From Cycas panzhihuaensis (taxonomy: Eukaryota > Plantae > Cycadophyta): 64,000 bases of DNA. The notes under the pieces were generated by a model, which was not told the origin of the DNA, made no database searches, and saw nothing but the letters and a program-made list of their open reading frames with translations. Both the position numbers and the translations under genes were made by a program. Position 1 is the first letter of the stretch, and each line of letters starts with the position of its first letter. Of this stretch, positions 1 through 64,000 are shown one piece after another. Where the stretch lies: contig CM041465.1 in NCBI GenBank assembly GCA_023213395.1, positions 219,053,741-219,117,740 on the forward strand, written 5' to 3'.

Positions 1-233
1 AAGTTTTAGGGAAACATTTATCCCCTTCACACGTAAAGCTCCTACTTTAGGAAGAAAGTAGGTTGGTAAGAGGTGGTAATGATGAAGGTGAAAGGTCTTC
101 TATTAAAAGTTAATGAGGTTAAAGATGAGGTATGTGAATGATGAGGTACTAATCTAAAAAAGACCTATAATTTGATCAAACTAACCTTGATACTTTTAAA
201 TTAATAAGTCAAGGAAACATTGCCTAAACATGT

Positions 234-450
234 TTACCCAAAAGGACTGGGTTCTTAAAAGAATTTTACCTAATAACTTACCCAAAAGAACTAGGTTCTC
301 ACTATTAAAAGAATGTTATTTAACAACTTACCCAAAAGGAATGGGTATACATTACCAAAAGAACCTCACTTAATACCTTACCCAAAAGAACTAGGTATAA
401 ATCACCAAAAGAATAACTCTTAACATCTTACCCAAAAGAACTAAGTATCC
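234..450. repeat. About 50-bp tandem repeat in the 3' UTR of element C
   Basis: TTACCCAAAAG recurs at 234, 278, 328, 378 and 428. Confidence 0.85.
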
Positions 451-534
451 CACTTTCTAACTAAAAGATTGATACCAAATGCCCACAAACTAGATGGGAC
501 TTCAATATATAACTAGTCATAGTTTATCTCTCTT

Positions 535-740
535 TAACTATGTGTCAGAGAAAAGTTCTTTTGTCAAAGTACAAATAATGGATTATCATAGTTTTTGGGC
601 TCATTAACAAGTGACTTTTCAAAGTAATCCATCATAGTTTAGACTTATTAATAGGGTGAAGGATTTCAGAGCTTGATTATCATAGTTAACATCATCAATA
701 ATTATTTTTTAAAGGGTTTCCTGTTATAGTTTAGGTTCTT
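535..740. repeat. Degenerate 45-48-bp tandem repeat
   Basis: A (T)CATAGTTT-like core recurs about five times. Confidence 0.55.
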
Positions 741-1030
741 TAATAAGTAAAAGGGACTCAGAGTGATTTGGAGACCAATATAAAGATCAATATAAAGGAA
801 GAACAAATACAAGGTGATAAATCAAGTCTCCAAAAAGCTCCATGAAAGTTAAATACATTCAAAGAGGATAAATGAGCCTATTAAAGGGAACATGAATAAT
901 TTTACCATCACAAAGTGATTTCACATGATAATGATAATTGAAAAGAGGTAGAACTCACTTTGATAGACTTAATGGATGAAAGGAAAAAGTTCACTTCAAG
1001 AAAGAGAGAAAGCACCCCCTCCCCCCCCTC

Positions 1031-1070
1031 TTTTATTAAGAAAAAGGATGAAAAAGGAGTTTCATTTTCA
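1031..1070 (+). promoter_or_regulatory. Putative TATA-like + initiator core promoter of the element C antisense gene
   Basis: TTTTATTAAG followed about 27 nt later by TTCATTTTCA. The same arrangement precedes the genes in A and B. Confidence 0.55.
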
Positions 1071-1179
1071 TGGGAGAGAGACAAAGAAACAAGTTAGTTA
1101 GAGGCTCTTTCTCTTATTTCTAAGATGACCAGGAGATACTCTAATGGAGGATCAGCTCCAAGAGATCAGTGAAAGCAGC

Positions 1180-1964
1180 ATGATGTAGGGAGCTAGATAC
1201 CTGGTGAGTCTATTGTTTATATATTTTTTAATTTTTTTATCTTTATTTTAAAAATATGATGATATAATGAAAAAATATATGCATTGTACTAAAAGCATGA
1301 TAAGTTAGTGAAAAACATGACAACACAACAAAAAACATAGTTTTATAATTTGGGGCAATTAAAAGAAATCACATTTTTGGTAGTGAAATCACATTTTTGA
1401 CTATGAGATCATATTTTTAGTAATGTCATCACACTTTTGAATTTTCTTAAAGAAAAGCTTGAAAGTTAACATTTTGAAACATAAAAACAAGAGATTGATG
1501 TGATCCTTGTGATGTGATGTAGCCTCTAGAGAGAGTGGAGACATAAAAGAATAAAGGATTAGCCATTGGGGAGTTAGTTAACTAGTTAGATGAGGTGGGA
1601 TGGGCCACTTTGAGAGCCTATGGGATTTCTCAAGTGAGTGGATCGACTCAACTAGTAATGGAGCACGGTATATTTCATGATTTCATCAACTATTAGATTC
1701 TAGGACATAACATGTTTAGGGTATGAGTGATCAGGGAGATACATATTACTCTTAGGGATGTGGGGAGGATTCTAGGAGTCATCTGGCATGGAGAGAGGGT
1801 GAGACTCAACAAGGTGATGGACGAGGAGTCCTAGGCTACTTATAGTCAATACCTTATAGGTTTTGTAGATTAAATCAACACTCGTGATGTATCTATAGAG
1901 GCCATATAGATAGTAGAGGATATTCCTATTATGTAGAGGATCATAACTCTAATCATCACACACA

Positions 1965-2036
<72 letters not shown>

Positions 2037-3320
2037 GAACCCAAACTTTCATAGGGATTCTAGCTCAGTGGATAGGAGTTGTAAGGACGTGAGTAGGGGA
2101 TCAGGATAAACTAGGGGTAGTATATTATGGATAGCATGTGCCTTTAATTATCAAGGATCAGGAGGTTAGGGAGAGGGGGATTTTCTTATAGCTCCATCTT
2201 AATATGTTGGATATACGACCACATTCCCTTGATAAGGCCAGAAGGAACACTAAGAGAGTTAATTATTATGGATCTAAGGGTGTACATGTGGCATATGAGA
2301 TCTGGGATACATAATAGGCTAGTCATCATAGCCAAGAGTACACTTCATCTTATACTAAGCAGGATGACTAGGAGACAACTAGTAGAGGATGCATATGCAA
2401 GACTATTGTCATGGAGTAATGATAAGATGGATGTTACAGGGAGAGGAGTAGTAGGAGAGGCTCTGATTATTAGTAGGGAAAGAGGTAGAAGGAGAGGACG
2501 TAGAGGAGGGAGAGATGGTAGTCGAGAGGGAGATAGAGGTAGGAGAGGAGATACATCAACCAACAGAGGAGGAGGAGGAGGAAGTCAATAGATGACCGAG
2601 AAAGCAGGTGGAGCATCAGGTGGGGGTAGAGGAGGCTCTATATAGAGTATAGAGCTAGGGTCAATAGATAAGAATATGTGAGGAGGAGGGAGCATAGTAG
2701 GAGGAGGAGAGCCTGCCTAAGGAGGTCCTAAAGAGCCTTAGAGAGAGGGAGTGCCATAGGTAGAGGAGGAGATGGCAGCAGAGCCATTAGGAGGTGATAA
2801 GCCATTAGGTATGTAAGTTGATTGATTTCTCTCGTACCAAATTATATTTCCTTTTTTATCTTAATTTTCTTCCAGTAGACTGATCATGACCTATATGTTT
2901 TATTAGATAGATGATGAGATCATGACTCTTAGGGAGGTGAGGAGGATACTAGAGCTGATATTCCCCTATGTTCCAACATAAAAGGAGGCACCAACATGGA
3001 ATATAATAGGTCGTACCCTACTAGGCCATTACATTTCCCACTTTAGCTATGCACTTTAATATCAAGACATGTATATGGACACGAGAGTAAAGTTGAGAGC
3101 AAGGGAGCTAGAGCTTAGAGTACTCAAGGATAAGAGACATCATCTTCATAGGATGATATTAGCATAGGTGGGAGCATAAGTTACCCCATTAGGGAGTACT
3201 ATAGTATAGTGGGGATGTCACCTTCTACCTTATAGAGAGTCTCCACATGGGCAAATTTCAAGTAGAGGGGAGAGAGCAAAGGTAGGAGCTCTAGAGAGAT
3301 ATCATCAAAGTTCACTAAGA
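1180..3320 (+). pseudogene. Antisense 3-exon PMD (aminotransferase-like plant mobile domain) / coiled-coil gene of element C
   Basis: Exons 1180-1203, 1523-2808 and 2911-about 3320. GT-AG introns 1204-1522 (phase 0) and 2809-2910 (phase 1). PMD motifs IHITLRDVGRILGV and SYSSILICWIYDHIP. Interrupted by a microsatellite. The 3' end is approximate. Confidence 0.75.
1956..2030. repeat. (CA)n(TA)n microsatellite inside PMD exon 2 of element C
   Basis: Direct sequence. Confidence 0.95.
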
Positions 3321-3609
3321 TAAATATATTTTGTGTATATAGGGAGATAGGAGGGAGATGGGAGGCATTTTCTGAGCCTCAACTATGTATCATGAGTCAC
3401 ACATATGACTGATGTACCATATCCTTTTATTTATGTATATATTGAGTATTTCTCTTAAAAACTTGGGTATATAATGGATGATTAACTCTAAACCTTTCCC
3501 TCCTTATTTCCCTTTTATAAATTAAACATGATATAGATTCATCAGTATGATGGTCCATGGAAACATATAGTAATTTTAATATTTTTCTCTTTTTTTATTT
3601 TTTTGTTAT

Positions 3610-3752
<143 letters not shown>

Positions 3753-4364
3753 AGTATGTATATGGTAGCTTATACTCATTTTGGAGTGAGATGGTTCTAA
3801 AAAGAAAAAGATTACAAGGAGAAGTAAATGATAGAAAATAAATGAAAGATAAAAGGGAATAAATGAAAAGTTTACTTATTCTATTCTTATAAACCTAAAA
3901 CCATCTAAAACAAATGGTAATAGGTTTATAAAAGTAGAATATGGAATAATGTAAATCTCTTAAAAGAAACTCATATAGCTCACATCATACTCTTGATAAA
4001 TTATACAAACATAGAATGAAATCCACATTGATAATATATCATAAAGAAAACACATTGTTTATAGAATGAAAAGCTAATCCCACTTAATAAACAACTAGTC
4101 TTCTAAGTATATTGGATTCCTCATGGGCTCCTTCTAGGGTTAAGAAGCTTTTAGAAACTTTTCCCCAAACAAGATCCTCCATGACCCAAGATTCCCATGT
4201 GAGTCTATCCCTCCCTTTTAAATACTTCATTTCACTCTTCAACCTATCATCTTAATCTGCACATCACTTAGACCTTTATCTTCTAAAACCAAAGTTTATA
4301 CTCTTTATGGAGTGGTAGTTTATACTCATTTTGGAGTGAGGTGCCCCCAACTAGAAGGTGAAAG

Positions 4365-4769
4365 TCAACCAAGGTAATCATCCAAGATATAGGAAACAAG
4401 AGTGTTAACTTAAACATTAAGGGAACAAGAGACATACTGGATGGTAATTGAAGAAAATAGTGACAATGTTGATGAAGCCTGATGGTGAAGGAAAAGGAGT
4501 GATGAGGAGTACACCTGATACATCCCAATTAACTGATAGAATACAACTTGAGAATCAGAATATATGATAATAAATCTAAGATAAGAGTAGGAAATATTAA
4601 GCAAGGCTCCTATAATGGTAAGATATTTATCTTCATTATTAGTTGCTCTAGGTATAAACATTCTAGTAGAGAGGAGAGAATTTCTCGATTGGTCATAGAT
4701 CACCCAAGCAGAAGTAGATGGTCCTAGGTTACCTCTACTACCTCCATTAGTGAATATACTCAATGCCAT
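4365..4769 (-). pseudogene. Stand-alone archaeal-type RNase HI (aRH) of element C
   Basis: MALSIFTNGGSRGNLGPS...ATNNEDKY...YSDSQVV matches RNase HI-like motifs DG.SRGNPG, TNN.AEY and DS.LV. Lies about 1 kb downstream of the pol stop. Confidence 0.9.
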
Positions 4770-5828
4770 AGGAAAAGTAGGACCAATATTTGAAGACATT
4801 ATGATCAATAAAGGAGGGTGTGAGAATCAATTAATAAGGATACAATAGCGAATGAGATTAGTTCTGAATATATTAAAGAAAAAAAGAAATCATAATTGAG
4901 ATGATTATGACTAATAAAAATAAAAGATGTCAAGCAGGGTTTGATCATAATTGAGGTCATGGTAGACCCAAGCAACTAGATCTGAAAATCCTAAATAACT
5001 CATTCAAATGAACCCAACCAATAGATGGATAGGTGGGGATGAATCCCTCATGTGACTTGCCCTAGATTATAAGAGGATAATAACAATTTACTTTCTCTTT
5101 TTTTACTTTTCTTTCTTTTCTTCTACTTTTTTTTTTTTTAATTTCTCTTTTCATTAGTTTTTTTATTTTTTCTCTTCTTTTTTTTTACAAGAATAAAGTC
5201 ATAATCATTCAATTATGAAGTTCTTTTACTCAATACAGTAAGGATCTATCATTTTTAATGTAACTTAAGATGAAAGAGATTAATCCCCTTAAGGATTAAA
5301 CCATGGGAAAGAAAGGAACTCAAAATCATAGTGTCTCCAAATGTAAAGGGATGGCAGCAGAATAAGTATTTACTTCAAGATGTAAATAGAGTGAACCAAA
5401 GATAATAGAAATGATCAAATTAAAAATAGCAGATGATATATGACTAAGAAGAAATCCTCAGGATGAAGGACTAATAAATAGAAAGCATGATCTCAACTAA
5501 TGGAAAAGCATCTAAAGATGACGGGGGTCTCTCTCTTTCAAGGATGAAAATAAATGATAAAGTTGGGGACTAGAATTCTCTCTTGAGTATAGAATTCAAA
5601 AGAGAAAAAGACCAAAACCTTGTAGTAGAACACCCACAATCAATGAAAATACTAGAAAGAGTAAACAACTTATATAATCATGAGTAGGAACTTTGTATAA
5701 GACAAGAATAACTCAAGGCAAGATGCAAAAAGATAAAAAAGAAATTGCCTATAATTTTAGCTCATTAGATAAAGAAAAAGATTTGGAGTTGTAGTTTATC
5801 CTCATTATAAAGGTAAGGATGAGTACTT

Positions 5829-8800
5829 CTAGGCATAGAACTTTCTCAAATATTGAGAATTCACATGCCTTTCAAATTCTAGACCTTCCATTATTGAGAT
5901 TTGATAGGCTTCATTACTCAAATCTTCAATCACTAAATAAGGACCAATCTACTTAGGAGAAATTTTATGTTACTATCATGTAGGTACTCTAACTTTAACA
6001 CTTTATCACCAATAATAAACTTCCTAAGTCTAAGTTACCTATCATGAGCATCCTAGACTCTAACCTTAGATGCCATGTTATTTTATAGGGCTTGTAGATA
6101 AATCTCATTTAGTTTTTCTAATTCCAAGAGACGTGCTTCCCTTTGGAACTCTTTATCGATAAATTCTTTCAATGAAAATTGCAAGGAGGTAATCTCAACT
6201 TCTAATAAGAGGACAACATCAACACCATAAATAAGAGAAAATGATGCCATACCTGTAGAATTTCTAATGGAGGTTTTATAAGCCCATAATACCAAAAATA
6301 ATTGAATGTGCTAATCTCTATGGGATGTCAGAACTGTTTTAGCTAAGATTTTAGCTAAAGCTTTGTTAAAGGCTTCAACTTGGCGATTTGCCTAAGGATG
6401 ATAAATAATTAATAGTCTATAAGTGATATGGAATTTATTACATAGTTCACGAACATAGGGATTATAAAATAAAGTCCCATTATTAGTAATAATAATGTCT
6501 GGTATCTCAATTCTATAAATGATATGCTAAAAGATAACTGCAATAATAATCTTTCCAATAGTAGTGACTAATGGGTTAGATTTAATCCATTTATAAAGTA
6601 CTTAATTATAGTTATAATAAACTTATGCCTATTAGATGATGTTGGAAAGATTTTTCTAATGAGATCAAAACCCCATTGGGAAAAAGGCGAAGGTGAAATA
6701 ATCGACTTCATTTCTTGCACAGGCTTATGCATTAAAATTGCATGAGATTGGTATTTTTAACACCTTTATATATAAGAATGAGCATCTTTAAATAAGGTGG
6801 GCCAATAATAACCCATACAAAGAATACATTGGGCCATTGATCGACCACTAAAATGTCCACCACATGTTTCTTCATCAGATTTTATTAAGGAAACTAATGT
6901 TTTATCGAGGGAAAGGTATCTCAATGAGATTCCATCAAAAGAATATTTATAGAGCATGTCATCAAGTAAGAGATATTACCTAGCAGTAACTTAAATTCGT
7001 CTTCTCTTCTTTAATGTAGAGGAAGAAGGAAAAGATTAATCATGAAGTTATGACCTAATCTCTCCATACCATAAATCATCAAAAGGGACAACCTAGATAT
7101 GGAAGACATGTTCATCTGGAACATAATCATCAATAGGTTGTTTGATAAGATTAGGAAGAGGAGCATTAGCCATGAATTCTAGAATAATCATGCCTTTTCT
7201 AGACTTTCTATTGACAACTTAGAATTCAAACTCTTGTAGCAACAAGGACCACTTACTGAACCGTCTAGTTAGATTAGACTTAGTGAACAAATATCTGATG
7301 GATCTGACTAAATAATAAGGTGGACCTTATTCCCAAGAAGATAGTGGCATAACTTCTTAGTACTAAATATTAAAGCAAGACATTCTTTTTAAGGAAGGGG
7401 ATCATGAAGTTCAGTAGCCACTAATGTCCTACTAATGAAATATATAGCTCATTCTTTACCAAAGATATTATCTTAAGCCAACATTCCTACTAATAATTCT
7501 TCTATAGCAGAAGTGTACAAGATGAAAGGTTTATCAAACCTTATGGGAGAAAGCACACACTGAGACCAAAGGTTGCTTCAACTTGTTGAAGGACTCTTAA
7601 ACTTGAGAAGCCCATCATAGTTTAATATCTTTCTTTAAAAGATTTGTGATAGGCCTGGCATCTAAATCAAAATTAGTAATAAAATGCCTTAAGAAGCTAA
7701 GTTTACCTAGAAAGGATATAATCTGATTTTGATTCTTAAGAGGGGATATATTGACAATTACCCTTATCTTACCAGGATGATTCTAATCCCATCGTAGGAA
7801 ATAATGTTTCCTAGCATCCTTCCTGATGTCACAGTAAAACTGTATTTAAACGACTTAAGGTATAAATGATATTTCTTACATATTTTAGAAATTATTTTAA
7901 GGTCATGCACATGATCACATCTTTTACAAGATAGAGAGAGCATATGATCTAAGTACATAGTAATAATATTCCCAATTAAATCATGAAAAATATATACCAT
8001 GGCTCTTTGATAAGTTGCACAAGCATTCTTCAATTCAAAAGGCATGACTTTATACATGAAAGCACCCTAAGGAGTAGTGAAAGTAGTCTTGTGATGAGAT
8101 GGAAATTTGATTATAGCCTAAAGAACCATCCATAAGAGACATCACCTCAAAATTGATCATCTCATCCCATATCTAATCAAGAAAAGAGAGAGAAAATTAT
8201 CTTTAGGGAACATCTTATTAATGTCTAAAAAATCAATGCAAATTTAAATTGAACCATTTTTCTTTATAACCAAAACTATATTAGAGACCCATTGAGAGTA
8301 ACTAATACTCTCAATAAATCCAACTCCTAGTAACTTCTCCACTTCTTGTTTAATAGTAAGAGAGAGATATGGGCAAATGGGACATTGCTTTTTCCATTTA
8401 GTTTTGGCACTAGGAGTTACGGTAATGTTATACTCAACGACTTGGAGATCAAGGCCATGCATATCTTTATAATACCAAGCAAAGATTGAGTAAAATTTAT
8501 GAAATATATCCTTAAATATATTGATCTCTTAGGGAGTACAACTAGCTCCTAATTTGATAACCTTAGGGGTATCCCCCATCTCTAAGTCTACATCAATACT
8601 ATGCTCCATAAGCATTGAATTTCCCTCTTAAAAATGAGGAGGGGTAGGATCTATTAAGGAAATTGACTCATGAGGTTGGGAATAATTAAATAGTGGTGAA
8701 TCAAATTATATTACTGTTGACAATCCCAACCTATGATGTCCATTAGGAAGACTAAGAGATGACCCTACTAGATTCTCTAAGATCACCCGTCATTCTCAAA

Positions 8801-11800
8801 GTGATCAAGGTAGAAGAGATTGATGAGGAGAAGATTTCTCAATAAATTAGGAGGCAAAAAAGGAGGCCTAAAACATGAAGAGGATTCAACTAAAGAGTTT
8901 GAACAAGTAGGGATAAACTTAATGATTGAAGAAACATGAGAGAAAAGAATAGGCCCGTTAATGAACTCCCAAGTCAAAGAAAAGAGTTGATCAAATTCTT
9001 GATAATATATATGATATTCTGGACTAAATAAAGACATCAAGATGAGAGATGATGGAGAGGCATCTATAGAAGGATGGGAAGGAAAGGAAATAGTGGATAC
9101 CAAATTCACTTCCTATGTTGTAGTGGAGCTATTTCGATTACTTTGAAGTGTATCAAATGAATCTATATTAGCACCACGTAATTCTAAGTATAGGTGTTGA
9201 TGTAATAACATCTTCTTCTCATGTCTATTCAACCATGTAGTAAAGAGTGAGGATCGAGAGAAGAGAGGCATAACATTAATATGCAAATCATGTGAGACTA
9301 AAGTTACATGAGTAATCAAAGAAGAATTTGCAATAGGAGAAATGAAAGCACTTGCCTGTAAAGGCAAACACAAAACCTATGAGAAGTAGGTCTAAACGAC
9401 AAAGGAATTATTGATATTAATAATCCTACTCATAGCATTTCCCTACAAGGTAGAATAGAATGAGAAATTACTTCTTTATTATAAGAGGAAGAGGAAATCA
9501 AGATTGATCAATTAGACCCAAAGTATAAGGAATGAATGAAGAACCTAATAAACAAGGAATAATCTCAACCAAATCCACATCATTTACTTCTGTATGAGTA
9601 GAAGGAGTTTTAATGGCAAAGTATTAGCCTAGACCATGTGATTGAAAGAAGTACTCTAAAGAGTTCGATGATTCACTAGGCTCAAAAAAGGTCTCAATAA
9701 GAAGGATTGACTGTTTGATTGGTTTCAATTTTTGCTTCATAATTTTCAATTGTCCTTTATGGATAAACCTAAGTTCACCAAAGAGGGAGGAACAAACCAC
9801 TGATATTTGGGTAATCCACGGTCTACCCAAAAAGGATGTTATACTCCAAGTCAACATCAATGATAATTAACTCAATGAGGACTATCTTTTCTTCTAAAGT
9901 AAGAGGGAGAGTGACTTAACCTAGGGACACTTTCTAGTTCTTATCATATCCCTGATAAATCTACTCACATGGATCAAAGACTAAAATTTCCAAATATTCA
10001 ACAAGGCAAAGAGGGATCATATTAACAAATGATCCCTCATTAATAATAACACACTTAATATTAATATTGTCCTTTATAATCTCGATGTAGAATGGAGGTA
10101 TATCATTTAATGCATGAGTAGAATAATTAGACAAGGAAGTTAGGTCAAAATAAAGTGTGGAAGTGAATAAAGAGACTATGGAAAGAATTCCTAATACATC
10201 AAATAAAAACTGATATTATTGGAGAAAACACTTCAGTAAGTTAATAACTAAAATACCTATAGGAATGGTCTTTAACTCATCGACCAAAGAGAATGATCCA
10301 TCCTTTATACTAGAGGGAGTGGGCCTAAACCTAATGGGACATGGAGGTACTAGAGGTAAAGAGTCAGGATTCCTCACCATTAAATCATTGGGTGATTTAT
10401 ATGTACCCATGCTCTTTGTTATCTCCAACATGTTTATGGTTCTTTTGGTGTCACCACCTTTAGGAGGCAGGCAAGATTGGTTACTAGTTCATTTAGTAGA
10501 AGGATTTAGAGGAGTAGTAGTCTTCTTTAATGAATTAGAATATGAAGGCTCACCTTCATCATATTGAACCTATTTTTCCTTGCCTTTATCATCTTTGTTT
10601 ACTTTATTGTTATGTTAAGGCAAATGACCCTTATGAATCATTTGATCTTGGGATGACTTGGAGGAATAATTTGATTAAACATTCAAATTTTGAGTGATGT
10701 TCTGAACTATACGGTACTCACTTCTATCATAGGCATATGTTTGATGGTATGAGTACTATTTTATATTTTTGAAAGAAGGGAGAAGTGGAGGAGGATCTAG
10801 TTTCTTCCTTCCTTTAGTAAGATAGATCACTTTTATTTCTTAAGAGGGTTGACTCTAAGAAGAGTCATCAACATGCAACTTGGTATTGATCACACGCTCT
10901 AATGATCTAATAGAAGAAGTTAGATGATCATAAGTAGGTTCAAGATGGGAAGCCTTTATTATTTAAATAGTTTCTTTGGAAGGAATAGGTTTCCTAATCT
11001 TCTTAATACTTGAATTTCAAATGTTTCTAGGGATAAATAATGATCAATAACTTCTTTGTAAGTTCGAGGACCAAGTTTAAGAACTTCAAGATGTATATGT
11101 AGCCTCAAAGCATTAGTGAATAAATCGAATAGGAGACTAGAATCAATATGAGAGTGGAAAGTGTATACTTGGTCTTAAAACCTTTTTACAAAGTCTCTAG
11201 AGGTTTTGTCATGGTTTTGTTTGATAACTAAAAGGGACTTGATACCTGATTCAAATGGTTTCACTACATCAAAATAGTTGATAAAAGAATCAACTAATTG
11301 TTGGAACCAGAGGATGAAGGCTAAAGGAAGTCAGTAAAATTATTTCAAGGCATTGCCTTAAAGTGACTTAGGAAATAAGCACATTGTGATATAATCATAC
11401 AACATGAAATCTTCACAAGCAAGTGTAAATGCTTGTATGTGAGAGGCAGGATCCTAAGAGGAGTCGCCTAAAAATTTAAGTAGCTTAAGAAGAAATGGAG
11501 GCATAGGATATAAAAGAAGTTCATGTAGAAAAGGGAATTTTTTATAATTAAGAAAAGGTTTCCTTGGCCTCAATGTAGTAGGACATTGGGACAAGCACAA
11601 TGGATGTGAAATAGAGGAAGGAATAGGTTGTTGTTGTTGTTATTATTGAGAAATAGCATGGGATAGAAAAGTAGATGAAGGATTGAACCAAGCTTTGAGA
11701 TTAACTATAGATTTAGTTTGGGGCATAGGATATTATGGAAGGATAGGATTGAACAAAGGAAAAGGAACTAGTTATGAAGTGGGCCTAGGAATATATGATG

Positions 11801-12389
11801 AATAAGTAGGGTTAGCAACTCCCAAAACTTGAGACAGACTGATTAAAGTATGGGGATTAATGGGGTAAGTATAAGAAACATGTTGAGAAGAGAGGGTTAT
11901 ATTAGACATTTTAGTAGCAGGTGCATGAGGCCTAACACCTTCTGATAAAATTGTATGGGTTGTGTAAAGTAGGAATTAAGTCATGGAGGAAATAGGATGA
12001 GAGGGGACAACCTTAGTGGTAAAGGAACAAGTAGGTCATAAACTTGGTAAAGGTAAAACCACTTGACTCAAGGTAGAAACATGAGAGAGATTAGGGTTAC
12101 CGTGGATAGAAATAGTAGTAGTACCTTCATGTGTAGAAGGTATCATACAAGGAGAATGGGTCCAGACTTACAACTGAGAAGGAGAGAGAAGAGGCTGGGA
12201 ATAAATTGACTTATGGTCTTTCATCTCCTCTAAAAAAGGAGAATGAGGTCTTGACAAAGGTCTTGGTGAAGGGACGTGGGAAGGTATAGGAGATCAAATG
12301 ACATCATGAGCAATTGAGGGCTCAACTTGAATTAGCTCATACTCCTCATGCAAAGGATCAAATTGATGATGTTGTGGTGAAGATGCCAT
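5829..12389 (-). pseudogene. gag-pol of element C (many stops and frameshifts)
   Basis: RT fragments SISYSQWVSNIVLVIKKNGSI and YKVMPFELKNACATYQRAM. INT fragments CGGHFSGRSMAQCILCMGYYWPTLFKD and LWAYKTSIRNSTG. Ends ...RKFYA* at 5829. Confidence 0.9.
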
Positions 12390-12790
12390 GGTATGAGTCT
12401 CTAAATAGAATGGATCTTAATATCTAGGCATATGAAATGAAGTAGGAATCCTAGTAAGAACTGACTCAAAATTTGATAAATGTGTTTGAACAGGAGGTGG
12501 TTCTTCTTGAGAAAAAGAAGGATCTACAAAAGAAGGACCACCGTGAAATTGAGAGGGTTCAAGATACACTTGCTCCACTGGTATTTCATATAATTAGATC
12601 GAATCTTTGGGAGGATAAACATAAGTGTCATGAATATGATGTTCCAAAGATTTGACATAAGACGATGAAACTTCTTATCTAAAATATAAAGGTTGAATTG
12701 GAAGATTCGGTGGGAGGTCCTAAAGCCTCAAAGATCACCTAGGAGTGGGTGTTGTATTTTTTATTGCTTTAATAAGAAAATAAATGGTAG

Positions 12791-12809
12791 CTCCCCAATA
12801 AGGTCACTA
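12791..12809 (-). promoter_or_regulatory. Decayed primer binding site of element C
   Basis: TAGTGACCTTATTGGGGAG, compared with TGGCGACCATACT(A/G)GGG in A and B. Confidence 0.7.
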
Positions 12810-12810
12810 G

Positions 12811-15144
12811 AAAGATGGTATGTCTTAGGTGGACCTAAACTAGATATCTCTTAATCAATGGAATGTTTCTTTTTGTTTTAGATCTAAACTAGGAGATATA
12901 AAGTTTAAGAGAACCTAATTGACCACCTTTATCTAACTCCTAAGAAGGAGTCTCCACCTAATTATCCCATCTGGCAAAAATGTAAATGAATAAGGCAATG
13001 AAAGGCTAAGATATGTGGGGGTAAGTGAATCCACTAACCTACACAACTGAGGGAAGGAGTTCTAAGTTCAGAGCTACTCTTATAGTGTCTCTCGTATCCT
13101 TCCTAAGGACTACTTTCCTTCAATTCTTTTAACCTTTAGAGTTTTACTTGAATAAAGGAAAAAGGGCTAGGCAATGAAAAAGGTTTTATTTTTTGTTTGT
13201 TTCCCTTTTCTTTTAATAATAAAAAAATTGAAATAAAGGACAATCAATGAGACTATAAAATCAATCTACTTAATCTTTAAAACACAAATAAGAGAGATTA
13301 ACACATATGCAATATCCTTTTCTTTTTTTTTTATTATTTTCTTAGATGAAACACACTAAATATAGAAACATGAAGCTAATTCATTCAAATGTAACACACA
13401 TCTTTTTAATGAAAAGGAAAAACTATAATGAAATACAACTAACTTTACTTGTAATTATTCATGAATATTTCCAAGAAATCCAATAACATGCAATGTTAAT
13501 ATGGGGCTTTTTATTCTTATTACATGCTAGTATCCTTTTGGGAAATGCTTCTATAATGAAGAGAGATTTTTTAAAGAGTAACTATTACTATTTTGAATAA
13601 TTTTGGGATCATAAACAATGCATTCAACTAATTATATCAAGTCAAAATCCTCAAATATAAGCAACAAGCTAAAGGACAATGAAGTTCTATCACAATTAGA
13701 GTGTGTTGGACTCTAAAGAGATCCTCGAACCTCTTATGATTTGATTAAATCAAGTTCATATCATTCCCAAATTTAGATTTTTCATTTCAAAGAAAGAGAA
13801 TAAGCTAAAGAGCGAAATTACATAATAATAATACCAAAACTTCTTTCATGCTTAAAAAATTCTTGTCTCAAAATAGCTTCCTTTCTCTTATTTGATCAAA
13901 ATTTTCTAAACCCTTACTTTAAAATTGACAAAGAAGGAAAAGAAACAAGCACCACATGTTAAACTATAGCCACAACTAAGCTAAAAAAGGATGGAAAACC
14001 ACTTGGAATTTAGACAGCTATGGAAGAATAGGGAAGAGAAGCTATTTTATGAGTGAAGAGATGAGCATTCTTTACACTAGTCTTCTATCCTTTTATCCCT
14101 CAAAGGGTTGACCTTTCAAGTAAATTTCCAAGGTAAAATGAGAGTAAAATCACCACCAAAACCAACAGAATGAATAGATAAATTTAGAGTATAAACAATC
14201 TCTAACAAGTTAGCAAAATCACAAGAACTTTAAATAGGAAAGATCTTACTAGGAACAAAGGAGTTTTGAGGCTAAAAACTTGAGAAAAAGTGAAGAAACT
14301 TGAAGAACTAACCATCAAACTTTGAACATCAATGAGACAACAACCCAAATCATCAAAATCTCCTCTTGATTTCACCTATTTGCATCACCAAAAGTAGTAT
14401 TTCAAGTCATAGTGATAGAAATATTCAAAAAGTCTCTAAAACTCTCTAAAAAGGTCTTTAATTCTTCAACACTTAAACTTTAAAAATCTCTTTCTCAATC
14501 ACAAATAGAGTTTTCTATATTTTTGGGCATGAAATACGTAGGTTTGCATCAAATATGGGTAGTAGCATATAAGAATTTTGTGTGCTAATTAAGTTTTATA
14601 TGCATAATAGTTAAAAACTTGATTGGTCACATTTTTGGTAGGCCAAAAATATGACTTTACACTAAAAACATAGTCACAAAAAAAGTGATAAGTCAAGGAG
14701 GTTGAAAAAAATTCACTAAAACTCAAAAATTAAATTTTAATAATAATTTTAAGCATAAATGACTATTAATGAGAAAACAAGACCTAAGTATGATGAAAGT
14801 GATAAACACAAGCCAAAAAATTGATTGAAAAGACTAAATAAGGGTGAAATCAAGACAAAAAGATAAGAACATAAAATGAGAAAGGTTCTAAAAGAAGGAA
14901 TGGATTAGAATGATTATGAAAGAAAGATTTAAGTGTCATAGGTATCAGTCATTGGTAGGTGATAGTATAATCATATAACAAACATCATTCATTGTACATC
15001 ATCAATAAAATCAATATATTATTTCATCAAATCATGGCCTAACACAATATAAAACTAAACTCATCATTTATTTTCTCATGAAACCATATAAGAAATGTGT
15101 TAAGAGTTATAAGGATAAATGAGAGACCATGTTTTGATGAAACA
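12811..15144 (-). repeat. 5' LTR of element C (about 2.3 kb)
   Basis: Begins TGTTTCATC on the minus strand and ends next to the PBS. The partner LTR is outside the window, so the boundaries are inferred. Confidence 0.7.
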
Positions 15145-17919
15145 ACAAGATGGATGGAATCCATGGTATTATATTATTTTCTAAATTTAACTTAAGGTAA
15201 TACCAAATCTCCATCATCCTTAAGGATTATTATAAAATCACTTTTTTCATACACCATGGTCATTTTGAATTTTAAGTCATGCCTTTTAGCTTATATAATG
15301 ACTCAACCACATTTTAGGCTTTTATGAATAAAATATTTTCACCTTGCCTTCTAAAATTTGTCCTCATTTTTTTGATAGCATACTTGTTTATAGCTCCTAC
15401 ATGGCCTACCACCTCTAACAATTAGAAATTATCCTCCAAATTCTAACTTAATAATCACTTTATGTAAATCTATTAAAGTGTGTCTTTTGTAAATCTAAAC
15501 AATAGTATCTTAGATATATTATTTCTTCTAAAAGCATCTATGTTGACCTTAATAAAATTTCTATTATGACTACTTGGCTAATACCTAAAAATCTCACTTA
15601 GTTATGAGATTTCCTCAATATCATGGGGTTTTATAAATAATTTATTAGAAATTATGCTTCTCTTACTATCTTATTAACTAATTTTATTTGAAAAGACTCT
15701 TTTTAATGTTCCACAACTACTAATGATTCCTTTAACTATCTTAAGGAAATCATGAATTCTTGCCACCCCAAAATTTTCTCAACCCTTCCAAATTAAATGG
15801 AATGCCTCAAAATTCAACTTGGGTGCTATTATCATGCAAAACCTAATTATATTTGAAAGCCACAAACTTAAAGACCATAAATGTTAGTTGCCTATATATT
15901 AGAAGGAAATGAAACATATTTTGAATGTGGTTGATAAATGACACCAATATCTCCTTGGTTCTAAAATTTCCATTTTAATAGACCATCATAGCCTTTATAG
16001 CCTTCTCAACTAATTGGTCCTATCTAAAAGTAAGTTAAGTGGATCAATCATCTTTAGGTGTTTAATTTTACCATAAAGTACAACATGGAAAATTATAATA
16101 TTGTTATTAACACCCACTCTCATCTTTCCTTGGAACTTACTATTCATGTTATCACCTAACCCCAATCCACTTGGATGATAGAATTAATAGCTATTAACAA
16201 ATCCCAACTTAATTACACCCAATGGATAATAAAGGTCCACATATAAAAGGATTAGTCCCTACATAATAATCATATCTTATATAACAATTATATTTTTGTT
16301 CACCCTACATCCCTATTTATTCCCTGCATCCTATCTGAATATCACTCCACCCCCTTAGGAGATCATTTTGGCTTTGACAAAATATATCAGTGTCTTTAGC
16401 CTCACTTTTATTATATATAAATAAAATTAGATGTATTTGCTTTTTTCTCTAAATATGGAACATGCTAATACAATAAAATAAACATAAAGGCTCAATTAAG
16501 ACTCCTCTAACTCTTGCATATTCCTCAAGGTAAATGATAAGACATTGTAATGGATTTTATCATGGGATAATTGTCATCTATTAGGTTTAATTCTACCTTT
16601 CTATCATCAATAATCTAATATGCCCACTTTGCATAAGTTCATAACTCTTATAAGGCATCTTGCCCCATTGACTAATAAATCTAGTCTATTTTTTGTCTCC
16701 ATGAGTTCTCCTCAATAGTAATCTATGGTCAAGATCTTAAATTTACTGGTTTATTCTAGTAGGAACATTTTTGCATCTTAGGAACTTCATTTAATATAAG
16801 CTTATATTACCACACATAAATTGATGGTCAGTTAGAGGTCCTTAAGAAAATGCTAGAAACACACATATGCAATTTTGCTTCAAAATACCAAAGTAAATAA
16901 ACCTCATGTTTAGCACTTATAAAATACTAGTATAATCCATCCCATTACTTTGCTATTAGTATGTGCCTATTCATGGTCCTTTACGATTATCTCTTACCAT
17001 CTCAACATATCCTAGCAACCAACCTATGAATAATTATCATCTAATAAAAAATTTAAGATATGGATTAAATCCTTCACAATCTCAAATAGAATCTAATATT
17101 AGCCCAAAACTATATGAAACAACTCATCAACCAACATTATTTTGATTACTTATTTTTAACATGTGACTTGGTATTTCTCTAACTCCAACCTTCTAAGGAA
17201 CAATCTATTAAGAAAAGTAAAAACTATAGGCTTAACCCTAATTATTATAGCTCCTACAATGTACTCCAATAGATTAGTGAGGTTGCTTATGCCCTTGAAT
17301 TTCCACCTAACAATAAGATTCATAATGCTATTCATATTTAATACCTTAAAAAATATCTTGGCAAACCCATTGTCTCTCATACTATCCTCCTAATTCTTGA
17401 TGAAGAATAAGTCTTCACCATCCTATAATACTATATCTTATCTACCCAATAGTGCCACTTTCGTAACAAGACTATTTATGAGCATCGAGTGGAGTGGGTC
17501 AACTATGATCTAAAATATGCAACATAAGAATCAACATAATTTATTAATTAGTATTGATAACTCCTTAGCCTTGAGGGCTTACCTTCTCAAGGGAGGAGAC
17601 CTATTACATAACTAATTGTCGATAATAGGACCTGATTGCTAATACATATGACAGAAGAGCCTTATTATTAATGTTGGCCATTAAGCTTTGTGCATGGGTC
17701 CCTTATTCATGCCAACACAATTGGATGTCACTTACTCACCAATGGGATTTTATATAAGAGGCCTCCTCTATTTATGGCCCCATAAAATGTAATCAGGTCA
17801 TTATTGTATATTAAAAAATGATATAAGAGTAGATTTTGATATGTCTTTTGGTGTCATTCTAATGTCCTTTTCTATTATCTATTCTCTTCATTAATAAAAA
17901 TGAGTTAATTGCTATAATA
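15145..17919 (+). mobile_element. 3' part of a degenerate chromovirus (Ty3/Gypsy): RT-RH-INT-chromodomain-PPT-short 3' LTR
   Basis: Decayed RT (IHG..FSKFNLR..YQI...HHGHFEF*VMPF). INT zinc finger (EYHSTPLGDHFG). Chromodomain-like EHRVEWVNYD..YAT*E. PPT AAGGGAGGAGACC at about 17589-17601. LTR about 17602-17919 with decayed TG..CA ends. Confidence 0.8.
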
Positions 17920-17970
17920 ATATTTGATATTATGTCCTTTGAGCTTAGTAATTTAAATATTTGAGGTGAT

Positions 17971-18171
17971 TATTAAGACAGAATTGTCTTAGAGCTATTA
18001 AGAGAAAGGATATATAACTCTTTTACTAAGCATTTTAGCAATGTTTCACCATTCATCCAATACTAGTTTGGTATTAAGACAGAATTGTCTTAGAGCTATT
18101 AAGAGAAAGGATATATAACTCTTTTTCTAAGCATTTTAGCAATGTTTCACCATTCATCCAACACTAGTTTG
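17971..18171. repeat. 101-bp tandem duplication within the LINE
   Basis: Unit starting TATTAAGACAGAATTG at 17971 and 18072; the copies are nearly identical. Confidence 0.95.
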
Positions 18172-20170
18172 TCCACCATGATTCTAAATATAAATATATT
18201 AACCCCTTAAGAAATTAATCATCAGGCAAACAAATGATTTTATTAAAGAAAATATTCTCATTACTTCTTCAATTAAATTTGCTTATAAATTTATTTTGCC
18301 TATACTTATAACCACAACCAATATTTTAAAAATTAATTAAAGTATTAATAACTTTGTTAGACCATCTATCATGTACTAAACATTTATCTATTTGGAGATT
18401 AAACCACTAAACAAATCTTTGAGTATGGGAATTGCATAATCTCTAACTATCCATCCTTTTAAAGATGAAGCTCCTAGACTTTTCCCATAATTTCTATATG
18501 GATTAAAAAATTAAAGATATTATAAATTTAATCTTCATAGGAGTGAAATAAATATTAGTGATCCCTACATTATTATCTATTGTTTTTCCTATAGGTCGAC
18601 CACTTAAAATATTCTATCTAACCCAAAGCTTCCTAAGAGCCTCATCTTGCAAAACCTTAGTTATGTATTTAAAGGATAGAGCTTAATTATGGCTATTAAA
18701 ATTCCTTAAGTCCAAACCTCTAATTTTTTTAATAGAACAATAAAATCCCCATGAAACTTGATGAAGATTATTCCCTCCTCTCTCTTTAGCTCACAAAAAG
18801 TTATGAATAACCTTCTCTAATTTGAAAACATAAGAGTTTGTTGGGAACTAATAAGAGGTATAATATATATAAAAGGTTGAGAAGACTTGAAACTTCCAAT
18901 TAATCAACAAGATGAAGAAAATAATTAGGCCACATATTAAATTTAACTAATACCCTTTCTATAACCTACACCCATATTTGATTAAAAGAAATGCTATACC
19001 AAAATAGAATTCTAAGAAGCCTTGTAATTTGACCTTATAAAATCTATTTCAAACAAAAAAAAAATAAACGGTCTATCTCTTCCTTGTCTAAGTTATAAAT
19101 GGCCTTAGAATTAGATAAATTTAGATTAGTACTTATAGCATCATATGAAATTTATAGTGGATATGGCATCCACTACTTCAAGTAAGTTTAAATTTTGAAA
19201 GTATTTCTTCCAAATTAAATTTTATTTATATTGAATAAATGTGTTGATTTCACAAAGGTTTGAAGTGAGGCACCCCTTTTGATAAGTCATATCTTTAGAT
19301 AATTCACTTATTAATATTAACTAATTGGTTACAAGGTTTGTAACAAGTCTTTCCCCTTTTAAAATACTTTACTCTTAAAGTATAGGAAGTCTTTAGAAAC
19401 TCTATATCACCACCTCTTATTATTGGTAATATGTTTGAAGTGGCCATTTTATCCTTGTGTTCATATGTAGAAATTATTAAGTAAGAAGTGATGGGTTAGG
19501 TATTATTTCTGCTAGTTAATTCAAGGTGTAAAGAGGTTACAATGTCATTGGCTAACTGTCTCCATCAAAAGTGTATGGTCCCATAGTATAATAAATTATA
19601 AACTCGTAAAACTAGAGATCTAAATTCTTCTATAAAGTATATAATACCAACTTATAATTATGGTAAATCATGTTTTCATTTTTGTATTGTATGAGATGCT
19701 CCTAGTTTATGGTTAATAATGCCATATTTATGAGTATTTTTCTCAAGCATGCTAAGATTATGGATTTTATGAGGGAGAAAGTCCACAATGTCATCCAAAA
19801 TTTCACTTTGAATAAGAAGAGAGTCCATCTTATGATCTAAATATTTATATTATGCTTCAAGTAACACATCACATTTCTTCTAGACTTCTAGTTCTAAGGG
19901 GGTCATATTATCATTAAGTAGAGATATAGGTGAAGTAAGGTCCTCAATATACTCATCAAATATTTGTGAAAGTGGGAAATTAGCCTTTATAATTGGTATT
20001 TCATAGGATCAAATATTTACTTCAAATAGAGCCCTCTCATAAGTATTTTGATACACCTTTTCTTGATGCTCCAAAACAAAGGTTCACCAATCTAGTTCAT
20101 ATTGTAAGAAGCACCATCTCTTGGCCCATGTGTAGAGGTGACCTTATATAAAACTAGATGCAATTAAAAT

Positions 20171-20347
20171 AGATGACCTCTCTATCTTAAATTATGTTTT
20201 TCTTTTAAAATACCAAACCAATCGTAAAGACTAATAGATCTATTACTCTAAAAAATTAGATGACCTCTCTATCTTAAATCATGTTTTTCTTTCAAAATAC
20301 CAAACCAATCGTAAAGACTAATGGATCTATTACTCTAAAAAATTAGA
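20171..20347. repeat. 87-bp tandem duplication
   Basis: Unit AGATGACCTCTCTATC... at 20171 and 20258. Confidence 0.95.
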
Positions 20348-20743
20348 AGGTCACTTATAAAGATCATTTTTTATTAAAAGCAATAGATTGAAGTTTAATT
20401 TTGAATCCTTGAAATATTAGAATATTCTTTTAAACAAGAATACTCCTTGCTTAATGATTTTGTTCTATTTTTTCTATAAATGTATATATAAATACATATG
20501 ATCTTCTTTCTATATATAAATCATGAGTAAATGTACTACTAGTAACTATATAATCTATTTTTCAATTATATACTCACCCTAATATGAATGTATAATCTTC
20601 TTGTGAAATATATATATGTGCCCTAATATGAATATATAATAAGGCTCATACAGTGATGTGTATATGCATCTTAGGATCATAGATCTAATTTAGGCACAAA
20701 TAATAATAGAAAGAGATAGAAATAAAATAGATATATTATACTT

Positions 20744-20815
20744 ATCTCTCTCTTTCTCTCTCTCTCTCTATGTGTGTGTGTTTATATACACACACATACA
20801 GACATACATGCACAT

Positions 20816-20855
<40 letters not shown>

Positions 20856-20907
20856 ACACACACACATATATAATTCATGTATGTATGTATGTATATATGT
20901 ATGTATG

Positions 20908-20938
<31 letters not shown>

Positions 20939-20957
20939 ATATGTGTGTGTGTGTGTA
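20744..20957. repeat. Compound (CT)/(CA)/(TACA)/(TATG)/(TG) microsatellite
   Basis: Direct sequence. Confidence 0.95.
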
Positions 20958-23784
20958 TCTGACTTAAAAATTTTGCAGGTCTTAGTTTTATTAGTATTGC
21001 AACCATAACTGGTTGATAATGTTATGAAAAGTATTGCATAATATAAATCAAAATCAACATCTGCATACATATCCATGTCTAACTCTATGCTATTAAGATG
21101 AGGATGTTGAGATGATAAGACACTCCATGATATTGTATTTATATCAACTCAATGAATACTACTCCTAGATAATATTATGTTGGTTTCTCTGTGATGTGAG
21201 TTTTATAGAGGGGCAACTGTATTGACTTAGTTAGTAGTTGATAGACTATAGTGTAGATACTAAAGAGAAACTAGCATAGTTATGATAATGGACATGGCAA
21301 CAACAAAGGCATGGGTTTATCATTTATATGATGGTAAAATTTAATGAGATGCAAATGAATGGAGGGGATCAATAGATATTTTATTCTCTCTTTTTTTTTC
21401 CCCTTAAAGTTTCTCACAGGGAGAATTCCTAATGAAATACCACTTATAGTGGATCCGAGATCCACTACTTCAAGAAATTTTAAATTTTAAAAATATTTCT
21501 TCTAAATTAAATTTTATTTTAATTAAATAAATATTTTAATTTTACAAAGGTTCAAGGTGTATATTTATACTAATGAGGTACCCCTTCTGATAAGCCATGT
21601 CTTTAGATAATTAACTTATTAATATTAATTAATTAGTTACAAGGTTTAAAACAAAATTTCTATCCTATCAAGAGTTATTTTAACATTATCCTCATTAGCC
21701 TAAAGATAAAAAAGAATATCATTAGCAAAGAGAGAATTTATTAATTGTCTCTTAGCCCTTGGTAAAGGAATACCCCTAACCATACTAGATCCAATATCAA
21801 CTTTTAAAAGATGGACTATTGATTTAGTTATAACTAAAAATCAAGAAGCCAAAGGACTGTTTTTTGTAATTGACTTATATAGAAGGAAACCTAACAAACA
21901 TTACCATTCACTATAGTTATATCATTAACATTTCAAAATTAGGTAAAAATAATTACCCAAAATGTAGGACCAAAGCTAATTAACTCCAAAATTAAATGAA
22001 TGAATGATCACTCCACTCATTCATAGGCTTTATCAAAATCAAATAACAATACTGACATGCTTTGATTATACGTAGTTACTCTATCCAATCCTTCCTATGC
22101 TATTCTTAAGTTTTCTAGGATATATCTTCCATTTACAAGCCTTATTTACTCCTCCAAAATTATATAGGAAAGGATTATGTTGATTCATTTGGCTAACACT
22201 TTAGCCAAAATTTTAGATGAAACATTAAGTAATATTATTAGGTTTTAATTCTTCACCATTTATTTGTCCTTAACTTTTAGGTTAAGCCTTATTATACCTC
22301 TATTTAATGTTGGTATCAATTCACCTACATGATTTCTTATGACCATCACCTTAAAACCTTCTTAATAAAATCCTAGTTCTCTTTATAGACCTCCACTGTG
22401 AGACCATATGGACTTTGAGATTTATCATTTTTCATTAATTTGATTTCTTATTCGAGTTCCTCTAAAGATATATGCTATTTTAGATATTTGACCATTACAA
22501 CTAGCAATTATCTAGGAGTAGCTCTATTATAGAATTTGTCAACTTTACTTCTCTTAATAAGGCTTGCATTAGGTTTGGAAAAGTTTTAATAGAAATTGTA
22601 AACTTCACATTAGTAGTTTTTATAGTTGGGATTTCCTCCCTAGCCCATTTACTTTTAAGAAAGTTAAAAGAAAAGTTTACTAAATCTATTCCCTTCATCC
22701 AGTGGGACCTATCCCTTATTTGAGCCCCTTTATTGAATTTGCCTTACTAAATTTTAATTATAAATTATAATCTATAATCTCTTTTCTATCCCTCTAGCCA
22801 AACTAGTCAATAATCACTTAGTACTAAACCTTTTTTCCTTAAAATAAAAATGCTTTACCTACTAAAAAAATCTAAGGTAACCTGATATTCTTCTAATTAT
22901 ATCATCCCACTACTTAAGTTAGCTAGATTTTCCCTAAGGTCTTGGAACTAAATTCTAAATTCCTTTCATTTGACCCTAAAAAAAACAAAATAAAAAGTGA
23001 AACATTAAGCTTGAAGAGAGTAGAACCCCCTCTCTAGTTTTCAAATGGTAAGTCAAAGTCTAATATAATTAGAAAATGATTAGAGAGAATAACTACCTAA
23101 ACTTTAGCTAATAAACCAAATAGCTCTGTAATACATTATTATAAGTTAGTAGGGATAAGAATTTTATTAAGCCTTATAAAAATTTAATGATTCATAGTCC
23201 TTTGGTTGTACCATGTGAACCAAAGTTTCCTTGCACTAACTTCTCTTCTCCAAATAGAGCCCCTAATTAACAACTGATTTTAAAAAATGAATCTAATTCT
23301 CTTTTTTATTATCCGTTTAACCAAAGGGTAGGCCATTGTCTTGTTCTTATGACATCCTACCATAGTGAAATCTCTTCTAAAGAACCAAGGAATGGGTTCT
23401 TTATTTTCAACTAGCTAATGCCAAAGCTTGGTGATGTAACCCCAAAGGTAATATTTCCATTTTATAAAACCACACAAACTACCCTATTGTAAGGCCTACA
23501 ACCTTTATCAAGCATAAATTATTTCAAATTAATATTAATCAAGAGTGAAACTCTCCTTTTCCCATTCTTATATTCTAAGAAAATAACCCAAGCATCTCTC
23601 TATAGAAAGACTAAGGTTATTTCTAATTTAGCACTAAAGGTTTTCATTTCTTAGAGATAAATAAAATACACCTTACTCTTTCTAATGAACTGAGACCTAA
23701 ACATAGATTTATGATCCTTTAATTCTAAACTTCTAATGTTCTAAGAAAATATTCTCATTGTCTAATAGAGAAAGACTTATATAT

Positions 23785-24476
23785 TCCATTATTGAATGAG
23801 ACCGTTCTAATTACAACAATCATAGAAGATAATAAGAAATGACCTATAGATATAAGCAAAAGAAAGTTTAAAGAATGAAATAATAAGGGGCACTTGTACA
23901 CCCAAGTTGGGACTACACCTATAATTTTGATGGAAAATTTGTAAGAGATCACATAATAGTTAATATTATACTATACTATTTGAGAGATCCATATTTAGGG
24001 ATTATAGGGTAACATTTGGCTTTTCCTCCTAATAAAAAATGTGATAGACCTTAAAAGACAACTTGATCTTTCTTAACCATATATGTACTTTCATTTATTT
24101 CCCAAAATCATATTATAGGATCTTCATCTAGAGATTTAATAAGGGTTTTAGGAACCTTAAATAGTTGGCAAGTATGGAGGACCATTATCCCTTATTTTAG
24201 GCAAAGGGTTTATTGCCTCATCTTTCCTCTCAAAATTTTTAGCATTATATACTATATATCTTTCATTCTGATCCATAACTTCTTTAATGATGACATGTAC
24301 CTCATGTCTCATCTAATTTACAAATTCCCTAAAAATATCTTTTAGGTCCTCCTTTCCCACAAACTCACATTAATTCATTAGTAACCTTGGCATGTTGTTG
24401 TTGTTATTCTTATTTTCTTTTCTTTTCTTATTTCAGCTTCTAATAAATGTAAAGATCATCTAAAGCTCTAATACCA
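23785..24476 (-). mobile_element. Short internally deleted LTR-element segment (PBS-Met, about 430-bp internal, PPT, LTR-like remnant)
   Basis: PBS TGGTATTAGAGC at 24476-24465. PPT-like AGGAGGAAAAG precedes TGTTACCCTATAA at 24014. Region 23830-23876 resembles 24498-24543 of the neighbouring LTR. Confidence 0.5.
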
Positions 24477-24478
24477 CT

Positions 24479-25706
24479 TATAGTATTTTTATAAGAAAAT
24501 AGGAAGTGACCTATAAATAAAAGTAAAAGAAAGTTCAAAGAATACTATTATGATCCACCCCATATATATCACACCAAATTGATAACAAGAGTGTAAAAAT
24601 TTTATTAATGCAGTAGCACAAATTACATTCAAATTATAGGAGAGCTTAATAAACACCAAAAGAATATGTACAAGAGTACAATCTTTTTAAGAGGAAATGA
24701 TTGCATAAGTCCTTGCTTTACAATCATGAGGTCTTAAATAGACAAAAGTGGTTGTTAACTCCTTATATCCTATTGGTGGGTGATGTGTCCTTTGATCCCA
24801 TTGGTAAAGTCATACACACCTATTAATGATTGTCCTTAGCCCATACCGCCATAACCACATGGCTAATTACTTATATATTACACCTTATAGGGTTACATAA
24901 TAGGTCCCCCACCCCACGCCTTTGCCTTGAGATGTTAAGTCCTTGAAACACAAAAGATATAGATGCCATATATATATATATATATATTGATGAAGTCACC
25001 AAATTCTCATGTGGCTTCCTCAGGTGTACAGTCAAACAACTATGCTAGGTAGTCAAAAATAGTTTTATTTTAGAGATGGTAGTGGTAGGTGTTTAGAATA
25101 CATATGGGGGAAAATGTAAGGATTTCTTCTTCTTGGATAGTAGGAAGGGTCGTTTAGGGTGTGACAAACTTCCCCAAGTGTTTTTTTAGGTAAGATACAT
25201 GGAAGATGTTATGGATCTTAGTCTTAGGAGGAAGGGTTAGGGCATAGGAAATTGCACCAACTTGTTAAGTAATTTTATAAGGACCATAATATTAAGGACT
25301 TAACTTATGGGCTTTGTGATGGCATAGAGACTATTGCTTGTAAGGTTGAAGGTGAAAAATCCAAGTCACCCACTTTAAATGATCAATCAAAGTAATGGCA
25401 GTCTATAAGTTACTTCATTCAATTTTGTGTAGAGGCTAGGTTATATTTAAAGTTATGGAGAATTTTATCCATGTCCTATAATGTTTTTCGTACCCTAAGA
25501 GTGCAAAAATTGGTGGCTAATATATGGTGAGATGGCAAGGGATATTGATAAAGAGCCATGAATGGAGTCATGGCAATTATGAAGTGATGAAAAGAATTGT
25601 ATCAATATTCTGGTAAGACTAACCAAGAAGTCCAATGATATTAGTATTTCCAAGCAAAGTAACAAAGGTATGATTAAGGTTTTGTTGAGGATTTTTGATT
25701 GTCTAT
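24479..25706 (-). mobile_element. Chromovirus 3' end (INT C-terminus, chromodomain, PPT, LTR 24479-24902); host of element A
   Basis: INT motifs LNK...W..WL.L.EY*YN...MTPF.ALY and IFHVSYLKK. Chromodomain-like DYL...EEAT*E. PPT GGGGTGGGGGACC. Confidence 0.8.
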
Positions 25707-28280
25707 TGTTTCCCAGCTACTGGGAATGGACTCAAGACGCATCGACTCAGGTAAGCTCAGGTATACGTTCTTACTTCTCTCTGCTCTTGCTTGACTGAGG
25801 TCATTTAGTACAGACTGCCTGACGCATGCTTGCCTACCTGCATTGCCTCTTTGCTTGATCATATTGCATGTGCTTACAACACGCTTTCAGCCTATGACGA
25901 CTCACAATGGGGGCATTCCTCAGTGAATGTTACACCCCATATGGTGCACAACCACCCCCTTTGTCTCCATGACCCCTCTGGATGCTTTAGCCAGTCATGT
26001 TCACCCCTGTTATGACACCCTGCTCATGTTGCAGTCTCTTCCAAGTCTGATTAAATCCTTGGTTGAGACCTAGTTCACTTTCTTGGCTACTTGCCCATCA
26101 CCTGGGTATTCCCCCCAGTTGTTCCAGTCTTAATTTACTCTTAATATTAACTCCAAACCCTTATTTCTGCTTATTTTTGCTTATTTTTTGTTTCCAGTCT
26201 CGTACCGCTGTAAACTTAGCAGTACCACGATCTTTGCCACGGTACAGCGAAGTTTACTGCGGGGTGACTATTTGATTTTTTTTTTTTAAAATCACGCGAT
26301 AGTTTTTGCTTTTTTCGCGGAACTACCACGTGGCACCTGCGCATTTGAGGCACCCTGAGATCCCCAATGTTCACTTATAGTGGGCAAGGGATAAAACTAA
26401 ACTTCCTCTTCATTTTCAAGGATTCTTAGTTCGTTTTTATAAAAAACTCTACTAAAATCCTCCATAGAAAACTACTACAAGATAAGACACATAATTGCTG
26501 CTCTTGACCTGGGACCATTGCTGTCCCCATTGCTCATGAACAGCAAGCTCTACATCTGTTTGCAGATCTTCACAGCTTCAAGGAGGATATACTTCAAAGT
26601 CTCCCAAAAGGACAAGCTTCAAAGGCTCTCAACTCACAGGATCACTCTCATATTTGTCTCCTCTTCCAAACCTGCCATCATATCTTACTGAATGCTGGCT
26701 TTTTCTTACCATTTCCCAGAAGGTTCATGCTTGATATCTTCACAACAAGGTACCTTCATGTTTACTTTGAAATGCATGCCATTTCTTTCCATGTTTTGTG
26801 AGTAAATTCCTAGTTTATGTGCTTTTTTGGTTGCTATACCTATTTAGCACTATTTTCCTTGCTTGTTGCACCATAGTGCTCTCCTACCATTCCTATCAGC
26901 TTGCTTTTAGGTGGCTGTTGCAAGGGGATAACATAGAGGAAGTTAGAGGGAAGAAGGCAGGGCCAGTCCCCCTTACTGCCCTTCTCCCCAAGGGTTCTGT
27001 CCCTTAATTTCTCTCCCTTTGCACCTTTGTGCCTTTCTAGAAGTCAGGTTAGGGAATTTGGAGGCTCATTTTCGGATCTAAATCAGCGTTGGTAGCCCAT
27101 TACCATGCTAGTTTTAGATTTTCGTCTGTTGGTTTTGGGCATCGCATAAGCCCCAAAACTGATTCTTGTCGGTTAATAGTTTACAACCCACCCAGTTAGA
27201 CGATTTGCTGTCTGTAGCATCTTGTTCTTTGGGGTGCTTGCATACCTCTTAGTTACCTTTTTCTTCCTTATTGTTCGCTGCCCCATGTTCTTGCTGCTGG
27301 TTCACTTTCCTTTCCTAAGGACAAGTGGAGACCATCCGTGGGTGAGTTATCCAATCCGAGGCTATACTCTTGTTTGGGTGTCATTTGCGGTAATTGTTTG
27401 TGGAAACTTTGTTGAATGCTATTTCATTAGATAATAATGCATATGCTTAGCTTAGTTTGACTATGTTTACTCTAAGTTTAATATACATATTAGATCTATT
27501 TCGTAGCCCCCCTTCTGAGAGGGAGACGCTTGTTTGCTTGGCAGGATCTTGCATCGGTGGAGTCGCGTGTGGAAAAAACCCATTGCAGGTTAGTTCTATA
27601 TTTGACACTTTTTATCATTTTCTGTTATTTACCGTTCACATTTTGCACATATTGGGGGAGGTAAGCTAGCCCCTCTTCAGTCATTCACGGCATCCATCGC
27701 CGATCGGTATCGGATGTGCAACAAGTGGAGTGGGAAGGAACGGGAAGCGAAGAGACGCATAGCACTCCATTCAGATGCCAGGTCCAGGTATTTTCCTTGT
27801 CCTTGCATGTTTTCTTTATGGTGTTGTACTTTATGCACATGCTTGCATAGTTCAAAACACATAAGAAACTGAAAGAGGAAAAGAATATACTTTTGCTTTG
27901 CATATCTTTTATCTAGTGGTTAGTCTAGCATATTTAGATAGTTCATTTTATGTTAGAACTACCCACACCTTGCCCCTTTGGCCAGCCTACACCTAGACGC
28001 CACATTTTACATACATTCCCATTCTCGTTTTGCCTTCTGACTTCCTTGAGAAGATGCAACGTGCCAGGTTCTCTCCTCCTCTTCCAGGCCATCCGAGGGC
28101 TAGGAAGGCCTTGCTTTCTGGAACTACCTAGAAGCAACCAGGCACCTCTGCAGCTCCCGAATCCACGCTCCGGCCCACGAATGCCCTGTGAGATGAATCT
28201 TTGCTGTTTAGCCCAACCTAGTCTTGCATAATCCATTCTCTTGCTAAACGTAGGGATACCACCCCACGGACAGCATTTCA
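25707..28280 (+). repeat. 5' LTR of element A (2574 bp)
   Basis: TGTTTCCC...CATTTCA; colinear with 39539-42115. Confidence 0.97.
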
Positions 28281-28281
28281 C

Positions 28282-28299
28282 TGGCGACCATACTAGGGA
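28282..28299 (+). promoter_or_regulatory. Primer binding site of A (tRNA-Arg-like)
   Basis: TGGCGACCATACTAGGGA, 1 nt after the LTR. It resembles the TGGCGACTCCACTGGGGA Arg PBS of Ogre/Tat elements; the tRNA identity is inferred. Confidence 0.85.
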
Positions 28300-28544
28300 C
28301 TGCCAGTAAAGAAACTAGTTTCGCTTCCCTTTTTCGTTGGTGTTCTTGCTTTTAGGCAGCTTTCTCGTTTTGCTTTTCAGTTGGGTAGCCCCCAACATAT
28401 TTGTTTCATGCCCCTTTTACTTTCTTCTAACAACATTCGTGAAGGCGTTGCATGTGACGTTTCTCGCGTCGCTTACGAGGTCTACCGCTGTTGTTAGAAG
28501 ACCCATCGCCTTGTTCCCTTCCATCGTCAGATCCTGATTCGACA

Positions 28545-31500
28545 ATGGAAGGTTACCAGTCTGATTGGGCTTACCACACTAAGGTCTCAGGAACTCAAGA
28601 GTTTCCTGCGTCTGTTCCGGGATCCACCCACGAGGGTGATGATCCTATCTATTATCCGGGTGATCTGTTTCACCCTTATGACCTCCATCCTTCTGCTCAT
28701 GCAACAGAAGGCTGGCCTCTTCACGAGACTCACCATCCTATTGGTGAATCTTATGAGGAGCACCCTGAGGGGTCCCTGACATTCGAGATCCCATCGACCT
28801 CATATGGCTACAAGGACACCCCTCATGCCGACGTGGTTAAAGCACTCAGCGAGTACTTTCGAGCAACTCGCCATCAACCATGTCCCAGATGGTTTGAAGA
28901 AGTTTTGCATGGTGTAGTGCCTTCTTCATCCGCACCTGCGCCTCCTACAACAAATGATTCTTCTACCCATGCACACTCATCCCATGCCGTGTCCACACCC
29001 ATATGGGGTGGACCCGTTACACCCATATGGGGTTGCACCACCTACGGGTGGCCCATATGGGAAGAATCTAGTCCCGCACCCTTCATTTCTGCCATCCAGT
29101 GCAACTCCTATTGCCACGCCTTCGCAAGGGAATGTGCCTCCCTTCCAAGGTGTTTATCCGCAACTCCCCTTCCAGCAAGGGGCATTCCCCCAAGGAGAGA
29201 TGGGTTTACCACCCCCATCCATTCCTGCTTCTTTATTGTTCGTCGATCCTTTGGCCCATGTAAGGACATGTCCCTTCATGGACTACAGGTCGACGTCGCT
29301 ATCCGTTGAGGCGCTAAGGACTAACCTGCCACCTCACCCTCCTGAAGTTCCTAAATTTGACAGAACTTCATCGCAAGACCCAACCGAGCACGTGCGTAGT
29401 TTCTCTATGGCATGCATAGACTACTAGGCTTACAACCACATTCTAATGAAGCTATTTCCGTGATCCTTGCAGGGTGACGCCCTTAAATGGTTCTACCATC
29501 TCCCTGCTCACTCCATTTATTCATTCCAGCAATTGGTGGATGAATTCGTTAATTATTTTGACATAGCCCGTCCATTCAAGAGCAGAATGAAAGCTCTCCT
29601 TTCGCTCAAAAAAGGTCACAATGAAATGAATCGTGACTTTGTGAGGCGATTCCATGATCTCCTTCACTCTACCAAGGCCACATTGCCTGAGGAGTTGAAG
29701 CGAGATCTCTTCGTCAATGCACTTTACCCCGAAGTGCATGTGGAAGTCCTCAAGATGGGGGCAACCGCATGTGACTCCATGATCACGAAGTGCTTGGTGT
29801 TAGAGGCTATTGAGATCCAAGCTGGACTCAAGAAACCTCTTAAGCCCTCACAACATTGTGAGGCACCTCCCCCAGCAAAGGAAACCAAACCTTCGCAACC
29901 TGCCAGGTCTACCATTCATCCTACTGAGAGGACTTTAGACCCCCTTACTTTCGCTATACGCTCATTCAAGCACACGATGAAGGAGCTTAAACTCCAATCC
30001 CCTTCATTTCCAACCTCCCATAAACTAATTCAACAAGCTTCTCATGTCGTTCCCCCCAAAGCGGGTGGCACCCAACCTTCTCAAGTAAGGAGAGTTGATC
30101 CTCCTCTTGAGAAGAGGTGATGTTCCATCCATGGGGAATGTTTTCACGATGACTCACATTGTCGGGTGCAACACCCACGTGATGCCCTGCCGCATGATTC
30201 GTCTCCTAGACGGGCATCGAGGCCTAATCTCGATCAACCCATTCATAGGGATCTGTTCCCCAAACATGGGGAGTGTGATCGTAATGTTCAACAAAGAAAC
30301 AATCAGAATCAGGATAGATCCCCTGATTCTCGCCCTTCGCATGGTAGAGGGAAGGGTGCGCAAGGTTCATCCTCCTCCTCGCGCTCCCCTGACCGTCGTG
30401 CTCCATCACCTTCGCGGTCCCGTAACAAGGAAAAGAAGGTGATCCAGATGTTTGAGACCACTCCCCTTTATGCCTTGACCCGGTCTCAAGTCGCAAAAGA
30501 GGCAACTGGTGCCTTTGCGTCTACGTCGCACCTTGATCCTCCTCTGGAAGTCGTTCCTCCAGAGATTCTTGCGCTTCCCAAGAGCATTCCTGTCTGCCCC
30601 AGTCACTTTGACTTTAGGAGAGCCCTTACCCAACCCATAGGGAGGGGTAGGCCTTTCTCCGTAGTCGAAGAGCTTCTTACTGTGGCTGCCGGGATGTCCA
30701 TCATGGACGTCTTGAGAAGCTACCTCGAGTAACGAATGCTCCTTTTGGAAGCTTTAGGATTGAATGACGCGCTTGTTCACGCTCTGGGCACAACCCAAAG
30801 TGGTGAACCCATCATCTCCTTCAATCCTAGAGATCTTCCCCCAGCCAGTGGAAGAGAATGCCAATGGAACTTCCCTTTCACAATTACCATTGATATTCCT
30901 GATTGCACATTGCGAAGAATTGTTGTGGACAATGGTTCTTTTGTCAATGCCATGCCCTTGCGCGTCATGCAAGAGCTTGGCATTTCTGCCTTGGAACCTA
31001 TTCTATGGCGATGTCAAGGTTACGGCGGTAGTAAGAAGACTCCCCTGGGATTTGTCTCGATACCTCTTACCCTCGAGGATAAGACTGTCCTTGCCGACAT
31101 CGTTGTCCTCGATGTTGATGTTGATTACAACCTTCTTTTGGGTTGACCATGGCTTGACCAAATGGGAGCCGTGTGTTCCACTCGTTGGGGACAACTTAAG
31201 TTTGTCCATAACAGACAAATGAGAGTTATCTCCCGTGAGTGACCGCTTGCAAAATAAACTAGACCTTCTACTCAAGCAAGCCATGGCCATACGAAGGGAA
31301 GCAAACGCCCTTCTGATCATGCCTTAGCCTGCTCGATCGGTATCCCCGATCCCTCTTGCTATGAAGAAGATCCCACATCTTCTTCCTCTGATTTAACGCG
31401 TTTCACCACCATCGGCATCAAAAGCTATGGGTACGTTGTCATGTTTGACGATGATGGGTCCCATAGTGAGGATGAGGATCTTCCTCACCCAGTTTCTTTC

Positions 31501-34500
31501 CTCTGCGCTAGTGGGGGGTATTCATCTAGTTCTAGGTCTCCTCCTAGGACTCCTTTTGTCACAGAACTCGATCACTCTCCTGTGTCACACACCATTGTTA
31601 GTGTTGACCGGCAGAATCCTGGTTTTCCCTTTCCATCACCTCCCATGAGTGATGGCATTAAGAGTTTCCCTCTTGCTTTTTATGAGGGATCTCTCCTTGA
31701 CTCTCCCTTAGAGTCCCTTATGGATGTTGGGTAGCTTACAGGCCATATCGGTCCTATCACTCCTATGCCATCCTGCACCTCGTCCATTCGAGGTCAGGTC
31801 ATCCATGGGGTGGACTACTTTGAGGATGATGAGGCTTTACTGGAGCACTTAACTGGCTCCATGCCCATTTTACCTTCTGGTCACCACAAGCTCGGCCACC
31901 AGAAGGTCCTAGTGATTGGGTCCACACTAGTTGACCCGATCCCTTCTTCCATTTTGTTTGTTCTTGTTGATCTTGCCCCCCTCCATTTCGAGGAGGAGAA
32001 TGCTATGTGTGTGGGAGCAACCCAAGATATAGTCCTCACCCTGGGCAAGATCATTAAGGTAGGGGCAGAATGTACTCCTAATGAAGTGAGGGAATACTCC
32101 CTCCTGTTCCAGGAATTCCATAATGTGTTCACGTGGGACTACTCCGACATGAAGGGAATTGATCCCTCCATCATCACACACAACCTTACGACTATTCTTG
32201 ACACTCATCCCGTGCATCAGAAGCAGTGTCCTCTCCATCCCAAACTTTTAGCCACCGTTAAGATGGAGGTTGAAAAGCTTTTGGATGCAGGACTCATCTC
32301 TTCCATCGATTACCCCAAGTGGGTATCGAACATCGTTCCCATTGCTAAAAAGAATGAGACCATTCGTATATGTGTCGACTTCTGCAACATAAACAATGCT
32401 TGTCCTAAGGACAACTTTCCTCTCCCCTTTATCGATCAAATAATTGATTGTATGACTGGATTCGAAGTCATGTCCTTAATGGATGGCTTCTCTGGCTATA
32501 ACCAAATCTAGATTTCTCCTTAAGACTGCCACAAGACGGCCTTCACTACACCATGGGGTACCTTTGCCTACAAGGCAATGCCCTTTGGTCTTAAGAATGC
32601 ATGGGCTACTTATCAAAGAGCCATGCATTTCATTTTTCACGACCTCATCAACAATATGTTAGAGGTCTTCATTGACGATATGATGGGTCTTTCACATACC
32701 AGAGCCCATCATCCCTCTGACTTGCGGGCCATCTTCTCACGATGCCGCAAGTACCATGTCAGTTTAAACCTGCTTAAATGTGTGTTTGCCGCCACCTCAG
32801 GCAAACTCTTGGGTTTCCTTATGTCAAAGCAAGGAATCCAAATCAATCCAGAAAAAGTCAAGGCAATCCTTGACATGCCGCCTGCTAAAACCCAAGACAA
32901 ATTAAGTCATTTCTAGGCAGGCTTAGCTTCCTTAGGCATTTTTTGGTAGATTTTTCCATAAATGCCAAACCCCTTACCAACCTATTGAAGAAAGGAGCCC
33001 CATTTGTTTGGACTAACAAGACTCAACAAGCCTTTATAGGACTCAAGGAAGCTCTCGTTTCTGCTCCTACGTTGGCGCCTCCTTGCTTTGATAGGCCCTT
33101 CATCCTATACACCTCAGCAACTGACGAATCCCTGGGCATAATGCTCGCATAGGAGGATGACTCAGGAACAGAGAGAGCTATCTATTTCATTAGCCACACC
33201 CTCATTACCGCTGAACTAAACTATCCTCCCACCAAGAAAGAATGCCTCTCCTTGGTCCATGCGACCAAGAAGTTTAGGCATTACTTGCTTGGCAATACTA
33301 CTAAGGTGATCATTCAATCTGATCCCTTGCGTTACTTACTTACTTATTCAGATTTAACGGGTAGGGAAGGTCGTTGGGCTGTCCTACTTTAAGAGTTTGA
33401 CTTATAAATCATTAACAGGAAGTCAAAGAAGGGAATGATAATGGTAGAATAATTAGTTGATGCTGCCATTCCCAATGCAGGCGGCGTTCCCGTTGATGAC
33501 TCTTTCCCCGACGAGTCTATTTTGACTGTCCAAGATGCTTCTCCTCACCCACTCACTAATAGCGAGTGGTATGGCAACATTGTTTAATATTTGACTCAAC
33601 AGGAATATTGCCCTGAAGCCAGCAACAAGGTTAGGTCGCACATCTGCGCCACAGTGAGACAACACTTCCTCATGGATGAAGTATTATACAAGAGATCCTT
33701 CGATAGGATCCTGCTTCGTTGCATCGCTTCTGACGAAACGGACTAAATACTCTGCGAATGCCATCATGGCATTTGTGGGGGCCACTTTGGGGGTCAATCT
33801 ATGGCCCAAAGGATCCTTCACATGGGTTATTACTAGCCGTCCCTTTTCAAGGACGCCCATGCCTATGCCCTTAGATGTCGACGATGCCATGAGCACACCA
33901 ATATCTCTCATGTGCCTTCCGAGGCCTTGCACCCTATCGTATCTCCATGGCCCTTTTCTCAATGGGGTTTAGACCTCATTGGTGCTATATCGCTGCCATC
34001 TTCCGCATAACATAAATACATCTTAACCGCTACTAAATATTTCACCAAATGGGCAGAGGCAATCCCCCTGTCCACTACGCCTGGCAAGACGATAGCCACC
34101 TTCATCTACCAGCATATCATTTGCCGTTTCGGGATTCCAAATGTCCTAATTACAGATAATGCAACCTCCTTTTGTAATAAGGAAATAGACAAGCTTTGCG
34201 AGAAATTCAAGATCTCGCATAAGACCTCATCTCCTTATTACCCCCAGGCAAACGGGCAAGTTGAGTCCTTCAACAAAACTATTGTCAACATTCTAAAGAA
34301 GACCGCTGCGCAATCTCAAAGAGATTGGCACCTCCAACTCCCTTCCGCCCTGTGGGCCTATTGCACTTCTATCCGCATGGCTACTGGAATGACTCCATTA
34401 TCTTTAGTTTATGGAACCAAGACAGTACTCCCACTGGAAGTGGAGATTCCCTCTCTACGGGTTTCCCTTCGAGGTCTCATTGATGAGGAGTCTATCCGCT

Positions 34501-34811
34501 AGGCTCGCCTCCTAGATCTCGAAGCCCTGGATGAGAGGCACTTAATGGCTTATCAAGCGAATCTCGCTTTGAAAGGCCACCTATAAAGGACTCACGACAA
34601 ACGTCTTTGTGCTCTTCCTTTATGCCCTGGGGACCATGTCCTCAAGTTGGAATACCTCTACGATCGCCTGACCAAATTTGGGCCCAAATGGGTAGGTCCC
34701 TTCGTTGTTCTCGAAAGCCTCGACAATGGCACCTGCAGGATCGCCACCTTGGAAGGCCTGGAATTTGAGAAGGCAGTCAACAGAATGTTCCTTAAAAAGT
34801 GTTATGCATGA
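28545..34811 (+). pseudogene. gag-pol of element A (in-frame stops, at least two frameshifts)
   Basis: Gag ALKWFYHLPAHSIYSFQQLVDEF. CxxHx4Hx4C knuckle at about 30121. Protease VVDNGS...LLLG. RT WVSNIVPIAKK, MDGFSGYNQI and FIDD. RH PFILYTSATDE. INT zinc finger and core. Stop at 34809-34811. Confidence 0.95.
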
Positions 34812-34840
34812 TCTTTCGGCGATCCCTTCGCGATGCTCCA

Positions 34841-35192
34841 AAATGAGCCTAAACTACCATCTTAAATTGTTCCCATTTCTCTTGACCACGGGTTGAATGA
34901 CAATTTAAGGTGTCTTCTTCATCTCCTCCTGGTTCCTCCCATGGAACCCATGTTCCCATTTCCTTTGGGACTTTGTCCTCCTATTTTAGCATCCCGCAGC
35001 TAGGATGACGCTATGAAATGAGCCTAAACTACCATCTTAGGTTGTTCCCATCCTTCCCAACCATGGGTAGAATGGTAATTTAAGATGGATTCTCGCTTTT
35101 CCTTCTGGTTCCTCCCATGGAACCTATGTTCCCGTATCCTCTCGGGAACCTTTCGTCTTCCTATTTGGGCATCCCCTAGTTAGGACAACGCT
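34841..35192 (+). repeat. Two 175-bp hairpin-rich tandem units downstream of pol
   Basis: Units start AAATGAGCCTAAACTACCATCTTA at 34841 and 35016. Each contains several inverted repeats. Confidence 0.9.
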
Positions 35193-35619
35193 TTGGAGTA
35201 CCATTACTCCTCTCTCCTGCCTGTTGTTTCCTTCACATATTCTATTATGCTCCTCCGTGGACGTGTATGTCACTCTATTTCTAACCTCACACCTCTCTAT
35301 CACCTCTAATTACGGTGGATGTGTGTGCTCCTATTAGACATATAGCCATATATGGAAGGAAATATGTGCACTTACAACAAAACATTTACAACATACAAAA
35401 CAAAGCATACATGCTATCTACCACATGATATACACAACATCTCGTATCAAAGTGGGGTGCCAATTACCCCGTATATATATACACCAAAATCATATGTTAC
35501 ATCATACATGTGGGAAGCCGGTATCCTTGTAGGGGGGGTACAATCATATGAGTATATATATGACCCCTTGGAGGCCCGTGCTTTCCCCTGTCAAAATAAC
35601 ATACATGAGTATTACACTA

Positions 35620-38062
35620 CTACTGCCCTGCTCCTAGGGTACCATCTCCTGGCCTGTTTGATCCCTCTCCTGGGGACCACATCCTTCCGAGGCTCCTCCT
35701 GGGCCTCCGTGAGCTACCTGCCTCGCTTCCCTAATCGCATGGCCATCTCGGGGTCGTCGTTACTATATGAGTGTATGTCCTACTCCTGCTCGACCTCAAC
35801 ACCATCTGGTCCACTAGTTGATCGTATTGAACTTGGATACGTTTCCTCTCTCCCCGGAGTCCCTCCTCCATACTCTGGAATCTCTCCTCTGTCACTCTGA
35901 GGCGCTCCTCTAGCACTGTTATCCAGACCATGCTCCCTATGTCTCCACCAGCTCCTCCCTGAGCCTCTAGAGCCTGGACCCGTCCACGTAGCCTGTCTCG
36001 CTCGCTCCTCACCTCATCGAGCTCTTGCTACATCTGTCCCCTGAAAGCTATGTGCTCTTGGGACTCTATAGCCCAGATGTCTCTCACCCTCGCCAACGGG
36101 GCGAATGCCTCCATGTAAGGACCTGCTGATCTAGGCGCATCCCCTGCCTGGATGGGTGGTTGCCCCTTTGCATACACCTAAGGGAACATCTCCCTCACCA
36201 TGGCCTTTACCAGTCTCCTAACCTCTGTAGCACCTGCCAATGCAACATGCCATCTGTTAGTGAATATCCCACTGCATGCCATGATAAAACCAAATCAAAT
36301 ATCTATCAAGCTGTCAAATGACTAGGGAATGGTTAGGCCTCACCTGCCATGGCTGCCGGCTCCTCTGCTCGCGTGACATCCTCTCCTCTTGGCTCTCCGC
36401 CAACTTCGGGTACCTCATCCTCGGGTACCTCCTCTACCTGGTCCTCTCTCCTCGCAGGGACTGGCTCAACTCTCGTCTCTCCAGATCTCCTCATGATCCG
36501 TAGCCTGCGGGCCCTAGTCACCAACCCCCTGCTCTCCTCAGTTGCCCCTGATGGGCCTACCTCTTCTTCGGCAGTCTCGGATGGTCCTGCTGCTCCTCCT
36601 GTCGACCTCGATGGACCTACCTCTCCCACAGGTCGCGATGGGCTGATCCCATCTCCTCCGTCAGTGTCATCATCATCGTCATCATCATCTATGGGCACTC
36701 CTGCTCTGCCTACCTCATCATCGCTATCCCACCTCACCGATCTGTGTGGATTTGCCATATAGTTTGTCATGGTGATGAGGTCCAGCGATGTCGCCTCCAT
36801 TGATCGCTGGACGTGGGCCTAGTCCTTCATCCCCCTCAGTCGAGTCTGCCATCTGTGGACCATTGGAGCCCACTCTGCTATGGGGTGTGGTTCCCCCACT
36901 GGTGTCACTGCCACGAAGTGATCAAAGAACCAGCACTGCAACAATGTGTTGTAAGAGAGTCCTCTCTTCCCTGCTACTCTGATGGCATCGAGCTGTGTGA
37001 CGAGGTTCACTGCTATCATAGTCACCCAGTCCAATCTCTCACTGGCTTCGCAATGGCGCACTGTATCTATCCATCCTCCGGGTACCTCTCTATAATTCTG
37101 TTTATGGGAAATCTAGAACAGAATGCACAGCGTGATCAGTTTCCTCACTCGAGGAATCCTCGACATCAGCATAGTCTGGAGAGGGACTCCTCTTCGCTCC
37201 CACCTGTCAGCCCCTGTAAAGAACATGGCCACCTCTCTGTGTGCTACCTCAGTGTTAGGCAGTGGTCCCAATGTCATCGACCTCCCAGTCGCTAGTACCC
37301 CCAAGATATGCCGGATGTCTCCTGGTGTCACTGTCACATCGCCTACTTGCGGCAAGTGAAACACGTGCCTCCTCCAATCCTAGTGTGACACTATATCGAC
37401 CAAAAGTCTATGATCTGATGTGAACTGAGGTGTCTTCAAGGCTTTGTACATGCCACACCTCTGCAGAATCTCCTTGTCCCCCCGAGACATCATCTTGATG
37501 TAACTCAGCATAGCCATGCCAACGTTTTCACGGTTATCCACCGCGATAACTGCCTGCCAGCACCAAAAATCAATCAAAGTCAGCCTCCTAATAGTCATTT
37601 ATGCTCTTGGCTATCTCTCAGTTCTCTCTGCCTGAGATTTGGGGCCTTATGGCCTCTCATCTTCTTTTTTCTGATTTTCTACCTTCATACCACGCTAAAC
37701 TTAGTGGTACTACTAAATTTAGCATGGGTCCTGCGACGATCAGGGGCCCTACAGCAATGATCGCGGCACCACAATCTTCGCCACAGTATGAACGATAACC
37801 CCCTTAAAAAGGGGGTTTTTTACCTTGAAAAAAAAAAAAAAAATCCTTTTGATGGACCCTATGGGGCCCACCGGGATCAGGGCTCTCTAATGCCCAGGTC
37901 CCGCCTCTTTCTGGGTCCAATTCAGACTCCGAGAGGCCTCCAATTGCCCATAAGGGGCGTACAAATTTCACAAAAAACTACAAAAAAGTAATGAAATAAA
38001 AACTTTGAAATGGGAAGGGTTTTGTGAGATCCACTCATTGGATCTGGCCTGGCTGTCGCCAT
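35620..38062 (-). pseudogene. Antisense 3-exon PMD / acidic linker / coiled-coil gene of element A (about 615 aa when spliced)
   Basis: Exons 38062-38039, 37553-36344 and 36233-35620 total 1848 nt in one continuous frame with only TAG stops. PMD motifs VFHLPQVGDVTVTPGDIRHILG and LDW...GLSYNTLLQCWFFDHF. Intron 2 is CAG|GTGAGG...CTAAC...GCAG|G. Confidence 0.85.
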
Positions 38063-38191
38063 CTCGTCTCGACGATCTTGCTGGCTCTCGTTGCGCTCTG
38101 ATCCAATAGTCAGATCATCCCTCGCATGCCTCCAAAGTTGGGCGACGCTCCGTTGCGTAAGGAGATGGCTCTGGTTTCTCATGAGAGCTGG

Positions 38192-38231
38192 TGAAAATGA
38201 ATCCATTTTCCATTCAATTTCCTTATATAGG
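38192..38231 (-). promoter_or_regulatory. TATA box + initiator-like element for the antisense gene of A
   Basis: Minus-strand CCTATATAAGG followed about 28 nt later by TTCATTTTCA, in a CpG-retaining region. Confidence 0.65.
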
Positions 38232-38756
38232 CGGGGGCCCCGACGGGCACTTCTTCCGTTTTTGACCTCGCGACAGCCGTTGGGACCGTCTCGGTTCCCT
38301 GATCGCCTTTGCCTTTTGGCCCTGTTGCCCGTTGTGCTCTATTGACGCCCTTTTTGCCCTCTCTTATAAGGGCATTTATGGCGCCCCATTATTGCACCTT
38401 TTCTAGGGCCCTTCTACCTCGTTTTACGTGCCACTCCCATGCATGCCTGAGTTTATACTCGTTTGGCTCATTTTGCCATCCTGGACTCATTCCTGCAACC
38501 CTTTTCTGCTCCTAGGGTCTCCAAAAGGAATGGTCCCTTGTCTGAGGGCATGTTTTGCTTCCTAAAGTAACCTTTGGTACTCTAGGGCGTGTTTTCTCTG
38601 CCCGCTCTCAGATGGTGGTTAGACTGCTTGCTCTCGTCCTTGGGTAACCTCATTGCTAGGTCCTCTTATCCTTCACGGCCACCTTTTTTTGCTTGCCTTT
38701 CGAGTATCTCCTTTGTTCCATCATTATTTATTTGCTACCAAGATTTTGTGTTGCTC

Positions 38757-39179
38757 ATGTCTCTCTATATATTTATCGACGACGGAAGCCGTGGTAACCC
38801 TGGGCTTTCTACCGCTGCTTGGATCCTTCGCAGCCCTTCCAGACATGATTTCCTATGTTCTGGCATCTTCATCCTCGAGGCAACTAATAACGGAGCCGAA
38901 TAAATGGTTATTATTGAAGCCCTTACCGATGCTCTTTGTTTCCATCATGGACCCATCGTGTTACTTTGCAATTCTTAGGTTGTGGTGTCCCATCTCACCT
39001 AGGTTTACCAGGTGCGATGCCCTCATCTGAGAACCCTCGCTTCAGCCGCCAGGTCTCTCTTAGCTCACTTTTCATCAGTTCATATCCAGCACATCCCTCG
39101 GGACCTTAATGCTGAGGTAGACAGCCTCGTCTGCCTTATCCTTGAGCGTCGCCTCCCTCTTCTTAGCGATTACCTTTGA
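38757..39179 (+). pseudogene. Stand-alone archaeal-type RNase HI (aRH) of element A, 140 codons
   Basis: MSLYIFIDDGSRGNPGLS...ATNNGAE*...CNS*VV...IQHIPRDLNAEVDSL, in a single frame with 3 internal stops. Confidence 0.92.
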
Positions 39180-39526
39180 GGCTTGCCTGGCCAGCCCATG
39201 CCCGAGTCTCTGGTTACCTTTAGTTTGATGTGCTTGTTCAGTTTGCTAGGTGCCCTCCTATCGCTCGTTGCACTTCGGCAATGGGGGCATCCCCTTCATT
39301 GGCTCTATTCACTTGCAGGTCAATGCTTAGACGATGCGTAGGCAGCCCCTATGTTGTCCTCATCTTCGTCTCCCTTGTCCACACGTTCTGCCACGACACT
39401 CGCTGACACCCTTGGTCCATATGCTGTTCGTGATTATTTTTATATATATGTATGCATGTGCTACTGATGTTTTTGGTTATCAGAATTCACCATCATATCA
39501 TGCTTCCGAGCGGTGAGGCTCTGCAG

Positions 39527-39538
39527 CCAAGGGGGCAG
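39527..39538 (+). promoter_or_regulatory. Polypurine tract of A
   Basis: CCAAGGGGGCAG directly before the 3' LTR. B has CCAAGGGAGCAG. Confidence 0.9.
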
Positions 39539-42115
39539 TGTTTCTCGACTACCAAGAATGGACTTGAGATGCATTGACTCAGGTAAGCTCAGGTATACGT
39601 TCTCAATTCTCTCTGCTCTTGCTTGACTGAGGTCATTTAGTACAGACTGCCTGATGTATGCTTGCCTGCTTGCATTGCCTCTTTGCTTAATCATATTGCA
39701 TGTGCTTACAGCACACTTTCAGCCTATGATGACTCACAATGGGGGCATTCCTCAGTGAATGTTACACCCCATATGGCGTACAGCCACTCACTTTGTCTCC
39801 ACAACCCCTCTGGATGCTTAAGCCAGTCATGTTCGCCCCTGCTATGACACCCTGCTCGTGTTGCAGTCTCTTCCAAGTCTGATTAAATCCTTGGTTGAGA
39901 CCTAGTTCACTTTCTTGGCTACTTGCCCATCACCTGGGCATTCCCCCCAGTTGTTCCAGTCTTAATTTACTCTTAATATTAACTCCAAACCCTTATTTCT
40001 GCTTATTTTTTCTTATTTTTTATTTCTAGTCTCGTACCATTGTAAACTTAGTGGTACCGCGATCTTTGCCATGGTACCACAAAGTTTATCGTGGGGTGAC
40101 TGTTTGAAATTATTTTTAAAAATCATGCGATAGTTTCTACTTTTTTCGCGGAACTGCCGCATGGCACCTATGCATTTGAGGCACCCTGAGATCCCCAACG
40201 TTCACCTGTAGTAGGCAGGGGATAAAACTAAACTTCCTCTTCATTTTCAAGGATTCTTAGTTCATTTTTACAAAAAACTCTACAAAAATCCTCCACAGAA
40301 AACTACTGCAAGACAAGACACACAGTTGCTGCTCTTGACCTGGGACCATTACTGTCCCTATTGCTTATGAATAGTAAGCTCTACATCTGTTTGCAGGTCT
40401 TCACAGCTTTAAGGAGGATATACTTCAAAGTCTCCCAAAAGGACAAGCTTCAAAGGCTCTCAACTCACAGGATCACTCTCACATTTGTCTCCTCTTCCAA
40501 ACTTGCCATCATATCTTACTGAATGCTGGCTTTTTCTTACTATTTTCCAGCAGGTTCATGCTTGATATCTTCACAACAAGGTACCTTCATGTTTACTTTG
40601 AAATGCATGCCATTTCTTTCCATGTTTTATGAGTAAATTCCTAGTTTATGTGCTTTTTTGGTTGCTATGCCTGTTTAGCACTATTTTCCTTGCTTGTTGC
40701 ACCATAGTGCTCTCCTACCATTCCTGCCAGCTTGCTTTTAGGTGGCTGTTGCAAGGGGATAACATAGAGGAAGTTAGAGAGAAGAAAGCGGGGCCAGTCC
40801 CCCTTGCTGCCCTTCTCCCCAAGGGTTCCGTCCCTTACTTTCTCTCCCTTTGCACCTTTGTGCCTTTCTAGAAGTCGGGTTAGGGAATTTGGAGGCTCAT
40901 TTTTTGATCTAAATCAGCGTTGGCAGCCCATTGCCATGTTGGTTTTAGATTTTCGTCCATTAGTTTTGGGCATCGTATAAGCCCCGAAACTGATTCTTAC
41001 CGGTTAACAGTTTACAACCCACCCAGTTAGATGATTTGCTGTCCGTAGCATCTCATTCTTTGGGGTGCTTGCATACCTCTTAGTTACCTTTTTCTTCCTC
41101 GTTGTTCGCTGCCCCATGTTCTTGCTGCTGGTTCGCTTTCCTTTCCTGAGGACAAGTGGAGACCATCTGTGGATGAGTTAGCCATTCCGAGGCTATACTC
41201 TTATTTAGGTGTCATTTGCAGTAACTATTTGTAGAAACTTTGTTGAATGTTGTTTCATTAGATAATAATGCATATGCTTAGCGTAGTTTGACTCTGTTTA
41301 CTCTAAGTTTAATATACATATTAGATCTATTTCGTAGCCCCTCTTCCGAGAGGGAGACACTTGCTTGTTTGCTTGGCAGGATCTCGCATCGGTGGAGTCG
41401 TGTGTGGAACAAACCCATTGCAGGTTAGTTCCATATTTGACACTTTTTGTCATTTTCCGTTATTTACTGTTCACATTTTGCACATATTGGGGGAGGTAAG
41501 CTAGCCCCTCTTCGGTCGTTCACGGCATCCATTGCCGACAGGTATCACATGTGCAACAAGTGCAGTGGGAAGGAGCGGGAAGCGAAGAGACTCGTAGTGC
41601 TCCATTCAGATGTCAGGTCTAGGTATTTTCCTTATCCTTGCATGTTTTCTTTATGGTGTTGTACTTTATGCACATGCTTGCATACTTAGAAACACATAAG
41701 AAACCAAAAGAGGAAAAGAAAATACTTTTGCTTTGCATATCTTTTATCTAGTGGTTAGTCTAGCATATTTAGATAGTTCATTTCATATTAGAACTACCCA
41801 CACCTTGCTCCTTTGGCCAGCCTACACCTAGATGCCACATTTTACATACATTCCCATTCTCGTTTTGCCTTCTCACTTACTTGAGAAGACGCAATGTGCC
41901 AGGTTCTCTACTCCTCTTCTCGGCCATCCAAGGGGTAGGAAGGCCTCACTTTCTAGAACTACCTAGAAGCAACTAGGCACCTCTGCAGCTCCTGAATTCA
42001 TGCTCCGGCGCACGGACACCCTGTGAGGTGAATCTTTGCTATTTAGCCCAACCTAGTCTTGCATGATCTATTCTCTTACTAAATATAGGGATACCACCCC
42101 GCGGACAGTGTTTCA
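39539..42115 (+). repeat. 3' LTR of element A (2577 bp)
   Basis: TGTTTCTC...GTTTCA; differs from the 5' LTR almost only by transitions. Confidence 0.97.
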
Positions 42116-42994
42116 CCTATCTATTTGGGGTTGATAGGAGGAGCTTATATAGAGAGATGTTCCTAATGTCTAAAAGAATTATTACTAAAATGAGCTCATT
42201 AATTTAGGAACTTTATCAGATACAATGATAGATAGGAAGTTTTAGAGATAAAAGATGAATTAGATATAGAGTTTAACCAAATAGGGGGATTTATATGTAG
42301 TGTGGACAGGGAGGAAATAATTGTATTTAGCTAGGTAATTAATGATGACCCAAATAGAGTCACACCTAACTAATAGTGGGAGTCCTATGATGAAGCCTAT
42401 GGTAATATCTTACCATTTACTCTAAGGGATTTTCAAGGGTTAAAGTAGGTCATGCTAGGCTTTGTTATGTACCTTGTTATATAGGCAAGTATCACATTCA
42501 AATATGTATATAAGGATAATAGATTTCATACAAGGCTAGTAAAAATCAGACCAAATATGATAATAGGTTTTGTTAAACCCTGAATAGCCTCCAAGGGGTA
42601 TGTTATGATATTTAGATAGGATGTAGTTAATAATTGGGGAGGTGGGTTATACAAATATATGGTTTTGATAAAGAAGAAAATTATTGTATACACTCTCATC
42701 TTTCCTATTTTGTACCTTATTAGCCTAAGTTGCAAAGTCAGGTTGGGCTTTATTAGTCTTGGCCAAGTCATAGAGCCAAGAAGGTTCAAGAATAGAGATG
42801 GCTTGGATGGTTAGTTTAGCCAGGAGTAAGGAAAGGGAATCCATAATAACATTGTTCTTTCCCTTTTTGTATCATATGGAAAAGTTAAAAACTTGTAATC
42901 AATCAACCCATTTGGCTTGTTCTTCTGACAAAATAGGTTGATCAAATAAGTAGTAGAGACTATGATGGTATGTTAAAATGGTAAACTTGGAGCA
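42116..42994 (-). mobile_element. Continuation of the host chromovirus (end of RH, INT zinc finger and core)
   Basis: LSEEQAKWVD*LQ..YKKGKNNV and EYHNIP..GYSGFNKTY. Joins 25706 across the TSD. Confidence 0.85.
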
Positions 42995-45900
42995 TGTTTC
43001 TCGACCACTAGGAATGGATTACGATAGGACCACATAGGTAAGGATAGGTATGCTCTTATCCCTCTCACCTTATTTACATTTTATTCATTGAGTTAAGTTG
43101 TGGTTGTGTAACTGCTTGACTACTTGGTTTGCTTGCTCATCCCTTTACCTGTGTGTGTATTCCATGCATATGATGACCAAGACTCCAGTCTAATGGCACC
43201 ATTAAGCTCCCATGGTTAATCCCCACTTGGCAATAGGTCCCTCATATGCCTTCGTAGCTTAATTTGGGTGATTCCCAACTCTTTTTATGCCTTCTTGTAG
43301 CATCTTCTCTCCTCTCATTGTGCCCCATCTATTCCTTCATCTGCCAAGGATAGCCTATTAAGGTTTCCGATGGAAAGATGCCCCTTGTTACTTATTTTGC
43401 ATAAGATTTGCCTACAAACTTCATCGATGTTAGTTGTTCAGACCTAATTTATACTCTAGCACCCTTGCGTACCATCATCCCATCGAGTGTTGGCTTACTT
43501 TGATGGTTTTCTTACATGTTTCTATTATTTTTTATCCTATAAAATAGCCCAAATTTGATATATCGACCTTTAGGGATGCGTTTTAGGGCTCCCAGTAATA
43601 TAACAGACATTGTTTTATTCATTTTAATTAATATTTATCAACTTTTATTAGAATTTATTGATATGCTATCACCCTGCTCCTTTTTTTATTTACACCACTC
43701 TAATTATTACATCCCACTAATATATTAGTTATACTGCTAATATATTAGCAGTGCTAGGAATCATTTCATAGTGTGACTATTATAAATTTAAATATGACTA
43801 GAAATGGTTAAAATCACATTTACTGTGAGCTTGACACAATCTTTGGCCTTGGGACAAGCCCGGATCAGGCCCTAATAGTCCCAAGACCTCACCTAAACCA
43901 TAAAAACCTTAATTCAAACTAATTTTCCCTCTTCTTGAACTCAATTTTTCTACTCAACATTATATTTTTTCTCTTAAAAAGAAAAACTCTCATCCTCTTG
44001 AGATCTACTTGCAATCTAAGCACAAAATGACACTTTAGTAAAGGCAAGTAAGAATAATCAGGCTCTACGACATTGTTAGATTAGCTTCAAGCTATCAAGT
44101 CACAAAGAAGAGTTTCTTTCTTCTCCAAAACATAGAAAATTTTCTCCAAAACTCTTGGTTTTCAAGCTAAGAACTCTCACTTATATCAATCTTTTCTTCA
44201 TCCAAAAAGGTAAGTGATTTTGTTATGGTTTTATTGCCTGACACTTGAGTTTTATTTTATTCTTTTGATTAATTACCGTGTTTCTCAATGATTTTTAGAT
44301 TTAGAAGCTCTTTTATGGTCATTAGAAGTAAATCTACAACAAATCATAGAGGCAACCCCTCTATCTATCACCAAACCTCTAATTTCATCCTCCAAATCTT
44401 TAGTTGTTGGTAAGGAGGGGATAGAAGTGGCTAGAGGAGATTATAAGAAGGACTTTGGGTTTGAGTTCTAGCTCTATAAGCCCCCTTCTACTAGGGTAAC
44501 CCCTCCTCAATACTAGTTAATATCTCTCTTCCTCATGCCTCAACTAGTGCATCACTTAGATGTGAAACTTGCAACTTTCTTCCTTGGTGATCTATCACCT
44601 TACCTCAACACTTGTTGTCCCTAAAAGACTATCATCCAATTGTGAGATTCCATTTGTCCATTTGGGGGAAACATAGATAGTAGTGGAGCTCGCTATTCTA
44701 AGGTAACACTCCCACTTCGTCCTAACCTTTGCCTCTCTTATTTGTTGCATGTTGTATGTTGCACTAGATAGTAGAATTATTGCTTAAGATCTTGTTCTAT
44801 TATTACACAACTAAATAAGTGTTCCAAATATCTTTATTAGTAAGTTGGAATGCATGTATAATTATTTGTTATTTGTAGAAGTTATTTGTTGTGTGATTTA
44901 GGTGGAGGTAAATCTGTCTGCAAATCAAGCGATTTTTGCTAGGAGGTAACATTACTTCTTATTTTGGTTTATGTTGCACTTTCGTTTTTGCTACTCTCTT
45001 TTTGTTTTGTTTATTCAAACTTGGGGAAGGTAAGGAAGCCCTGCCAAAATGTCACCATTAATACTTATGATAACAAAGAAAGTGAAGTTGCCAATGAAGA
45101 GGGTACATGGAGAGAGAGTTGTGCTACTTCATCAGCTGTCATGTATCTAGGTGCACTTTGTCCAACCTTTCCTCTCTTTGCTCCTTTCACCCCTCTGTTA
45201 CCCTTAAATAAAAATATATTGAAAGGAAAGTGTTCTATTTTGTTTCTTTTATGCACTTGCATATCACATAAAGAAGGAAAGCATAACACAAACTAAGCAC
45301 CCTTCCCCTTTTCTCCTAAATTAGAAGAAAAGTTTTGCATACTTCCTCTTTCCTCTCGGCCCTGCATATTGCATATTAAAAAGGTAAAAGGAAAGTATAC
45401 TTGATCCCTTCCTTACACTAATAGGAAACATTATTGCATCCCTCTTATTAGTTGCATTGAGAAAAGGAACTAGTTGCACGTATGTGGTTATTGCACTCTC
45501 TCTTCCCTTTCATCCCCTTAAATAATCCCTTGAGAGAAAAAGAAATGAGAGTGAGGGAGAGTAGCTAGGCTATTTCATTGCACTTGTTTACTTATTTCCA
45601 AAGCATCACAACAATCTTTGATTATAAATAAACCTACCTCACAATAAACAAACACACACAAACCTACCCTTCTTCTCTTTGCAACTAGGGGACAAATCTC
45701 CAAAAATGTAGTTGCTTCTATCATACTAAAGCAAAATAATAAACTAAATATACCCCAACTACCTTGGGCTCTTACCTATAACAATTGTCATCCCTTCTTC
45801 TCATTTCTAGAGTTCCTTTCTACAAGGAATTATTGCTCTTTTGTCTCCCCTCTAAAAGGAGATCCTTTTCACCCTCTTTCTCCCTAAGGGTGGGAGAGCC

Positions 45901-46132
45901 CTACCTTGGATACTCAGTAACCTAAGGATGTTTTTCCTACTTCCTTTATTTTGCATCAAGGAGACCCCTTGGAAGAGAGGTGGCCTATGCTTGGTTGTGG
46001 CTCTTCGAACCTACATTCTAACATGTGGATGCCCTTTAAGGGTATCTTGGCTACTTTTCTTCCCTCCCATTCATTATCTTATATAGCTAGTAGGATAGTC
46101 AAGACCTAGTAACCCCCAGAGGTGCACTTCCA
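42995..46132 (+). repeat. 5' LTR of element B (3138 bp)
   Basis: TGTTTCTCGACC...CTTCCA followed by PBS TGGCAACCATACTGGGG. The first 1.2 kb matches 58189-59412. Confidence 0.9.
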
Positions 46133-46133
46133 T

Positions 46134-46151
46134 TGGCAACCATACTGGGGT
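46134..46151 (+). promoter_or_regulatory. Primer binding site of B
   Basis: TGGCAACCATACTGGGGT, homologous to the PBS of A. Confidence 0.85.
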
Positions 46152-46394
46152 CCTGCCAGTAAGGGAAAGCAATTCCCCTTTTTTGTTAGTTCTAGCCTCC
46201 CTATTTTCCTTTATTTACCTCCTTGGTTCATTGGGTAACCCCCTAACATCTTCATTATTTCATTTCTCTTGTTTATTCTATGACCTTTAGCTGAGATATG
46301 AATGTGATATTTCTCTTATTTCTTGTGAGGTCTTCCCTCTATCTTGAAAGAACTTTCATATTCCTCCATCCCCTCATCTGATTCTAAATCGACA

Positions 46395-49300
46395 ATGGAG
46401 GGATATTTATCAAAGTGGTCATATCATGCCTACATCTTTGGAACCCAAGCCTAAACCTCAAGTTCCCTCCAAGATCCCACCTGAGAGGGTGAAGATCCCA
46501 TTTTTTATTTGGGTGACCAAGAGCACCTAGATTTTTACCTATTCTCCATGCGTGATATAGGTGCATCTACCTCCATGGAATACTATCACCCCAGTGAGAG
46601 TTCCTATGAGAACCAACCTGCGGGTCTTGCCTCGCACGAGGAGCCTTCCACCTCATATAAGAGGAAGGAACCCCTCCTATAGATATAATGGAGGTATTAA
46701 GGCAGTGCTTTGGAGCTGCAAGTGCCTAACCACCTATGAAGTAGCTAGATTCCCTCATTCATAGCATTGTGCTCTCCTCTTCTACACCTATGCCTTCTAT
46801 TTCATCTTAACCACTATCCATGGCCACGATAGATCCCACTCCTACTGTTTCTTCTTCTTTACAAGACCCCCATGTCTAAGGGGCTCCCTATGGCATACCC
46901 ATATCCCAAATCAGGTTGAGCATGTCCCTTCCAAACCAGATGACCATGCCTCAACCAACCATGGTCCATGCTCCTTTCACATGCCTGGGGGACCCTCACA
47001 TCCCTAATCCTTGGGCCATGTGGGACCCATTCCCATGCATCCCTATCCATAACTGATGGACTCTTCCATTTACATACCCCCAGGGTACATGTCCCAACCC
47101 AGGGGGCATGGAAAGGAAAACCCTCTCCCAGTTTATAGGGTGGATTCACTACACCCTTATGGGGTTACAACTCCCACAGGTGGCCTATATAGGCAAAACC
47201 CTATACCTCATCCCCTTTCCTCATCTTTGTGTTTAACTCCATACATGATACCTTCCCGAGGAGGATCTGTCCCTCCTCAAGACCCTTACTCTCATATGCC
47301 CTCTCAACAAGGGGTGTACCCTCAAGATAGAATGGGATCATATCACCTGTATCCCTCCTATCTAGCCTTCCCTCAAATGGGAATGGCTCCTTCCCACCAA
47401 GTAGATGGTAACCCTTATCCCTTATATTCCTAAACCCATCAAGGAGGAACTATGTATCCATATCCACCTTCTCCCATGCCTCCAGTTGACCCTTTAGCTT
47501 AACTCAAGGTTTATTCTTTCATTGATTATAGGTCAACCCTGCTATCAATTGAGATGCTCATGACTAACCTACTGCCTCACCCTGTTGACATTCCCAAGTT
47601 TGATGGTACCTCATTGTAAGACCCAACTAAGCATATCAAGAGTTTCTTCATGGCATGCATCGATTATTGGGCTTATGACCATATACTAATGAAATTATTT
47701 CCTCATTCTTTATATGGAGACGCCCTTAAATGGTTCTACTATCACCCTACCCATTCAATTCACTCCTTCCAATAGCTTGTGGATGAGTTCATCAACTACT
47801 TTGACATAGCTCATCCATTAGAGAGCAGGATTAAAGATCTGCTCTCCCTCAAACAAGGTCATGATAAAATGAGTTGTGACTTTGTTAGGCATTTTCATGA
47901 CCTCCTCCATTCCACAAAGGCATGTTACCTGAGGAATTAAAGAGGGATTTTTTATGAATGCCCTTAGACCCAAAGTTCATATCAAAGTCCTCAAAATAGG
48001 GGAAATGTTGTGTGAGTTTGCCATAGTAAAATGCTCGGTGCTTGAAGCTATTTAGATCTAAACAGGTCTCAAGAAGCCTCTTAGGTCATCGCAACAACGT
48101 GAGGCACCCCCTCTGTCATGTGACCAATGACTCCAATAATCTGCAAGGCCCCCCACCCATATAATGGATAGAACCTTGGGTTCTTTAACCTCTACCATAC
48201 ATTCATTTGAATGTACAGTGGAGTTGAATCTCTAACCCTCCCAGTTACCTTTGGATTCATGTAGGCCTATTCATCAGGCATCCCAAGATACACCACCTAA
48301 AGGTGGAAACACCCAAACCTCTCAGGTAAGGAGGGAAAACCTTCCCCTTAGAAGAAATGGTACTCCATCTATGGTAAGTGTCTTCATGAAGATTCACAAT
48401 GTTGGGTGCAACACCTTGAGCTAGCCCCACAACATGATTCTTCCTATAAATAGGTGTTTAAGCCTAATTTAGACATGGGGAACATGATTAATCCACTCAA
48501 AATAGAGGGACAAGGAATAAGGGATGATCCCCTAACCCCACTCCCAAGCAAACAAAGGGAAAGAAGGCAAGGGATTTATCTTCCCTTCCTAGCTCCCATC
48601 CCTAATTTTCCTTATCTTCTCAACCCCAAAACAAGGGGAAGAGAATCATTCAGATTCTTCAAGACTACCCCTTTGTGCCTAATCACAAGGTCTCAAGTGA
48701 CTAAGGAGGTCGTTGGGACCTCTGTCTCCCAACAAAACCCTCCAGTATATAATCCATCCCCTGAGATCCCCGTGATCTCCAAGACCATTCCCATTCACTG
48801 TGGGCACTATGACTTTCAAAGGGTGCTTTCCCAACCTACTGGGAAAGGGAAGTTATTCTTTATAGTTAATGAGCTTCATATCATAGCTATAGGAATGTCC
48901 ATGATGGATGTCTTGTAGAGTTAACCTAAGCACCATACCCTTCTTCTGAAGCTTTGGGTCAAATTGATGCTCCTATCTATGCTTTGAGTATTACCCTAAA
49001 CTAGGAGCCCCTCATCACATTTGACCTTAAGGATCTCCCATTTGTGAGTGAGAGGAAGTGCCAATGGCACTACCCCTTTACCATTTCCATTGACACTCTT
49101 GAGTATACTTTTAGAAGGATGGTTGTAGACAATGGTTCTTTTGTTAATGCTATGCCTTTACACATAATACAAGACTTGGATATAGTGACCCTAAAATCAG
49201 TCTTATGGCAATGTCAAGGCTATGACAGTAGTGAGAAGATGCCCTTGGGATATTCCATCCCTTTTACCCTTGAGGATAAAACTATCCTCATTGATATAGT

Positions 49301-52300
49301 AGTCCTCGGCATTGACATGGTTTATAACCTTATGTTGGGACGCCCATGTCTTGATCAAATGGAAGATGTATACTTGTCCCACTGGGGACAACTCAAATTC
49401 ATCCACAAAGGGAAAATGAAAGTTGTTTTCTGGGAACTGCCTCCTATTTGATCATCTTATTAATTGTGTCAGATGTCTTATAAGCCAACTAAGGGCAACA
49501 AGGATTCATCTACCCCCTCCATCACTTATTTGACTGATGTCTTTAGCATCCCTGAAGTAGAGGAATAACCTCTCCCTTCTTCCTCAAACCTAATATATTT
49601 CGCCCATATTGGTGTAGGAAGTTATGGGTACCTCACCATCATGAGTGACCACGAGTCTGATGTTGAGTATGAGGAACCTCCTCATCCCATATCCCTCCTC
49701 AACATCTACAAGGGGCATCCCTCTCAAATTCTTTTGAGTCCTGAGCCCTAGTCTAGGACTCCTCTAGTAGATCATGCCACTCCTAATACATCCTAGGAAC
49801 TATGTACCGATGCTCCCATTGTGTGTGTGAGCTCCTGCCCTGCTTTGTCTTCATCCAACCCCCAAAACTTGTCATCCTCTGTAGATGACAAGGATGGGGA
49901 GTCTCCCTTTCCATATGATGAACCTATAGCTTATGACCTAGGTCCCATTCAACTTCCCCCTCCACATAATAGGGCATAACAACATAGGAGGATACCCTCC
50001 GACTCCTCCGAGGAGTCCCCTGATTATGTGGAATGGTGGATGAATCATTATGGACCTATCACTCCTCTTTCGCCTCATCCTTCATTCTTGTTAAGTAAGA
50101 CTATCTATGGGATAGATTACTTTAAGAAAAATGAGGCCTAACCTCCCTTCTAGATACTATAGGCTTGGTTTCCATAAATGTTTAACCTTGGGGTTACCTC
50201 TAGCTAACCTGAATCAGCCTAACACTCCCCTACTCCCTTCTATTGACCAATCTTCCCTTCACTTTAAGGAGGAGAATGCTATGTGTATAAGGGCAACTAA
50301 GGACATTGTCCTTACCCTCGATAAAGTCATCAAGGTTGGAGTAGAGTGTACCCCCAAATAAATAGAGGAATATACCCTCTTATTTCAAGAGTTCCATGAT
50401 ATCTTTGTATGGGACTATTTATACATGAAGGGGATATACCTCTCAATTATCACCTATAACCTTACAACCATCCTAGGTACCCACCTTATGTGATAAAAAC
50501 AATGCCCTCTTCACCCAAAACTCTCTGTTATGTTAAAGATAGAAGTAGAGAAGCTCCTAGATGCAAGGTTAATTACTTCCATTAATTACCCCAAATGGGT
50601 GTCCAACATTGTTCTCATCACCAAGAAGAATGACATGATTCAAATTTGTGTTGATTTCTAGGACATAAACAATGCATGTCATAAAGATAACTTTCTCCTA
50701 CCATTCATTGATCAAATTATAGATCAAACAATAGGCTTCAAAGTCATGTCCTTGATGGATGGCTTCTTCAGATATAACCAGATTCAAATATCTCCTAAAG
50801 ACTGACACAAGATGACCTTCACTATCCCATGGGGCATGTTTTCCTACAAGGCAATGCCCTTCGGATTAAAGAGCATATGTGCTACTTACCAAAGGGAAAT
50901 GTAGTTCATCTTCCATAACCTCATAAACAAAACCCTTGAGGTTTTTATGGATGACATGATGAGCCTCTCCTATAAGAGGATAGATCACCCTGTAGACTTG
51001 TGTGTTATTTTTACAAGGTGCCACAAATACCATGTTAGCCTAAACCTGCTCAAATACATGTTTGTGATGACCACTAGTAAGCTCTTGGGTTTCCTTGTCT
51101 CTAAATAAAGGATCCAAATTGAACCTGACAAGATCAAAGCTGTCCTTGATATGCCTCCTTAAAAAATACAATGAAAAATTATGTCATTTTTGGGTAGGCT
51201 AGGCTTCTTAAGGCATTTCTTGGCAGATTTTACCATAAATACCAAGCTCCTGTCTAACCTTTTAAAGAAGGAGGCCTTATTTATATGGTCTTCTAAAGCC
51301 TAAGAGGTGTACCAAGAGCTTAAAAGAACCCTAGTCTCTGCCCTTATTTTTGCATCCCCTCTCTTTGACCACCCTTCATCTTATACACCTTGGCTACCGA
51401 TGAGTCCTTAGGAGCCATGTTGGCCCAAGAAGATGATTTTGGGACCGAGAGATCCATATATTTCATTAGTTGTATGTTAGTGGAAGCTAAGCTAAACTAC
51501 CCTCTTACTAAAAAAGGATGTCTAGCCTTGATCCATCCAGCCAAAACATTTATCCATTACCTCCTGGGAAATACCACCTATGTGATCATCTAATCTGATT
51601 CGTTAAGGTATCTCCTAATCTGGTCCAACTTGACTGGGAGGATGCATAAATGGGCCATCCTCCTCTAAGAGTACGACCTCAAAATTATTAATAGAAAATC
51701 TAAGAAGGGAATGGTAGTTACCGAGCAACTAGTTGATGCCCTTATTTTAAACCCTTCCAGCCTTCCAGTACATGATTTGTTGCCTGATGAGCCCATCCTA
51801 GCCCTCCAAGATTCATCTCCCTATCCACTAGCTGGCAATGAATGGTATCTAGATATTATATAGTACCTTAGCCAACAACAATATCCTCCTAATGCTAGTG
51901 ATAAGGTGAGGTCACGCGTTAGAGCTACTAATAGGTAATACTTCCTCATAGAGGATGTATTGTATAAGAGGTCCTTTGATGGAGTCTTCCTCTATTACAT
52001 CAGCCTTGACAAAGCAAACTAAATCCTCCATGAATGTCATAGCAACATTTATGGAGGCCACTTTGGGGGCCAATCCATGGCCTAAAGGATCTTTTGCATG
52101 GGATACTATTGGCCATCCCTCTTCACAGATGCCCATGCCTATACATAACCTTGTCACAAGTGCCAGGAGCATGCTAACATGATCCATTTACCTTCTAAGG
52201 TCCTCCACCCTATTATCTCCCCATGGCCTTTCTCCCAATGGGGCCTAGACCTTGTTGGATCCATTACTTCTCCTTCCTCATCTTAACATAAGTTTATTTT

Positions 52301-53088
52301 CATGGTAATATAGTACTTCACCAAATGGGCTAAAGTTATTCTATTGACCTCCACTACAGGTAAGACAATTGCTAGCTTTGTTTACCAACATATTATTTGT
52401 TGATTTGGGGTCTCTGACATCATGGATCACAGATAATAGGATCCTTTTTTGTAATAGAGAGATGGATGAACTCTATGAGAAATTCAAGATATTACATAAG
52501 ACTTCATCTCCTTACTACCCCTAGGCCAATGGCCAAATTGAGTCACTTAATAAGACCCTTATCAATATTTTGAAGAAGACAATTATCTAATCCAAAAAGG
52601 ATTGGCACCTTTAGCTTCATTCCACCCTATGGGCCTATCATACCTCTATTCGCATTGCAATGGGAATGATCCCATTCTCCTTAGCATACAAGATGGAAGC
52701 AATTCTCCCCCAAGAGGTTGAGATCCCCACCTTAAGAGTTTTCCTTAGGGGTCTCATTAATGAGGAGTTATGCCACTAGGCCCACCTCCTAGACCTTGAA
52801 GCCCTAGATGAGAAGTGCTTAGCTGTATACCAAGTAAACCTTACTTCCAAGGCTAGGGCACATAGAACATATAACAAACATCTACATCCTCCCCTCTTAA
52901 ACCCTAGGAACCAAGTCCTCAAACTAGAGTACCTCCATAACTGACTATCTAAATTTGGCTGCAAATGGGCAGGCCCCTTCATCATTCTCAAGAGCCTTGA
53001 TAATGACACATATAGAATAGTGACATTGGAAGGGCTTAAATTTGACAAAGTTATAAATGACAAGTTCCTAAAATTTTTTTATGTATGA
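46395..53088 (+). pseudogene. gag-pol of element B
   Basis: Colinear with A: VVDNGSFVNAMP protease, RT, RH ATDESLGAMLAQED, INT. Many stops. Confidence 0.93.
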
Positions 53089-53919
53089 CCTCTTATGTTC
53101 CCAAGTAGAATAGGCACCCTTTCATTGATTTGAAATGAGCCTAAACTACCTCCCTAAATGCCTCATCATGCCTTCACATTAAGGGCATGATGTGTGTTGG
53201 GATCTTAGGTCACTTCATGTGTTAATGCTCCTTTCTAAAGAAGCGATTTACCCCCTTTCAACACCAAAGCACCCCCTTTTTTATTCATATATTAGCAAGT
53301 TATTTAGTTGTATCAATTCATCGTCACACCCATAGTTAGGGTTTCATTCAAGGATGTGAATTAACCTGCTCTCGAGCATGAATTGCTACTTAGGAAAGCC
53401 CCTGGGGATAATCCATATCCCTGCTTTGATTGATTCTTAGGATATTTGTACCTACCTAGTTGCTCTCTTAGCAGGGTCCCTATGTCCCATCCGAGGGACA
53501 TATATGATCCCCTCACCCTAGTCCTATGCAAGATCGCCTATCATATAGGATGATCATGATTGTTTGGTGTGAGTGCCATGCCACATAAAAGAAAGCATCT
53601 AGGCTAAAAGCATCTATATGTACATGATACAACGAAATATAAATCAATCCATATTATGATCTCTACATCCACATATCTAAAATCATCAAAATAGGCAAAA
53701 TATATCAAAGTAGGGCACTAATATGGCCCCTCTATATATATCCATATATATACAAAATAAATAATGGTATAAAGTATCAGCAACATATGCTTGAGGAAGA
53801 TAGAATCCTTATGAGGAGTAGGTACAGTCATGCATTCATGTGTGATAAAGGACCCCCTAGAGGTTCGAAGCTCTCTTGTCTCAAAAAAATCTATAGTACA
53901 ATGATCATATGAGGCTATT

Positions 53920-56288
53920 ATACCCTCATAGTGTATCCTCTCTTGGCTTGTCTGCTCCCTTGCCTAGAGACCATATCCCTCCTAGGCTCCTCCTCCCCCT
54001 CTGTGAGGTCCTAGCCTTGCTCCCCTCATCTCTCACCCTCCTCTAGGATGGCATCACCATGTGAGTCCTACTATATGAGGAACAAGTAGCCATCTGGTCG
54101 ACTAAGTAGTCATACCTCTCTTATAGCCTATCCCTCTCACTAAGTAGTAGGCCTTACTCTCTCTACATCCCATGAGGATGGCCCTACTCTCTCTCTATCC
54201 TGCGAATCCTCTCCTCTAGCACAATGACCCTTGTTTCATCACTAACATCTCTGGCTCCTCCTCCCTAAGCTTCTAGGACTTACACCTAAGCTTGCAACTA
54301 GTCTCTCTCAACTCGTAGCTAGTCTCTCTCACCTTGTATTTGGTCCCTCTTACCTCGTAACTCTTGAGCCTTTAGAGCCTATGTGTCTTGTACTTGCACG
54401 AGTAGAGTAAAAGATGTAGTGTGTCTCCTTGTTGACCTAGGCTCCTCACTATCTATAATGTGAGGCTACCCCTCCTCATATACTCGCAGGAAGAGCTTGG
54501 TGACTACCTATCTCACTAGCTCTCCTATATCATCCCCACCTACCATCCATACACATCGAGGTGTCAATTAGGGCATATCTAATAATCCATTAAAACTAAA
54601 ATATGTAAAGCATATTAAATGAACTATGTGAACATTAAATAACGAAATCAAAAGCTAAAGTTAGAGTAGAGGGGAAGTCTCACCTCCTAAGATGTTGGGT
54701 GCCTCCTCAATTGTTATACCTACAACTGTAGCCACCATCTCCTCTTATCCTAGCTCCTCCTCCTCCCTTAGAGTTCTTGGTACATCACCTTCCTTGACCT
54801 CCTTTGCTCCAAGGACCTCCCCTCCACCTACGACTAAAGTTGTCTCTACCATAGTTGCTATCGTTGTTGTTGTTGCTATCACTGTCATTACCTCTGGGTC
54901 ATCACCGACAACTCCCTCACCCTTCTCCTCATCCTCTAACACCTCTCTTAGTATGTCAATGACATCGCCTCTCTCCTCATCACTCCCTAAATGGACAGCA
55001 TGATACATGTCACTCACATAGTCATCTAATGTGAGGAGGTCCAAAGATATGGCTACCACTAACCACCTAACATGTTCTAGTTCTCTTGCACTCCTAAATC
55101 GTGTCTTCCCCCTACGTACCATCGGGGCATAAGATGTTATAGGTTAGGGATCTGCCACTAGAGCTACTCCATGAAAGTGATTGAAAAACTAGTAATGGAG
55201 GAGGGTGTAGAATGAAAATCCTCCTCATCCTACCCTCCTAATTTGGTTGAGCTGGGTTGTGAGATTAGCCACTATCAAAGTAGCCTAGTCAAAATGCTCC
55301 CCCTACTACATCTCCTAACTGTCATTATCCATCCATATGGAATATCCCTATAATTTTGTTTCTAGGACATCTAGAATAGAATGGTAAACATGATTATCTT
55401 CCTCACATGAGGAATCCTAGACATAATAATACTCATCAATGGTATTCCCCCCCCCAGGGTTCTAACGACACTGACCTGTGAAGAACCTCATAGCCTCCCG
55501 ATGAGCTACATCAATGCTTGGGAGGGTCTCCAATGCTACTGGTGCACCTTTATCTAACACCCCTAAAATCCTCTTGACATCTACTGGGGTGATGGTGACA
55601 TCTCCTACATGAGGGAGATGAAATGCATACCTCTTCTGGTCCTACTAGGAAATGATATCCACTAGGTGGGTCTGATCTGATGAATATTGAGGCATGCTGA
55701 TGATCTTCTTCAACCTACATTGCTATAAGATCACCCTCTTTAGTCTTTGTAGTAAGTCGATAAATCCAACCATAACCTCGCCAACATTTTTGTGGTTGTC
55801 AAATACAATAACGAGCTACAAAAAAAAAAAAAAAAAAAACTCACCACCAGTTAGCTATTCTCCTCTTTGCTAGTAAAAAATCCTCTCAGATCATCAAAAA
55901 ACAAGAGAAATTGCACGAAATTAATATAAATTTGAAGTTTTTTTTTTTCATTAAACTACTCTAGCACTGCTAATATATTAGTGGTACCATGAATATATTA
56001 GCAGGCCTTGTTGACTCCTCTTTAGCCTGTAAGGAAGTTCATAGTCCCGCGACTTCCTTGCCAAAAATTGAAAAAAAAAATATTTTTTTGTGGACTACAG
56101 CTAGTCCACTAGGGCCAAGGCTCCCTAATGCCCTAGTCTAGCCCCTTGTAGGCCCTCAAATGGGTTCTAGAAGGCCTGATTTACCTATAAAAGACCTAAA
56201 TTACAACTAAAATGAATTAATGACAAAAATCAAAATTTAAGGGTTAAAGCCTAGATCGACGTATCAGATTAGGTCTAGTCCTAGCCAT
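53920..56288 (-). pseudogene. Antisense 3-exon PMD / coiled-coil gene of element B
   Basis: Exons 56288-56265 (MARTRPNL), 55815-54684 and 54539-about 53920. Poly-T GTAG acceptor at 55817-55816. Donor GAG|GTGAGA at 54683. PMD motif AFHLPHVGDVTITPVDVKRILG. Confidence 0.8.
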
Positions 56289-56595
56289 CTCTCTCTCTCT
56301 TAGGTCCAATGGCTCTCTCTACATGATGATTTGATGGTTGGATCTTCCCCATCGAGCATGTGACAAAGTGGTAAAATAGGATGCTGGAGGTGCAGAGCTC
56401 TAAAATCACACGAGGTATTGTGAAAATAAAATATTATTTTCACCCTCATCCTCCTTTTATTCATTGAGCCTTCTAGGGCATCGTGTCCTTTCTTTGTCAT
56501 GAAAGAGCCACTAAGATCATCTCCTCTAGCCAATCTCTAATTCCTTTAGGGCCTAGGCTTAGTTTTGCCCTTATATGCACCTTTTTTCTATTATG

Positions 56596-56731
<136 letters not shown>

Positions 56732-57105
56732 CCTTATTTTGGCCCTTCTCATGAGCCCTTCTACCTATTTTTCATGTCATTTGAAATGTTGTTAGAGTTT
56801 ATACTTTATTAGCCCGTTTCAATGCCCTGATTATGTTTTTACCATATGTTTAAGCCCTAAGGCTTCTAACAAGATCTCCTTCCCCCTTAAGTCCTAGTTA
56901 ACCTTATACCAACCCCAAGGACCCATTACACAACCTGTCATTATGATAACTCTCTCCCATCCATAAGGCAGGCCCTTTACTAGCCTGATAGCCTATCCAC
57001 AGGGCTCTCCTATCTCCTTGTGGCTGGTTTCTAAGTTATTGTGAGTCATAGAAGCCTATTTTAACTACTTCCTCCTCTTTCCATAACCATTTGCTTTTTC
57101 CTACC

Positions 57106-57525
57106 ATGGCTCTATTTATCTATATAGAAGGTGGTAGTTATGGTAACCTAGGACCTTTTACTATTGCCTAGATCATCTATGATCCTTCTAGACATAACTT
57201 CATGCATTCTAGAGTATACTTACCTGATGCCATGAATAATGAGGTTGAGTACATGGCCATTATCAAGGCCTTTATTGATGTACTTCACTTCCATCATGGC
57301 CCCATCATTCTTCACTATGATTCTCAGGTCGTTATCTCATAAATGACTCAAATCTATAAGGTCCATTACCCCCGACTGAGATCCCTTGCCTCAACCGCTA
57401 GGTCTCTTTTATCCTCCATTTCCTTAGTGGATATTTAGCATATCCCTTGTGACTAGAATGTTAAAGCGGATAGCCTCGTCTACTTTATCCTGGAGCATTT
57501 CCTCCCTTCCTTAGATGATCCCTAG
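57106..57525 (+). pseudogene. Stand-alone archaeal-type RNase HI (aRH) of element B
   Basis: MALFIYIEGGSYGNLGP...AMNNEVEY...YDSQVV...HIPCD*NVKADSL; colinear with the aRH of A. Confidence 0.9.
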
Positions 57526-57544
57526 CCAATCACGTAGGTGGATC

Positions 57545-57599
<55 letters not shown>
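57545..57599. repeat. (CT)n microsatellite
   Basis: Direct sequence. Confidence 0.95.
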
Positions 57600-57600
<1 letters not shown>

Positions 57601-58188
57601 AGCTTTTTCCAAACATCCTCCCATTTTCACCTCCAAAAATAGGCCATGGACGAGGTTAAACTATGGTGACCACAAGTTTGTCTCTTTACTTGGCTCTCGT
57701 ATCATCCATGGTATAATTTTTTTTACATACTTTTCAATTATGCTTACATCTTTCTAGATTACATCTATATTATTCCTAAGTTTATGTTTACATTATATTA
57801 CCATGTATATGAATGCGATGGGCCATCCCATCATGTCCTTCTCCTTTTCTACTACTCTTTTATTTTTTATAGGGCTTCTGATCCCATTCTATTTTCTAGG
57901 GTTATATTACCCTCATAGGTGTCACCATGGGCAACTACAAAGTCACCTTTCCATCACCCCACATATGTTTTCAGTCTAGGGCTCCGTACCCTAAGGATTG
58001 ACCAAGCCATGCCTCCCCTTCCTTACCCAAATATACATATCCTATCCAAGTAATCCATCATGACATTCGCCACTCACCTTGGTTACCAACACATGAGCTT
58101 TGTACACTTTTGTTGATGAGAATATGGTGAAAACATTCACCATCATCTAACGCTTTTGGGTAATGAGGTTCCACTACCAAGGGAGCAG

Positions 58189-59412
58189 TGTTTCCTGACC
58201 ACTGAGAATGGATTGGGATGGTACCACATAGGTAAGGATAAGTATGCTCTTATTCCTCTCACCTTATTTGCATTTTATTCATTAAGTTAAGTTTTGGTTG
58301 TGTAACTACTTGACTACTTGGTTTGCTTGCTCATCCCCCTGCCTATGCATGTATTCCATGCCTATGACAACTAGGACTTTGATCCAATGGCACCAATGAG
58401 CTCCAATGGTTAAACTCTTCTTGGAAATAGGTCCCTCACATGACTTTGTATCTTAGTCTAGGTGATTCTTAGCTTATTTTTTGCCTTCTTATAGTATCTT
58501 GTCCCCTCTCGTTATGCCTCATTTATTCCTTGGTCTACCAAGGATAACCTATTGAGGTTTTCGATGGAAAGATGCCCTTTATTACTCATTTTGCATAAGA
58601 TTTGCATATAAACTTCATTAATGTTAGCTATTTAGACCCTGTTTGTATCCTGGTACCCTTACTTACCATCATCCCATCAAGTTATGACTTAGTTTAATGG
58701 TTTTCTCTCATGTTTCTTTCACTTTTTAGCCTATAAAAAAGTCTAGATTTGATATATTGATCCTTAAGGATGCGTTTTAGGCCCTCTAGCAACATAACAG
58801 ACCTTATTTTATTCATTTTAATTAATATTTATTAACTTTTGTTAGAATTTGTTGATTTATTACTGTTCTGCTCCTTTTTTGGTCTATATTGCTCTAATTA
58901 TTATGCCATACTAATATATTAGTGGTACCACTAATATATTAGTAGTGCTGCAAATCATTTCGTGGTGCAACTATTATAAATTTAAATGTGATAAGAAATG
59001 GCTAAATTTACATTTATTATGAGCCAAACATAATCTTTGACCTTGGGACTAGCCTATATTAGCCCTAACAGTCCCTAGACCTCACCTAAACCATAAAAAC
59101 CTCAATTCAAACTGATTTTCCCTCTTCTTCAACTAAAATTTTCTACACAACTTCACATTTTTTCTCTAAAAAAAAAAAAACTCTCATCCTCTTGAGATCT
59201 ACTTGTAGTCCAAGCATAGAATGACACTTTGGCAAAGGCAAGCAAGTAGAATCAAGCTCTACGACAACACTAGATTAACCTCAAGCTATCAAGTTATAAA
59301 GAAGATCTAGTTTCTTCTCCAAAACACAAAAATTCTTCTCTAAAACTCTTAGTTTTCAAGCTAAGGACTCTCACATACATCAATCTTTCCTTCATCCAAA
59401 AAGGTAAGTGAT
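58189..59412 (+). repeat. Truncated 3' LTR of element B
   Basis: Follows the PPT. Homology to the 5' LTR stops after AAGGTAAGTGAT. Confidence 0.9.
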
Positions 59413-60295
59413 ATAACTACAAGTGCAACCAGTGAAAACTGCAAGTGCAACAGTGCGGACTACAAGTGCAACAGTGCGGACTACAGAAACCAAAAATAAA
59501 AAAAATGGAAAAATGATAGCATTTTTGACAGGGAAAACGAAGTTCATTTTGCATGAAATTTTAGGACATTTTTACACATGCCCTCTATGCAATAAAAGAG
59601 AAAAACCCCTTAATGAAATGGATTTAAGTGGGTTTTTTTTAATCGTTTATGAATTCATTGAAGAACTAAAAAATGGAAAAATTGTTGAGGAAGAAACTAC
59701 GCACCGTAGGGTTTTAAAACAATGAGTTTTCTTTACGGAAGACATGGAAGGATGCCTAACAACCATAAACATAATAAGAGGAGCAAGATTTGAGAAAAGT
59801 TGATCCAAAATTACTTTCCAAAAAGAAAGAACGGCTCCAAGATAGAAAATCTATATAGGAGAGAAAGAAGGAACATAAGTGCAAACAGACGGAAGGAGCA
59901 ACAGAACACTGCCCAGATCTATTCGTGGGGGTAGTGAAGGAGCCCAAGAAGACATAGTTGCAGCCGAGGGAAGAAAAAAATAGCTGCAACAGTCCAAGGA
60001 AGAGATGCCAGTGGAATTCTTTACCAAGAAAAGGGATTTTTTTTGGTTATTCGCAACCAAAACTCCATGCATACTTCATTGGTAGTGGGTTCAAAGAGCA
60101 TGTAATAGCCCAAAAAGCGCCCAGCACTCATTTCTTCTCTCCCAACTTGCCGTAGCAGTCCTATGCATGCTTAATAGAGCACAAACATAAGGAATTTTGT
60201 AAGAAAAATTTTAAATATCTTCAAATTAATGTAATATTATTATAAATTTGTTCTGGATTTATTTTGATTGGATTAAGTCTTTACTTTTCCATTCA
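59409..60295. mobile_element. Unrelated segment of about 0.9 kb, possibly a solo LTR of another family
   Basis: Possible TG..CA ends (TGATATAAC...CCATTCA), an internal 21-bp tandem repeat at 59416-59485, retained CpGs, and no matching TSD. Confidence 0.45.
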
Positions 60296-63200
60296 AATTT
60301 AGATTAATCCCATACAAACATATTGTAGAACTCATGAAGGACTTTTGTGTCCTCCCTAACTTCTTGGGGGAAATATTTATCCCTAATCTTGATAACCCTA
60401 TTAGGGATAAGGATGATATCCTTAGTTGCCTCTATGTATTACATATTTCCTTCTTCAAAGTGAAGGGGGGCTTGGTCAATCAGTGGGTTAGGCAGAGTAG
60501 TCATTATGTTGGGATTGGCTAAAGGAGAATTGATAGGTAAGCATTTCTAAAAACCCAACTTATGGTGTTCAGAAGGTAGATTAAGTGAAGATCTCACTAA
60601 GTACTATAATAACACCTCGTTATTTTCCAAGTAATCTATCCCATGGATAGTTTTGCTTATGGGAGGTTGGGGTGCTTATGGGGTAGGTAAAGGCTGGTAA
60701 TGATCAATTACCTAATCTACATAGTGGGGTGACTCTTTTGAAGAGTTTAAATGTACCTACATGATGGGCCTACCATTCATTTAGTGTGGAGAGATTCTCA
60801 GGGGATCAAGATTATAAACAATAGATTTGTCATGGGAAAACATAAACTCTAAATCATCATCGATGTCATAAGATGAGGGTTAGCTTTGTCCCTTTAATAG
60901 ATTTCCTTGAGTTTGTTAGATTCTCATGTAATGAATTAAGTTGATGGTACAAGGAAGAGAGGGGGAAGCTGACCATGAATCGAATGTATGATCAATAGAT
61001 TCATCAACTACATCCCGGGGGATCCTCCCTTGGAATTTGGCTTAGACCAAGGAGGAGGAAGGTGCTCTTTATGTGGGCCTTTTGATGAAGTAGGGTCTAA
61101 TCAATTAGGGTGTTTATTATATGGGATTTAGGATGAATGGTAAGCCATCCATGCCCTAAGGTAAGGAGACTCTCACCTTAGAGGAGATAGGGATGATCAT
61201 GGTGGAGGTGACCCTGATATGTATGGGTTCAGACTGAAGGAGGGAGGAGTGTCTACTTGAGATGACTCTCTCCTTGTGATGTTGATAAAAGACACCTAGA
61301 ATGAGGGTTGCTCATAACCCTCATCGTCAAATTCTTGATTGATTAAGATGGCTAAATAGTTATAGCTCCTAACACTAATGGGAGTAAAGTGTACCGAATT
61401 CAATTGGGAGAAAGGAGCTTCCTCTCCTTTGTAGGGTGCTTAATCTTTAAAGAACCTATGATAGATGGATGAAAGGGATCCTCCTCCCCATCCACAACTC
61501 TAAAAATAGCTTATCAAGCCTAGTGTCATGATCGAGTAGGTAGAGGCTCTCAAGTGGCAACTTTAATTTTCCTTTGGTTGACAAATTTAAGTTACCCCTA
61601 TCATGAAGAACAAACTGCTTCCATTTGATCTAACCATGGTCAATCTAATAGAAGATTATAATCAACATCAATATCTAGGACAATGATGTCTTTCTATACT
61701 ATCTTGTCTTACATGGTAAGCAGAAGGGTTATTATCCCCAATAATGCCTTCTCACTCCTATCATACCCTTAACATCTCTAAGGGATGGGCTTAAGAGCTT
61801 CAATGGCCAGTTTTTCCAATATACACATAGGCATAACATTTATATAATAACCATTGCCCATAGCAATCCTCTTTAAAGCAAATTTAGGCATCTTAATTTT
61901 TATGGTAAAAGGATAGTACCAATGGAGTTGTCTATCCTTGGTGGAAGGAAGGTCATATGGGTCAAATATGATTAGGGGAAACCTGCATGATGAGGTACCT
62001 ACTAAATAAATAAAGGCATCTATTTGCCCCAAGGCCTCTAAGAAGAGGACTCTTTAATTGGGATAACTCCATAAGATGTCCATTATGGACATCCCCATGA
62101 AGATAGTATAAAGTTCTCTAATAATTAAGAAATCCTTCCATTTTCCCATGGGTTGAGGTATGGCCTACTTAGAATCATAATATCCTAGTCAGATTGGTAT
62201 GGTCTTAGGCATGACTAGGATCTCAGTCAAAAGATTCTCTGAAGAGCTTAGTTGTTGTGAGGTGGAGGCTTTATTGGCATCCTTTACTACTTATGATCAA
62301 GTAATGAGAGACATGAGTTGTCTCAAGTAGCTAGATAATCCTCCTACCCTTAGTCTTGGGCTATGAGGATGTTGTAGGTTGAGTCATAGGGCTTGAAGGA
62401 GTGGAGTTATCCATTGGACCCTTCCCCTTGGATTAATTTGATAGAGGAGGATGAAGAGTTCCCTTTTGCCCCCTAGTTCACCACTTTTATTACTGGGGAC
62501 TCTAATCTTGTTCCTCGTGATTGGGGAATGGATCTTGATGGATAGGTTACTCTAAGTTAGGCTTGGAAATAGTTTAAGAAGGAGGATCATGTGCTAGGGC
62601 TAATTTGGGGTGTTGGGTCCAAGTCCTCAAATTTTCATGAGTGTATTTGCCATGGACTACACACCACTTCTTTTTAGGAGGAGGTCACATCCTCTTCCCT
62701 TATGAAGGTTAATCAGATTCATTCTTAGGTGGTGGGGTTTGGGTAGATTGGTGAACCTGTTGATAACCTTATGAAGGAGCATATAGATAAGGCATAAATT
62801 GAGACAATTGTAGCTTTAAATATCTTATCATTTGCTCAAAAGAGCGAACAACAAAGGTGAGGGATTTAAGGTCTTATCAATCATGCTAACATAGGGCCTA
62901 AAATATTGTTGTTACCCCTTTTGGTCATGTGGGGGAGACAATGCCTTACAATGTTATGTGTTCTTATTTATCTTCTTGAGATTGGCTTGTATATTAATAG
63001 ACCTAAGGGCCAAGCACTTGGATATGGCTAATTCACATGTAGTTACCCCTATTTTGAGGACCTCTATATGAACTTTAAGGCATAAAGTATTCATGAAAAT
63101 ATCTCTCTTTAAATCCTTTGACAACGTGGCCTTGGAGGAATGGAGGAGATCATGGAACCTACAAATGAAGTCCCAGTTTAATTAATCTTAGCCTTATTTA

Positions 63201-64000
63201 ATTGAAAGTAGGGCTTTAACCCCATTCTCAAATGGCCACACTACATCAAAGTAGTTGATAAAAGTATCAACTAGATATTAGAAGGTTGAGACTAAATGGG
63301 AAGATAGGTGGTAGAACTACTTTAGAGTATCTCCTTAGAGAGACCTAGGGAATAACTTCATTAGAATTTGGTCATATGCCCAATAATTGATACATGCCAT
63401 ACCAAATGCCCTGCCATGATCAATAGGGTTATGAGAAGAAGTTCCTTCGAATTTAGTCACTTTGGGAGGATGGGGAGATAAGTTGGTATATAATACCTCC
63501 ACAAACAAAGGGATTGACCTATAGTTAACGAAGAGGCATACCCCCAATTGAGCTAAAGGATCTACAGGAGGATAGGTAGTAGGAGGATAAGTATACCCCA
63601 CCTTTATATGTGGTGGGTAAGGAGGGGTGTTATAGGGGACATACCCCTCTTAACAAGGGGCATAGGAGGATAAGGGATAAGGGATCCCTCCCGCTTGATA
63701 AGAAGAAATGGGTCCCAAGTGGAGATAAGTTAAATATAGGGGTGGGCAAGGGTACCTTGGCCCATTACATATTCACATAGCGTAGGTAGAGGGGACATGA
63801 GTTAATGCCCTTGGAGGAATGCACACATAGTGAGGTGGCACATGGGGTGCCATTAGTCCTCCTCGAGAGAGGACCAAAGGTGGGATGGATTGAAAAATTT
63901 GGGAGGAAGGATGAGGTAATGGGTTTTGGCCAAAAGGCCCTCCTATAGGAGGGGCAACCCCATAAGGGTGGAGTGGCAGTACAAAAGTAGTAATGGGTTA
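60290..64000 (-). mobile_element. Tat-type element 'D': degenerate gag-protease, truncated just before RT; continues beyond the window
   Basis: Gag VDPLAQLGVCLFVNYRS...YWAYDQILMKLFPRSL. Protease region RIAMGNGYYINVMP. Pre-RT EVREDTKVLHEFYNMFVWD, homologous to A. Confidence 0.9.

Follow-up and report, generated by a model that had tools for sequence, protein, structure and literature searches.

Tat elements, a lineage of Ty3/Gypsy LTR retrotransposons, have already been described as carrying an antisense PMD open reading frame and an archaeal-type RNase H (aRNH) (PMC4408406), and the PMD extra ORF goes back to Steinbauerova 2011, as cited in PMC4408406. The lineages in Ustyantsev 2015 (PMC4408406) that are relevant here are III and V. 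A second related system is VANC21, whose binding sites are arrays of motifs within its own intron and the terminal non-coding regions (Hosaka 2017, PMC5735166). MAIL1/MAIN and MAIL2, which are PMD-C proteins, associate with particular DNA motifs (one a palindrome) and counteract silencing by Polycomb; their PMD fold is reported to resemble the DUF1985 domain of VANC (bioRxiv 10.1101/2024.09.27.615353). What has been reported is motif association and not direct binding, and such association is known for PMD-C only. Anti-silencing of TEs is suggested there for PMD-C proteins of DNA-transposon origin alone (bioRxiv 10.1101/2024.09.27.615353), and retrotransposon PMDs have been assigned to clade PMD-A (PMC5418596).

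The window, meaning the whole 64,000-nt stretch of DNA that was analysed, contains three diverged Tat-lineage Ty3/Gypsy elements (A, B, and C) and a fourth Tat fragment (60292-64000). An earlier, sequence-only reading had described the three diverged Tat elements, and its observations largely hold. Element A (25707-42115, + strand) has paired LTRs with TG..CA ends and a primer-binding site. Its 5' LTR (25707-28281, +) is 92.1% identical to 39539-42116, the 3' LTR (39539-42115/6, +) has a polypurine tract ahead of it, and the target-site duplication matches at 4/5 positions. The primer-binding site (28282-28299, +) directly follows the LTR and is related to a site in B at 46134. A broken gag-pol (28458-34808, +) encodes gag, RT, Gypsy-type RNase H, and integrase (Pfam Retrotrans_gag, RVT_1, RT_RNaseH, and rve) and is homologous to B, C, and the fourth fragment. 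Element B (42989-59412, +) has a 5' LTR (42989-~46132) followed by the PBS-like site at 46134, and only the first 1.23 kb is left of its 3' LTR (58182-59412), 82.5% identical to the 5' copy. Element C (about 1-15000, − strand) retains gag (11366-11007), RT (8789-7300), and IN (6592-5832); its LTRs were looked for and not identified within the 64-kb window. The structural hallmarks of Tat elements (paired LTRs, TG..CA, target-site duplication, PBS, and polypurine tract) are present in A, partly present in B, and were not found in C. The order gag, RT, Gypsy RNase H, and integrase with an extra archaeal-type RNase H is present (Pfam, including RVT_3) and is that of known Tat elements. Stops or frameshifts run throughout all of the Tat elements in the window, and A, B, and C are evidently anciently diverged Tat-lineage LTR retrotransposons that are now dead copies.

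An antisense PMD gene was found in all three elements (3/3), in the 3' part of the Gypsy element as in known Tat elements. The gene had been described as containing introns, which fits A and B, where sequence comparison predicts three GT-AG introns each; in C it is the donor of intron 1, conserved in all three elements, that has been kept. In A, a predicted exon 1 of 28 nt (38035-38062, −) begins with an ATG at 38062, and both ATG and donor are conserved in the B counterpart (56261-56288). Predicted intron 1 (37554-38034, −) has the conserved donor, a polypyrimidine tract, and an AG acceptor. Exon 2 (36344-37553, −) encodes the PMD domain and an acidic tail in a single frame with three in-frame stops. 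The putative exon 3 (36178-36233, −) is 56 nt long as in B, with GT-AG borders conserved between the two, and putative exon 4 (35731-36040, −) encodes a charged, coiled-coil-like tail with a tblastn match to B and an acceptor at 36041/36040 that is conserved there. Exon 1, exon 3, and intron 3 (137 nt) have equal lengths in A and B. The B gene is broken (54346-56288, −; predicted intron 1 at about 55812-56260), and that of C is very decayed (1125-2588, +, with the element on −; predicted intron 1 at 1204-1522). A coiled-coil-like PMD tail is also found in Tat lineage V; unlike in known Tat elements, the PMD gene here has three predicted introns.

The PMD pieces score 18.6–23.8 bits against a Pfam PMD (PF10536) cut-off of 34.9 and are collinear with profile positions 1-213. 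Exon 2 of A has 66–73% identity to four short relatives, the intact fragments P0001-P0004, and 27 of the 30 nearest Atlas clusters are PMD. By Pfam and the Atlas, the product of the element gene is probably a PMD protein and not a DUF1985 protein. Neutral evolution of PMD would have counted against the sequence-only reading. Between A and B, pN is 0.30 versus a pS of 0.74 (pN/pS about 0.4), near the pN of gag (0.23), values that indicate purifying selection.

A frameshifted mini-ORF in A (38757-39176, +; Pfam RVT_3) has a conserved ATG and lies head to head with the PMD gene. Its homologue in B is at 57106-57519 (+), and C has one between pol and the PMD gene (4359-4826, −; RVT_3, 30.4 bits). 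An RVT_3-type RNase H with a conserved ATG is thus present in 3/3 elements, and the order of the modules in C is swapped relative to A and B, with the RNase H ahead of the PMD gene. Tat lineage III likewise has its aRNH far downstream. Points of difference from known Tat elements are the conserved ATG that belongs to the aRNH itself, its placement in A and B on the far side of the antisense gene and head to head with that gene, and the swapped order of C. The PMD gene and the RNase H are accessory genes already known for the Tat lineage. The free-standing RNase H had been listed as a component of the candidate trans-regulatory system; it has no evident part in the proposed loop, in which the PMD protein or a partner would act on a motif in its own LTR and gene. 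Between the PMD and RNase H starts, a block in A (38377-38473) is 73–76% identical to 56725-56819 in B, against a saturated background. The promoter signals attributed to the PMD gene amount to TATA-like boxes, one of them in this block and conserved between A and B (38449-38459 and 56795-56805).

Each element appears to have its motif cluster twice, in the LTR and in intron 1 of the PMD gene; for C, where the LTR site is presumed, this is likely. The clusters have a period of ~20 bp, and those of A and B are built round a GGTACC-centred palindrome. They comprise few units: each A or B site has 2–3 core units, and the C intron has four. In A, a T-rich 10-bp repeat with inverted half-sites marks the decayed 5' LTR cluster (26160-26270), the 3' LTR cluster (39992-40102) contains the sequence shared with intron 1, and the intron cluster (37661-37727) consists of a T-rich tract and a palindrome. 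Palindromes in B lie in the decayed 5' LTR (43716-43757), intron 1 (55961-56006), and the 3' LTR (58906-58949; 34 nt, perfect). The C intron has an array of four direct units with a period of 20 (1365-1440, +; TRF), and an inverted pair of the same motif occurs 3.3 kb upstream of gag (14627-14654), in the presumed LTR.

Local alignment of the A 3' LTR with intron 1 gave a score of 42 over 56 nt (shuffle maximum 33, 0/200), and an exact 15-mer is common to both (40043-40057 in the LTR). For B, intron 1 scored 55–63 against the 3' LTR and 42–52 against the decayed 5' LTR (shuffle maxima 32–35; 0/200 shuffles reached the score in every case), and a 20-mer with at most two mismatches is common to LTR and intron. 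For A and B, then, LTR and intron share sequence far more than chance would allow. Sharing is likely in C, where the upstream pair represents two exact matches versus 0.03 expected (P about 5e-4) at the same offset from gag as the LTR clusters of A and B. The claim that every family shares a motif between LTR and intron 1 stands for A and B; for C, with its LTR not identified in the window, it comes down to the inverted pair. The LTR clusters of A and B are 0.5–0.7 kb into the LTR, and a TATA-like, A/T-rich stretch follows 20–40 nt downstream; the intron clusters lie 150–170 nt from the acceptor. Across the 64 kb, the 8-nt core class has six exact matches, every one of them within an A or B LTR or B intron 1. 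Motifs in the element's own intron and terminal non-coding regions that are rare elsewhere, the pattern of VANC targets, are thus found here, with few units. The intron site is kept in all three families despite the swapped order of RNase H and PMD gene in C.

The motif had been said to differ between families, and this is true of only part of it. A and B have a common 11-nt core (identity 0.84 throughout, within and between the two families) and outer arms that differ by family: arm identity is 0.71 between LTR and intron within a family and 0.31–0.33 between families. The unit in C is different from that in A and B. With a core common to A and B, family specificity of the motif is only partial; among these three families it is the arms that appear to track the family, covarying between LTR and intron. 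Synonymous sites are saturated between A and B (pS 0.74–0.78) and their LTRs do not otherwise align, yet the core and flanking landmarks persist. Judged by this comparison, the motif clusters are genuine and have been conserved while synonymous divergence reached saturation.

No description of a motif cluster shared between an LTR and PMD intron 1 was found in the searchable literature, and this sharing would set A, B, and probably C apart from the Tat elements described so far. One likeness is to the VANC anti-silencing proteins of VANDAL DNA transposons, where an element-encoded accessory protein is likewise combined with short motifs in its own introns and in terminal non-coding regions; VANC motifs vary among related families, as the arms appear to do here. 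The differences are that the elements here are LTR retrotransposons and not MULEs, the protein is PMD and not DUF1985, each site has 2–4 palindromic units instead of dense same-orientation arrays, and binding and demethylation are hypothetical. MAIL-type modules tie a PMD protein to a specific DNA motif, one of them palindromic, in the proximal promoter (within about 200 bp of the transcription start), with proposed anti-silencing. The tie here is putative, and MAIL-type proteins are host PMD-C, in contrast to retrotransposon PMD-A. HTLV-1 Tax, a complex-retrovirus trans-activator, acts on 21-bp repeats in the U3 of its own LTR. Common to both are a 3'-region accessory gene, U3 repeats that are short and periodic, and a self-activation loop (proposed here), but the proteins are unrelated and the gene here is antisense and predicted to be spliced, with a second site in its own intron, making this a pure analogy.

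The clusters may represent a double-stranded-DNA cis-element under selection, through which a single sequence-specific factor would control both the LTR and the PMD gene. Since one genome houses all of the families and the arms covary by family, that factor would most economically be element-encoded, and PMD, with or without a partner protein, is the sole candidate. In the way of VANC or the MAIL-type modules, PMD would recognise its own element and either activate it or counter its silencing by blocking DNA methylation or Polycomb marks. The feedback interpretation of the sequence-only reading thus has partial support: the clusters persist despite saturation, their arms covary between LTR and intron, PMD is under purifying selection, and the published behaviour of VANC21 and of PMD-C proteins strengthens the analogy. 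We propose only tentatively, at somewhat less than an even chance, that a selected cis-element couples LTR and PMD gene to one factor with the PMD protein as leading candidate. The fuller version is rather unlikely: that PMD is a family-specific DNA-recognition factor on co-evolving, CpG-containing palindromic clusters in its own LTR and intron 1, forming a VANC-like loop and hinting at an ancestral role behind host MAIL-type modules. Against a PMD factor stand the 2–4 units per site versus the dense arrays required by VANC, a sample of three decayed elements with the LTR of C presumed only, PMD pieces that score below the Pfam cut-off, palindromes that would fold as RNA too, a core common to A and B, and the assignment of retrotransposon PMDs to PMD-A when motif association is known for PMD-C only.

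Host transcription factors might instead bind the clusters, an LTR enhancer having been re-used in PMD intron 1 for sense/antisense co-expression while the PMD protein does another job. The core common to A and B, with its GTAC centre, is one that a common host factor could read; the LTR cluster lies just upstream of a TATA-like stretch, and plant first introns often hold enhancers. In B and in the A intron, the arms resemble A/T-rich palindromes of the type to which plant MADS or homeodomain factors bind. A single host factor, however, would have no need of family-specific arms that covary between LTR and intron, nor of the different unit in C, and we consider this explanation a doubtful one. 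The clusters could also work as RNA hairpins, either in genomic RNA (3' region, U3; dimerisation, packaging, or export) or in the intron of the PMD pre-mRNA. All of the A and B palindromes and the C upstream pair do fold well (z −3.0 to −5.1), and the A intron hairpin reaches −23.7 kcal/mol on the PMD-sense strand versus −16.6 on the other because of G-U pairs. However, any palindrome folds on either strand, and the C intron array is made of direct repeats without a fold (z +0.75). Half-sites are 14 nt apart in the A LTR but abut in the intron, which would put the core in a stem at one place and in a loop at the other. The wobble-versus-mismatch pattern favours no consistent strand and the 20-bp period fits a protein on DNA, leaving a role in RNA highly improbable.

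A functionless copy, with an LTR segment duplicated into the intron or an intron segment into the LTR and the likeness due to common descent or occasional sequence exchange, would account for the similarity in A, which spans 56 nt including the T-rich repeat in the same orientation and resembles a segmental copy. Neutral sites are saturated between A and B, yet the core persists at both places in equivalent positions. It is hard to see how two 35-nt sites 2–3 kb apart would exchange sequence, and a template switch from one to the other would remove the RNase H and the polypurine tract. We regard such a copy as very unlikely.

No function has been assigned to the PMD extra ORF of plant Gypsy elements, known since 2011, and host PMD proteins have only recently been linked to particular DNA motifs and to a protective effect against Polycomb silencing. 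A conserved, family-matched cis-site beside a retrotransposon PMD gene makes the question of PMD as a self-regulator concretely and cheaply testable. If PMD is not the factor, the clusters remain a conserved LTR/intron enhancer worth annotating. If it is, LTR retrotransposons, which make up the bulk of large plant genomes, would join VANDAL DNA transposons, so far the only elements for which sequence-specific anti-silencing has been shown, and this would be relevant to how the host MAIN/MAIL system arose.

Self-comparison and protein-level mapping identified four Tat-like Ty3/Gypsy elements in the window, including one decayed copy from each of three diverged families (A, B, and C). Element A (plus strand, 25707-42115) has 2.58 kb LTRs that are 92.1% identical with TG..CA ends, a target-site duplication matching at 4 of 5 positions, a primer-binding site at 28282, a polypurine tract before 39539, and Pfam domains for gag, RVT_1, RT_RNaseH, and rve. 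Element B begins at 42989, and its 5' LTR extends to ~46132, where a primer-binding site related to that of A begins. Its 3' LTR is reduced to the first 1.23 kb (58182-59412), with 82.5% identity to the 5' LTR. Element C is on the minus strand (gag 11366-11007, RT 8789-7300, integrase 6592-5832), with no LTRs identifiable within the window. The fourth is a minus-strand fragment (60292-64000) that runs from gag to RT. Every copy contains stops or frameshifts. The paired LTRs have diverged by K=0.081 in A and 0.196 in B, and transitions account for 84% and 75% of the changes, respectively, many of them of the CpG-decay type. These copies are old, methylated, and dead.

Several structural features were observed around these elements. 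The LTR starts of A (25707-25730) and B (42989-43012) are nearly identical over the first ~20 bases, the rest of the LTRs being unalignable, and the two polypurine tracts resemble each other; these represent conserved ends for integrase and priming. The truncated 3' LTR of B breaks off where a 21-bp tandem repeat (59416-59485) is found, and beyond the break (59413-60292) lies the truncated RT end of the fourth Tat fragment on the opposite strand, making this interval a nested insertion or deletion junction. A tandem duplication of ~175 bp (34841-35195, 79% identical) directly follows the integrase of A. Beyond the 5' end of the antisense gene of C described below, a 50-bp tandem repeat (234-447; 3.4-3.9 units, 74-78% matches) occupies the place where the 3' LTR of C would start, and no counterpart to it was found in the sequence preceding gag in C. 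Between C and A lies an AT-rich stretch that shows no coding signal and contains tandem duplications of 101 bp and 87 bp (17971-18171; 20166-20347) and a 200-bp direct repeat pair 2.3 kb apart (19152-19346 and 21444-21654, 80% identical); it may be a small non-autonomous element.

The sequence-only reading had assigned to each family an antisense PMD gene and an additional archaeal-type RNase H (aRH), and both were borne out. They match published Tat elements, for which antisense PMD open reading frames (ORFs) have been described, along with a coiled-coil tail that some lineages have and, in lineage III of gymnosperms, an archaeal-type RNase H at a distal position (PMC4408406). In A and B, the interval from integrase to 3' LTR holds the PMD gene on the minus strand, followed by the RNase H on the plus strand. 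The aRH genes (38757-39176 in A, 57106-57519 in B, and 4826-4359 in C) match RVT_3 above the cut-off, lie 1-4 kb from integrase, and start in all three families at a conserved ATG that precedes the first catalytic motif by a few codons. The aRH and PMD genes of A and B are head to head, ~0.7-0.8 kb from ATG to ATG. The aRH may be expressed from a promoter of its own or by way of a subgenomic or spliced RNA. The order in C is pol, RNase H, and antisense PMD gene, so that the modules are swapped relative to A and B. Microsatellites are present within functional parts of the decayed copies (56597-56727; 1957-2030; 3646-3750), as (TA)65 in the PMD/aRH intergenic region of B, (CA)n(AT)n within PMD exon 2 of C, and (CA)52 between PMD and aRH of C.

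The PMD gene of A is present as four minus-strand pieces (37598-37383, 37379-37116, 37112-36822, and 36818-36336) in one frame, split only by three stop codons. Their matches to Pfam PMD are below the cut-off yet collinear over profile positions 1-213. Four intact fragments in public assemblies share 66-73% identity with these pieces and are uninterrupted at two of the three stops. PMD made up 27 of the 30 nearest clusters in the ESM Atlas, and a search of a library of 1.84 billion proteins gave only four short relatives. No solved structure was found among the relatives, and a metagenome scan yielded no relatives. Alignment of A and B in the orientation of the gene supports a predicted structure of four exons, in which exon 1 (28 nt), exon 3 (56 nt), and intron 3 (137 nt) would each have the same length in both families. 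GT-AG borders are preserved between A and B, the reading frame of A continues from exon 1 into exon 2, and C retains a consensus donor and an acceptor for the putative intron 1. The intron model was drawn from sequence conservation, with the exons viewed one at a time.

Nonsynonymous divergence (pN) between A and B is 0.30 for PMD exon 2, 0.23 for gag, 0.20 for RT, 0.18 for integrase, and 0.26 for RNase H, and synonymous sites are saturated (pS 0.74-0.78). Because pN is low against saturated pS, PMD was under purifying selection during family divergence, slightly more relaxed than pol. Two further blocks are conserved between A and B. One lies within PMD intron 1 (37833-37910 and 56071-56148), is 72-76% identical, and ends in a long T run. 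The other (35631-35732 and 53924-54026) is a 100-nt block just past the stop of the coiled-coil exon, ~75% identical over a saturated background, and may represent additional coding sequence, a 3' UTR, or a poly(A) signal; an unmatched plus-strand ORF of 184 codons (35346-35897) overlaps it. In a k-mer screen, GGGCCC-type words were enriched around the 5' part of the A PMD gene and absent from the LTRs, with the 7-mer GGGGCCC occurring four times in the PMD 5' region and not at all in the rest of the internal region or the LTRs.

Short motif clusters shared between LTR and PMD intron 1 were identified in A and B, where they are GGTACC-centered palindromes composed of a core and outer arms. In A, exact copies of a 15-mer are present in intron 1 (37696-37710) and the 3' LTR (40043-40057), each with an inverted partner beside it, and decayed copies are found in the 5' LTR; at three or fewer mismatches there are 11 matches against 2.3 expected. 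The best local alignment between the 3' LTR and intron 1 of A spans 56 nt, includes a T-rich 10-bp repeat, and scores 42 (maximum of 200 shuffles, 33). In B, a perfect 34-nt palindrome in the 3' LTR (58910-58943) matches intron 1 (55969-56002). Scores against intron 1 are 55-63 for the 3' LTR of B (shuffle maximum 32-33) and 42-52 for the decayed 5' LTR copy (shuffle maximum 33-35). Intron 1 of C has four direct units with a 20-bp period, and an inverted pair of exact copies of a 12-mer from this array lies at 14627-14654. The pair is upstream of gag by 3.3 kb, a distance equal to that of the LTR clusters in A and B.

The sharing proposed by the sequence-only reading thus holds for A and B, with alignment scores above all shuffles excluding chance as its source. 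For C alone, the motif-count test is significant (two upstream hits against 0.03 expected, P about 5e-4), whereas plain local alignment is not (score 30, null mean 29). The first k-mer screen found no words occurring at least twice in both LTR and intron; it was too strict because the sites hold only two to three decayed units. The 8-nt core class TGGYRCCA has six exact matches in the whole window, and all of them fall in the A and B LTRs or in intron 1 of B. Read by eye, GTACC-like cores of A and B recur every 20-22 bp with two to three units per site, and the description of the 20-bp unit as inverted 4-mers 10 nt apart is by inspection only.

Cluster positions are equivalent in A and B, with intron sites 150-170 nt from the acceptor and LTR sites 0.5-0.7 kb into the LTR. 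The LTRs of A do not align with those of B apart from a few landmarks around the cluster, which include a T-rich stretch before it and a short conserved word and A/T-rich TATA-like stretch after it. Neutral DNA should be randomized at this distance, yet both families retain the core in LTR and intron at equivalent positions, which argues for constraint on these non-coding clusters. Core differences between the two LTRs of one element are TG versus CA, so the core probably contained a CpG at insertion that has since left a decay signature. Three other readings were rejected. A bidirectional splice acceptor or branch site (T-rich tract, branch-like word, and AG) lacks a following reading frame on both strands, and as an acceptor it would make no sense inside an LTR. 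A tRNA or primer-binding-like origin of the core was dismissed, as the search found no tRNA genes and the real primer-binding sites are elsewhere. An internal sense promoter of aRH could apply to A and B, whose cluster is 1 kb upstream of the aRH start, and fails as a general reading because the aRH of C is elsewhere and its cluster is still in PMD intron 1.

Motif differences between families had also been claimed, and these proved to reside in the arms. The outer 13 nt of the half-site are 71% identical between LTR and intron within a family and 31-33% between families; the inner 11 nt, the core, are 84% identical within and 84-85% between A and B and so do not differ. The C unit differs from the A/B unit. 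Host transcription-factor sites would explain both the core common to A and B and the location close to a promoter; the co-varying arms do not fit them, and we consider them a rather unlikely explanation. RNA hairpins are improbable: every palindrome folds, but the intron array of C does not, the half-sites of A are spaced differently in the LTR and the intron, and the pattern of wobble pairs does not favor one strand consistently. That the intron segment is merely a functionless duplicate is similarly improbable, being contradicted by conservation across saturated divergence.

A selected DNA cis-element common to the LTR and the PMD gene is the most economical reading. A family-specific trans factor may read the clusters, which fits better than one common host factor because the families share one genome and the arms co-vary between LTR and intron within a family. 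The PMD protein is the only element-encoded candidate. We tentatively suggest, as a possibility that could well prove wrong, that it recognizes the motif of its own family in its own LTR and intron 1; the full version, in which this recognition would counter silencing, is hypothetical and more doubtful. Such a trans-regulatory loop remains hypothetical, though reasonable, and published systems make it plausible. VANC21, an anti-silencing protein of VANDAL elements, recognizes a 9-nt motif that it binds in arrays within its own intron, the intron of a neighboring gene, and terminal non-coding regions, with motifs that vary by family (PMC5735166). The host PMD-C proteins MAIL1/MAIN and MAIL2 localize to specific motifs, one of them palindromic, that are required for expression and H3K27me3 exclusion; localization at motifs is reported and direct DNA binding is unproven (bioRxiv 10.1101/2024.09.27.615353). 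The same study describes the PMD-C fold as resembling the DUF1985 domain of VANC and raises TE-encoded PMD-C proteins as possible anti-silencing factors, a speculation also made for MULE-borne PMD by Ikeda 2017 (PMC5418596).

No description of a cis-motif for retrotransposon PMD-A was found in the literature searched. The elements and their accessory genes were already known; the conserved, family-matched cluster in LTR and intron 1 is real and, as far as we searched, apparently undescribed. It turns the old question of the role of PMD in Gypsy elements into a direct binding test.
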